Shown here: one piece after another, positions 1 to 33,478 of the stretch
Layout of the letters: the number at the start of each line of letters is the position of its first letter
Position numbering within the stretch: position 1 is the stretch's first letter
Source: an uncultured Victivallales bacterium
GTDB lineage: Bacteria > Verrucomicrobiota > Lentisphaeria > Victivallales > CAZGYO01
Assembly: GCA_964530455.1 (NCBI GenBank)
Contig: CAZGYO010000001.1
Span: 1 to 33,478 of the forward strand
Direction of reading: 5' to 3'
DNA length: 33,478 bases
Notes under the pieces: generated by a model
What the model was told of the DNA's origin: nothing
The model's input: the letters and a program-made list of their open reading frames with translations, nothing else
The model's database searches: none
Program-made: the position numbers and the translations under genes

Positions 1-123
1 AAATCGTTGAATTTTAGAACCCCGAAAGAGGTCTTTTTCAGCTCAAGTGTTGCACGTCAAACTTGAAACCGCCCTTTAATTTTGCGTTAATAACTTGCCA
101 TAAATATGTTTCGCATATCAGGC

Positions 124-175
124 AAGGAAAAACAGGGCATTAAATGGTCTGTTTTTGAGCCTGTTTTTTTTCCTT
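124..175 (+). terminator. Possible A-tract/stem/T-tract hairpin (intrinsic-terminator-like) upstream of recJ
   Basis: aaggaaaaacagg (124-136) is complementary to cctg+T8+cctt (160-175). The same left arm can alternatively pair with ctgttttt (149-156). The stem is AT-rich, so the call is weak. Confidence 0.2.
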
Positions 176-254
176 TTCAATGCGGCCGATACCGGCATTT
201 TGATCACTCTTCGCACAGTTCTTGCATGTCAATGGTCGCGTGATATTGTATACG

Positions 255-325
255 GAGCCAATTTCAAAACTCTCCGTGACCGCCTGCCATCCAATAGGGT
301 TCACGCGGAGTTTTGAAACTGGCTC
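255..325 (+). mobile_element. MITE/REP-like palindromic element, copy 1 (71 bp)
   Basis: Left arm gagccaatttcaaaactctccgtgacc and right arm ggttcacgcggagttttgaaactggctc are near-perfect inverted repeats. Flanked by tac(g)/tac(a). Ends 78 nt upstream of the recJ start. Confidence 0.85.
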
Positions 326-402
326 TACACATAAGATTCCGATTGACCTAAGATCTGTGCGATGGGGCTATAAGTTTCCGGAAGGTAAAATAAGGCAAGC
401 TA

Positions 403-2106
403 TTGGAAAAGGTGCAAAAACGCTGGGAAATAACACGCGCCCGCGAGGATCTGATAGAGGATCTGTCTTCCTCGCTCGGACTGGGCCGTGCCGCGGCCAT
501 GCTTTTGTCGGCAAGGCAGATAGACGCGGGGTCGGCAAAAAGTTTCCTTAACCCCCTTTTAAGTTCACTTTCCGACCCGTTCGAACTGCCCGGTGTGGAA
601 CGCGCTTCAGCCCGTCTCTGGAAGGCGGTAGGCGACGGTGAAAAAATAGTTATCCACGGTGACTACGACGCAGACGGCCTGACAGCGGCCACTCTTCTTT
701 ACAGCGTTCTTCTCGTGGCCGGCGCGGATGTCAGGATTTTTATTCCCGACAGGTTCGAGGATGGGTACGGACTAAGCGTCGAGTCCGCTTCATGTGTCCT
801 CGCTGAAGGCTGCGATGTACTTGTCACCGTCGACTGCGGAATCAGCAGCATAGACGCGGCCGAATTTTTGTTTGAACGTGAAATCTGTCTCATTGTGACC
901 GACCACCACGATCCCGCTTCTTCCCTGCCCAGGGCTTTCTGCGTAATCGACCCGAAACTCCACCCGGAACATGGCCACCTGTTGCCTCTTGCCGGGGTAG
1001 GTGTAGCGTTCAAGCTGTCCCACGGGTTTGTCAAATACGGCAGAGAGAAAAGCCTGGGCGCCGGTGATACAGATTTAAAAACGGTTCTGGACCTTGTGGC
1101 GCTAGGCACGGTCGCGGACGTTGTTCCTCTTGTCGGCGAAAACCGCATCCTGGTTTCGGCCGGGCTTAAACAACTGGCGCTTCAACGGCGTCCTGGAATC
1201 AAGGCGCTCTGCGACGTCGCCGGAATAGATATTGTGAATACCGGGAAAATCGCTTTCGGGCTGGCGCCCCGGATCAACGCCGCCGGCAGGATGGAAAACG
1301 CCGAACCAGCTCTTAAGCTACTGAGCTGCAAGAGCATCGCTACGGCATTCAGGGACGCGGAACTTTTGGAAGGCTATAACCGCGAACGTCAGAAAATAGA
1401 AGAACACATCTTCAATGAAGCTGTTTGCAAATTCCCTCCCGAAAAAGCCGCTTCGCGGTTTTCAGTGACGGTGGCAGGAAAAAGCTGGAATCCCGGCGTA
1501 ATAGGCATAGTCGCCTCGCGCCTTGTCAGGGAATACTATCGACCGGCGGTGGTAATTGCAATAGACGACGAGGGCAACGCTTCAGGTTCCTGCAGAAGCA
1601 TTCCGGAGCTGAATATTCTTGAGGCTCTGGACCAGTGCGCGGAGCATCTTGAGAGTTACGGGGGGCATCCAATGGCTGCGGGACTCCGTATCCGTGCGGA
1701 TAAGATCGACGAGTTCCGGGAACGCTTCGAAGAGGCCTCGGAAACGAGACTCGAGCCTGAATCCCTGGTTCCGAAGATAAAGGCTGACGGAGAAATATCA
1801 CTCTGTGATCTTGATCCGGCCTTTTTCTCCATCCTGAAAAGGATCGAACCCTTCGGGCAGGGAAACCCTAAACCTGTGTTCAAGATATCTGGCCTGAAAA
1901 TAAACAAAGTTTCACCGGCTGGGAAAAAGCACAGCCGCGGCGTCTTCTCCGATGAAAGAGGAATCAGCCTTCCCTTTATCGCTTTCGGATTCGATCCGGC
2001 CTCTTTTGGCGGCTCGGCCTGTAACGCCATGGTTTCTCCGCAGATCAACAGGTTCCGGGGATTTGAAAATCCGCAGTTGCAGGTTATTGATTACAGGATG
2101 GTATAA
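403..2106 (+). CDS. recJ: Single-stranded-DNA-specific exonuclease RecJ
   Basis: 567-aa ORF with DHH-family motifs (HGDYDADG, TVDCG, VTDHHD) and a DHHA1-like GGHPMAAG. There is no ATG at the 5' end; the start is TTG at 403 or the in-frame GTG at 412. Confidence 0.92.
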   Translation: MEKVQKRWEITRAREDLIEDLSSSLGLGRAAAMLLSARQIDAGSAKSFLNPLLSSLSDPFELPGVERASARLWKAVGDGEKIVIHGDYDADGLTAATLLYSVLLVAGADVRIFIPDRFEDGYGLSVESASCVLAEGCDVLVTVDCGISSIDAAEFLFEREICLIVTDHHDPASSLPRAFCVIDPKLHPEHGHLLPLAGVGVAFKLSHGFVKYGREKSLGAGDTDLKTVLDLVALGTVADVVPLVGENRILVSAGLKQLALQRRPGIKALCDVAGIDIVNTGKIAFGLAPRINAAGRMENAEPALKLLSCKSIATAFRDAELLEGYNRERQKIEEHIFNEAVCKFPPEKAASRFSVTVAGKSWNPGVIGIVASRLVREYYRPAVVIAIDDEGNASGSCRSIPELNILEALDQCAEHLESYGGHPMAAGLRIRADKIDEFRERFEEASETRLEPESLVPKIKADGEISLCDLDPAFFSILKRIEPFGQGNPKPVFKISGLKINKVSPAGKKHSRGVFSDERGISLPFIAFGFDPASFGGSACNAMVSPQINRFRGFENPQLQVIDYRMV

Positions 2107-2107
2107 A

Positions 2108-2182
2108 GAACCAATTTCAAAAATCTCCGCGGCCGCACCGTGTGCCGCCCAAAGGGTTCACGCGGAGTTTTGAAACTGGTTC
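2108..2182 (+). mobile_element. MITE/REP-like palindromic element, copy 2 (75 bp)
   Basis: gaaccaatttcaaaaatctccgcgg ... ggttcacgcggagttttgaaactggttc. Flanked by taaa/taaa, and the left taaa contains the recJ TAA stop. Ends 22 nt upstream of the rnc ATG. Confidence 0.85.
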
Positions 2183-2204
2183 TAAACAATAATGGACAGT
2201 CAAC

Positions 2205-2906
2205 ATGAACGAACAAAACATCTCCGGGCTGGAAAAAGTCCTCGACTACAAGTTCAGGGACCCTGCCCTTCTCAGGGAAGCAGTGACACATCCTTCATTC
2301 ACTCCGGAACACGATATCGACTACAACAACCAGCGCATGGAATATCTGGGCGACGCGGTGATAGACATGATCATTTCGGAATACCTTTTCGCCAAATATC
2401 CAAGGCATGACGAAGGAATCCTTACAAAGCTGCGTTCCGAAATGAATAAAAAGGAATCGCTGGCCGGTATGGCCTCAACCCTGTCACTTGGGAAATATCT
2501 CCGTCTGGGCAGAGGCGAGGAGAGAAGCGGAGGGAGGGAAAAAGATTCAAGCCTGGCCGACGCGATGGAAGCAGTCGCAGCGGCAGTTTACCTGGACGGC
2601 GGTCTCGAAGCCGCCCGTTCACTCATACTACCGCACATTGAAGTTCTTTTGAGGGACGGCGAGGAAATCCTCAAACAGAACAACCCGAAAGGCATGCTCC
2701 AGGAAATATGCCAGAAACACTTCGGGGAAACACCGGTATACATTCTCGAAAAGGCTGAAGGCCCGGATCACTGTAAAAAATATACTGTAAGGGTCTGTAT
2801 ACAGGGCACAGACTATGCCGGCGGGACGGCACAAAGCGTGAAGAATGCAGAGACAAGCGCCGCGCTCGAAACCCTCGGCATTCTGCGTTCCCGGGGGTAT
2901 ACATGA
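2205..2906 (+). CDS. rnc: Ribonuclease III
   Basis: 233-aa ORF with the RNase III signature NQRMEYLGDAV, downstream catalytic acidic residues (ADAMEAV) and a C-terminal dsRBD-like segment (PKGMLQEICQK ... AETSAALETL). Confidence 0.94.
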   Translation: MNEQNISGLEKVLDYKFRDPALLREAVTHPSFTPEHDIDYNNQRMEYLGDAVIDMIISEYLFAKYPRHDEGILTKLRSEMNKKESLAGMASTLSLGKYLRLGRGEERSGGREKDSSLADAMEAVAAAVYLDGGLEAARSLILPHIEVLLRDGEEILKQNNPKGMLQEICQKHFGETPVYILEKAEGPDHCKKYTVRVCIQGTDYAGGTAQSVKNAETSAALETLGILRSRGYT

Positions 2907-2960
2907 AACTTCATCCCGTTCTCTTGATTTCAGCGCCCTGACCCCTTATACTCAAAAAAG

Positions 2961-3043
2961 GAGCCAATTTCAAAAATCGGCGTGGCATTCGCGCAAAAAA
3001 AACCTGCCGCCCAAAAGTTGGTTCGGAGTTTTGAAACTGTCTC
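2961..3043 (+). mobile_element. MITE/REP-like palindromic element, copy 3 (83 bp)
   Basis: gagccaatttcaaaaatc ... ggttcggagttttgaaactgtctc. Shares the internal ggcgtggcattcgcgc with copy 4. Flanked by aaaag/aaaag. Ends 7 nt before the ATG at 3051. Confidence 0.8.
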
Positions 3044-3050
3044 AAAAGAC

Positions 3051-3419
3051 ATGAATTTAATGAAAAGCATGCTTATACTAGATGATGATGCCGGTATCAG
3101 GGCAATGCTTTCCACTGCTTTCGAACATGAGGGTTTCAAAACAGAGCAGACCTCCCGTTGCGGGGAAGCCCTGCAACTCTGCGAGGAAAACCGCTACGAT
3201 GTGATTATTCTCGACTACAATGTTGAGGACGGCATAGGCTGGGAACTGGCCGATGTTGTCAGAAAAAGGCCGGACATCTACGGGACCCCCAAGCTTGTCG
3301 GAATTTCAGGCACCGTTGATCTTAACTCCATATCGGTTACGGATCTCGACCTTTCCCTGCCCAAACCCTTCGATATTTTTGATCTCATAGCCAAGGTAAA
3401 AGATCTTTCAGAAAACTGA
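3051..3419 (+). CDS. Stand-alone response-regulator receiver (CheY-like) protein
   Basis: Acidic pocket LILDDDAG, phospho-acceptor context DVIILDYN, conserved Ser (GISG) and Lys-Pro (LPKPF). No output domain and no kinase in the window. The ORF track starts at 2982, but that part lies inside MITE copy 3, so I place the start at ATG 3051. Confidence 0.8.
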   Translation: MNLMKSMLILDDDAGIRAMLSTAFEHEGFKTEQTSRCGEALQLCEENRYDVIILDYNVEDGIGWELADVVRKRPDIYGTPKLVGISGTVDLNSISVTDLDLSLPKPFDIFDLIAKVKDLSEN

Positions 3420-3506
3420 TATGGCACAATCGCTTTGCCCTCAGCGATATTGAGCGGTATCGACTGGCTGGCCCGAAAAAGCTGCTTGCATATTTAGGCC
3501 TTGCTC

Positions 3507-4511
3507 CTAGGAACTCCGGAACATCTGCCCGGTCAACATTGCGGGGAACCAAAGCAGGAACACGATAACACTTAAGAACGGAAATCCCGGGTATCCTGCA
3601 ATTGCGCACGCGGACGCCTGGAGAAATATCAAAGCGCGAATCATTGCCCCAATCTGAGCCGGCGCGTCCGTCCCCGGTCCATGGAGGAATGAGTTCAGAC
3701 TTCTTATTGAAAAGACGATAAGCAGAAGCGACAGGCTCAGTCCCATGATTATTCCGGGCGGGATCTCCCCGGCCCAGACGATAATGTGAAGTCTGGAGAC
3801 TATCACCGTAGCGATCCATAGAAAAGAAGCAGAAACGGCAATTATAGCGCCCTTCACAAGGGTGTCTTTGTGTTTAGCAGGGGACATCTCACGACTGGCA
3901 GCAAGAGATATTCCGAAGATATAGCAGAACCACACGGCAAGAGCCGGGGCAATGACCGGGATGGCGGGTTCTGTTCTTGCGGTCGCGTAGAAGCCGAGCA
4001 TTACGTTCATCACCCTGCAGGAGGCGACGATTCCGGAAGCGATAATCCTGTAACGGTCCTTGAAATAGAAATTGTACGCGATGCACAACGCGGCGATCAG
4101 CAGAACGGTCCTGAACCCTTTCTCAGCGAGCTGGAATCCGCAGTAACAGCTTGCTGCAAAGAGAAATAAAGCTGCGAAGCACGCAACCGGCACCGGGACG
4201 ATGCCGGCGGGCAGCGGTCGCCCCGGACGTTCCGAACGGTCTGTTTCGATGTCCGCCAGATCGTTTGTGAAAAGCCCGAAACAGTAGATCAATACGGATG
4301 CTGCCAGCGCCCATGAGAGCGGCCCCCAATCCTCTGATCCGTGCCCTCCCGCGATATAGCCGAAAATGACATCACCCGGAACCGTGAACAGGTTAGGCAC
4401 ACGCAGCAGCGCCAGGCAGCCCCATATTGTTTTTTTCAGGTTATTTGATTTTATTTTGAACCCCGTCAGTTTTGAAAAAAGCGACAGCGTTTCTGGTTGT
4501 GGCAGCCGCAA
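3507..4511 (-). CDS. UbiA-family prenyltransferase (polytopic membrane protein)
   Basis: 334-aa hydrophobic ORF with the Asp-rich motif NDLADIETDRSERPGRPLPAG typical of UbiA prenyltransferases. The annotated ATG overlaps the TatD 3' end by 71 nt, so the start is uncertain. Confidence 0.72.
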   Translation of the reverse strand: MRLPQPETLSLFSKLTGFKIKSNNLKKTIWGCLALLRVPNLFTVPGDVIFGYIAGGHGSEDWGPLSWALAASVLIYCFGLFTNDLADIETDRSERPGRPLPAGIVPVPVACFAALFLFAASCYCGFQLAEKGFRTVLLIAALCIAYNFYFKDRYRIIASGIVASCRVMNVMLGFYATARTEPAIPVIAPALAVWFCYIFGISLAASREMSPAKHKDTLVKGAIIAVSASFLWIATVIVSRLHIIVWAGEIPPGIIMGLSLSLLLIVFSIRSLNSFLHGPGTDAPAQIGAMIRALIFLQASACAIAGYPGFPFLSVIVFLLWFPAMLTGQMFRSS

Positions 4512-5397
4512 GATCTTCGGGTTTTAATTTTTTGACATTCGCGGCTGATTCAAGAACGAGAGGCAGGTATTCCGGGTGGTTTTCCCTGCCGCGGTACGGG
4601 ACGGGGGCCAGGTATGGGCTGTCGGTTTCCAGGAACAGCCTCTCTACCGGGATCGTGGACAATGATTCGCGCACATTCCCTGCCGACTTGAAAGTTACAA
4701 TTCCCGTAAACCCTATATAGCCGCCGAGTTCCATGAACTTCTCTGCACTTGAGGGCGTCCCTGTATAGCAGTGAACAACGAAACGTCCGCCGTCTTCGAC
4801 GAAATCCCGCAAAATTTCCAGGGCATCGCTGTAGGCGCTGCCGTCACTGTCCCTGCAGTGCACTATAACAGGCAAATTCCTGTTAAGACCGATTCCCAGA
4901 AAAGATTCGAAGAGTTTTCTTTGTGCTGCTGATGGAGAATTTTCGTAAAAGTAGTCGAGCCCTGTCTCCCCGACGGCAACTGCGCGGGGCGAGGAAAGAA
5001 ACTCGTCGACTCGTTCCAGGTCACCCGCCGAAATCCCGCTCGCGTCGTGCGGGTGTATTCCGGCGGAAAACCATGCGTTTTGCGTTGATTCCGCGAATTT
5101 CGCTGCCATCCCGCTTTCCGTGGAGTTTCCGCCTACGGCCAGAAGGTATTCGACTCCCGCGGCGCGGGCACGGTCAGCGTAATCGCCGGGAGGCTCGTCC
5201 CCGCGGTAATGGAAATGCGTGTCGAAAAGTCCGTGGTAGCGTTTTCCAGGTCTTGTTTCTGAGCCAATTTTAAAACTCTCCGTGGCCGCCTGCCTGTGCG
5301 TCGCCTGACTGCGAGCGTAGTCAGGCGTGGCATTCGCGCCTGCGCTACCAACGCGGTTCACGCGAAGTTTTGAAACTGGCTCTTCTGTGTCTTTCAT
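4441..5397 (-). CDS. TatD-family metal-dependent hydrolase/DNase
   Basis: Motifs DTHFHY, VGETGLDY, VHCR, VHCYTG and ETDSPYL. The first ~50 codons are unrelated to TatD and run through MITE copy 4, so the start is uncertain. Confidence 0.85.
   Translation of the reverse strand: MKDTEEPVSKLRVNRVGSAGANATPDYARSQATHRQAATESFKIGSETRPGKRYHGLFDTHFHYRGDEPPGDYADRARAAGVEYLLAVGGNSTESGMAAKFAESTQNAWFSAGIHPHDASGISAGDLERVDEFLSSPRAVAVGETGLDYFYENSPSAAQRKLFESFLGIGLNRNLPVIVHCRDSDGSAYSDALEILRDFVEDGGRFVVHCYTGTPSSAEKFMELGGYIGFTGIVTFKSAGNVRESLSTIPVERLFLETDSPYLAPVPYRGRENHPEYLPLVLESAANVKKLKPEDLAAATTRNAVAFFKTDGVQNKIK
5261..5382 (+). mobile_element. MITE/REP-like palindromic element, copy 4 (122 bp, expanded core)
   Basis: gagccaattttaaaactctccgtggcc ... 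ggttcacgcgaagttttgaaactggctc. Nested hairpin cgcctgact-N8-agtcaggcg at 5302-5327. Flanked by ttct/ttct. Lies inside the 5' end of the TatD ORF. Confidence 0.85.
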
Positions 5398-5555
5398 TCT
5401 GAATTTAACCGGGGTTTTTTCAAAAATAATTTTGATTTCCGAGAAAAAAAAGGAAAATTACGGTTTTTAAAGGAACAAAGCTGTATTTGGTTTTGTCACA
5501 TGACACATTACACGTTGAATTCGCTTTTTCACTTTTCAATTTTACAATACAGAAT

Positions 5556-6521
5556 ATGCGCATGGCGGACATAGATGTAAAAAATCTGACTCGAAGATTC
5601 GGCTCTATCACGGCTGTTGATGACGTGTCTTTCCACGTGTCTTCCGGTGAAGTTCTGGGTTTTCTCGGCCCGAACGGCGCTGGAAAGACCACGACGATGC
5701 GCATGATCACAGGATATCTGACCCCGAACAAGGGCGCTATCTCTGTTGCCGGCATAGATGTTCTTAAAAATCCGGAAGCCGCAAAGATGAAGATCGGATA
5801 TCTTCCGGAAAACGCTCCGGTCTACAGGGACATGGATGTCAAGTCCTTTCTGTCTTTTGTGGCGACTGTCCGAGGCATGAGAGGCAAGCAGGCATCCGAT
5901 GCAATAGACAGGGCGATCGAGGTGTCCAGGCTGGAATCCGTCGTCTACCAGAACATTGATACGCTTTCAAAGGGATATCTAAGGCGCACATGTTTCGCGC
6001 AATCGATAATTCACGACCCTCCGGTTCTCATACTTGACGAACCCACCGACGGCCTGGACCCGAACCAGAAGCATGACGTGAGGGAGATGATACGCGAAAT
6101 GGGACGCGACAAGGCCATAATAATTTCGACCCATATCCTGGAGGAGGTAGAGGCCTGCTGTTCCAGGGCCTTAATCATCTCTTCCGGCCGTCTGGTCGCC
6201 AACGGCACGCCGGAAAACCTGAAAAAGCACTCCTTAAACGCGGGAACCGTCATTATCTCAATAAAATCCGCGGGAAACCACAAGGAGGCGTTGGAATCTC
6301 TTTCTTCAGTATCCGAGTGTATCCCGGAAGGCGGTGAAAACTCTTTCCGCCTGGTGCCGCCGGCGGGTAAGAAAGCAGCCGAAACTGCTATGGACACCGC
6401 GGAACTCGCCAGGAAAAACAGATGGGAGCTGGAATCTTTAGCGACAGATCCCGGACAACTTGACGATGTTTTCCGCAGGATTACCCTTAAAGGGGAAAAG
6501 ATAGAGGAACCCGCGCAATGA
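5556..6521 (+). CDS. ABC transporter ATP-binding protein (ABC-2/GldA-like)
   Basis: Walker A GPNGAGKTT, signature LSKGYLRR, Walker B LILDEPTDGLD. The start is probably ATG 5556 or 5562 rather than the ORF-track 5487. Confidence 0.9.
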   Translation: MRMADIDVKNLTRRFGSITAVDDVSFHVSSGEVLGFLGPNGAGKTTTMRMITGYLTPNKGAISVAGIDVLKNPEAAKMKIGYLPENAPVYRDMDVKSFLSFVATVRGMRGKQASDAIDRAIEVSRLESVVYQNIDTLSKGYLRRTCFAQSIIHDPPVLILDEPTDGLDPNQKHDVREMIREMGRDKAIIISTHILEEVEACCSRALIISSGRLVANGTPENLKKHSLNAGTVIISIKSAGNHKEALESLSSVSECIPEGGENSFRLVPPAGKKAAETAMDTAELARKNRWELESLATDPGQLDDVFRRITLKGEKIEEPAQ

Positions 6522-7261
6522 GATTGAGCAACATGCTTACAATAACCAGAAGGGAGCTTTCGGGATACTTCTCCTCTCCGCTGGCATATGTCTTTATAGT
6601 GATTTTCCTTGTCCTTTCCGGATTCATGACATTCAAGCTCGGAAACTTTTTCCAGGTCAACGACACCAACCTTGCATTGACTTTTTTCGCGTTCCACCCG
6701 TGGCTGTTCCTCGTGCTGGTTCCCGCGATGGCCATGCGTCTATGGGCAGAGGAAAGAAAGAGCGGGACCATGGAACTGCTTTTCACCATGCCCGTATCCG
6801 TCTCTGAAGCTGTACTCGGCAAATTCCTGGCGGCCTGGTGTATGCTCGGAATATCCCTGTTGCTGACTTTTCCCATCATCATAACAGTCGAATGGCTGGG
6901 GGACCCGGACTACGGCGCCATTATAAGCGGTTATATAGGAAGTTTTCTGATGGCCGGAGCGTATCTGGCTATCGGCTCGTTCACTTCCTCGACGACCAGA
7001 AACCAGGTTATCAGCTTTGTCGTTGCCGTGGTGATTTGCCTGTTGCTGATCCTCGCGGGCCACCCCTCTGTCTCGGACTTTTTTACGCGCCTGGCGCCTT
7101 CATGGATCCCCGACCTCCTTACTACGACCAGTGTGCTGTCACATTTCCACACAATGACCCAGGGTGTAATCGACCTGCGCGATCTCGTCTATTTCGCCTC
7201 TATAATTTTCTGTGGGCTTTTCGCAACGGGAATTGTAATCCAGAGCCAAAGAAGTGCATAG
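6518..7261 (+). CDS. ABC-2 type transporter permease (GldF-like)
   Basis: 247-aa polytopic membrane ORF with a 4-nt overlap onto the ATPase stop. N-terminus RRELSGYFSSPLAYVFIVIFL is typical of ABC-2 permeases. Confidence 0.8.
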   Translation: MRLSNMLTITRRELSGYFSSPLAYVFIVIFLVLSGFMTFKLGNFFQVNDTNLALTFFAFHPWLFLVLVPAMAMRLWAEERKSGTMELLFTMPVSVSEAVLGKFLAAWCMLGISLLLTFPIIITVEWLGDPDYGAIISGYIGSFLMAGAYLAIGSFTSSTTRNQVISFVVAVVICLLLILAGHPSVSDFFTRLAPSWIPDLLTTTSVLSHFHTMTQGVIDLRDLVYFASIIFCGLFATGIVIQSQRSA

Positions 7262-9208
7262 GTGACGATTATGAGATCATTCGGAAATTTTATTTCAAAA
7301 TATGTTTTCTCGACAGCCGGAATCCTGCTGGCACTTCTACTTGCGTTCGCGGTGAACATGCTTCTGCGCGGAGTCAGCATACGTGCCGACCTGACCGAAA
7401 AGAAGCTGTATACGCTTTCGGACGGCACGAAGAACATACTTGACGGGCTGGAATCAAAGGTAACTCTCCGTTTCTATTCCACACGCGGGGAAAACCAGAT
7501 GCCGCTGTTTTTCAGGAAATACTCGCGCCGCGTGGAGGATCTTCTGGAGGAATATGTGGAACACGGGAACGGGAAAATTGTCCTGAAAAAATTTGACCCC
7601 GTGCCGGACTCGGACGCCGAAGACGCCGCGATTATGGACGGGATCACGCCGCAGCGGCTTCCGACGGGCGAAAAGTTCTACCTTGGGCTCGCCATGAACT
7701 GCCCCCCGGAAAACACCTCAATCCCGTTTTTGTCGCCGGCCGATGAAACAACTCTCGAATATGACCTGAGCAGCTCCATAATCGAGGTTATGAACCTTGA
7801 AAAACCCGTAGTCGGAATCGTTTCCGGACTTCCCGTGACGGGCGGCAACCCTATGCCGATGATGAGGCAGTCCCGGCCTAAACCCCCGTGGATATACGTG
7901 CAGGAACTCCAGCGCAAATACTCGGTAAAAATGCTGGGGTCCGAACTTGACAATATCGACCCGTCAATCAGCCTGCTCATCCTCCACCATCCGAAAAATC
8001 TTTCAGAAACGGCTGTCTACGCTATAGACCAGTTCCTCATGAAAGGCGGAAAGCTCATCATCGCGGTAGACCCGTACTGCATGGCGGAAAGCAAGTCCAA
8101 TCCGATGCAGTTCATGGGGCAGCAGAAACCAATGCCCGGCAGTTCCAGTCTTCCGAGACTCTTCGCGGCCTGGGGTGTCGAATTCACGGAAAACGAGATT
8201 CTCGCGGACTACGGTAACGCCATGAGGAACCTTGTCGACATGGGCGAGGAGATTTACCCGACCATACTCCATATGAGGGAAATCGACAACGAGGACGAGA
8301 TAGGCCTGGCGGGGCTCAACCTCATAAACATGGTTTACGCAGGAACATTCAAGTGCGATCCTCCTTCCGGGCTGTCGAAAGAAGTCCTGCTGGAATCCAC
8401 CACGACCTCGGGAATGATGCCGACGCAGTTCGCGGAACTCCCGGCAGCCGCCATGAAGGACGATTTTAAGCCCGACAGCAAAAAGAAGGCGCTGGCGCTG
8501 AGATTGACCGGAAATTTTAAAAGCGCTTTCGCCGGAAAACCAGAATTGGATGACGAGGAAGAAAACGACTCCGAGGAAGGGGAAGCCGGCAACGCCGAAG
8601 ATAAAGGCAAACCCGAACCTGCCGATGAAACCCATATCAAATCCTCGCTGAAAGAAACTTCTGTCGTCCTTATCGGCGACGCCGACATGCTTTTCGACTA
8701 CTTCTGCGTTTCCAGGCAGAATACGATTTTCGGGTCAATGGTCAAGGCCTTTAATGATAATCTGGTATTCATACAGAACCTTGTGGATCAGCTTTCCGGC
8801 GACCAGAACCTGATCGCCATAAGGGGAAGGAAGTCCTCGGCCAGACCTTTCAAGACCATAATCAGCATGCAGGAGAAGGCTCAGGACAAATACAAGCAGG
8901 AACTTGACGAACTCAGTGAGAAAAAACAGTCGGCCGAAAGAAAGATTAACCGGCTCCAGCAAGCCAGGGGCGAAAATGAAAGTATGATCCTTAGCCCCGA
9001 ACAGCAGAAAGAGATCGAAAAGTTCCAGAGGGAGGTTGTCACAAGCAACAAGCAGCTGAAAGAACTTAGAAAGAAACTGCGCAAGGATATCGACTCACTT
9101 AAGACCACGATCGAAATCATCAATATCGGGCTGGTCCCGCTGCTGGTCGCACTGCTGGGGATACTGTATTCCATCATCAGGAAAACAAGGAGCAGGACTA
9201 CAGCATGA
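7262..9208 (+). CDS. GldG-family ABC-transporter auxiliary protein
   Basis: 648 aa with N- and C-terminal TM anchors. Resembles the GldG/'ABC-type uncharacterized transport system' family (KVTLRFYST...LLEEY...GKIVLKKFDP). Its position after the ABC-2 permease fits. GTG at 7262 or ATG at 7271. Confidence 0.72.
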   Translation: MTIMRSFGNFISKYVFSTAGILLALLLAFAVNMLLRGVSIRADLTEKKLYTLSDGTKNILDGLESKVTLRFYSTRGENQMPLFFRKYSRRVEDLLEEYVEHGNGKIVLKKFDPVPDSDAEDAAIMDGITPQRLPTGEKFYLGLAMNCPPENTSIPFLSPADETTLEYDLSSSIIEVMNLEKPVVGIVSGLPVTGGNPMPMMRQSRPKPPWIYVQELQRKYSVKMLGSELDNIDPSISLLILHHPKNLSETAVYAIDQFLMKGGKLIIAVDPYCMAESKSNPMQFMGQQKPMPGSSSLPRLFAAWGVEFTENEILADYGNAMRNLVDMGEEIYPTILHMREIDNEDEIGLAGLNLINMVYAGTFKCDPPSGLSKEVLLESTTTSGMMPTQFAELPAAAMKDDFKPDSKKKALALRLTGNFKSAFAGKPELDDEEENDSEEGEAGNAEDKGKPEPADETHIKSSLKETSVVLIGDADMLFDYFCVSRQNTIFGSMVKAFNDNLVFIQNLVDQLSGDQNLIAIRGRKSSARPFKTIISMQEKAQDKYKQELDELSEKKQSAERKINRLQQARGENESMILSPEQQKEIEKFQREVVTSNKQLKELRKKLRKDIDSLKTTIEIINIGLVPLLVALLGILYSIIRKTRSRTTA

Positions 9209-10365
9209 GAAAAAGCAACTTCATCATCCTTTTCATTACTGCCGCAGTCATCGTCCTTCTGGCAGTTTTCGCGCGCTGGATGGAGCGCAAGTCCATCAGT
9301 TCCGACGAGATGTCACTCGGGGAAAAGCCTCTTAAAGACTTGCCGGTAAACGACTTTACAAGGATAGCTCTTTACCGGGGCGACAAACCCGAAGTCATGC
9401 TTATCAAAGACGAAGATTCATGGAAACTTGCCAACAGAGGCGGATATCCCGCGAATTTCGCAAAGATCCGGGATTTTCTGCGTTCGCTGATCGATGTGCG
9501 CATAAAACAGGTCGCGGATATACCAAGTTCGCGCTTTGAAGCTGTAGGGTTTGCCGGGGATGAGGCCGTAAAGCTTGTTCTGAGCAGGAACGCGAAAGAT
9601 GCGGGAATGGAGATCATTTTCGGTGCAAACCATATAAGGGAAGTGGCGTCCGAAGAGTTCGGGCTTCAAAGAAGACCGGACGGCAGGTACGTCCATATTC
9701 CCGGAGAGAATCTCTCTTTTGTTACCGACAGCATGTTTTACGACCTCTCGTCGCCCGATGCATCCGACTGGTTAAAAAAGGATTTTGCTGGAATAGAGAA
9801 ACCCGAAAGCATAAAGCTGACCGATGAAGACGGAGAAACGCTGTGGGCGCTTGCCGCCGGTGAAGACGGCAAACTTGCTCCTGTTCCCGCGCCGCAAGAG
9901 GGCACCGTGAACAAAAGCAAGGTCAGTTCCGTGCGCAACCGGCTTTCCTCGCTGAGTTTCGAGGACGTCGTCGCAGCCAACGAAAAGACACTGGCCGAAA
10001 CCGGTCTGGATAACGCGAAACTCCTGGTCGCCGCCAGCGATAAAAAGAAACTCAGCTTGTCGATAGGCAAAAAAGAGAAGTCCTACTACTTCGTAAAAGT
10101 AGATGTCGAGTATCTGGATAAAGAGAAATCCTCAGCAAAAGAAAAGGCTTCAGCAGAGGACGAATCTGAACGCGCTGAGGACACCGCGGGAAAAACCGAA
10201 ACCCCGGAAAAAGAAAAGCCTGAAATGGATTTTTCGCGGTGGATATACCTTGTCAACGACTACATAATCGATGATTTCACGGCAGACGCCCCGGATTTCA
10301 TAAACCTGCCTGAAAATAAAACGGGACAGGATAAAAATTCCGGGAACCCCGGCAACCCGGAATAG
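9205..10365 (+). CDS. DUF4340-like protein (usual partner of GldG-type modules)
   Basis: 386 aa with an N-terminal TM helix, a 4-nt overlap with the GldG-like gene and an acidic low-complexity C-terminal third. The family call rests on gene order and general resemblance only. Confidence 0.55.
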   Translation: MRKSNFIILFITAAVIVLLAVFARWMERKSISSDEMSLGEKPLKDLPVNDFTRIALYRGDKPEVMLIKDEDSWKLANRGGYPANFAKIRDFLRSLIDVRIKQVADIPSSRFEAVGFAGDEAVKLVLSRNAKDAGMEIIFGANHIREVASEEFGLQRRPDGRYVHIPGENLSFVTDSMFYDLSSPDASDWLKKDFAGIEKPESIKLTDEDGETLWALAAGEDGKLAPVPAPQEGTVNKSKVSSVRNRLSSLSFEDVVAANEKTLAETGLDNAKLLVAASDKKKLSLSIGKKEKSYYFVKVDVEYLDKEKSSAKEKASAEDESERAEDTAGKTETPEKEKPEMDFSRWIYLVNDYIIDDFTADAPDFINLPENKTGQDKNSGNPGNPE

Positions 10366-10366
10366 C

Positions 10367-11851
10367 TCATTCGCCACGCCGCCCCTCGGAACGATAAATG
10401 CTGTAGTGTCCCGTGTCCGCGATCAGAACGAATTTTTGCACAGCGAACCTTTCGCGCAGTTTCCGCACAGTGTCTTTATTTTTCGCAACTACATAAAAAG
10501 CGCCTGTTTCCGGGGCGGAGGCTTTTCTGTTGATCGTATCGAAAAGTATCCTGTCCCAGTCAGTTCCCGCGAGTTTCGCATACAGAAGAATCGACGGGCC
10601 ATCGGACATGCGGTCAACAAATATCGTGCTGTCAGCAGGCAGTTCCTTTATTTTTTCCACCGTGCTGAGCGGATCGAAATCGGGATCCAGATAGTAGGGA
10701 TGAAAAAAGTCGTCCTGGCCGAATTGCGGAGTGAGATTATCAGAGATGAATTCCGCGTAAATATGCTGCACGACTCCTGAACCGGCTATAAAAACAGATA
10801 TCAGAATAAATACCGCCGTCCTTGCCCTTGCATCAAGATTTTTCCTGAGACATGCATTGAAACGTCTTATCCCGGGCAGAAGGGTGTATAGAAAAAGCGG
10901 TAGAAGCGGAAAGAAAATCCTCGGGAACGGAGGGGGGGTGCGCAGGAGAAAAAAAGGAAGCGGCAGAAGAAGCAGTATAATAGCTTTTCTCAGCGCGCAG
11001 AAAGATATTCTTCCGACCGTGGCGCCGACGATAAAAAGAAATATCGGCACCGCTCCCAGAACAGCAATCATACCGTAGTAGTGAATACAAGCCGCCTGCC
11101 AACTGCTCCAGCCCTCTTCAAGAGACATCACTTTCAACAGCTTGCTGAAAATGGGGCCGTAGAAAAGTAAAAAAAACAAGGGGGGGATAGCGGCAAGCAG
11201 AAAGCCACGGTTCCTGCGGGCTCTGTCGACGATGTCCCCGGGTGTGAATGCGAGAAGCAGCGCGGCATATATCCCGACAACAGAACTCGGCAACACTGCC
11301 AGCGCGGCAAAAGAGCTGACGCAAAAAGACGCAAGCGATTTTTTCGAAGCGGACTCGCGAAACCTCATGGCCGCCTCCATGGTGAATACAAGAAACAATG
11401 CGCTGCAGATATATCCGCGGACGGCCGTGGAATATATGCTGAACGGAACAGAAACGCTCAGAGCCAGAACCGCGTAAAAAGCAGTTACTGACCCGAATCT
11501 TCTCTTCCAGAAACTGAATGTGAAAAAAACAAGAAGCGCTCCGGCGACAAATGAAAGTAGCCTGAATGGTAATTCATGTATTCCGAACACCGGTGTTAAA
11601 ATCTCCAACCAGACGCGCAACAGCAGCGAGTACCCGATATGGTTGTTTGGGATCGGATAACTGAGATAGGTCTCCCGCAACGTCGGCCGTAGCACGAAAT
11701 TGCTTATCGTCAGGGACTCGTCGAACCAGAACGGGCGGAACAGAAAATCCCCTGCGAAAATAAAGAAAAGCACGAAGAGCAGGCCCAGCGCCGCTTTTTC
11801 CCTGAGACCGCGGCTTGTTCCGGGCACGAATCCCTCGGGAACCTTATTCAT
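10367..11851 (-). CDS. Polytopic membrane protein, GT-C fold (GT39/ArnT-like) glycosyltransferase candidate
   Basis: 494 aa, roughly 10 or more hydrophobic segments, FDE motif in the first loop (RPFWFDESL) and a soluble C-terminal domain of about 130 aa. Overlaps the apgM stop by 4 nt. Confidence 0.5.
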   Translation of the reverse strand: MNKVPEGFVPGTSRGLREKAALGLLFVLFFIFAGDFLFRPFWFDESLTISNFVLRPTLRETYLSYPIPNNHIGYSLLLRVWLEILTPVFGIHELPFRLLSFVAGALLVFFTFSFWKRRFGSVTAFYAVLALSVSVPFSIYSTAVRGYICSALFLVFTMEAAMRFRESASKKSLASFCVSSFAALAVLPSSVVGIYAALLLAFTPGDIVDRARRNRGFLLAAIPPLFFLLFYGPIFSKLLKVMSLEEGWSSWQAACIHYYGMIAVLGAVPIFLFIVGATVGRISFCALRKAIILLLLPLPFFLLRTPPPFPRIFFPLLPLFLYTLLPGIRRFNACLRKNLDARARTAVFILISVFIAGSGVVQHIYAEFISDNLTPQFGQDDFFHPYYLDPDFDPLSTVEKIKELPADSTIFVDRMSDGPSILLYAKLAGTDWDRILFDTINRKASAPETGAFYVVAKNKDTVRKLRERFAVQKFVLIADTGHYSIYRSEGRRGE

Positions 11852-13068
11852 GCGCCATCTTCCAGGTCAAGGATCTTTTTCATAAGCATATCGCCTTTCA
11901 TGCGGCCCAGGCCTCCTTCCGCGGCCTCCGGTTCCGAATAATGCATGACTCTGTCGAACCGGATATGCGGACCGCAGATGGCGACAGGCACGGGCGTGCG
12001 TGTATGCTTACGCTTTTTAACGGGTACCGGATGATCCGGCAACACGGCGAAAGAAACATCATCCATCCCGGACAAAGCCTGCATCACGGGAGCGACAATC
12101 CTGTTCTCAAAATGCGCTATCGCCTGCATTTTCAGTTCCAGATCGCCCATATGCGAACACTCGTCTATGGCTTCAACATGCAGATACACAAAATCGTGGT
12201 TTTGCAACGCCTTAACCGCGGCTTCGGCCTTGGCCTCGAAATCCGTATCGATAAACCCGGTCGCGCCCGGAATGCGAATACACTCCATCTGCGCGCATTT
12301 CGCAATACCGAAAATCACGTCTACCGCGCTTATGACGGCCGCCCTCCTGCCCGCATACTTGTCCGAAAAGGACGGCAGCTCAGGTTTTCCGCCCGGACTC
12401 CATGGCCAAATCCGGTTTGCGGGTGATTTCGAATCCGCGTTAAGAGGATGCTCCGCTAGAAAAACCCCGCTTTTATCCGCTAAGTCTTCCAGAAAGTCCA
12501 CCGTGCAGCGCGCTTCCGCGCTTTCGTCCGCGGGACGGAGCCTAAGGTCCATGATCAATTCCCCCTGCGACGAGTCCGGTTTATGATACAGAAATTTTTC
12601 ACTGAACTCGCTTCCGTGCAGAACAAGCAGGTTCCGATAGCTTACCCCGGCATGAAAGGAAACCTTTTCCGAACCAAATTCGGACTGCAGGGCCTTTATC
12701 AGCGCAATTGATTTCTCCTGCGCGACATGCCCGGCGGAATAATCCTTCAGAACCCCTCCCTCAACAGTCACAAAGTTTATACGCATGGCAATATCCTCTT
12801 CGGATAGTTCGACCCCCATGCTCGCTGCTTCAAGAGGCCCTCTTCCGGGAAAACAGGACGAGACATCATAGCCCAGCACCGACATGTTGGCAACGTCGGA
12901 AGAGGTCGGATATCCCTCAGGAAGTGTCAGGAAAGTGCCGCTTGCGCCTTCCGCGGCAATCCTGTCCATCCACGGAGTATCCACCGCCTGCAGAGGTGTC
13001 CTCCCCCCGAGTTCGGGCAGTGCTTCGTCAGCCATTCCATCGGCCAGAAATAATACGGCTTTGCTCAT
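11848..13068 (-). CDS. apgM: Cofactor-independent phosphoglycerate mutase, archaeal-type (ApgM family)
   Basis: N-terminus KAVLFLADGMADEALPELGGRTPLQAVDTPWMDRIA plus TSSDVANMSVLGYD and the length (406 aa) match the ApgM/metalloenzyme family. Confidence 0.85.
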   Translation of the reverse strand: MSKAVLFLADGMADEALPELGGRTPLQAVDTPWMDRIAAEGASGTFLTLPEGYPTSSDVANMSVLGYDVSSCFPGRGPLEAASMGVELSEEDIAMRINFVTVEGGVLKDYSAGHVAQEKSIALIKALQSEFGSEKVSFHAGVSYRNLLVLHGSEFSEKFLYHKPDSSQGELIMDLRLRPADESAEARCTVDFLEDLADKSGVFLAEHPLNADSKSPANRIWPWSPGGKPELPSFSDKYAGRRAAVISAVDVIFGIAKCAQMECIRIPGATGFIDTDFEAKAEAAVKALQNHDFVYLHVEAIDECSHMGDLELKMQAIAHFENRIVAPVMQALSGMDDVSFAVLPDHPVPVKKRKHTRTPVPVAICGPHIRFDRVMHYSEPEAAEGGLGRMKGDMLMKKILDLEDGA

Positions 13069-13251
13069 TTTATCCTTTACTGTAGCAGATCTATGCTTAA
13101 ATTCTTGTTAACTTAATAATGAAAGACCGATTCTGCAAATGCAGCCGCTCACGAACAAGATGCCGGAGCGCCGTCACACGGCACTACAGCCCGGCGTTCG
13201 GCCCGGTCGCCATACTGTTCGGTAAAACGTGTGCGGAAACAGAAAGAAGAG

Positions 13252-13325
13252 TGGCTGGCCGACAAGGACTCGAACCTTGACTAACAGGGCCAGAACCTGT
13301 CGTGCTACCATTACACCATCGGCCA
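13252..13325 (-). tRNA. tRNA-Gln (anticodon CUG), CCA encoded
   Basis: Hand-folded cloverleaf: acceptor TGGCCGA/TCGGCCA (U1-A72), D arm GTGT-AATGGTA-GCAC, anticodon arm ACAGG-TTCTGGC-CCTGT, variable TAGT, T arm CAAGG-TTCGAGT-CCTTG, discriminator G, CCA. Confidence 0.93.
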
Positions 13326-13356
13326 GAGAGAAGCGTAAAATAACCGTTAATCACGA

Positions 13357-13375
13357 TTAGTCAAGGTTCGAGTCC
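13357..13375 (+). repeat. Perfect 19-bp inverted duplicate of the tRNA-Gln variable-loop/T-arm segment
   Basis: ttagtcaaggttcgagtcc (13357-13375, + strand) is the exact reverse complement of 13266-13284 inside the tRNA gene. Similarity stops at both ends of the 19-mer. Confidence 0.85.
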
Positions 13376-13481
13376 CTTTCTATCTCCTTGGCCCGCATAT
13401 TTCATGAAAAATCGATATTTTAGGGTTAATGTCCTGTTTATTAACAGGTTATATGAATTTTTAAAAATTACAAAATGTAAT

Positions 13482-13712
13482 TTAAAGGAACAGAAGATTT
13501 TTCACCCAGCGCATTCGCATTTCATAGGGATCGCCCTCGCGCAGACCTTCCAGTTCAAACCGCAGATTGACATGTTCACGAAGTTTCAGGAACTGTTCGG
13601 TCCGCTCCTCGACCGGCTTCTTGATAAAGATAAGTTCCGTTTTTTGCTGTCCGGCATTAACCTCCAAATCAAAGAGTCTCAATATACCCCGGCGAAACAT
13701 TTTTCCCAACAC
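13482..13712 (-). CDS. Hypothetical small protein (about 73-76 aa), no family recognised
   Basis: Only ORF with protein-like charged/hydrophobic alternation in the 13.33-13.81 kb gap (FRRGILRLFDLEVNAGQQKTELIFIKKPVEERTEQFLKLREH...). TTG at 13712 or ATG at 13703. Its stop is embedded in an AT hairpin at 13465-13483. Confidence 0.25.
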   Translation of the reverse strand: MLGKMFRRGILRLFDLEVNAGQQKTELIFIKKPVEERTEQFLKLREHVNLRFELEGLREGDPYEMRMRWVKNLLFL

Positions 13713-13740
13713 CGTTCACGCGGAGTCTTCAAATCGGCCA
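13713..13740 (+). repeat. Decayed solo right arm of the MITE/REP-like element
   Basis: cgttcacgcggagtcttcaaatcggcca matches the right-arm consensus ggttcacgcggagttttgaaactggctc at about 21 of 28 positions. No left arm was found. Confidence 0.5.
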
Positions 13741-13811
13741 CAAATTCCGAAAAATAAAATATCAAACGATCGAAGGCCTCTTGCCCCCCTGTTGTACCAC
13801 AGAAAAAACGG

Positions 13812-15056
13812 CTAAACGGAATAAAAGCGCCGGAGCTTTTCCGGAGAGAAGCCAAAAAGATAGGCCGCGATCATAATTTGATTCCGCAGGGTTGTTCTGA
13901 GCAAACCGAGTCGCCGCCAACGCCGAGCTGAAGATGTTGCCGCTTGCGGCAATGTCACAATACGTCCCTGACGGCGCAAGCGTCTGACCAGCTCGAAATC
14001 TTCCATAATCGGCATCTCAGGAAACGGCCCTGTCTTAAAAAAAATATCTCTATTCATAAACAGTCCCTGGTCACCATACGGCATCTGCAATTTCTGCGCA
14101 CGGAGATTTGTCCCCCACTCGATAAGGCGCATGAATAGCTTTGCATAATCTGTGCGGAAGCTGAAAGCTCCGGCAATAACATCGCTACGGATAGCATTTC
14201 TTATCAATTCAGCGTAACCCACGGGAAGCAAGCTATCCGCATGCAGGAAAAGCAGTATCTCGCCATCGGCGACCGAGGCGCCGGCATTCATCTGGAAGGC
14301 TCGCCCGGGCTTCGGCCAGCACAGCAACCGGTCAGCACCATCTCCGGCAATTCCACACGTCCTGTCGGAACTGCCACCATCAACGACAATGCTTTCGACA
14401 TTGAATCCATCCTCAATCCGTCCCAAAGTGGTGGCAAGGCATCCCTCTTCATTGAGTGTGGGAATAATCACAGAAATCCGAGCGGGCAGATCCTCCGGGC
14501 GGTCTATGTCGCCCAGCAACGGCATTTGCGAAATTCGCAGATGCCCGACGGCGCGCATGCTCTGTGCGAGCACCTCTCCCGACCCCCACTCGATATCGGA
14601 AAAAAATTCGGAATGAAACTCCTTCATGCCAAGCAGATAGTAGCCTCCGTCCTTCGCCGGGCCGATAACGCAATCACTGCCGTCCAAAAGCCGAAAAGCC
14701 TCCCGAATATTCAGCCAGTGATTTGCCGGACAATCGCTACCGATAATAACGACACGCCATGCGCCGGCTTTAAAATGCTCCTGAAACGCCCGACCCATCC
14801 GTTCGCCAAGATCGCCACTACCCTGATCGGCATAATCGAGATCATCACCGAGCCAGTCGCGCATCTGCAGTTCCGTTCCCCCCGTATAGCGGATTTCAAC
14901 CGGAAATCCGCTTTTCAAGGCCTGACGCAAAGTATGTTCGGTCATTTTGTGCTGGAATTCAGCCGCGCCTTCGGCGCCGAGTGCGGGAATCAGGCGGGTC
15001 TTCGTCTGCCCGGGAACCGGGAAGCGGGTGAAGATGATAATTCTAGTATCGCTCAC
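13812..15056 (-). CDS. Fusion of a DUF2064 (TIGR04282-type) domain and a GT2 (TIGR04283-type) glycosyltransferase domain
   Basis: The N-terminal half begins IIIFTRFPVPGQTKTRL...GSDCP...AKDGGYYLLG (DUF2064 hallmark). The C-terminal half begins ISVIIPTLNEEG...VDGGSSDRT...LFLHADS (GT2). GTG start at 15056 with ggag 8 nt upstream. Confidence 0.82.
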   Translation of the reverse strand: MSDTRIIIFTRFPVPGQTKTRLIPALGAEGAAEFQHKMTEHTLRQALKSGFPVEIRYTGGTELQMRDWLGDDLDYADQGSGDLGERMGRAFQEHFKAGAWRVVIIGSDCPANHWLNIREAFRLLDGSDCVIGPAKDGGYYLLGMKEFHSEFFSDIEWGSGEVLAQSMRAVGHLRISQMPLLGDIDRPEDLPARISVIIPTLNEEGCLATTLGRIEDGFNVESIVVDGGSSDRTCGIAGDGADRLLCWPKPGRAFQMNAGASVADGEILLFLHADSLLPVGYAELIRNAIRSDVIAGAFSFRTDYAKLFMRLIEWGTNLRAQKLQMPYGDQGLFMNRDIFFKTGPFPEMPIMEDFELVRRLRRQGRIVTLPQAATSSARRWRRLGLLRTTLRNQIMIAAYLFGFSPEKLRRFYSV

Positions 15057-15151
15057 TTGGTCGCTCCATAATCAGGCGCCTGATGTTTTGCCCCGTGCAG
15101 CGGCATAAAGTCCAGCATCCGTCGGCTGACGGACTGGTCGCATGGTTTGAT

Positions 15152-15322
15152 CAATCATCTCTGATTCCTACTTTTTTCAATTCGGACTCGATAAAGCCGT
15201 TCTGTAAAACCGCCTTCGCTTTCAAATCCAGGTCAAGACGTTCGACCTGACGGTCGAGGAGTGAGCAGGCAACCGGCTAACAGCACAAATGCGGCGTTGG
15301 CGGAAAATTCAAATGACTGAAC
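15152..15322 (-). pseudogene. Possible 3' remnant of a type I R-M specificity subunit (hsdS) with an in-frame TAG
   Basis: Hand translation directly after the RhuM stop gives FSHLNFPPTPHLCC*PVACSLLDRQVERLDLDLKAKAVLQNGFIESELKKVGIRDD*. This loosely follows the HsdS conserved-region pattern (LPPL..EQ..I...LD...[IV]..L....K....Q..F.E.L). Weak, from memory only. Confidence 0.3.
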
Positions 15323-15324
15323 CT

Positions 15325-16407
15325 TCATTCGGTCTCCTCTTCAGGATATTGAAGTGCATTGCGTTCCTTCAGCATCCGGTCGAAGTCACTCTCGAAAAGC
15401 CGATCCTGAACAATGCGGTACTTCTCAAATTCGCTTTCGGCGTGTGCTTTGGCGATTTCGGCCGTTACTCTTCCTGCATCCTGAAGGATTTCCCTATCCC
15501 AAAGCTTGAGAAATCCGCTCAGGCGCTGTTCCCAGTCCTCCATAGTCATGGGAATCTTCCGCATGGCCTGCATTTCCGCCATGTCCAGATAGGCCGATAC
15601 AATTCGTTGCATCTGCCCAAGCTCAAACTCAGAGAGGTAATTCTTGGCGATGGTCACATCATATTTATGGATTTTGCCTTTTGGAGCTTCATCCCAACTG
15701 GTCAACCCCATGTTTTCTTTTCTATGATCCGCACGAGCCACAATGACTTCTGCCGCACTATTGCCGTGGATGGCATAGTGCATCTTGTTTTGAACCGCGG
15801 CAAAGAAGCGTTTGGTAGCAGTGGCAGATGGGTCATAGTCCAGAGCCGTGGCATAGATGTCCGTGATTTTCTGATAGAACTTGCGCTCGGAAAGGCGAAT
15901 CTCCCGGATTTTTTCCAATTGACGTTCAAAGAACTCGTCCGTCAGATTGCCACCGTGCTTTAGTCGCTCCACATCCATGGTCCAGCCTTGAATCGTATAG
16001 TCCTTGACGATCTGATTCGCCCATTTGCGGAACTGCACCGCACGTTCGTTTTCGATCTTAAAGCCTACGGCTATAATGGCCTGCAGGTTGTAGTGCTTTG
16101 TGTTGTAGTGCTTGCCGTCGGCGGCAGTTATTCGAAAACTTCGAATAACTGAATCTTCCTCCAACTCACTGTCGGAGAAGACCTTCTTAAGGTGGTAGTT
16201 GATGGTGTGCGTTTCCACATCGTAGAGCACCCCCATCATCTTCTGAGTCAGCCAGATATTTTCGTCCTCGTAGCGCATTTCCACGCTGGTTTGTGATCCG
16301 CCACCTGCCGCAACAAACGTCAGGTATTCGGCCGCCGAGGAGCGAATGAGAGACATCTCATTTTCCCCGTCCTTCCGTCGTTCTCTGTTTCTATCGTTTT
16401 TCATCAT
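15325..16407 (-). CDS. RhuM-family (virulence protein RhuM / COG3943-like) protein
   Basis: Characteristic N-terminal segment VEMRYEDENIWLTQKMMGVLYDV...INYHLKKVF...YNLQAIIAVGFKIENERAVQFRKWANQIVKDYTIQGW. 360 aa. The start could be the internal ATG at 16356. Confidence 0.85.
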   Translation of the reverse strand: MMKNDRNRERRKDGENEMSLIRSSAAEYLTFVAAGGGSQTSVEMRYEDENIWLTQKMMGVLYDVETHTINYHLKKVFSDSELEEDSVIRSFRITAADGKHYNTKHYNLQAIIAVGFKIENERAVQFRKWANQIVKDYTIQGWTMDVERLKHGGNLTDEFFERQLEKIREIRLSERKFYQKITDIYATALDYDPSATATKRFFAAVQNKMHYAIHGNSAAEVIVARADHRKENMGLTSWDEAPKGKIHKYDVTIAKNYLSEFELGQMQRIVSAYLDMAEMQAMRKIPMTMEDWEQRLSGFLKLWDREILQDAGRVTAEIAKAHAESEFEKYRIVQDRLFESDFDRMLKERNALQYPEEETE

Positions 16408-16523
16408 CCAGTTCCATCAGCTTTTGTTTGCGGTCGCAGTTCAGTTTATACTTCTTCATGTTCATTCGTGATTTCCCTCGAGCCATTCGTTGAGTACCCA
16501 TCGTTTGTCTAATCGTTCAGTCA

Positions 16524-17969
16524 TCAGTCCAGCACCTCCCAGTGGCCGCCTTTGCGTGGGCCGACATGGCGCAGCTTGCCTTCCTTCGACAGCTTTGAAA
16601 CGGACATTTCCACGGCACGCACCGTCCGGTCGACGGCACGGGCAACTTCCTTCAGCGTCATCTCCGGATTCCTCCGCAACAGGCCGATGATTTCTACCGA
16701 AGTTTTCCCCGACGCATCCTGCTTTTCTACCGAAGTTTCTACCGAAGTTTCTACCGAAGTTTTCTCCGACGTTTTCTCCCCGAGCTCGCCAGCTTGGGGG
16801 ATGCTGATTATCATACGGAAGACATCCCCCTCGACAAGTTGCGGATCGGTACCGCCGTATTTCTTGCCGTATTTCATCATGTTGCGCATGCCGGAGCCGA
16901 GTTCGTCGGCCCGGTCGATTTCCCGGAAAAAGGCACCGATCACCGGGTTTTTGGGATAGGGAGCGAAGGTGTCGGGATCAAGTGCGCCAAAGCCATGAGG
17001 CCGGTTGGCATTGTCGGTTGTCACCTTCCCGTGTTCAATGACAAGCCGGGCGGGAACGCCGCTGGCATATTCCCGATGGATTATCAGATTGGATGCCACT
17101 TCCCGGAAGATAGCATCCCGCAGGCTTCGGCGCTCATCGCCTTCCAGGTAGAACGGATCGGGGAGATGCTTCCGGATAAAGGCCATGATCCGGTTGTAAG
17201 TGTCAATCAGGTTGGTGCGCACCAGGTCACGGTCATCGTAGCGGTCCACATTCACCTTGCGCAAGATCAGATCCGTCCTGTGGGCCGGACAGACCTGTAG
17301 GATCTGGGAATCAGTACCCAGCAGCATGACTCCGGCCAGCGTGATGCCGAGGCTGCGGTTTTCCGGATGCGGCTGGTAGAGCTGGGCGCTTTTTACCAGC
17401 GCTTCATCGTCCATGCCGACCCACGGATGACCCGGGTGATTGATGCGCACATGGTTTCGGCAGCGTTCAATCAGGTCGGCCCGAAGATTAGCGGGCTGGA
17501 TATGCACATAAACCGTGTTCTCGCTGTAGGTTGCTTGCTTGCGCTGATAGAGGCGGGCAACCTGCACGGTATTGTCGGTGATGTCCAAGTCCCCGTCCTC
17601 GTTGCGGTCGTAGATGCGCCCGTTGCAGCGATGTACCTGCGAGCTTTCCGGGACATAGATATGCAGGAGTGTTTTTCCTTCTAACACGACTTCATCCACT
17701 GAGAGGTAGGCGGGAGGCTGCAGCTTTTCCGGATTGTTGATGGCCGTTACGAAATCCTTCTTGAGTTGGCCTGCGATCTCGGTGGCGATGCCGGACACTT
17801 TGCCCGAGTCCTCAACGCCCAGAAGTATCGTACCGCCATGCCGGTTGAGAAAGGCGCACACTGTTTCATATACAGATTTCGGCAATTGACCGCGGCACGC
17901 TTTGAACTCGGTCGAGATTCCCTCGCCGTCCGCGATCAGCGTTCTTAATTTGTGTTTATTCGTGTTCAT
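16524..17969 (-). CDS. Schlafen-like AlbA_2 domain + HATPase_c_4 + C-terminal winged-helix protein (COG2865-type, often mislabelled RecG-like helicase)
   Basis: N-terminus EGISTEFKAC...FLNRHGGTILLGVEDSGKV (AlbA_2). Middle NLIIHREYASG...ELGSGMRNMMKY (HATPase_c_4-like). C-terminus IIGLLRRNPEMTLKEVARAV...LSKEGKLRHVGPRKGGHWEV (wHTH). Confidence 0.85.
   Translation of the reverse strand: MNTNKHKLRTLIADGEGISTEFKACRGQLPKSVYETVCAFLNRHGGTILLGVEDSGKVSGIATEIAGQLKKDFVTAINNPEKLQPPAYLSVDEVVLEGKTLLHIYVPESSQVHRCNGRIYDRNEDGDLDITDNTVQVARLYQRKQATYSENTVYVHIQPANLRADLIERCRNHVRINHPGHPWVGMDDEALVKSAQLYQPHPENRSLGITLAGVMLLGTDSQILQVCPAHRTDLILRKVNVDRYDDRDLVRTNLIDTYNRIMAFIRKHLPDPFYLEGDERRSLRDAIFREVASNLIIHREYASGVPARLVIEHGKVTTDNANRPHGFGALDPDTFAPYPKNPVIGAFFREIDRADELGSGMRNMMKYGKKYGGTDPQLVEGDVFRMIISIPQAGELGEKTSEKTSVETSVETSVEKQDASGKTSVEIIGLLRRNPEMTLKEVARAVDRTVRAVEMSVSKLSKEGKLRHVGPRKGGHWEVLD
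16725..16779. repeat. In-frame 12-nt tandem repeat (ttctaccgaagt x3 perfect plus 2 degenerate) in the AlbA_2 protein linker
   Basis: Perfect units at 16725-16736, 16737-16748 and 16749-16760, degenerate units to about 16779, and an extra isolated unit at 16692-16703. Encodes EKTSEKTSVETSVETSVE. Confidence 0.9.
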
Positions 17970-17978
17970 TCGCGGTTC

Positions 17979-18113
17979 CTATCTTTTCAACGCTTCGCGG
18001 ATGGTGCGGACGACGTCGACGCTGTCGAGGGTTTCGATGTGATTGCGCACGGGATGATTCGGGTCGTACAGCCGATCGAACTCGCGCTGGATGTATTGGC
18101 GTCCGGGTGACAT
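17979..18113 (-). CDS. Hypothetical 44-aa ORF coupled to the upstream YhcG gene
   Basis: The ATG at 18113 lies 1 nt after the YhcG-1 TGA (18115-18117), and the ORF ends 9 nt before the AlbA_2 ATG. Sequence MSPGRQYIQREFDRLYDPNHPVRNHIETLDSVDVVRTIREALKR. No family recognised. Confidence 0.3.
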   Translation of the reverse strand: MSPGRQYIQREFDRLYDPNHPVRNHIETLDSVDVVRTIREALKR

Positions 18114-18114
18114 G

Positions 18115-19158
18115 TCAGTCTTCCTCCCCGCTTTCGAGCATTTTCCGTTCAGCGAGTCGTTCGCGTACTTCAATGAGAGCGTTATGCAGTTTTTCCTCAA
18201 GAAGTTTCTTGGGCGGCAGGTCGGTCCAATATTCGGCGACCATGATGTTGTCTTTCCGCATATTGAGCAGTTCCACCTGTTCGGTGCCGGCTTCCGCGCA
18301 CAGGATCAGTCCGATGGGGGCTTCTTCGCCATCCTGCCGCTCGTATTTGTTGAGCCAGTTGAGATAGAGTTCCATCTGTCCTTTGAAGGCTGCTTTGAAA
18401 CGATCGATTTTTAGGTCGACCGCCACCAGCCGTTTGAGTTTGCGGTGAAAGAAGAGCAGGTCGAGATAAAAATCCTCACCATCAATAATCATACGCTTTT
18501 GGCGTTCCACGAAGGCAAAGCCCTTGCCCAGCTCCAGTATAAAAAGCTCCAGTTCCTTTAGCAGGGCACTTTCCAGTTCGTTTTCCAGATAGCCGTCTTT
18601 CAGACCCAGAAAATCGAGAAAATAGGGATCCTTAAAGTTGCCGCCGAGGTGTTCCGCATCCGCAAGAGCCAGTTTGGTATCGGCTATCTCCGATCGTTCA
18701 AACGCTTTGCGCTCGATTTGATGCCTCAACTCACGTTTGCTCCAACGAGATTCACTGGCTGTGCGGGCATAAAAGAGTCGGGCTTCGTCCGATTTCAGGG
18801 GAATCAACGCCAGAAAATGTGACCAACTCAATTGTCGTGCCAGCGGAACGACAATCTGGACATCCGGAAAACACTCCGCAAACTGCATCATGCGCCGTAG
18901 GTTTTTCGCCTCAAAACTTTTGCCATAGAGCACGACCAATTCATTGGCCAGCGACACGACAACCTGTTTGCCGTATTCCGCCCGTTCGCCGTGAAGCACC
19001 TCTTGATTGATTCGCTTGCCCACATGCCAATAGGTGATGGTTACCGCACTGTTGACTGCTGCAACGGCTTGACTGCGTCCCTGCTCAATCAGCGATTTCA
19101 GATCTCGCAGCAGGTTCTTTTGCGGCATTGCGATTTTGGGCGAGTTCATTTTACTCAT
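18115..19158 (-). CDS. YhcG/DUF1016 PD-(D/E)xK nuclease-family protein, paralog 1
   Basis: DUF1016 N-terminal region (AVNSAVTITYWHVGKRI...AEYGKQVV) and a nuclease core (FYLDLLFFHRKLKRLVAVDLKIDRFKAAFKGQMELYLNWL) with D...D-L-K intact. Confidence 0.85.
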   Translation of the reverse strand: MSKMNSPKIAMPQKNLLRDLKSLIEQGRSQAVAAVNSAVTITYWHVGKRINQEVLHGERAEYGKQVVVSLANELVVLYGKSFEAKNLRRMMQFAECFPDVQIVVPLARQLSWSHFLALIPLKSDEARLFYARTASESRWSKRELRHQIERKAFERSEIADTKLALADAEHLGGNFKDPYFLDFLGLKDGYLENELESALLKELELFILELGKGFAFVERQKRMIIDGEDFYLDLLFFHRKLKRLVAVDLKIDRFKAAFKGQMELYLNWLNKYERQDGEEAPIGLILCAEAGTEQVELLNMRKDNIMVAEYWTDLPPKKLLEEKLHNALIEVRERLAERKMLESGEED

Positions 19159-20408
19159 TCCTTACCTCTAATCCGCATACGCTCTTCAAGAGCGGCTTCG
19201 ATAAGGCGGCGTTCACGTTCGATTTCGCGCCGGAGCTGTTCTTCGCTGGGGAGGTTGGGCAGGTATTTGGAGGCGAAGATTTGTTTGCGGTCGTTGAGCA
19301 CGGAGTAGCGAGCGACGGTATCGCATTTTTCGGCGCAGAGAATCAGCCCGATGGTGGGATTGTCGTCGGGGGCGGTGAAGAGACCGTCAAACATGCGGAC
19401 ATAGCCATCCATCTGGCCGACATCACCATGGGTGAGTTTTTCGATTTTCAGGTCGATCAAAAGGTAAAACTTCAGTTTGCAATGGTAGAAAACCAGATCA
19501 ATAAAGCGGTCTTCTTCGTCGACGCGAATATGCTTCTGCCGTGCGACAAAAGCGAAACCGGTGCCCAACTCCAGTAGGAAATGCTGTAGGTGGGTGATGA
19601 TCGCCTGCTCGACATCGGTTTCACGCACATCGGCAAAATTTGGATAGCCGAGAAATTCGAGCACGTAGGGGTTTTTGAGAACTTCGTCAGGAGCGGCTGG
19701 CGTTTTCTGGAGCTGTCGCCCTTCGGCGATCATTTTGTCTGGCTGCTGCGCGTGCAGGGAGCGTTCGTAATATTGGGTGTGTACCTGCCGCTCCAGCGTG
19801 CGCTTGCACCATCCGCCTTCAATGGCTTCGCGTTCATAAAAGTCGCGGGCCAGTTCGTTATCTACACGCATCAAGACGCGGTAGTGTGACCAGGTGAGCT
19901 TCGGGGAAAAGCCCAATTCGTCACCCGTTGGATGATGCTTTTTCAAATCCCACCCCGCTGGGGAGAGCATTTCATTATCCTCAGATTGGCTACCCGCAGA
20001 GAAGCTTTTGTGTAATTTCAAAAGGTCGCCCGACGGGCGACTTTTTCCATTGCGCTGAGATTGGTCGCCAGTTGGGCGACCAATCTCTCTGAACCGATCT
20101 GCATAGACCAGATAGAATGTCCTGAAATACTTTAAACTGGTTATTGAAAATCCTTTACCGTACTTCTCACTCAACCGCGTCGATAAATCCGCAATGACCT
20201 GCTTTCCATATTCCGCCCGATCTTCTCCTCCCTGCAGCTCCTCGACGATTTCACGACCGATAAGCCAGTAGGCCATGACCATATTGCTGTTGACGGCACG
20301 GACGACATTACCGCGCGCCTGCTCAAGAATGGAGACGACACGATCAAAAAGAGCATGATCCTCAATCCTTTGCGGCAGCATGCCGTCATGTGAGGTTTTG
20401 TTTCCCAT
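19155..20408 (-). CDS. YhcG/DUF1016 PD-(D/E)xK nuclease-family protein, paralog 2 (with an insertion of about 65 aa)
   Basis: Same architecture (AVNSNMVMAYWLIGREI...AEYGKQVI; FIDLVFYHCKLKFYLLIDLKIEKLTHGDVGQMDGYV). The ATGA overlap at 19155-19158 couples it to paralog 1. ATG at 20408 (TTG at 20411 in the ORF track) shares one nt with the ORF6N-fragment TGA. Confidence 0.85.
   Translation of the reverse strand: MGNKTSHDGMLPQRIEDHALFDRVVSILEQARGNVVRAVNSNMVMAYWLIGREIVEELQGGEDRAEYGKQVIADLSTRLSEKYGKGFSITSLKYFRTFYLVYADRFREIGRPTGDQSQRNGKSRPSGDLLKLHKSFSAGSQSEDNEMLSPAGWDLKKHHPTGDELGFSPKLTWSHYRVLMRVDNELARDFYEREAIEGGWCKRTLERQVHTQYYERSLHAQQPDKMIAEGRQLQKTPAAPDEVLKNPYVLEFLGYPNFADVRETDVEQAIITHLQHFLLELGTGFAFVARQKHIRVDEEDRFIDLVFYHCKLKFYLLIDLKIEKLTHGDVGQMDGYVRMFDGLFTAPDDNPTIGLILCAEKCDTVARYSVLNDRKQIFASKYLPNLPSEEQLRREIERERRLIEAALEERMRIRGKE
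20020..20087. repeat. Two GC-rich perfect hairpins sharing the core GGTCGCC-N5-GGCGAC inside the YhcG-2 coding sequence
   Basis: Hairpin 1, 20020-20046: aaaag-gtcgccc-gac-gggcgac-ttttt. Hairpin 2, 20057-20087: gagattggtcgcc-agttg-ggcgaccaatctc (13-bp perfect stem). The cores are 39 nt apart and in frame. Confidence 0.85.
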
Positions 20409-20734
20409 CAAATATCCTCCACGGATAACGTACCGAGAATGAGGGTTTTCTTTGCCCTACGGATGAGATCGGCAACAAAACGGTAAGCGTCATAAACCTG
20501 TCCATTAAAAAAAATGCCTTGCTTCGCTGGCTCTCCTGCCTCCAATGCCTGAAATACTTTTTCAAAGTTTTGTCCGGTTTCGGACTCAAAAGCTATTTGT
20601 CGTCGCTCCACCGAACCCAACCGGGCAAAAATATTGGCGTTATGCTGAATGAATTTTCTCATCTCAACGAAGGCACGCATTATTTGTGAATGATTCCGGC
20701 GGTCGCTGTTTGGCTCTGTCAGTTTATTCTCCAT
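20408..20734 (-). pseudogene. Fragment (middle portion) of an ORF6N-domain-family protein, truncated at both ends
   Basis: MRAFVEMRKFIQHNANIFARL...FEKVFQALE...KQGIFFNGQVYDAYRFVADLIRRAKKTLIL matches, from memory, the region downstream of the ORF6N/KilA-N-like domain in proteins of about 330 aa. The N-terminal domain and the C-terminal ~150 aa (expected to continue ...IDNY...) are absent. Confidence 0.5.
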
Positions 20735-20959
20735 GCCTTATATCCTAAAATCTACTGGCCCTGGTTCCTTTTATGTACATATTCAATGAACCACGACGGG
20801 GGCGGGGCTGAGACACTCGAAGACTGATTGACCCCGATCGAACGGGGTTTGCTGAATATGTACCATTTTATCAATCGCCAAAAACATAACATCTGATATG
20901 ACTTTTGCAAGAGGTACGGGAAGAGCTTTCCGGAACGCTAATGGTTAGTATACCGGACA

Positions 20960-22486
20960 CTATCGCTGTATTTTCAACCACCACTTCAGGAGTTTGGCGA
21001 GAGTCGGTGTAAGCCGGGTTTTCTTGTATAAACCGGCTACTCTCTTTATGGCTTCGGCCTGCGTCGGATAAGGATGAATGACGTTCCCCATTTTTGCCAG
21101 TCCGGTTCCCGTTACCATTGCTGTGGTGATTTCGCTGATCATTTCTCCGGCATGTGCGGAGACAATTGTCGCGCCGAGAATTTTATCCGAGCCCTTTTTT
21201 ACCATTACCTTGACAAAACCATTGCCTTCGCCGTCAGCCAATGCCCTGTCGTTTTCCGACATATCAAATTTGAAAAATTCGACATCCAGCCCTTTTTCGT
21301 CAGCTTCTTGTTTATACATGCCTACGTGAGCGATTTCAGGGTCGGTATATGTGCACCACGACATCACGAGTGAACTGAGTTTTTTGCGTCCTTTGAACAA
21401 CGCATTCTGGATTACGATCTGTGCCGCGGCATCGGCGGCATGGGTGAATTTCCACGCCATACAGCAATCTCCGGCTGCATAAATCCGCTTGTTACTCGTG
21501 CGAAGATTGTCGTTCACTATAACTCCCTTGCGTTGGTCATAATCGACTCCGGCAGTATCCAGTCCGATGTTCTCAACGTTCGGAACGCGTCCGGCGCCGA
21601 TCAGTATTTCATCTGCCTCGATAGCGTGATTTTCTCCATTGACTTCGATGAATACTTTTTTTCTTCCCGACCCGATACATTCAACTTTCAACGTCTTTGC
21701 GTGTAAAAACACACGAATGCCTTCCTTCTGAAAAACATCCGCCAGTATATTTGATGCCTCCGCATCCTCATGGGGTAGAAAACGTCTTTTTTGAATAATT
21801 GTGACTTCGGATCCCAGGCGGTGGAAAGCCTGAGCTAATTCGCAGCCGATAGGCCCGCCACCGACAACCACCAGGTGTTCCGGCAGACTGGTCAGGTTAA
21901 ATACTGTTTCATTGGTCAGGAAACCCGCATCTTCAAGTCCCGGAATATCAGGTTTAAGTGCCCGTGCGCCCGTAGCGATTACAGCTTTGCGGAAACGCAA
22001 AGTTTTCCCGTCAACTTCGACCGTGTTACGGCTCTTGAAAACACCCTTTCCGAGAAAAACATCCACTCCGAGTTCAGAATAGCGCTTGACTGAGTCATTC
22101 TTGCTGATTTCCGCCCTTATGCGCCTTAATCGCTCCATCACTTTCGGAAAATCTTCTTTGCGAACTTCGCAGCCGCTCAGCCCGAAATCGGCCGCATTAC
22201 GCATTTCCGCCGCGAGCCGTGCGGGACGAATCAGGCTTTTTGATGGCACGCAGCCGACGTTTAGGCAGTCTCCTCCCATCAGATTCTCTTCGATCAGGGC
22301 GACTTTTCCCCCAAGTGAAGCGGTGGCTATAGCGGAAATCAATCCTGCGGTACCGGCACCCACAGCCACCATGTTGTACATCGGTTCAGGATCAGGATTC
22401 CGCCAATTTTCCGGATGCACATTTTCCAGAAGTTCACGGTTGTACTTATCATCAGGACTTAATTCAAGTTGCCGTTCACTCATCAT
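20960..22486 (-). CDS. MerA-like class I pyridine nucleotide-disulfide oxidoreductase (FAD)
   Basis: GAGTAGL FAD fold, redox-active GGDCLNVGCVPSK, second Rossmann VVVGGGPIGCE, and the C-terminal HPYPTQAE dimerisation/active-site His-Glu. No NmerA domain or C-terminal CC pair, so not a bona fide mercuric reductase. Confidence 0.85.
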   Translation of the reverse strand: MMSERQLELSPDDKYNRELLENVHPENWRNPDPEPMYNMVAVGAGTAGLISAIATASLGGKVALIEENLMGGDCLNVGCVPSKSLIRPARLAAEMRNAADFGLSGCEVRKEDFPKVMERLRRIRAEISKNDSVKRYSELGVDVFLGKGVFKSRNTVEVDGKTLRFRKAVIATGARALKPDIPGLEDAGFLTNETVFNLTSLPEHLVVVGGGPIGCELAQAFHRLGSEVTIIQKRRFLPHEDAEASNILADVFQKEGIRVFLHAKTLKVECIGSGRKKVFIEVNGENHAIEADEILIGAGRVPNVENIGLDTAGVDYDQRKGVIVNDNLRTSNKRIYAAGDCCMAWKFTHAADAAAQIVIQNALFKGRKKLSSLVMSWCTYTDPEIAHVGMYKQEADEKGLDVEFFKFDMSENDRALADGEGNGFVKVMVKKGSDKILGATIVSAHAGEMISEITTAMVTGTGLAKMGNVIHPYPTQAEAIKRVAGLYKKTRLTPTLAKLLKWWLKIQR

Positions 22487-23178
22487 TGCTCCTTATCATT
22501 TTCAGATTGATCATGTTCATCATTAAGTTTACTTCGGGCTTTTTTGACAATTACCGTAAGGATCAAGATAATCAAAGCAACTATTCCTACCAGTGTCCAG
22601 GGAATTCGACCTTCTTCTATGGCGGTAGTGATGGCATCTGTTCCTACCACGTACAGAATTGTTCCCGGAAGCATGCACAGGAAAGACCAGCCGACATAGG
22701 TGCGGAACGGAACCCCGGTAAGGCCGAAGCCGTAATTGAGCAGATTAAAAGGAAAGAGAGGGACAAGGCGGGTTATAGCCACGATTATTGCGCCATGCTT
22801 TTTTGTCAAATCATCAAGTTTTTTAAATTTTCCCCTTTTGCGCATATAAGCCGAAAGTGACTCTCTTGCAAAATATCGTGAGATAAGAAAGCATAGCGCA
22901 GCGCCTGTAGTCGCCCCGAAGATAACTGTAATTGTTCCTATGACAGATCCGAAAAGCGCTCCCGCGGCGATGGTCAGGGCGGAACCCGGGATTGCCAGCA
23001 CGGTTGCCAGGGCATATATCCCGGCAAAGATAAATGGGCCCCAGACTCCCTGTTTGCCGATCCATTCCTTCAGTTCTCCCAACCGTTCACCAAGTCCGAA
23101 AGTGCGGGAAAGAACGATCAGTGCAATCACTGCGGTTAACAGTACCAGCGGTTTAATCCATTTTTTCATCTTGTTCAT
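22483..23178 (-). CDS. TVP38/TMEM64 (DedA/SNARE-associated) family membrane protein
   Basis: 231 aa with AGALFGSVIGTITVIFGATTGAALCFLISRYFARE and RLVPLFPFNLLNYGFGLT motifs. 4-nt overlaps on both sides. Confidence 0.85.
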   Translation of the reverse strand: MNKMKKWIKPLVLLTAVIALIVLSRTFGLGERLGELKEWIGKQGVWGPFIFAGIYALATVLAIPGSALTIAAGALFGSVIGTITVIFGATTGAALCFLISRYFARESLSAYMRKRGKFKKLDDLTKKHGAIIVAITRLVPLFPFNLLNYGFGLTGVPFRTYVGWSFLCMLPGTILYVVGTDAITTAIEEGRIPWTLVGIVALIILILTVIVKKARSKLNDEHDQSENDKEQ

Positions 23179-23984
23179 TTATAAGATTTATTACGGGAAA
23201 AAGGAGTCGTCATCATACCCCTTAGGGTCTGGAAACGGGGAAGACTATATTTGCCAAGCCCGATTTCAATGGCGGCGAGATCCGTGCGGCGGCGGAAACT
23301 GTTGAAGATACGGTCCCAGACGGAAAGCAAAGAAGTGTAGTTTGAATCGGTTTCGATCTGTATGCGCGAATGATGGACTTTATGCATAGCCGGCGTGACC
23401 AGAAATATACGCAGCCAGCGGTCGAATCGTTCAGGAAGTGCAATGTTAGCATGATGAAAATCAACCACAAAGCCCATAAGCCAGCCGTAAAGCAGCAACT
23501 CCCATAGATATAGTCCCAGCAGAAAAACAAGGGGAATTGGCAATATCGAGGAAAATATAATTTCACCGGGATGGAAGCGGCGGGCACTGGAAACATCCAT
23601 CCAGGGGTCGGAATGGTGCATCCGATGGAATCGCCACAGGAAAAGAATGCGATGGTTGGCCCGATGCCACCAGTATGTCCAGATATCAAGCAGCATAATG
23701 GCCAGAAAGGTATGCAGCCAAATCGGTAAGGCGAAGCGATGAAGCAGACCGAATTTTATCTCAACCGACCTGCCTGCCGCCAGTTTCCACAGTATCAGGA
23801 AACAGATTCCGATCAGCGCGGCATTCAACAGAGCAAAACCAATATTACGTGCCAGGTGCAGGTAGCGCCGCCCCGTTTCCCCCCTGAAAAAAGGGAAGGG
23901 CTGAATGCTCTCCCATCCCAGAAACAGCAAAAAAGCAAGCAGAGCCGCTATATTCCACACTGTTGTTTCATTGAACCAAATCAT
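23175..23984 (-). CDS. Fatty-acid hydroxylase / sterol desaturase superfamily membrane protein
   Basis: Three His boxes (HRANH, HRMHH, HKVHH) in a polytopic protein. I place the start at ATG 23984 (MIWFNETT...) because the longer ORF-track N-terminus overlaps dsbD. Confidence 0.8.
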   Translation of the reverse strand: MIWFNETTVWNIAALLAFLLFLGWESIQPFPFFRGETGRRYLHLARNIGFALLNAALIGICFLILWKLAAGRSVEIKFGLLHRFALPIWLHTFLAIMLLDIWTYWWHRANHRILFLWRFHRMHHSDPWMDVSSARRFHPGEIIFSSILPIPLVFLLGLYLWELLLYGWLMGFVVDFHHANIALPERFDRWLRIFLVTPAMHKVHHSRIQIETDSNYTSLLSVWDRIFNSFRRRTDLAAIEIGLGKYSLPRFQTLRGMMTTPFSRNKSYK

Positions 23985-25860
23985 TCGTCGGCGACCTCTT
24001 CTTTTTTGTGTTCTGCCCGGACAGTATTTTTGGCATGATGGACAGGAATTCATTCGGTGGAAGAAAGCCAGTGACTCGGGAATTTTGCAGTTCATCGCCA
24101 TTGGCATCAAGAAAGACAAGCGTCGGAACCCCTTGCACACCGAAGCGTTCCACTACCGCACGGTTTTCCGCATTGTCATCATGAGTCATATCCACTTTCA
24201 AACGAACATACCCGCCCAGTGCAGCCATAACATCCGGATGGCTGAACGTCTCCCTTTCAAGTTCATGACAAGGAATACACCAGTCGGCATAGAAGTCCAG
24301 GACGACCGGCTTCCTGTTCGTTCGAGCAATATCCAGTAATTCGGGTTGGTATGACTGCCATTCCAATTGTGTGCGCGGCATGGCGACAATCTGCCATACC
24401 CCGTACAAAATAGCAGCTATCCCCAGCGCATATTTTAAATTGCGGAATCCGCGTTTTCCATTGCCGGTTTTTTCAATGAATCCGAGATAAACTCCGCCTA
24501 TAATTGCCGTGATAAGCGGAATCCATTGGACGAACCCCGGCATGATTGCAAGTGCCAGATAAAATAAACCGACTCCAAGCAATATGACTCCGAATACCTT
24601 TTTGACCCATATCATCCAGGCACCCGATTTAGGTAATTTCTGCAGCAGTCCGGAAAATGTTCCCAGTACCAGATATGGCGCTCCCAATCCCATTGAAAGT
24701 ACGAAAAACGCACCAAATCCGAACCATGGGTTACCCCGTGCTCCAACGAGAGCGAGTAAAGCTATAATGGGGGGACCAATGCAGGGGGCGGCGAATATGC
24801 CGACCAGAAGCCCGGATAAGTATACTCCGGCAAAACCGGTCGTCGTTGTGCCGCCGAGGCGGTTCAGCAGTCTGGATGGGGGACGAAATTCGTAAAGACC
24901 AAACATACTCAATGCCATGGCTCCCAATAAAAGTCCGATTGCGACCAGTACCCAGGTGTTTTGCATTACCCCCCCGAACATACCGCCGGTCAAGGCAGCC
25001 AGCGTTCCAAGGATACTGTACATAGTCCCGATCCCGAGTACATAAATCAGAGCCTTTAGGAAAACACCAACGGTTCGTGACTTATTCTGCCCTCCGAAAA
25101 TCGAGACCGTAACTGATAACATGGGATAGACACATGGAGTCAGATTCAATGCAAGCCCTGTCAGAAACATTGCCAGCAGGGTAAGAAACAAACTGCTACC
25201 ACCGAAAACCTGGTTCAGTTCATCTACTGATGATACTGCAGCGTTTTCGATTGGGGAAAGAGTACGAAACCACTTTTCATTGACGGCAGTGACAGAGGTT
25301 CCTTTTGTAACCACCTCGACAGGGATATTTACCGCCAGAGTTGACGGTGCCAGACAAACCTGATCATCGCAGGCCTGAACCGTCAACTCGCCTTTTATTA
25401 CATATTGACCGGGTATAAGATCCGCCGCGGTGGAAATGGTGAACAGGATCGGCGTTTCGCCGTCATACACTGCCAGAGTATCGCCTGCGAATTCAATTTG
25501 CTTTGCAGACGGGTGGTCAATCCTGCCTATTTCAATTCCTGATTGCGGTTTCAGACTCAGAATAGTACCAACGAGATAATCAAACGAAGGCTGCGCCGCC
25601 TGCATGTGCCAACCCGGCTGAATATCAAGAACTACTGCCGCCTGGAACGAAGAACCCGCCGGCACCCGGTCAACAGAAAGAAAATAACGGACATTCATAC
25701 GCGACGCGCTGTCAGTTAACACCGCAGTTTCCTGGGCTACGACAGGCGTCAACAGAATGATACTCAGTAGCGTCAATACCAAGAAGTTCCAAACACCTTT
25801 TTCAGTAGTCTTTTTCACAGTTTTTTTAAACATAGATCCCTTCCTGTTTTCCGCAGCCAT
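23968..25860 (-). CDS. dsbD: Thiol:disulfide interchange protein DsbD
   Basis: Signal peptide, N-terminal DsbD-alpha-like domain, central DsbD/CcdA transmembrane core (NLTPCVYP ... FAAPCIGP) and C-terminal thioredoxin domain with WCIPCH. Confidence 0.9.
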   Translation of the reverse strand: MAAENRKGSMFKKTVKKTTEKGVWNFLVLTLLSIILLTPVVAQETAVLTDSASRMNVRYFLSVDRVPAGSSFQAAVVLDIQPGWHMQAAQPSFDYLVGTILSLKPQSGIEIGRIDHPSAKQIEFAGDTLAVYDGETPILFTISTAADLIPGQYVIKGELTVQACDDQVCLAPSTLAVNIPVEVVTKGTSVTAVNEKWFRTLSPIENAAVSSVDELNQVFGGSSLFLTLLAMFLTGLALNLTPCVYPMLSVTVSIFGGQNKSRTVGVFLKALIYVLGIGTMYSILGTLAALTGGMFGGVMQNTWVLVAIGLLLGAMALSMFGLYEFRPPSRLLNRLGGTTTTGFAGVYLSGLLVGIFAAPCIGPPIIALLALVGARGNPWFGFGAFFVLSMGLGAPYLVLGTFSGLLQKLPKSGAWMIWVKKVFGVILLGVGLFYLALAIMPGFVQWIPLITAIIGGVYLGFIEKTGNGKRGFRNLKYALGIAAILYGVWQIVAMPRTQLEWQSYQPELLDIARTNRKPVVLDFYADWCIPCHELERETFSHPDVMAALGGYVRLKVDMTHDDNAENRAVVERFGVQGVPTLVFLDANGDELQNSRVTGFLPPNEFLSIMPKILSGQNTKKKRSPTNDLVQ

Positions 25861-25896
25861 TCCAGATGATAGATGAACAGCGTACTTGTTATTTTT

Positions 25897-27059
25897 TTAT
25901 ATACATTCACGAAGACGATTCACCGCCCGTGAGACGCAGTTTGCTACTCGTCGGCAATCCTCTGCAGTGGTCGGATATCCTGTTGAGAAGCGAACGGCTC
26001 CCGTCGCCCGCTCGACAGGTATTCCCATTGCTTTCAATACGGGGGATATAGTTGTTTCACCGGCATGGCAGGCCGAGCCCCTGCCGAAGCGGCTACATCC
26101 TTCCGTAAGGCTTCCAGAAGAAGGTGTGCATCCACACCGAGGAAGCTGATGTTCAACGTATTTGGCAGACACTCTGCCTGATATCCGTTCACTTGTGTCT
26201 CCGGAATGGAAGCTGTCAACAGTTCCAGAAGCAGGCTGGTAACGGATTTCAGGTGTGCTGCGATTTTATCACCGTCCCGCCGTACAATTTCACAGGCGGC
26301 CCCCAGACCGACAATTTCGAGTACGTTTTCGGTGCCGGCGCGGCAGCCGTTCTCATGTCCGGCACCGTGCATAAGCGGTTCGATCGGCGTACCGCACCGA
26401 ATGTAGAGAGCGCCGATACCCTTCGGTGCGTAGACCTTGTGTCCGGCGACGCTGAGCAAATCCACTCCCAGTGCATCAACTCTGACCGGAATTTTCCCGA
26501 CGGATTGAGCGGCGTCGGTATGCATCAATGCTCCGTGTGCATGCGCGATATCCGCCAATGCACGGATCGGACCGATCGTGCCGGTTTCGTTATTCGCATG
26601 CATGATGCTGACAATAACGGTACGGTTCGTAATTTTTTGGCGAAGAGCATCCGGATCGACTCGTCCGTTTCCGTCGACCGGCAGGTATGTGATATCGAAT
26701 CCGTTTCGCGACAGCCATCCACACACCTGGAGTACGGCCGGATGTTCCGTGACCGACGTGATAATGTGATTCCCGCGATGCTGGCAAGCACGGGCCACTC
26801 CCTTGAGCGCATGGTTGTTGGATTCGGTTCCACCGCTTGTAAAGACAATCTCTTCCGGTGTCGCTCCAAGCAATTTCGCCACCTGATTGCGTGCGTGGGA
26901 AACAGCATCGCGCATCACGTACCCATAAATATGGTTGCTCGAGGGATTCCCAAAATGTTCCTCGAGAAACGGACGCATAGCTTCGATTACCTCGGGCACA
27001 AGCGGTGTCGTGGCATTGTAATCGAAATAAACCGGCTTTTCTTCAGTTAGCATTTTCAA
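25897..27059 (-). pseudogene. NifS/IscS-type cysteine desulfurase interrupted by a 1-nt frameshift (or assembly error)
   Basis: 26034-27059 encodes the PLP domain (TSGGTESNN, SVAGHKVYAPKGIG). The catalytic loop GSACHAGETT and C-terminus (AVRFSTGY...) continue in another frame (25897-26172). The frames meet at the C4 run 26078-26081 (G4 on the coding strand). Confidence 0.8.
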
Positions 27060-27150
27060 CTCCTATGTTCCTATGATCGGCCACCAAATCCGCTACGCTC
27101 CTCCGTAAGTTAACCGCTAATCTACGCTAATCCACACTAATAAAACTACC

Positions 27151-27163
27151 TTGACTGTGTCAA
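27151..27163. promoter_or_regulatory. Perfect palindrome TTGAC-tgt-GTCAA upstream of the nifS-like gene
   Basis: Seen directly. Overlaps the stop codon of the nucleoside phosphorylase gene and lies about 95 nt upstream of the nifS-like ATG. Three 10-nt tandem decamers (ccgctaatct/acgctaatcc/acactaataa, 27114-27143) lie just beside it. Confidence 0.2.
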
Positions 27164-28020
27164 GCCGGACGGCCCCGCCCGTTCCGTAGTAAGCGAAGCG
27201 AGCGGAGTTTGAACGGGCCATTCGCCCCGCCCGGCTCCGGGCGCTCCTCCCAAACCTCAATGATTCGCTCTATCAAGCCACGCAGGGCCTTATTGCCGTC
27301 GCCCTCGCCTTTCTCGAAGTCATTTTCGACGGTGGCCATGCGATTGGTGACGTGGGCGAAACAGAGAATTGAGCGTCGTCTCGCCTCGGCGAACGCATAG
27401 AGAGCTGCGGCCTCCATCTCGACCGCCAGCAATCCCTCCGAACGGGCGAAAGCGATGGCCGCCTCGGTTTCCCGGAACGGCGCGTCGGTCGTCCAAGCGC
27501 CGCCGCTGATGACGCGGTCGATTCCATCGGCGGTCAGATTCTTGGCGAGGGCGGTCATCTCCGGAGCGGGGTGAACGTAAGGTTCCGGCGGAAGGTAGTG
27601 ATAGCTGGTCCCCTCGTCTCGCAACGCCCGGTCGATGAAGACGAAATACGGGGGTTCTCCAGCGTCGTTGATCTGCCCGGCGGACGTGACGCTGATCAAA
27701 AGTTCACAGCCGGAGGCGAACATCTCCTCGGCCACAAGCGTGGCGAACGACGCTCCCACAGCACAGCCAACCACCCCGACAGTAGTCTTCGTCAACGCCC
27801 ACTCCAGCATTTCGGTATGATAGCAAGCCCAGTGCGGGTTGTTCTCCGCGCCGGAAAGTTTCAGTTCGCGGCATAGATCGCCATCCGGGTCAAGAAGGCA
27901 AATTCGAGGCACGTCTCCGGACGGCACACACTTCTGTCGCCGGGCCTCGCGCAACAATCCTTCGACGGTGAAAACGGAGGGGTGCCTGAAAAATTTATGA
28001 GAGAATAGTGGTGAATTCAT
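27160..28020 (-). CDS. Nucleoside phosphorylase (PNP_UDP_1 superfamily)
   Basis: VGVVGCAVGASFATLVAEEM, SVTSAGQI and AVEMEAAALYAFA motifs are typical of the PNP/UDP/MTAN family. Has a Gly/Arg-rich C-terminal tail. Very GC-rich relative to its neighbours. Confidence 0.75.
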   Translation of the reverse strand: MNSPLFSHKFFRHPSVFTVEGLLREARRQKCVPSGDVPRICLLDPDGDLCRELKLSGAENNPHWACYHTEMLEWALTKTTVGVVGCAVGASFATLVAEEMFASGCELLISVTSAGQINDAGEPPYFVFIDRALRDEGTSYHYLPPEPYVHPAPEMTALAKNLTADGIDRVISGGAWTTDAPFRETEAAIAFARSEGLLAVEMEAAALYAFAEARRRSILCFAHVTNRMATVENDFEKGEGDGNKALRGLIERIIEVWEERPEPGGANGPFKLRSLRLLRNGRGRPA

Positions 28021-28172
28021 GAGGTTTTCAGCTTCCTTTATCTCTTATAATCCGCCAATTACCTAATAGTATATCGAATTAGTGCATAATTAAAGGAGTA
28101 AAATGGAAATAAATGATTTTTATTTATTTTCAAAATAATCTTAATGTCTGTCTGCGGTCGATAAAAACGAAA

Positions 28173-29291
28173 TTATCGACCGCCCCGAAATTCGGCACTG
28201 AAGAATAATTTTTCGATTTTTGTTTTCAGATCATCGCGGATATTTCTGAATACTTTTATTCTCTCATTTTTGTTATTTACAGCAACTGGGTCATCAAAGA
28301 GCCATGATTGACATATTACCGCAGTCGGCAGATTGATGCATATTTCTTCAGAGCAGAGAGTAATAACCATATCAACTTTTCCGAGAGGAATATCTGTTAA
28401 TCTTTTCGGATGATGTCCGGAAATATCAATACCGATTTCCTTCATTACTTCAACTGCGATGGGATTGATTTTATCAGCAGGAGCTGATCCTGCACTAAAT
28501 ACATCAATTTTATCGGAGAAAATATGTTTGGCCAGGCCTTCTGCCATTTGGCTTCTTGCTGAATTCTGGACACACAGAAATACAATGCACTTTGGAACAC
28601 CAGGGGACTCATCGGGAAGAGAGTGAGTGTGTGAAATTTGTCTGCCCGTTGCTAAATAGCATGTGTATTCACAAATGTTTTTAGCATGATCGCCGATTCT
28701 TTCAGCACAACTGATAATAGTCATGATTCTGGAGACCTCGGAGAAATTATCGCAGCCATTTCTCATTTTTTCCATTAAGCTCCTAAATAATTGTGCATGA
28801 AAAGCGTCAATCTGGCGGTCTTTAAGAATAATATTAACCGCTTCCTCATTATCTGATTTGAGGAATGCTGATATCGAATAAGAGACGTTGTTCAAAACTT
28901 CTTTCAGCATCATTTTTAAATCAGGTTCGTCCACTTTATAATCGGTATTCTGGTGCAGTTCAACTGACCTCTCCGCAATACAAACTAAAAGGTCTGCGAT
29001 TCTTTCGAGGTCGGTAACTGCTTTCTGCACAGAAACGATAAAGCGCAGATCGGTGCCTAAAGGCTGTCTGCGGGCAATTACATTTATGCACTGTCTGTCA
29101 ATCTGAAGCTCCATCCGGTCAACTTCATCGTCTTTACTTATCGCCTGATGAGCACTGTTTAAGCTGCCTTCAAAAAGAGCTGATAAGCAATTATTTCCAA
29201 TTTCCTGAATCAGTGCCTCCATCGAGTAAACAATATTCTTTATGACCAGAAGCTCATTTTCATATTCTCTGTCAGTATGTTTGTCATTCAT
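28173..29291 (-). CDS. phoU: PhoU (two PhoU repeats) fused to a C-terminal ArsC/low-molecular-weight phosphatase domain
   Basis: Residues about 1-225: PhoU (DDEVDRMELQIDRQC...DLRFIVSVQKAVTDLERIADL...AERIGDHAKNICEY). Residues about 235-372: LMWP/ArsC fold with the CX5R(S) loop CVQNSARS, VFSAGS, and VITLCSEEIC...LFDDP resembling thioredoxin-coupled ArsC. Confidence 0.85.
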   Translation of the reverse strand: MNDKHTDREYENELLVIKNIVYSMEALIQEIGNNCLSALFEGSLNSAHQAISKDDEVDRMELQIDRQCINVIARRQPLGTDLRFIVSVQKAVTDLERIADLLVCIAERSVELHQNTDYKVDEPDLKMMLKEVLNNVSYSISAFLKSDNEEAVNIILKDRQIDAFHAQLFRSLMEKMRNGCDNFSEVSRIMTIISCAERIGDHAKNICEYTCYLATGRQISHTHSLPDESPGVPKCIVFLCVQNSARSQMAEGLAKHIFSDKIDVFSAGSAPADKINPIAVEVMKEIGIDISGHHPKRLTDIPLGKVDMVITLCSEEICINLPTAVICQSWLFDDPVAVNNKNERIKVFRNIRDDLKTKIEKLFFSAEFRGGR

Positions 29292-29302
29292 AAATCCTCC
29301 TT

Positions 29303-30097
29303 TTATCCGAATTTACCGGTAATATAATCTTCTGTACGCTGATCTGCCGGAGCAGTAAAAATCTGTTCTGTTTCGCCAAACTCAATCAGCTCGCCCAGAT
29401 ACATGTAGGCAGTGTAATCTGAAACGCGTGTTGCCTGCTGCATATTGTGGGTAACAATAACTACGGTGTATCGTTCCCTGAGAGTATGAATCAGGTCCTC
29501 GATTTTTGTAGTTGCGATCGGGTCGAGAGCGGAACATGGTTCGTCCATTAAAAGAACTTCGGGCGCCAATGCAAGCGCCCTTGCAATGCATAGTCTTTGC
29601 TGCTGTCCGCCGGAAAGTGATAAAGCCGACTTATTTAGTCTGTCTTTTACTTCATCCCAGAGGCTGGCTTTATGCAATGACCACTCTACTATTTCTTTAA
29701 TTTCACTACGGGAGATTTTCATGTGGAGCCTTAACCCGAAAGCAATATTTTCAAAGATTGTTTTCGGGAATGGATTCGGCTTCTGAAAAACCATGCCGAC
29801 ACGTCTGCGAAGATTTACAGGATCAACAGCTTTGTCAAGAATGTTGATATCACCAAGGGTTATGTTTCCTTCAACTCTTGCGTCAGGGATAGTTTCATTA
29901 ATACGATTTAACCAGCGGAGCAGAGTGCTTTTACCGCAACCTGAGGGCCCTATGAATGAGGTAACTTTGTTTTCTGGCATGCGGACATTAATATTCTGCA
30001 AAGCCTGAAACGAACCGTACCATGCGTTGAAATCAGAAACTTTCAGAGCCACGGGCCCGTCAATTTGTGTCAAATCCGGATTATTTTTTTTATTCAT
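29303..30097 (-). CDS. pstB: Phosphate ABC transporter ATP-binding protein PstB
   Basis: [24 protein letters not shown] and [12 protein letters not shown], plus typical PstB N- and C-termini. Confidence 0.95.
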
Positions 30098-30104
30098 TCT
30101 GTCC

Positions 30105-31328
30105 TCATTTATCTAAGCGGTTCTGTGATTTATTTCTTATTGTGATTGCCACAGCATTGAAACATAGCAGAACGGTCAGTAACACAATAATTCCCCCTGC
30201 AGCAAGGTCGTGAAATTCTTTCTGCGGCCTTTGTGCCCAGTTATATATCTGCAAAGGCATGGCAGTGAAATCATCCATTAAATTCGCCGGAGCATTGGAA
30301 ATAAAAACAATTCCGGCAATCATCAGTAAAGGAGCTGCCTCGCCCACTGCTCTGCTTACTGCGAGGATGGTTCCGGTCATTACAGTCGGCAGAGCAGATG
30401 GCAGAACGACATGCCGCACAGTTTGCCAACGGGTTAACCCCAGTCCCCAGGCAGCTTCCCTCAAATTGTATGGTACAGCCCTCAAGGCTTCCTGTGTTGA
30501 AATAATTATAACCGGCAGAATTACCAGCATGAGAGTTAAAGCGCCGGTAAGAACGCCGCGCCCCAAGGGGAGTCTGAAATAATACCAGTTTCGTTTACTG
30601 ATGCGTCCCGGGGTGTCATATATACGAATAGACCTCAGCCCGGTTTTCTCATTTTCAGGCCATTCTTCATCTTCGCCTATAACATTCAATTTTATAATTT
30701 TTTCTGATGAATCGATAGCATTGATACCCTGAACGAGGGTGGTTTCAGGGCTTCCGCCGCTTTTAACGGGCACAAGAAAAGCCTGATCCGCTTCACTGTA
30801 GAATTGATCAAAATACTCAACTCCCATCTCAAACACCGGACGACTTGTTTTACCGAAAATTCCAAACATTGAAACAAACAGTGTAATCCCTATGATGCCG
30901 TAAACCACCGAAGGAACTCCAGCGAGATTGGTTATGTTAAGCTGAATAAAGCCATGCAGTTTTTTCAACAGAAAATTACAAGGCGGGAATTCCTCTAATA
31001 TGATTGCGGTTGCCACGCCCGCAGGCAAGGCAAAAACCGGGACAAGGAGAAGCAGCCAGATACTACCCATCATTGCCGGGAAGAAACCTGACAATTCCGG
31101 ATTCGGATGAGGCGGAGCCGTGAGAAATGTATATGACAATTCTTTTACTCCGAGTCCCATCAGCGTCAAGATTAAAAACGCCAGCAGCACAACACTGAAA
31201 ACGGCACTGCACAAACATAAGCCCTTAAATACAGCATTGTTTCTGTTGCGTCTGGCTGGTGATATGATAATTCCGCTCCGTTTCTCAGGATCGGAAAGAA
31301 TTTCCGGCATATTGAAATCCTGACTCAT
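30105..31328 (-). CDS. pstA: Phosphate ABC transporter permease PstA (long form with an insertion of about 100 aa)
   Basis: C-terminal [14 protein letters not shown]...PLLMIAG permease signature. The ATG at 31328 forms an ATGA overlap with the pstC stop, and the ORF-track 31379 start is probably too long. Confidence 0.88.
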
Positions 31329-32278
31329 TGGTAAACCTCTCTGAAACGCCTGCGGATTACAGCACCGGTCATGGTGCATCCGAAGGTCAGCAGGAAAAGC
31401 ATGAAAGCTACTGCATACATTGAAAAGTATTCAACTCCGTAATTGGAAACATCACCTAATGCCATCTGCACCATAAAGCCGGTCATTGTCTGAATTTCCT
31501 TCCCTGCATTGAGTGTCATTTTAGGCGTATTGCCAGCCGCAAGCGCAACAATCATCGTTTCTCCCACGGCTCTTGCCGCAGCCAGCAGAATAGAAGATAT
31601 GATTCCGGATAAAGCTGCCGGCAGAAGTACCTTGAAAGATGTTTCATAACGTGTCGCGCCGAGTCCGAGAGCTCCTTCACGCAACTGAACAGGAACCGCT
31701 TTTAATGCATCCTCGGAAAGAGAGGTTATTATCGGCAGGATGAGAATTCCCACCGCAATCCCGGCAGAAAGTGCATTGTATGAACCTATACCTTCATAAA
31801 AGAATTTCATTCCGGGCGTAAATACCGTCAGTGCGAGAAACCCGTATACTACGGTCGGAATGCCTGCTAAAACTTCCAGGGCGGGCTTGATAATATTCCT
31901 GACTTTGGGGTGTGCATATTCACTGAGATAAACTGATGTCAGAATTCCGACAGGAACAGCTATCAACAATGCGACAGCGGCAACAAGAAAAGTACCGCAG
32001 ACCAACGGCCATATTCCGAAATGTTTTTTATATCCCAGCAACGGATTCCACTGTGTCCCTGAGAAGAATTCAGCAATCGACACTTCATCCTGCTGGAAAA
32101 AATGTATTGATTCCTTTCCCAGAACCACAATAATAATCAGGGTGAGAAAAACGGAAAAGGTCGTAACAGCTCCCATTCCGGATAAAAGCCCGGTCTCACA
32201 AATTTTCTGTCTTAAACGGGACCGGGCGCTGAAATAAACAGGAAACCATTGATTGTTATTTTTCTTATTTTGCGTCAT
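31325..32278 (-). CDS. pstC: Phosphate ABC transporter permease PstC
   Basis: REGALGLGATRYETSFKVLLPAA... EAA-loop and six hydrophobic segments. Position between pstS and pstA. Confidence 0.92.
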   Translation of the reverse strand: MTQNKKNNNQWFPVYFSARSRLRQKICETGLLSGMGAVTTFSVFLTLIIIVVLGKESIHFFQQDEVSIAEFFSGTQWNPLLGYKKHFGIWPLVCGTFLVAAVALLIAVPVGILTSVYLSEYAHPKVRNIIKPALEVLAGIPTVVYGFLALTVFTPGMKFFYEGIGSYNALSAGIAVGILILPIITSLSEDALKAVPVQLREGALGLGATRYETSFKVLLPAALSGIISSILLAAARAVGETMIVALAAGNTPKMTLNAGKEIQTMTGFMVQMALGDVSNYGVEYFSMYAVAFMLFLLTFGCTMTGAVIRRRFREVYQ

Positions 32279-32298
32279 GTTCTGTTACTGCAACATCC

Positions 32299-33321
32299 CT
32301 ACTTTGTATCAACAAGGTTTTCTGCCTTATAACGTTCTCTCAATGCACCTTCAACCTTTTTCATATCCTTGTCAACAAATGCTGTTCCTGTAATACCTTT
32401 TTTCAGAAACTTCAGGGCTGATTCAATGATCTCCGCCGGCAATGCAACATAATCCACCTGCACTGCGAATTTTGCCGAATCGCCTGCATAAAATTCAACA
32501 AATTTACGTACCGAAGGCTTGCGCAGGGATTTTTTGTTAACATAAATAAACAAAGGTCTGCTCAGGGGTGCATAATTGCCGCTGATGACATTTTCAGGTT
32601 CCGGAAGAACAGCTTTGCCTGTTTTCGGATTAACCACCGGAACTGCAGTTAATTTATTTTTATTTTCAAAATAATAGGCGGCACCGAAATAACCGATGGA
32701 ATATTTGTCTCCGGCAACTCCGGTTACCAGTACATTATCGTCTTCACTGGTTGATAAAGTGCTTCTGAAACTGCCTTTTTTGCCAGCAACAACTTCTTTA
32801 AAATAGTCAAACGTCCCGGAATCGGTTCCCGGAGAATAAACTTTTATTTTCTCATTCGGCCAGGCTGGATTCAAATCACTCCACTTCGTTGCTTTGCCAC
32901 CCTCAAGATAAATTGCTTTCAAATCATCGACTGTAAGCTTATCGACCCAGTCATTGCCCTTGTTCACTACTATTGAGAGTCCGTCGAGAGCAACCGGGAT
33001 CTCGATAAACTGCACGCCGTTCTCTTTTGCCTTGGCAAACTCTTTCGGCTTTATAGGTCGTGAAGCATCCGAAATATCAGTTTCACCTTGAACAAATCGC
33101 TTAAAGCCGCCGCCTGTCCCCGATATTGCAACTGTCACATTCACATTCGGATAACTGTCACGGAAAGCCGCCGCCGCCGCTTCTGTTACCGGATATACAG
33201 TACTTGACCCGTCAACAACAACCTTTCCCTGCAATGCACTCGATTGCGCATAAGCATTAAAGACCGTCAAAATACCTGCTGCAACTGCAACCATCTGACA
33301 CCATTTACTTTTCTCTCTCAT
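32299..33321 (-). CDS. pstS: Phosphate-binding protein PstS
   Basis: Signal peptide then VDGSSTVYPVTEAAA...ISGTGGGFKRF...ISDASRPIK (PstS-family PBP). ATG at 33321 is preceded by AAGGAG. The ORF-track start at 33345 includes that SD. Confidence 0.92.
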   Translation of the reverse strand: MREKSKWCQMVAVAAGILTVFNAYAQSSALQGKVVVDGSSTVYPVTEAAAAAFRDSYPNVNVTVAISGTGGGFKRFVQGETDISDASRPIKPKEFAKAKENGVQFIEIPVALDGLSIVVNKGNDWVDKLTVDDLKAIYLEGGKATKWSDLNPAWPNEKIKVYSPGTDSGTFDYFKEVVAGKKGSFRSTLSTSEDDNVLVTGVAGDKYSIGYFGAAYYFENKNKLTAVPVVNPKTGKAVLPEPENVISGNYAPLSRPLFIYVNKKSLRKPSVRKFVEFYAGDSAKFAVQVDYVALPAEIIESALKFLKKGITGTAFVDKDMKKVEGALRERYKAENLVDTK

Positions 33322-33446
33322 TTTTCGACTCCTTTTTTTACACATTTCGAGTTTCTTTTTATATTTATACTAATCCACTTTCAAAGATATAGAATGCACT
33401 TGTCTATTACTTAGCGTCAGTTATTAATTAGTGCATATTCGAAAAG

Positions 33447-33465
33447 GTTTTGGATATTCCAAAAC
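33447..33465. promoter_or_regulatory. Palindrome gttttgga-tat-tccaaaac upstream of pstS (operator or weak bidirectional terminator)
   Basis: 8-bp perfect inverted repeat with flanking A/T runs, about 125 nt upstream of the pstS ATG. Confidence 0.2.
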
Positions 33466-33478
33466 TTTTAGAATCTGC

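Follow-up and report, generated by a model that had tools for sequence, protein, structure and literature searches.

The window analysed here, 33,478 nucleotides of DNA from an uncultured Victivallales bacterium, carries several copies of a short palindromic sequence near its start, and the question is whether these are mobile elements, and of which kind, or fixed hairpins belonging to the genes that they adjoin. All four copies claimed in an earlier reading of the sequence alone are present at 255..325 (copy 1, 71 nt), 2108..2182 (copy 2, 75 nt), 2961..3043 (copy 3, 83 nt) and 5261..5382 (copy 4, 122 nt), and all have the same orientation (+), as had been claimed. Copy 1 is 78 nt upstream of recJ, copy 2 lies between recJ and rnc, and copy 3 lies between rnc, which encodes RNase III (2205..2906, + strand), and a receiver gene, with its right end 7 nt before the receiver ATG at 3051; rnc is thus flanked by copies 2 and 3. 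Copy 4 lies within the minus-strand tatD ORF, so that the proposal that every copy sits at a gene boundary stands for the three intergenic copies but fails for the fourth.

The terminal inverted repeats described previously were found to be approximately 25 nt long, with arms that are 84–88% complementary. A degenerate 24-nt arm pattern matches the window seven times, compared with 0.00 matches expected from 100 shuffles. The eighth arm, missed by this pattern, is the decayed right arm of copy 3, which has five mismatches and has lost the stable hairpin; nhmmer recovers all eight arms of the window copies. The decayed solo arm noted earlier was recovered in repeat family D1 at 68% identity, is also backed by nhmmer (E=0.0025) and is probably the right arm of a remnant copy (13712..13738, +). 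Searching Rfam with the whole window at the gathering threshold, and with a 281-nt copy at an E-value threshold, gave no matching family, the output being only tRNA-Gln and sub-threshold hairpin matches to miRNA models.

The sequence-only reading had predicted further copies, recurrent flanking repeats and empty sites in relatives, all of which are seen. A pattern scan places the family at no fewer than 71 loci, with all matches listed in two Victivallales MAGs, JAFGFR01 and CAZANS01, where the copies are dispersed among unrelated loci. The window and the two MAGs have no other DNA in common, and the family is therefore present in at least three genomes. Complete copies number 25, with lengths of 50–281 nt, and align as an internal-deletion series of the 281-nt master. 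Copy 3 retains an internal module of this master, and GGCGTGGCATTCGCGC, which was correctly reported as shared by copies 3 and 4, belongs to the master element as well; the nested hairpin reported in copy 4 is also real. In metagenomes the strict 24-nt arm pattern gave no matches and a relaxed 20-nt pattern gave 99 loci, while a scan of viral contigs gave no matches.

Direct repeats do flank the window copies, although the variable lengths first assigned to them do not hold, in that the family duplicates exactly 4 bp. The duplication is perfect in two of the four window copies, with taaa at 2104-2107 and 2183-2186 around copy 2, and ttct at 5257-5260 and 5383-5386 around copy 4. As had been observed, the duplicated target of copy 2 includes the recJ stop codon, TAA, which is within the left taaa. 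Only three of four flanking bases are equal in the other two, copy 1 having tacg at 251-254 and taca at 326-329, and copy 3 having aaag and aaaa, or aaag on both sides if a 1-nt indel is allowed. Among the 25 complete copies, 13 have a perfect 4-bp duplication exactly at the boundary; none of 48 shifted controls gave more than two perfect 4-mers, and 10,000 permuted flank pairings averaged 0.6, the highest value being 5. Furthermore, two elements are missing from orthologous loci, the one at L053 1003-1208 from L006 and the one at L005 10-59 from L054, where the flanking genes are approximately 80% identical at the protein level. These empty-site comparisons concern MAG copies, the window's own copies having no close relative (the closest relative of the window TatD protein is 56% identical). 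Apparent mid-gene disruptions at L043, L009 4790 and L068 proved on inspection to be fused neighbouring genes or spurious ORFs.

No transposase had been seen in the window, and a tblastn search with the partner transposase described below gave no match there or in 357 kb of MAG loci. Nor did a search for inverted arms separated by 0.45–4.5 kb, whether or not their flanks matched, reveal an autonomous copy among the MAG loci. Two candidates were rejected: a pair of right ends in L042 surrounds a 376-aa putative non-transposase ORF and lacks a duplication, and an IS1634 transposase in L063 has no relation to the arms.

An autonomous insertion sequence with the same termini does exist elsewhere. 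A 1.4-kb IS that is abundant in metagenomes has ends that match the outer 16 nt of the MITE, GAGCCAATTTCAAAAC, exactly; an example is L072 23-1446, which encodes a 391-aa DUF772+DDE_Tnp_1 transposase. Related transposases (47–83% identical) adjoin the same terminus in L078, L087, L099, L143 and L152, and a 40-aa transposase fragment lies beside it in L126. As a test that did not depend on the DNA pattern, nine loci were retrieved through the identity of their proteins, eight of which include the right end; GAGCCAATTTCAAAAC is present with no more than one mismatch at seven of the eight right ends and five of the nine left ends. Perfect 4-bp duplications, equal in length to those of the MITE, flank five of nine complete IS copies, including the annotated IS1182-family members L180 (ISUnCu17 family) and L182. 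The similarity between MITE and IS is confined to the outer 16–19 nt. Across 91% of its length the transposase shares 44–47% identity with proteins annotated as IS1182-family transposases (ISUnCu17-like), and NCBI labels a close relative 'IS5/IS1182 family'; however, the transposase itself reaches only 65 bits with the NCBIfam IS1182 model, under the curated cut-off of 270. Metagenomes also contain other MITE families with the same terminus, for which a hand count gives 4-bp duplications in 27 of 56 paired copies.

The window repeats are thus real copies of a MITE family, probably of IS1182 type, in agreement with the earlier proposal of mobile elements whose transposase is encoded elsewhere. 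The preferred explanation is that these non-coding elements, 50–281 nt long with terminal inverted repeats of approximately 25 bp, would be moved in trans by a DDE transposase that an insertion sequence of the IS1182 family (ISUnCu17-like clade) encodes. The transposase would recognise the outer 16 bp, and insertion at a target cut with a 4-bp stagger, usually rich in A/T, would generate the 4-bp duplication. The window copies are old internal-deletion derivatives of the 281-nt master, which is also found in the two Victivallales MAGs. We regard this explanation as a whole, from the mobilisation in trans to the derivation by deletion, as very probable. Mobilisation by an ISUnCu17-like transposase is the step that we infer, and surviving copies presumably persist where they do little harm, either between the genes of the recJ-rnc-receiver cluster or, in tatD, as an in-frame insert at the 5′ end.

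The elements had also been called REP-like. REP/BIME sequences are extragenic palindromes whose spread depends on recombination or on a RAYT transposase (Y1, IS200/IS605-like), and they would also account for small, mostly intergenic, clustered palindromes that can form hairpins. However, this alternative is unsupported because the elements have duplications, of a fixed 4 bp at exact boundaries, and exactly the termini of a DDE-type IS, both of which contradict the label. In addition, the arms begin with GAGCC and have no GTAG or CGTC head, the complete copies occur singly and not as tandem BIME arrays, and sizes extend to 281 nt. We consider a REP/BIME origin very improbable.

Each copy had been expected to fold into a hairpin when transcribed in either direction. 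On either strand, copies 1, 2 and 4 do form long hairpins, their z-scores lying between −4.9 and −7.7 (−6.6 on the + strand and −7.7 on the − strand for copy 1), with energies of −33 to −39 kcal/mol, but copy 3 has no strong fold (z −0.8 and −1.3). The gene-boundary locations, single orientation and strong folding of three of the four copies, together with the position of copy 2 within the rnc leader, could suggest hairpins that are conserved and immobile and that regulate the recJ-rnc-receiver-tatD region in cis, acting as terminators, attenuators or processing sites. Such an origin is refuted by the recurrence of the sequence in other genomes, where it occupies dozens of unrelated sites, the duplications that the elements carry and the empty orthologous sites, and the lost fold of copy 3 is a further point against it. 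A consensus scan of the window found no promoter inside any element, with promoter and terminator match counts at shuffle level; the only terminator-like match within an element is on the minus strand of the left arm of copy 3, a place at which no gene terminates, and the T-tract tail of a terminator is missing from the sense strand of every element. A cis-regulatory origin is the reading to which we give the least credence.

The MITE family could nonetheless have supplied copies that were later put to use, with hairpins of approximately 25 bp serving as RNase III substrates that set the level of rnc. Without copy 2 the recJ-rnc spacer is 19 nt, and because the element-free spacers of the cluster are only 19 nt and approximately 57 nt, recJ, rnc and the receiver gene are probably co-transcribed, placing the elements within the mRNA. 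The hairpin energies are consistent with such a use, and RNase III is known to cleave the inverted repeats of Correia elements in mRNA (PMC10969869). However, the hairpin of copy 3 is gone, and proximity to rnc could be coincidence, since the four copies cluster within 5 kb. By analogy to the Correia elements this use may be entertained, albeit as an unlikely one. Effects on host RNA, for example through long transcript hairpins, would be by-products.

Copy 4 raises a separate question of reading frame. The tatD-family hydrolase ORF (4441..5397, − strand) is annotated as 318 aa, and copy 4, beginning 15 nt past its ATG, forms a 42-residue N-terminal insert; element plus duplication amount to 126 nt (42 codons), and the frame in which they are read is the one frame of six that is open. 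The Pfam TatD_DNase domain begins at residue 58 of the product, the best 120 TatD homologues are 255–283 aa long, and the insert is present in none of 12 aligned. In-frame read-through near the 5′ end is seen in four of the 25 complete copies (copy 4, L033 5848 in an ApbE lipoprotein gene, L071 6968 and L053 1003), all of them in frame 0 and 2–9 codons past an in-frame ATG, and the tatD ORF has no start codon in the stretch that separates copy 4 from the TatD domain. An element that, with its duplication, amounts to a multiple of three, and whose frame from base 1 is open from either end, would therefore leave a gene usable after in-phase insertion near its 5′ end.

It is conceivable that the family has been shaped for such tolerance within coding sequence, as in the Rickettsia palindromic elements (RPEs). 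Length plus four was noticed, post hoc, to be divisible by three for 18 of the 25 copies and for 11 of the 16 length classes (binomial 0.004). Every copy of 176–281 nt is open in both frame +0 and frame −0, with both frames open in shuffles at P values of 0.04 (281 nt) and 0.14 (206 nt). However, the copies share descent, so the mod-3 and frame counts are not independent; most copies are intergenic; the element-encoded peptide occurs in only 3 of 5.8 billion proteins; and MITE families of 154 nt and 93 nt with the same terminus break the multiple-of-three rule. An extension of approximately 70 residues ahead of a signal peptide would also normally be harmful. We hold selection for coding tolerance to be unlikely. 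In the frame that starts at base 1 of the element, the gene-proximal arm reads GGAG-N7-ATT, which could be a ribosome-binding site and a rare AUU start. A broader proposal would combine a family selected to be harmless in genes, through a length that with the 4-bp duplication is a multiple of three and a frame open from both ends, and keeping tatD, the ApbE lipoprotein gene and two secreted-protein genes expressed, with rnc-flanking hairpins that put RNase III under the control of its own substrate; this combination is somewhat less probable still.

The practical value of recognising the MITE family lies in annotation and assembly. Contig ends fall inside the element for many contigs of the MAGs, so that it breaks assemblies, with many contigs of one Victivallales MAG stopping within it; it also distorts or inflates gene calls, as in the tatD product annotated with 42 element-derived residues. 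It also links a previously unnamed Lentisphaerota repeat family to an IS1182-like clade of insertion sequences that has been little characterised despite being very abundant, and GAGCCAATTTCAAAAC with its 4-bp duplication offers a clean, testable pair of transposase and terminus. If the frame-neutral reading were true, this would be a second bacterial case of RPE-like coding-tolerant elements, and if the RNase III reading were true, a Correia-like RNA-processing element outside the Proteobacteria.

REP/BIME sequences resemble the window family in being short, extragenic, hairpin-forming palindromes. REPs are 20–40 nt long with a GTAG or CGTC head, require a Y1 transposase and do not duplicate their target, and none of these features applies to the window family. 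The Rickettsia elements are similar in that the copy 4 palindrome lies in frame in a housekeeping gene with the ORF unbroken, and in that the lengths of the window family lean to multiples of three, although in-frame insertion is the rule for RPEs and appears to be the exception here; we know of no clear partner transposase or clear duplication for RPEs. The Correia elements (CREE) of Neisseria share inverted repeats of approximately 25 nt, long RNA hairpins if co-transcribed, gene-boundary locations and size variants. They differ in having a TA duplication, IHF sites and promoters, whereas the window family has a 4-bp duplication of varied sequence, unrelated arms and no promoter-like match inside.

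Closer to the proposed transposase, members of the ISUnCu17-like IS1182 clade are annotated on plasmids of Aeromonas, Acinetobacter and Comamonas. Their transposases are DUF772+DDE_Tnp_1 proteins of about 370–390 aa. The clade has termini of the form GAGsy..TTkCAAAAs and 4-bp duplications, and its metagenomic members have exactly the outer 16 nt of the MITE; in contrast, the window elements lack a transposase and have nothing in common with these IS past the outer 16–19 nt. A literature search for the terminus sequence returned nothing, and in a search for MITEs with Lentisphaer* the only co-mentioning paper concerns Porphyromonas. The sequence family is thus previously undescribed, but as a kind it is ordinary. 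At 50–281 nt its members fall below the approximate 500-bp limit for MITEs and carry no transposase gene. Like prokaryotic MITEs in general (reviewed in PMC10969869), they are small, lack coding capacity, and have terminal inverted repeats and a duplication of fixed length, and they occur as many dispersed, mostly intergenic copies that vary in size by internal deletion and share the termini of an autonomous IS.

Four copies of the palindromic element, a MITE (a small non-coding mobile element), lie where the sequence-only reading had placed them, at 255-325, 2108-2182, 2961-3043 and 5261-5382 (copies 1-4), and all have the same orientation, as was also claimed. A degenerate 24-nt pattern for the terminal inverted repeats, or arms, matches seven times in the window, compared with 0.00 expected from 100 dinucleotide-preserving shuffles; the eighth arm, at the right of copy 3, has five mismatches and yet was recovered by profile search. 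The hairpin proposed for each copy is present in copies 1, 2 and 4, which form long hairpins on both strands (z-scores -4.9 to -7.7), but not in copy 3, which is decayed and has lost its folding (z -0.8 and -1.3). No additional copies were found by nhmmer in the other 28 kb of the window, and the decayed solo arm noted previously is a probable remnant copy at 13712-13738 (nhmmer E=0.0025). No Rfam family matches the element.

The MITE is a dispersed family. An arm-pattern scan of species-representative genomes gave at least 71 loci, all of which, among the matches listed, are in two other Victivallales MAGs, CAZANS01 and JAFGFR01. In CAZANS01, many contigs terminate within a MITE, the usual sign of repeats breaking short-read assembly. 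Apart from the MITE, the window shares with the MAG loci only one 77-nt intergenic stretch of nucleotide similarity, and it therefore represents a third genome; TatD homologues place it in the Lentisphaerota/Victivallales, with the nearest relative only 56% identical. The 77-nt stretch (20787-20863) aligns at 83% identity with L045 7578-7660 of a Victivallales MAG. It is located between a Pyr_redox_2 gene and a 108-aa ORF, each encoded by the minus strand, and draws no Rfam match at E≤1. Its folding z-scores are -2.0 in the window (minus) and -3.0 and -3.7 at L045 (plus and minus), and the stretch may represent a conserved leader or a small RNA.

Defined by arm pairing, 25 complete copies were available from the window and the MAG loci, with lengths of 50, 58, 59, 63, 68, 71, 74, 75, 83, 86, 114, 122, 133, 176, 206 and 281 nt. 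When oriented and aligned these form a deletion series from a 281-nt master, recognisable internal modules of which are retained in the window copies. The sequence reported as common to copies 3 and 4 is real and corresponds to module GGCGTGGCATTCGCGC of the master, and the 48-nt right-end module in the window copies reaches 96% identity with MAG copies.

A perfect 4-bp direct repeat is found precisely at the element boundary in 13 of the 25 copies, whereas repeats of 2, 3, 5 or 6 bp occur in 0-1 copies, each of 48 shifted-flank controls gives two or fewer, and randomly re-paired flanks average 0.6 and never exceed 5 in 10,000 trials. The sequence of the duplicated 4-mer differs between copies, most being A/T-rich. 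The target-site duplications described previously are thus real and recur in other copies, but they are uniformly 4 bp and not of variable length; the flanks in the window are tacg/taca, taaa/taaa, aaag/aaaa and ttct/ttct for copies 1 to 4. Among orthologous genes common to the two MAGs (∼80% protein identity), there are two places where one MAG carries an element that the other lacks: L053 1003-1208, empty in L006, and L005 10-59, empty in L054. Because of these duplications and empty sites, an origin as fixed regulatory hairpins is ruled out, as is one as REP-type elements, the alternative offered alongside the MITE interpretation. The MITE interpretation of the sequence-only reading is therefore supported: the copies belong to a genuine MITE family, not described before, of Victivallales-type Lentisphaerota.

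The claim that every copy sits at a gene boundary does not extend to copy 4 (122 nt), which lies in frame 15 nt inside the TatD-family gene (4441-5397, minus strand). The annotated 318-aa product, present identically in a public protein collection, carries 54 additional N-terminal residues relative to 12 aligned homologues, which begin with M, one to three residues and LFDTHFH; homologues among the best 120 are 255-283 aa long. Deletion of the element and one ttct leaves MKDTETRPGKRYHGLFDTH, so the insert is exactly 42 codons, and its reading frame in tatD is the only stop-free frame of the element's six. Upstream of the TatD domain, start codons occur only at ATG 5397, ahead of the element, and at a GTG within it, so some of copy 4 must be translated unless initiation is non-canonical.

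Three MAG copies (L033 5848-6053, L071 6968-7248 and L053 1003-1208) are similarly read through in frame 0, each lying 2-9 codons past an in-frame ATG and preceding a signal peptide; an ApbE-family lipoprotein is among the hosts. Adding 4 to the element length gives a multiple of three in 18 of the 25 copies and in 11 of the 16 length classes (binomial 0.004, a pattern recognised post hoc), and every copy of 176-281 nt is open in frames +0 and -0, counted from base 1 at either end. Only three proteins in a 5.8-billion-protein collection contain an element-encoded peptide, which disfavours a general coding role, and we regard frame neutrality or coding by the family as a lead and not a finding.

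Copy 2 starts one base after the recJ stop codon (recJ, 403-2106), and the TAA is contained in its left duplication (taaa, 2104-2107), both as originally noted; without the element the recJ-rnc spacer would be 19 nt. The co-directional recJ, rnc (2205-2906) and receiver-domain gene (most likely start ATG 3051, to 3419) probably share one mRNA that includes copies 2 and 3; a UbiA-family gene (3507-4511) follows on the minus strand. Such a transcript would carry RNA hairpins of ∼25 bp on either side of rnc. Correia inverted repeats in mRNA are RNase III cleavage substrates (PMC10969869), and by this parallel the candidate hairpins might be targets of the enzyme. In a scan of 1-5700, promoter-like and terminator-like matches were at shuffle level, with no promoter-like match within any MITE copy and a single terminator-like one, in the copy 3 left arm on the minus strand.

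Several other features were observed. A second MAG repeat family begins CTAAATAAAGCAGTTGCCGCAGTGTGCC (L015, L021, L028, L029, L035, L040, L049, L062 and L070), with inverted end AACTGCTTCATTTAG in L062; its terminal CTAA is a repeated MITE target, adjoined by a GAGCC-type MITE in four loci, a pattern suggestive of a hot spot or of nested insertion. At L042 4206-5670, two inverted MITE right ends surround a 376-aa putative non-transposase ORF; no matching duplication was found there, and the structure may represent a pair of truncated insertions or a composite. In the window, a minus-strand gene run at 15325-20411 (RhuM, a Schlafen AlbA_2/HATPase_c_4 protein and two adjoining YhcG/DUF1016 PDDEXK nucleases) may be a mobile or defence islet; its Schlafen-like ORF (16524-17969, minus) contains about four units of a 12-nt tandem repeat, TTTCTACCGAAG, at 16691-16771. 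A 24-nt inverted repeat (13261-13380, 92% complementary), in which part of tRNA-Gln (13252-13325, minus) pairs with a second copy of itself 72 nt downstream, may reflect the type of tRNA-end duplication left by integrative elements.

Neither the window, as stated previously, nor the sampled MAG loci yielded a cognate transposase. In the metagenome collection the strict arm pattern had no match, and a pattern relaxed to 20 nt of the terminus gave 99 loci. Many of these are other MITE families (104, 154, 93 nt and others), which share the outer 16-18 nt and differ in their interiors; 4-bp duplications are present in 27 of 56 paired copies (hand count). Among the 99 is a complete insertion sequence with the same termini (L072 23-1446, 1,424 bp), encoding a 391-aa product with DUF772 and DDE_Tnp_1 domains. 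Transposases 47-83% identical stand at the expected distance from the same terminus at L078, L087, L099, L143 and L152, and L126 has a 40-aa fragment near it. As an independent check, nine loci (eight proteins) were retrieved by protein identity alone: the right end is GAGCCAATTTCAAAAC with 0-1 mismatch in seven of the eight that include it, and the left end is GAGCCAATTTCAAAAC with 0-1 mismatch in five of nine and GAGGTAATTTCAAAAG in three more. Perfect 4-bp duplications flank five of nine complete IS copies, and a further copy is flanked by a 5-bp one. Transposases of this family are very common (>8,000 database proteins at E≤1e-10, most on ∼1.4-kb contigs). As a caveat to the family assignment, the transposase reaches only 65 bits with the NCBIfam IS1182 model, whose cut-off is 270. 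Judged by sequence, the MITE termini and 4-bp duplication match a probable IS1182-family (ISUnCu17-like) insertion sequence: the closest annotated transposases, carried on plasmids and 44-47% identical across 91% of the length, are named 'IS1182 family' and 'IS1182-like element ISUnCu17 family', and the ends of these plasmid elements, GAGCCTCTTGCAAAAG and GAGCTTCTTGCAAAAC, are variants of the terminus shared by the MITE and the IS.

Follow-up and report, generated by a model that had tools for sequence, protein, structure and literature searches.

The question raised by this locus is whether genes from families known from restriction systems form a single defence system here, and how they came to lie together. 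The window, a contig of 33,478 nucleotides (33.5 kb) from an uncultured Victivallales bacterium, contains on its minus strand a 5.9-kb block (15057-20959) with four intact candidate phage-defence genes and two broken gene remnants (Table 1). An initial annotation had described six ORFs of this block as a type I restriction-modification (R-M) passenger operon lacking its R-M enzymes, and had suggested that their products work together.

Table 1. Features of the block and of the genes on either side, in window coordinates
Feature	Position	Strand	Basis or remark
DUF2064 + glycosyltransferase-2 fusion gene (downstream flank)	13812..15056	-	DUF2064 1.4e-32, Glycos_transf_2 1.3e-11 (Pfam)
Downstream spacer, 268 nt	15057..15324	-	holds 31-codon ORF and 41-codon frame ("hsdS tail")
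RhuM family protein, 360 aa, full length	15325..16407	-	Pfam PF13310 6.5e-104
Spacer, 116 nt, with two tiny ORFs (20, 24 codons)	16408..16523	-	read from sequence
Prokaryotic Schlafen (AlbA_2) protein, 481 aa	16524..17969	-	Pfam, invariant Ex4ExK motif
3' relic of type IIG-class (Eco57I/MmeI-like) R-M methyltransferase gene, open 44-aa ORF	17979..18113	-	phmmer
YhcG/DUF1016 PD-(D/E)xK nuclease, YhcG#2, 347 aa	18115..19158	-	Pfam, PADLOC
YhcG/DUF1016 PD-(D/E)xK nuclease, YhcG#1, 417 aa from ATG	19155..20408	-	Pfam, PADLOC
ORF6N-family internal fragment, 108 aa	20408..20734	-	PADLOC PDC-S05 PDLC04869, 9.6e-27
Upstream spacer, 225 nt, oxidoreductase stop to 108-aa ORF	20735..20959	-	counted as inserted DNA
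Pyridine-nucleotide disulfide oxidoreductase (upstream flank)	20960..22486	-	Pyr_redox_2 1.9e-61, Pyr_redox_dim 8.2e-31 (Pfam)

Gene content, junctions and spacers

The six ORFs all lie on the minus strand, where the initial annotation had placed them. The TGA of the 108-aa ORF and the ATG of YhcG#1 have one base in common, at 20408 (GATATTTGATGGG); the two YhcG genes overlap in an ATGA at 19155-19158 (GGAATGAGT); a single nucleotide separates the YhcG#2 stop (18115) from the ATG of the 44-aa ORF (18113; GACTGACATG); and 9 nt lie between the stop of that ORF (17979) and the ATG of the Schlafen gene (17969). These overlaps and gaps were read in the sequence as initially described. The tight packing claimed for all six ORFs holds for these four junctions, but not for that between the Schlafen gene and RhuM, which are separated by the 116-nt spacer. 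No promoter or terminator signals stood out in the block.

Pfam searches confirmed that R-M enzymes are missing from this contig: hsdR, hsdM and hsdS domains were absent from the 28 ORFs scanned, the largest at each locus of the window. The genome may encode a restriction or BREX partner beyond the 33.5-kb contig. The putative hsdS tail following RhuM, a 41-codon frame (15151-15276), found no support. It had no Pfam hits at E ≤ 10, no word-sharing homologue among 5.8 billion proteins, and no blastx similarity to HsdS probes or to the genes of 84 related loci. Without a detectable homologue of this frame, we rejected the presence of a type I relic in the block. The downstream spacer had no blastn match in any of the fetched loci, and its 31-codon ORF overlaps the RhuM stop (ATGA). 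Neither the 225-nt nor the 116-nt spacer had similarity by blastx. The predicted fold of the former was unexceptional (z = -1.07) and no sigma-70-like promoter was scored in it; in the latter, 29 nt (repeat D5, 16445-16473) resemble the start region of the Schlafen gene at 76% identity, a match too weak for interpretation.

Pfam and PADLOC searches confirmed the YhcG, AlbA_2 and RhuM family assignments. YhcG#1 matched DUF1016_N in two stretches (2.7e-39), with an insertion of about 60 aa within this domain, as well as YhcG_C (7.8e-53) and PADLOC PDC-S02 (5.5e-133); the corresponding values for YhcG#2 were 6.5e-45, 3.8e-46 and 2.1e-133. The D...(D/E)xK residues ascribed to both nucleases are present, as D304, D319 and K321 in YhcG#1 and as D233, D248 and K250 in YhcG#2, which also has E218. 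The two proteins are only 29% identical to each other. RhuM matched positions 1-249 of the 252 in PF13310, and PDC-S05 at 1.5e-146. The description of the large genes as full length with intact catalytic motifs was therefore borne out by profile matches and residues.

The 481-aa protein had been read as combining AlbA_2, HATPase and winged-helix domains. The first was clearly detected (SLFN_AlbA_2, 5.6e-19), but HATPase_c_4 (22.7 bits, cut-off 26) and HTH_24 (21.8 bits, cut-off 21.9) fell below their thresholds. From N- to C-terminus we distinguished a Schlafen/AlbA_2 nuclease domain, a middle part resembling GHKL/histidine kinases, a linker of repetitive sequence and a winged helix, and on sequence grounds we assign the protein to the prokaryotic Schlafen HisKinase-HTH class. 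It has at least 2411 homologues at E ≤ 1e-20. The motif E16-x4-E21-x-K23 (Ex4ExK) was invariant in 26 homologues, and a profile of homologues weakly matched Schlafen 8, 5, 12, 11 and 14 in the PDB over residues 16-77. The Schlafen-histidine-kinase-HTH architecture is the commonest among prokaryotic Schlafens, which are tRNases (PMC13056530), and at least 1017 taxa show it linked with BREX loci (PMC12839542). Because its catalytic Ex4ExK residues (E16, E21, K23) are present and fit the effector class of PMC13056530, the protein is more likely an effector than the regulator initially proposed.

The insertion site and two gene remnants

That a conserved operon is interrupted by the block had escaped the initial annotation. 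Among 80 genome loci containing the oxidoreductase gene, most have a DedA-like gene ahead of it, and 25 have the DUF2064-glycosyltransferase gene downstream on the same strand, with a gap of about 60 nt or less in 14 of these; in 14 loci, from several phyla, the DedA, oxidoreductase and DUF2064-glycosyltransferase genes stand next to one another. Cassette genes were found at this site in none of the 80. The homology that the oxidoreductase shares with other genomes, at both the DNA and the protein level, stops at 20947-20960. Because the flanking genes directly abut in about 14 genomes of several phyla, we conclude that the block was inserted within a conserved housekeeping operon, between these two genes.

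Two remnants lie in the block. The 108-aa ORF, initially called an ORF6N fragment, does derive from an ORF6N-family protein but is an internal piece with no Pfam hit, to the ORF6N domain or otherwise. Its residues 16-100 match only positions 116-200 of the 306 in the PDC-S05 profile (PDLC04869), and it is 46% identical to residues ~152-242 of a 342-aa ORF6N protein at a type I locus (L005). Similarity stops at ...KKTLIL, and the final 8 codons lead into the start of YhcG#1. These matches identify it as a pseudogene remnant that lacks the ORF6N domain at its N-terminus and about 100 residues at its C-terminus.

The 44-aa ORF had 98 phmmer hits at E ≤ 1e-3 among 1.84 billion representatives (best 1.1e-13), all at the extreme C-terminus of the matched proteins. 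These include proteins of 981-1270 aa with Eco57I, MmeI_Mtase, N6_Mtase and TaqI_C domains; the long proteins also match PADLOC REase_MTase_IIG. Residues 7-44, the last 38, correspond to the conserved C-terminal tail of an Eco57I/MmeI-like methyltransferase and retain every highly conserved tail position. With this tail matched at E 1e-13, we rejected the reading of the ORF as an anonymous small gene. Judged by similarity, the sole restriction relic in the block is of type IIG class, not type I. GC3 varied by gene: 0.46 in the ORF6N fragment, which differs from its neighbours, 0.59 and 0.58 in YhcG#1 and YhcG#2, 0.76 in the relic, a value matched by its Schlafen neighbour (0.69) but not by YhcG#2, and 0.60 in RhuM.

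Related loci and selection

The genes from which PADLOC PDC-S02 and PDC-S05 were defined lie inside BREX, DISARM and type I R-M systems (bioRxiv 10.1101/2024.01.29.577857), in agreement with the initial placement of the recognisable genes in restriction-embedded families. That the functions of these families are experimentally unclear is no longer wholly so: a stand-alone RhuM-domain PDC-S05 gene cut T7 and T5 plating approximately 1000-fold in E. coli, and these tests gave four positives, which did not include the PDC-S02 (YhcG) representative (10.1101/2024.09.26.614923). Two of seven Schlafen systems protected in published tests, the histidine-kinase type not being among those two (PMC13056530).

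We surveyed 63 Schlafen loci, each with at least two flanking genes. The counts are approximate, given crude ORF calling, probe-based annotation, mostly short metagenomic contigs and some redundancy. BREX genes accompanied close Schlafen homologues five times more often than type I R-M genes did (30 loci and 6 loci, respectively). YhcG was present in 3 loci, RhuM/ORF6N in 5 and both in 2, and 27 had no recognised partner. There was no conserved multi-gene module among the 63. One type I locus (L005; hsdM-YhcG-x-Schlafen-x-ORF6N-hsdS) resembles the block in bringing together YhcG (48% identical to YhcG#2), Schlafen and an ORF6N-family gene, but has them between hsdM and hsdS. The co-occurrence with hsd genes suggested initially was found in this locus, but the company was mostly BREX and no order was shared.

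RhuM relatives at 83-89% identity formed over 100 clusters spread across many phyla, and two loci (L168, L169) have copies, 83-86% identical, among housekeeping genes. Copies of both RhuM and Schlafen without restriction neighbours exist elsewhere. Estimates of dN/dS, which are rough (dS was saturated, 1.5-2.2, in most pairs) and apply between lineages, not inside this one, were 0.06 for RhuM against two copies without restriction neighbours and 0.11-0.17 for Schlafen against homologues; a type I-embedded Schlafen paired with one lacking restriction neighbours gave 0.15 at dS 0.6. RhuM and Schlafen homologues, restriction-less copies included, are under purifying selection, and not free of it when orphaned, an outcome the initial annotation had considered.

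Origin and possible function of the block

We think it probable, though far from certain, that the block is a mosaic in which four single-gene candidates for phage defence, independent of one another, are stacked without an R-M partner on the contig. A mosaic origin is suggested because the YhcG pair is so divergent, GC3 varies by gene and DNA homology to relatives breaks off at gene boundaries. Independence is suggested by the assortment of partners in the 63 loci, and autonomy by the RhuM copies amid housekeeping genes and the low dN/dS of RhuM and Schlafen. The tight stop-start overlaps count against a mosaic, since they would also fit a co-evolved operon.

Such co-directional, overlapping or abutting genes, all four large ones intact, together with the grouping in L005, could reflect one integrated system, left over from a type I R-M locus, that acts autonomously in defence or abortive infection; nucleic acid or ATP would be sensed by the Schlafen-like ATPase/HTH protein, which would in turn control the YhcGs and RhuM, much as initially proposed. 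A single sensor-plus-nucleases system is unlikely because elsewhere the genes do not move as a group and the YhcG pair is only 29% identical. Composition also varies gene by gene, RhuM and Schlafen occur alone in other loci, the Schlafen protein has a catalytic motif of its own, and the block has no hsd relic, its one restriction relic being of type IIG class; we regard this origin and mode of action as very unlikely. It is doubtful, too, that the block is the decaying leftover of a larger defence island, no longer useful after deletions, with genes intact only through recent decay. Two truncated genes, three unassigned spacers of 116-268 nt, the missing restriction partner and the lack of prominent promoter or terminator signals would fit decay. 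Against it, the four large ORFs (347-481 aa) are complete by their family profiles and keep every catalytic residue, the scars coincide exactly with gene boundaries, strong purifying selection acts on the families in other loci without restriction neighbours, and expression of the downstream housekeeping gene needs transcription through the block or promoters in it.

By analogy with PrrC-EcoprrI, in which an effector is kept inactive by a restriction system and freed when a phage inhibits that system (bioRxiv 10.1101/2024.01.29.577857), the genes might instead encode backup effectors tied to a restriction or BREX system elsewhere in the genome, and the kept methyltransferase tail peptide could be a control handle. 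The tail-bearing methyltransferase family is directly followed by Schlafen in one locus (L171) and by RhuM in others (L172-L175). The relic has kept its reading frame open, and in L170, a locus free of restriction genes, another relic of this tail (46 aa) overlaps the start of a distant Schlafen gene; the two relics differ by 20 synonymous and 5 non-synonymous codons. We nevertheless consider this quite unlikely: the contig has no partner, the 5' breakpoints of the relics vary and their N-terminal residues are unrelated, as in random deletion remnants, and the sample is biased, relics being called as proteins only while open.

As a mosaic, the stack would have been built by gene-sized recombination and deletion out of restriction- or BREX-associated gene pools and would next have entered the widely conserved operon, in the same orientation, between its oxidoreductase and DUF2064-glycosyltransferase genes. 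The ORF6N-family fragment at the upstream edge and the last 38 methyltransferase codons directly before the Schlafen gene would be two scars of this history. The literature on these families suggests that the genes would be co-transcribed, possibly via read-through from the host operon, and that each protein would work alone: Schlafen as a tRNA nuclease triggered by phage, with sensing or regulation in its C-terminal half, the YhcG proteins by cutting nucleic acid, and RhuM as a toxin-type effector that may protect by itself.

A lineage-specific block in a housekeeping operon

Both flanks of the block are housekeeping genes of one conserved operon, an oxidoreductase gene upstream and a DUF2064-glycosyltransferase gene downstream. 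We fetched 80 genome loci by way of the flanking oxidoreductase and mapped the flank proteins of the window onto them. The best matches were about 70-73% identical and came from MAGs of Sumerlaeota, Verrucomicrobiota, Kiritimatiellales and Desulfovibrionaceae. A DedA-like gene was upstream of the oxidoreductase gene in most of the 80 loci, and the DUF2064-glycosyltransferase gene followed it on the same strand in 25. The gap between these two genes was about 60 nt or less in 14 of the 25 (Sumerlaeota, Desulfovibrionaceae, Chitinophagales, Planctomycetota and others), and the longer gaps of the Kiritimatiellales relatives contained a membrane protein gene and a glycosyltransferase gene and no defence genes. 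RhuM, YhcG and Schlafen genes were absent from the site between the oxidoreductase and DUF2064 genes in all 80 loci, and so was any restriction system from which the block might descend. Because the flanking genes normally abut, and because no cassette genes were found between them in the 80 loci, the 5.9-kb block is a lineage-specific insertion, with the same orientation as the operon.

There were no target-site duplications or flanking repeats around the block. The only tRNA gene (Gln) is 1.7 kb from it, and Rfam detected no other family. No minus-strand terminator-like site was scored between the flanking genes outside coding sequence, a result that is compatible with read-through transcription of the block without being proof of it. 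An inverted repeat in the spacer upstream of the block (20775-20863; 21-nt arms, 81% complementary, 47-nt loop) was rejected as a notable structure, the spacer folding no better than shuffled sequences (z = -1.07). About 480 nt of lower G+C extend from tRNA-Gln(CTG) (13252-13325, minus strand) to the stop codon of the DUF2064-glycosyltransferase gene (13326-13811); this stretch contains no convincing gene, only a 117-aa ORF on the plus strand.

Features of the inserted block, in order of transcription
Feature	Coordinates	Strand	Remarks
108-aa ORF	20734-20408	minus	first in transcription order
YhcG#1	20408-19155	minus	second
YhcG#2	19158-18115	minus	third
44-aa ORF	18113-17979	minus	fourth
AlbA_2 (Schlafen) protein, 481 aa	17969-16524	minus	followed by a 116-nt spacer
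RhuM	16407-15325	minus	followed by a 268-nt spacer
Whole block	15057-20959	minus

The tight packing described in the initial annotation is present in the sequence, with TGATG at 20408, ATGA at 19155-19158, and gaps of 1 nt at 18114 and 9 nt before 17969. Its family assignments were upheld by Pfam and PADLOC, with E-values from 1e-19 to 1e-146. Both YhcG proteins match the PADLOC profile PDC-S02 (E about 1e-133) and have DUF1016_N and YhcG_C domains scoring well over the Pfam cut-off. Motif reading agreed that both have D...(D/E)xK catalytic residues, predicted to be D304/D319/K321 in YhcG#1 and D233/D248/K250 in YhcG#2. The two are 29% identical to each other, and are therefore not the product of a recent duplication. 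RhuM has a full-length PF13310 domain (347 bits, profile positions 1-249 of 252) and matches PDC-S05 over positions 5-336 of 342 (PADLOC, E 1.5e-146). There were no sequence relatives of RhuM or YhcG#2 among solved structures. Compared with the family profiles, YhcG#1 carries about 60 additional residues in DUF1016_N (window 19915-20100). This insertion includes three peptide repeats of the RP(T/S)GD-like type and, at the DNA level, a pair of near-perfect palindromes (20057-20087 and 20024-20081); it may be an in-frame palindromic element.

Restriction genes and their remnants

The Pfam scan covered 28 ORFs, the largest at each locus of the window. Those outside the block are housekeeping genes (recJ, rnc, tatD, ABC transporters, apgM, dsbD, the pst-phoU operon and others). 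None of the 28 matched N6_Mtase, HsdM_N, ResIII or HSDR_N, so that hsdM and hsdR are missing as first described, and hsdS (Methylase_S) was not found among them either. The block is not embedded between core BREX, DISARM or type I genes, and there is no core defence gene on the contig. A frame at 15151-15276 had been taken for the tail of an hsdS gene, and it failed every similarity test applied. Pfam matched nothing in it at E <= 10, a word-indexed search of 5.8 billion proteins gave no homologue sharing words with it, and blastx detected no resemblance to the six HsdS probes or the genes of 84 related loci; blastn of the region against all fetched loci gave no DNA match. On these four null results it was rejected as an hsdS tail.

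Several other features of the contig were recorded during this survey. The phoU-pstBACS operon (28000-33478) has a G+C content of 0.40-0.46 and a GC3 of 0.37-0.45, compared with a G+C of about 0.50-0.55 for the rest of the contig, and the change occurs near 28.0 kb, directly after a gene of 0.61 G+C. Horizontal acquisition and a chimeric MAG contig are both possible explanations. A 494-aa ORF on the minus strand (10367-11851), which lies between apgM and the DUF4340 gene, matched no Pfam family at E <= 1e-5. At their longest, the ORFs of the fatty-acid hydroxylase and DsbD genes overlap by 173 nt (23968-24140); the hydroxylase probably starts downstream of the GTG given for it.

Two scars within the block would keep a record of its history. 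One is the 108-aa ORF, initially called an ORF6N fragment. Its similarity is confined to the central part of ORF6N-family proteins (about residues 152-242 in an ORF6N protein of 342 aa; positions 116-200 of 306 only in the PADLOC profile PDC-S05, E 1e-26). The name holds only for the family, since the ORF6N domain itself (PF10543) is absent, there is no Pfam match, and the C-terminal third is missing too. Similarity ends eight codons before the stop codon, at the start of the region upstream of YhcG#1.

The other is the 44-aa ORF. An exhaustive phmmer search returned 98 matches (best E 1.1e-13, 76-89% identity), all at the extreme C-terminus of their proteins. The long ones (981-1270 aa) are Eco57I/MmeI-like methyltransferase-specificity proteins, classed by PADLOC as type IIG restriction-methyltransferases. 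On this pattern of matches, the ORF is identified as the last 38 codons of an Eco57I/MmeI-like methyltransferase gene, a relic and not a member of the family. The methyltransferase and target-recognition domains are missing, with no further similarity upstream, and every highly conserved position of the tail is retained. In GC3 the relic (0.76) matches the adjoining Schlafen gene (0.69; YhcG#2, 0.58). The tail peptide had no match among PLSDB plasmids. We also considered a small conserved gene in its own right, but the 5' breakpoints vary among the other short ORFs with the tail. This weakens the idea and fits remnants of deletion or recombination better than a fixed small gene.

Independent passengers and their likely roles

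To see how the block genes assort we used 80 metagenomic loci, fetched by way of close homologues of the Schlafen protein (57-77% identity), and four loci from protein look-ups, annotated by probes, clustering and PADLOC. The 63 with at least two flanking genes were counted, and the counts are approximate, with crude ORF calls and partly redundant short contigs. BREX genes were present in 30 of the 63, typically with the Schlafen gene lying between brxC and pglX or pglXI, whereas the window has no BREX gene. Type I genes were present in 6, YhcG in 3, RhuM or ORF6N-family genes in 5, and both in 2. DNA homology between the window and the Schlafen loci ends at gene boundaries.

Two broader readings of the block have to be weighed against these data. 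The initial annotation regarded it as an orphaned type I operon, a reading for which the nearest likeness is L005, a type I restriction-modification locus with passengers (hsdM-YhcG-x-Schlafen-x-ORF6N-hsdS), the kind of arrangement for which PrrC-EcoprrI is the paradigm. L005 and the window share three passenger families in the same orientation with overlapping junctions, the Schlafen proteins being 63% and the YhcG proteins 48% identical. Unlike L005, however, the window has neither hsdM, hsdS and hsdR nor any relic of these, and it has a second YhcG gene and RhuM instead of a complete ORF6N gene. Its sole restriction relic is of the type IIG class, and the type I origin was abandoned. A single new multi-gene system is also at odds with the results, as the genes assort independently in the 63 loci, with no sign of a conserved multi-gene module, and the two YhcG genes have diverged so far. 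The block genes behave as independently assorting passengers. The best-supported reading is a mosaic stack of defence candidates that each consist of a single gene and are independent of one another, on a contig without restriction genes. Such a stack would have drawn on gene pools associated with restriction and BREX systems and been inserted into the housekeeping operon. Downstream of hsdS, L005 itself continues (8000-15134) as a dense defence island of NYN, pentapeptide-repeat, TIR, DarT and Macro domain genes, with an embedded DarT-Macro (DarTG-like) pair, followed by a type I HsdR-like gene.

The Schlafen-like protein had been proposed as a regulator of the neighbouring nucleases. It has a Schlafen/AlbA_2 domain (PF04326, 69.2 bits; cut-off 25.3) and its own Ex4(E/D)xK motif, E16-GIST-E21-F-K23, in which E16, E21 and K23 are invariant across 26 homologues. 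Ex4ExK defines the catalytic site of Schlafen tRNases (PMC13056530). The protein is thus more probably an effector, with a sensory or regulatory part built in, than the controller of its neighbours. Its homologue profile gave weak matches to solved Schlafen structures. The Pfam scores for HATPase_c_4 (22.7 bits, cut-off 26) and HTH_24 (21.8 bits, cut-off 21.9) were both borderline, precomputed annotation assigns PF13749 to its homologues, and the AlphaFold2 model was poor (pLDDT 63, pTM 0.30). The gene has no model in PADLOC 2.0, where only weak pAgo-type matches were obtained. The predicted architecture, in which an N-terminal Schlafen domain bearing Ex4(E/D)xK precedes a histidine-kinase-like part and a winged helix, would be that of the HisKinase-HTH pSlfn class; the helix-turn-helix predicted at the C-terminus belongs to the HTH_24 type, and most close homologues have the Fic-like_C type there. 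Histidine-kinase and histidine-kinase-HTH fusions are the commonest prokaryotic Schlafen architectures, and two of seven tested Schlafen systems were protective, with the histidine-kinase(-HTH) types not listed among these two (PMC13056530; Perez Taboada et al., Nat Microbiol 2026). BREX and related loci linked to this architecture have been reported from at least 1017 taxa (PMC12839542; NAR 2026).

Within the Schlafen gene, 12-nt tandem repeats (TTTCTACCGAAG-like; 16690-16771) encode a repetitive linker, EKTSEKTSVETSVETSVEK, from the kinase-like part to the winged helix. At this position the homologue in L005 has another repetitive sequence, PVKTPVKTPVQTPVKTP, so the linker appears variable and slippage-prone. 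A 24-codon ORF after the gene is a weak candidate for the stub of a second Schlafen gene; the idea comes from one 29-nt repeat of 76% identity, and blastx gave no support.

The RhuM and Schlafen families are also found under selection outside restriction loci. There were more than 100 RhuM clusters from many phyla that are 83-89% identical to the RhuM of the window, and two copies (86% and 83% identical) lie amid housekeeping genes in L168 and L169, loci from other genomes. Among these two and the window copy, none of which has a restriction neighbour, dN/dS was about 0.06. Schlafen values were 0.11-0.17, with 0.15 (unsaturated dS of 0.6) for type I-embedded L005 against L004, a related locus with no restriction neighbours. 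At the family level, a loss of selection in orphaned genes, which would have spoken against autonomous function, was thus not observed.

Makarova-type defence-island surveys have described the same families, their embedding and their occurrence outside restriction loci. Published work has also described all three (10.1101/2024.01.29.577857; PMC12839542; PMC13056530). The definition of PDC-S02 (YhcG/DUF1016) and PDC-S05 (RhuM/ORF6N) is based on 'guilt by embedding' (Payne et al., 10.1101/2024.01.29.577857). Both are single-gene candidates and are found beyond restriction loci as well. The window differs from that definition in that its PDC genes are not within BREX, DISARM or type I loci and three of them are stacked with a Schlafen gene. 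With a stand-alone PDC-S05 protein from a cold-seep genome, which has a RhuM domain, plating fell about 1000-fold for T7 and T5 and about 10-fold for T4; the PDC-S02 representative was not among the positives (10.1101/2024.09.26.614923). Like that protein, the window's RhuM, a defence candidate, has no restriction partner on the contig.

The methyltransferase tail and passenger exchange

The tail represented by the 44-aa ORF is the conserved C-terminus of the methyltransferase in several loci with PLD-SNF2 helicase and methyltransferase genes. In L171, a helicase gene and a 1201-aa methyltransferase gene are followed by a Schlafen-HATPase gene; in L172-L175, a PLD-SNF2 helicase gene and a 1153-aa methyltransferase gene are followed by RhuM through an ATGA overlap; in L167, the methyltransferase gene is followed by an AAA ATPase gene. 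The Schlafen and RhuM families of the window have thus both been seen directly behind this methyltransferase family. As in L171, the tail of the window is directly upstream of the Schlafen gene. Unlike these loci, the window lacks the helicase gene and about 3.5 kb of the methyltransferase gene, and YhcG#2 ends 1 nt ahead of the relic.

Shorter relics of the tail occur elsewhere. In L170 (6001-7535) a relic of 46 aa extends over the start of a Schlafen-HATPase-HTH gene; the neighbours there are housekeeping genes, and the Schlafen protein is only 23% identical to that of the window. The relic-plus-Schlafen pair without restriction genes is therefore an independent recurrence in the window and L170. 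A 58-aa relic in L171 (3876-6420) overlaps the start of a P-loop/zeta-like gene, after the full methyltransferase-Schlafen pair, as if each passenger had its own copy of the tail. The small sample comprises three contexts for relics and three different ones for the full-length gene, the latter including one seen on four contigs, and its relic part is biased to frames that remain open.

It is rather unlikely, in our estimate, that the tail is more than a scar and serves as a passenger-exchange anchor or functional handle. If it does, it may be a homology anchor for swapping or stacking passengers such as Schlafen, RhuM, zeta-like kinases and AAA ATPases. The tail plus its passenger would then behave as a portable cassette, and this would explain the L171 array of methyltransferase with tail, Schlafen, tail relic and next passenger. 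More speculatively, the tail peptide might be a handle by which a downstream effector monitors its restriction partner, in which case stand-alone relics such as the 44-aa ORF would restrain the Schlafen nuclease.

The main value of the analysis is a correction, the locus being neither an orphaned type I operon nor a new multi-gene system. It is a further case of defence candidates that were first noticed inside restriction or BREX loci and also live outside them. The families are abundant and poorly characterized, YhcG and the commonest Schlafen class having no positive defence data in the papers cited here (10.1101/2024.09.26.614923; PMC13056530), and a compact stack of two YhcG genes, a putative histidine-kinase-type Schlafen gene and RhuM without restriction genes is a possible clean test bed for them. 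Some novelty is confined to the recurring methyltransferase-tail relic ahead of passenger genes, which could be the point of recombination at which passengers are exchanged or, with less likelihood, have a role of its own. Its position before a Schlafen gene in at least one other genome hints at a mode of passenger exchange beside restriction genes, and a census of tail relics could put the mechanics of embedding within reach of testing.

Follow-up and report, generated by a model that had tools for sequence, protein, structure and literature searches.

The window, that is, the whole stretch of 33,478 nucleotides that was analyzed, belongs to a Lentisphaerota MAG (89% complete, 444 contigs) and carries towards its end a pst cassette, the features of which are presented in Table 1. 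The gene order pstS, pstC, pstA, pstB and then the gene under study, as given in the initial annotation, was recovered from the ORFs and the Pfam and TIGR profile matches. This last gene lies directly downstream of pstB, a position that it also holds in related loci that retain upstream sequence. Its ATG is located 11 nt past the pstB stop, with AAGGAGG upstream, and a consensus scan downstream of the gene detected no intrinsic terminator. At the other end of the cassette, the contig terminates only 133 nt upstream of pstS and the regulator region is cut off. In what remains, GTTTTGGAATATCCAAAAC forms a perfect palindrome of 19 nt, located 117 nt upstream of pstS, and an open frame of 16 codons continues past the contig end. 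Comparable perfect palindromes are found ahead of the arsR~arsC genes that head related cassettes; the one before pstS might alternatively represent a weak terminator or part of a coding sequence. When the rest of the MAG was searched by tblastn for an ArsR~LMWPc head gene, the only matches were small, unrelated genes for ArsR-like HTH proteins, on contigs C203 and C128. A NifS-like gene nearby in the window appears frameshifted.

Table 1. Features of the pst cassette and of its terminal fusion gene, in window positions.
Feature	Position	Strand	Basis
phoU~arsC fusion gene, 372 aa	28173..29291	(-)	Single ORF; Pfam PhoU x2 + LMWPc
PhoU module, residues 1-221, two three-helix repeats	28629..29291	(-)	TIGR02135, invariant columns, Foldseek
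Flexible linker, residues 222-233, THSLPDESPGVP	28593..28628	(-)	AF2 pLDDT; family variability
ArsC-like LMW-phosphatase-fold module, residues 234-372	28173..28592	(-)	Alignment to pI258 and B. subtilis ArsC, conservation, Foldseek
pstB, ABC ATPase, 264 aa	29303..30097	(-)	Pfam ABC_tran
pstA, long form, 424 aa	30105..31379	(-)	TIGR00974 222.5 bits, above cut-off
pstC, 317 aa	31325..32278	(-)	ORF list; identity to L090 PstC
pstS, PstS-family binding protein, 348 aa	32299..33345	(-)	TIGR02136 291.3 bits, above cut-off
Region upstream of pstS, ended by contig edge	33346..33478	(-)	Palindrome and 16-codon open frame

The proposal that the terminal gene of pstSCAB encodes a covalent fusion of PhoU with an ArsC-type domain was borne out by an uninterrupted ORF, which reads across the linker with neither a stop nor a frameshift between the two halves, and by the Pfam domains, namely two PhoU repeats (E 3.4e-38, residues ~23-220) and LMWPc (E 9.4e-21, residues 236-363). 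PF01895 scored 130.3 bits in two stretches of the protein (cut-off 23.5), and the NCBIfam model TIGR02135 (phoU_full) scored 174.6 bits, above its cut-off of 130.25. The motifs on which the proposal had been built were all in place, i.e., the linker THSLPDESPGVP at residues 222-233, CVQNSARS at 240-247 and TLCSEEIC at 311-318.

Regarding the N-terminal half, both repeats carry metal-binding motifs of the E/D-xxx-D type, which read DLERIAD and ERIGDH, and the residues concerned (D94/E96/D100 and E197/D201/H202) are invariant or nearly so in 44 family members. In the AF2 model the helices of this module span residues 7-215, and Foldseek comparison with the PhoU structures 1t72, 4q25 and 2i0m gave TM values of 0.92-0.96. 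The N-terminal part is therefore similar to canonical PhoU (E. coli, P. aeruginosa; 4Q25, 1T72) in its two repeats, its D/E-xxx-D motifs, its six-helix fold and its place directly after pstB, while it differs in being followed by an extra C-terminal 140-aa ArsC-type domain. The linker between the halves amounts to 8-12 residues that are predicted to be disordered (AF2 pLDDT <50 at residues 222-229), and both its sequence and its length vary across the fusion family. AF2 modeled the protein with a pLDDT of 92 overall and above 90 for both domains; with a pTM of 0.68 and a disordered linker, no fixed inter-domain interface was obtained, a picture that fits a tethered module.

The initial annotation likened a cysteine pair of the C-terminal domain to that of thioredoxin-coupled ArsC and called for the activity-critical residues to be verified on a proper alignment. 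Alignment to pI258 ArsC, family conservation and Foldseek all place the domain in the thioredoxin-coupled ArsC type, and every catalytic position as well as the K+ site was found. C240, R246, C313, C318 and D334-P335 correspond to Cys10, Arg16, Cys82, Cys89 and Asp105-Pro106 of pI258 ArsC, while at the K+ site N243 corresponds to Asn13 and E251/S266/D289 to Glu21/Ser36/Asp65. The P-loop reads C240-x5-R246-S-Q-M-A-E. Among the best 120 homologous clusters, C240 and R246 are each conserved in 118, C313 in 117 and D334 in 116, and D334-P335, N243, E251, S266 and D289 are each at least 96% conserved in the fusion family. The loop with the resolving cysteines is two residues shorter than in pI258 ArsC (CX4C vs. 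CX6C); CX4C is the spacing in 102 of 127 fusions and CX3C in 14. Foldseek matched the module to ArsC structures, including pI258, with TM values of 0.85-0.89 and 40-41% identity. The domain thus shares with pI258 ArsC (1LJL) and B. subtilis ArsC (1JL3) the CX5R P-loop with RSQMAEG, the three cysteines, the Asp and the K+ site, but in contrast to them it is not free-standing, has CX4C for CX6C and Ala at the position of Cys15, scores under the equivalog cut-off and is encoded in a pst and not an ars operon. More specifically, TIGR02691 gave 100.9 bits (cut-off 174.3), NF010053 103.1 (215) and TIGR02689 ~100 (158), and since the ArsC models score below their curated cut-offs, the domain represents a related but distinct subfamily and is not classed as an equivalog. 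PF03960, the model of the Grx-coupled ArsC (R773 type, ArsC/Spx fold), had no match in the fusion protein or anywhere in the MAG. Overall, the C-terminal domain is apparently a catalytically competent member of the thioredoxin-coupled, LMW-phosphatase-fold ArsC type.

The initial annotation also did not recognize this architecture as a described one and suggested a domain-architecture search to establish its spread. A literature search for PhoU together with arsenate reductase, LMWPc or fusion retrieved no paper describing it. However, the architecture is far from rare, as more than 120 clusters from several phyla share it at full length, and public databases already hold this large family, naming its members just 'PhoU'. 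PhoU~ArsC is thus a widespread but unstudied pairing, with a second domain hidden in hundreds of entries labeled simply 'PhoU'. In the tree of the LMWP half all fusions form one clade, whose sister clade consists of CX4C ArsC proteins fused or adjacent to ArsA, glyoxalase (ArsI-like) and GNAT (ArsN-like) modules. When the tree of the PhoU half was constrained to monophyly of the fusions it was not rejected (p-AU 0.84), and the two halves fit a single origin. The ArsC domain derives from the arsenate reductases of ars operons. Several ArsC fusions are known, i.e., ArsR-ArsC ('ArsRC'), ACR3-ArsC, ArsC-ArsN and ArsC-glyoxalase; here, too, an ArsC-type module has been recruited into a larger arsenic-related protein, but the partner is PhoU, a regulator of phosphate transport and not an arsenic-resistance protein.

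Catalytic residues are not equally preserved throughout. All five catalytic positions are intact in 110 of 127 fusion sequences and at least one is lost in the other 17, while most of the more distant 50%-identity fusion clusters have lost at least one catalytic residue and have retained the domain, which must therefore have some value beyond catalysis. Proteins with PhoU and a 'dead' ArsC-like domain, as well as reverse-order ArsC~PhoU proteins, follow the same two-domain idea as the window fusion, and some of them align full-length to it at 28-36% identity. In the 'dead' relatives the nucleophile Cys, the Arg or the resolving pair of cysteines has been lost, whereas the catalytic set is complete in the window protein and in the clade close to it.

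The cassette is foreign to this MAG. Its GC content is 43.5%, against 52.3% for the genome, and the fusion is absent from 40 genomes of the same order. Its Pst proteins are 68-82% identical to those of a Kiritimatiellota cassette (Pontiellaceae, locus L090), i.e., 68% for PstA (407 aa in L090), 74% for PstS, 77% for PstC and 82% for PstB, while the identity to the genome's own second copy is 34% for PstS and 61% for PstB. L090 belongs to what we informally call class-I cassettes (arsR~arsC, pstSCAB, phoU~arsC), in which an ArsR-HTH~LMWPc gene lies directly upstream of pstS; when L093, another member, is also considered, the identities range from 61 to 82%, with the long PstA included. Contig C52 carries a native pst operon, whose PhoU is a plain one of 223 aa, and the PhoU part of the fusion shares no more than 25-30% identity with PhoU proteins from the host's own order. 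Judging from composition and these identities, the pstSCAB-phoU~arsC cassette represents a second Pst system that was gained by horizontal transfer. The fusion is not the main PhoU of the cell, whose housekeeping Pst retains the plain one. The whole arsR~arsC-pstSCAB-phoU~arsC cassette seems to move among Kiritimatiellota, Desulfobacterota and Lentisphaerota.

The fusion was the only ArsC-type gene detected in the MAG, which in addition encodes a PhoB-like regulator (C182, 242.9 bits). No ACR3 was found in the 89%-complete MAG, and a PF02040 match on C51 was rejected as ArsB, as it is a weak permease of the ArsB/NhaD superfamily with MamN as its best match (177 bits) and the ArsB models far below their cut-offs. 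Given that neither ACR3 nor a true ArsB was recognized in the MAG, the arsenite from a reductase has no identified exit.

A connection to arsenic is provided by the relatives of the cassette. The order arsR~LMWPc, pstSCAB, phoU~LMWPc was observed in 6 of 10 informative contexts, and neighbors of related cassettes include arsA, arsR, GAPDH and MFS genes (arsJ-like), ArsP and SBF/ACR3-type genes. As an ArsR~ArsC fusion gene stands at the head of the cassettes of the closest relatives, with arsenic-resistance genes around them, the window cassette is most likely an arsenic-linked phosphate importer, by analogy with the ArsR-controlled pst1/phoU1 locus of A. tumefaciens 5A. That locus is regulated by ArsR1, induced by As(III) and distinct from the phosphate-stress pst2 locus, and pst/pho genes occur in arsenic islands generally (PMC7965956, PMC3834237). 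The window cassette resembles pst1/phoB1/phoU1, which lies beside the ars1 locus, in being a second, probably arsenic-linked Pst system apart from the phosphate-stress one and in having relatives headed by an ArsR-type regulator. However, PhoU1 and ArsC are separate in A. tumefaciens 5A, while in the window cassette and its relatives the ArsC-type domain is fused to PhoU, and in class-I cassettes also to ArsR.

Arsenate is a phosphate mimic that leaks into cells via Pst, and PhoU of E. coli docks on PstB and on the sensor kinase PhoR. With somewhat better than even confidence, based on the domains and on the relatives of the cassette, we favor the reading that the fusion is a bifunctional protein, combining PhoU with a tethered arsenate reductase, of an arsenic-linked second Pst importer. 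Its N-terminal part is a complete PhoU, which would act as an accessory regulator of the importer encoded just upstream and, presumably, bind PstB/PhoR. Through the PhoU tether the reductase would be kept next to the cytoplasmic opening of the transporter, where it would meet incoming arsenate and reduce it through a predicted Cys240 -> Cys313 -> Cys318 disulfide relay. Thioredoxin is the probable partner that would recycle the enzyme, and the cassette may be under arsenic-responsive regulation in the host. In this way the pairing probably enables cells to reduce arsenate that enters by way of the phosphate pump, or to sense it. The coupling of transport control to arsenate detoxification that had been put forward in the initial annotation thus gains from the ars context and the catalytic residues, but it has to be reconciled with a second, foreign cassette and with a MAG lacking a recognizable arsenite exporter.

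Two other explanations can largely be set aside. That an error of assembly or sequencing joined two adjacent genes, phoU and arsC, might be suspected in a MAG fragmented into 444 contigs, with a seemingly frameshifted NifS-like gene close by, but it is exceedingly improbable. No stop or frameshift splitting the domains was present in the ORF, and the best homologous clusters, from independent assemblies and several phyla, all (120/120) show this architecture without interruption over 356-376 aa, the linker being at an equivalent position. Moreover, the second domain is preceded by no in-frame start codon near the linker and no ribosome-binding site. It is also very unlikely that the LMWP-fold domain is a protein phosphatase that dephosphorylates a signaling partner (a phospho-Tyr or phospho-Arg protein, or PhoR/PhoB) with no involvement of arsenic, an alternative raised from the outset. 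LMW-PTPs do have the same fold, CX5R(S) P-loop and DP motif, pI258-type ArsC retains weak phosphatase activity, and PhoU works in a phosphorelay setting. Nevertheless, both sequence and fold rank ArsCs well above PTP, YwlE and Wzb (E 5e-23 vs. about 1e-5 to 5e-4 for PTP/YwlE; TM 0.85-0.89 vs. 0.62-0.75), conservation extends to the RSQMAEG motif specific to ArsC, to the resolving Cys pair and to the K+ site, and the sister clade occurs in ars gene fusions. Furthermore, the genome already has a separate YwlE-type phosphatase gene (C126) adjoining rpiB-glyA, and the phosphates of PhoR~P and PhoB~P are on His and Asp, which to our knowledge are not LMW-PTP substrates.

A more serious alternative, which we consider possible although rather doubtful, is that the ArsC-like domain serves chiefly to feed a signal into PhoU rather than to detoxify arsenate in bulk. 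Occupancy of the P-loop by arsenate or phosphate, or a thiol/disulfide state set by arsenate turnover, would alter the braking of PstB or the PhoR signaling by PhoU, and the importer would be throttled or the Pho response retuned as arsenate enters. Many PhoU~LMWP lineages have degenerate active sites, as do 17 of 127 sequences in the close family, and since lineages with dead sites keep the domain, selection must favor some property other than catalysis. Both the transcriptional regulator ArsR and the post-translational regulator PhoU of class-I cassettes carry an ArsC-type domain, suggesting sensing by in-situ reduction. The absence of a detected arsenite pump from the MAG points the same way, and one reductase molecule per transporter would clear cytoplasmic arsenate poorly. 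In addition, the loop of pI258 ArsC rearranges strongly upon formation of the Cys82-Cys89 disulfide, and structures 1lk0 and 1jfv were among the Foldseek matches of the fusion protein. On the other hand, the AF2 model, with no fixed domain interface, offers no signal path, and the three-cysteine relay, the Asp and the K+ site, intact in 110 of 127 sequences, are more than a pure binding sensor needs. The arsenate link first proposed for the fusion is backed by the ars-gene context of the closest cassettes. Given the dead active sites of many distant lineages, a sensor or regulatory role competes seriously with plain detoxification. The sensor and enzymatic readings are compatible and not exclusive.

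Along the same line, we tentatively put forward a more specific scheme for class-I cassettes, which on present evidence seems unlikely to hold in full. Both regulators of the importer would carry an arsenate-reductase domain as a sensor, with ArsR~ArsC making arsenite on the spot for an arsenite-sensing repressor and PhoU~ArsC reporting arsenate flux through its thiol/disulfide (or arsenic-thiolate) state and closing or retuning PstB. The result would be a self-contained, 'arsenate-aware' phosphate uptake module that spreads horizontally from one phylum to another. The mechanism by which PhoU connects the Pst transporter with Pho signaling is a problem of long standing, and the way in which cells handle arsenate arriving through phosphate transporters is relevant to arsenic biogeochemistry and to phosphate-starved environments. 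A covalent fusion that occurs naturally and widely between PhoU and a redox-active arsenate-reductase module provides an experimental handle on both, as it predicts that arsenate reduction takes place physically near the Pst exit and may provide a chemically switchable PhoU.

Fusion-bearing genomes differ in the setting of the gene. The fusion was the only PhoU found in about half (~5) of 11 such genomes, and the idea that it is always a second PhoU was accordingly rejected. In some other fusion cassettes phoB-phoR or Pho-box-like repeats occur in place of arsR. Taken together, these two observations indicate that the link to arsenic regulation is not universal. A role of the fusion as a general substitute for standalone ArsC was also rejected, as most other fusion-bearing genomes keep standalone ArsC-like genes as well.

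Our analysis revealed that the phoU-arsC fusion is a single unbroken ORF of 372 aa on the minus strand, preceded on the same strand by pstS, pstC, pstA and pstB, with its ATG located 11 nt past the pstB stop codon and AAGGAGG 5' of it. With Pfam, the PhoU repeat was detected twice (E 3.4e-38) and LMWPc once (residues 236-363, E 9.4e-21), while the score against TIGR02135, the NCBIfam model of full-length PhoU, exceeded the cut-off (174.6 vs 130.25 bits). The protein passed all sequence and fold tests for PhoU identity. The description of ORF, domains and operon in the initial annotation was thus accurate throughout; the motifs THSLPDESPGVP, CVQNSARS and TLCSEEIC are all found at the positions it gave, and no stop codon or frameshift separates the PhoU and ArsC halves.

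Residues 234-362 matched the arsenate reductase models TIGR02691 and TIGR02689 at about 100 bits, below the equivalog cut-offs. Alignment with the solved ArsC structures of S. aureus pI258 and Bacillus subtilis placed C240, N243 and R246 on Cys10, Asn13 and Arg16, D334-P335 on Asp105-Pro106, and E251, S266 and D289 on the K+ site (Glu21, Ser36 and Asp65). The activity-critical residues, the possible loss of which had been raised earlier, therefore all correspond. C313 and C318, already likened to Cys82 and Cys89, do align with them, but their CX4C loop is two residues shorter than the CX6C of pI258-type ArsC. Given the scores below cut-off and the shortened loop, the domain is named ArsC-like and is not placed in the pI258 equivalog. 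It descends from thioredoxin-type ArsC and is predicted to work in the same way. The AlphaFold2 model, based on 44 family members, had a mean pLDDT of 92.1, with values below 50 solely in linker residues 222-229, and its pTM of 0.68 indicates two well-folded domains whose mutual orientation is not fixed. In Foldseek searches against the PDB, the first half matched PhoU structures (TM 0.92-0.96) and the second pI258 ArsC (TM 0.85-0.89, 40-41% identity), while no solved chain spanning both halves was retrieved.

The architecture is widespread. In a search over 5.8 billion proteins, each of the best 120 clusters (120/120), drawn from NCBI, JGI, ENA and Logan assemblies, carried PF01895 and PF01451 at lengths of 330-376 aa. 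Pontiellaceae, Desulfobacteraceae, Myxococcales, Deltaproteobacteria and Burkholderiales are among the sources given by name, all of which carry just the label "phosphate signaling complex protein PhoU". Among one-genome-per-species contigs, full-length copies were found in Phycisphaerae, Planctomycetaceae, Rhodospirillaceae, Burkholderiales, Leptospira, a betaproteobacterium and a deltaproteobacterium, located 3' of pstB wherever upstream sequence was kept. When 1.84 billion representatives at 50% identity were searched exhaustively with HMMER, the best 150 matches contained about 30 distinct full-length PhoU-LMWP cluster representatives. In that search, the best PhoU match of P0135 (389 aa) was C-terminal (residues 179-384), with a second stretch that is possibly a reverse-order LMWP, and several of P0140-P0144 (281-303 aa) gave two-stretch matches, one of them LMWP; a tandem LMWP-LMWP arrangement is possible in some. 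ArsR-ArsC and other ArsC fusions are already known, as are ars-linked pst loci with separate genes. Full-text searches found no description of a PhoU-ArsC/LMWPc protein, and to that extent the view that the architecture is undescribed stands; it is nevertheless common in databases, where the plain PhoU annotation masks it.

Among 120 close homologs, S247 and Q248 are invariant and C240 (118), N243 (119), R246 (118), C313 (117), W330 (119), D334 (116) and P335 (117) nearly so; C318 is present in 99, and another 14 carry a cysteine one position earlier. All five catalytic positions are kept in 110 of 127 fusion sequences, at least one being lost in 17. In the tree of the LMWP half, the fusions all cluster in a single group (SH-aLRT 85), and the one "standalone" row within it is a contig-truncated fusion. 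Its sister group (SH-aLRT 97) consists of free or otherwise fused ArsC-like proteins sharing the CX4C loop and the CVANSARSQMAEG P-loop. Since its members have glyoxalase (ArsI-like), GNAT (ArsN-like) and ArsA modules fused to them, or run into such modules, they are bona fide ars-locus reductases. Constraining the PhoU-half tree to fusion monophyly was not rejected (p-AU 0.84) and outscored the quick free search; both halves are consistent with a single fusion that then spread. The wider superfamily (28-36% identity) is mixed: some representatives have the full catalytic set, while in many the nucleophile cysteine, the arginine or the resolving cysteines are replaced and the domain is retained.

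The host MAG (2.64 Mb, 444 contigs, 89% complete), of which the window is contig C1, has a housekeeping seryl-tRNA synthetase with 66-72% identity to Lentisphaerota proteins and two pst operons, the second of which, on contig C52, ends in a plain 223-aa PhoU. The window cassette is foreign by composition: its GC content is 43.5% (fusion gene 39.6%), compared with 52.3% for the genome, 51.6% for the rest of the window and 53.5% for the C52 operon. The fusion was absent from all 40 genomes examined from that order, which instead have plain PhoU (25-30% identity) and standalone ArsC-like genes (38-47%). Window PstS, PstC, PstA and PstB share 74, 77, 68 and 82% identity with Pontiellaceae (Kiritimatiellota) and 67, 73, 61 and 74% with a Desulfobacteraceae MAG, but 34, 38, 37 and 61% with their C52 counterparts. 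The five-gene cassette as a whole was thus acquired by horizontal transfer across phyla. The only other LMWPc gene of the MAG encodes a YwlE-type phosphatase adjoining rpiB-glyA and no Grx-type ArsC was found in this 89% complete genome, so that the fusion is the sole candidate arsenate reductase detected. No ACR3 was found in it either; a single PF02040 match was weak and represents an ArsB/NhaD-superfamily permease. A PhoB-like regulator lies on contig C182. The ArsR-ArsP-like pair on C128 is the only clear arsenical-resistance pair noticed besides the fusion. On C126, the 573-aa ORF 3' of the YwlE-type gene resembles a fusion of RpiB with serine hydroxymethyltransferase (GlyA); the same three functions are neighbors in B. 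subtilis (ywlE-ywlF-glyA).

Ten loci with sufficient upstream sequence fell into two informal classes. Class I comprises two Pontiellaceae, one Desulfobacteraceae MAG and three metagenome contigs, and is headed by a gene (261-276 aa) whose product joins an ArsR-type HTH, bearing the Cys-x-Cys arsenite site, to another ArsC domain, this one S. aureus-like with a CX6C loop; pstS, pstC, a long pstA (about 407 aa), pstB and phoU-arsC come next. Both regulators of this cassette thus bear an ArsC-type domain. Among the neighboring genes, one Pontiellaceae has arsA, arsR and a GAPDH and MFS pair (arsJ-like), two loci have ArsP, and one has an SBF/ACR3-type carrier with another ArsR. Perfect palindromes occur just 5' of class-I head genes, namely TTCGGTATATACCGAA twice (L090, L092) and TATATTTCTAGAAATATA once. 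Class II, comprising L099 (NCBI label Deltaproteobacteria), L094 and L091 (a Myxococcales MAG), has phoB-phoR upstream or ppk/ppx close by, and Pho-box-like direct repeats (CTGTCAC-N4-CCGTCAC) precede pstS in two of its loci. The Phycisphaerae locus L009 also lacks an ArsR-LMWPc head gene. The window cassette appears to group with class I in sequence and in its long PstA. Any head gene would lie beyond the contig end: the contig stops 133 nt 5' of pstS, where a 16-codon frame running off the end and a palindrome are all that is visible. This palindrome may serve as an operator or a weak terminator, or be part of a coding sequence; it resembles in form those 5' of the arsR-arsC head genes (TTCGGTATATACCGAA). 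The PstA model matches the long PstA in two stretches, implying a large insertion in the permease.

Coordinates of the features discussed
Feature	Sequence	Position	Strand	Remark
phoU-arsC fusion	window	28173-29291	-	last gene of cassette
Long pstA	window	30105-31379	-	407-424 aa with L090, vs about 280-300 aa
Region with palindrome GTTTTGGAATATCCAAAAC	window	33346-33478	-	perfect, 19 nt; 117 nt 5' of pstS, contig end
NifS/IscS-like gene	window	25897-27059	-	Aminotran_5, E 3.8e-81
Disulfide oxidoreductase and membrane protein genes	window	20960-23178	-	508-aa oxidoreductase (NF004991, 783.9 bits), 231-aa membrane protein
DsbD-like transporter	window	23968-25860		thiol-disulfide transporter
arsR-arsC head gene	L090	4147-4932		
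arsR-arsC head gene	L092	427-1212		
arsR-arsC head gene	L093	4120-4911		
arsR-arsC head gene	L095	4388-5218		
arsR-arsC head gene	L097	3071-3871		
arsR-arsC head gene	L098	3147-3950		
Long pstA	L090	6962-8185		Pontiellaceae
Second pst operon	L009	5942-10294		Phycisphaerae MAG; convergent, directly 3' of fusion gene
ArsR and ArsP-like genes	C128	4107-5784		CVC-motif repressor, then 432-aa permease (Cys-Ser-Cys)
YwlE-type gene and ORF	C126 (L001)	2697-4894		159-aa LMW phosphatase, then single 573-aa ORF
PhoU+LMWP gene	L031			Solibacteraceae; divergent, heads pstSCAB operon, adjoins pstB and plain phoU pair

PhoU interacts with PstB and with the PAS domain of PhoR, holding back both Pst transport and the Pho response, while phosphate transporters are the entry route of arsenate into cells. 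In pI258-type ArsC, arsenate is reduced via a Cys10-Cys82-Cys89 relay that is reset by thioredoxin. Since PhoU and the ArsC-type active site are both intact and the tether is flexible, an enzyme at the pump is the simplest model: the PhoU half would serve the Pst pump of its own cassette, and the tether would keep the reductase at the pump's cytoplasmic face. We lean, with modest confidence, toward such a bifunctional protein. The domain may instead be chiefly a sensor, with oxyanion occupancy or thiol state tuning PhoU; this main rival is possible, if rather doubtful. Degenerate domains persist in many lineages, both class-I regulators bear ArsC domains and no arsenite exporter was found in the 89% complete MAG, all of which support a sensor, but no inter-domain interface was predicted by AlphaFold2. 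The two readings are compatible with each other. Foldseek also matched the second half to LMW tyrosine/arginine phosphatases (Wzb, YwlE), at TM 0.62-0.75 and 18-22% identity; a protein-phosphatase role is poorly supported and improbable. An artefact is poorly supported too and would be most surprising, as the many independent full-length copies rule out misassembly for practical purposes.

Agrobacterium tumefaciens 5A offers a precedent, from experiment, of a second Pst system under arsenic control. In that strain, ArsR1 acts as the repressor of pst1/phoB1/phoU1 beside ars1 and arsenite as their inducer, and the true phosphate-stress response is carried by pst2 (PMC7965956). Recurrent pst/pho genes have also been reported in arsenic islands (PMC3834237). 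The fusion is within the known logic of PhoU, ArsC and pst systems, and makes both the mechanism of PhoU and arsenate/phosphate cross-talk directly accessible to study.

Elsewhere in the window, the NifS/IscS-like cysteine desulfurase gene is apparently split by a frameshift: a 341-aa ORF ends in "...AASAGARPAM...", and an overlapping 91-aa ORF in another frame has the expected C-terminus "GSACHAGETTISPVLKAMG...RFSTG". The split reflects a sequencing error or marks the gene as a pseudogene. The FAD-containing pyridine-nucleotide-disulfide oxidoreductase is MerA-like, below the MerA cut-off, and has the DsbD-like gene nearby; 5' of it, with a 4-nt overlap, lies a gene for a 231-aa membrane protein that looks DedA/TVP38-type.
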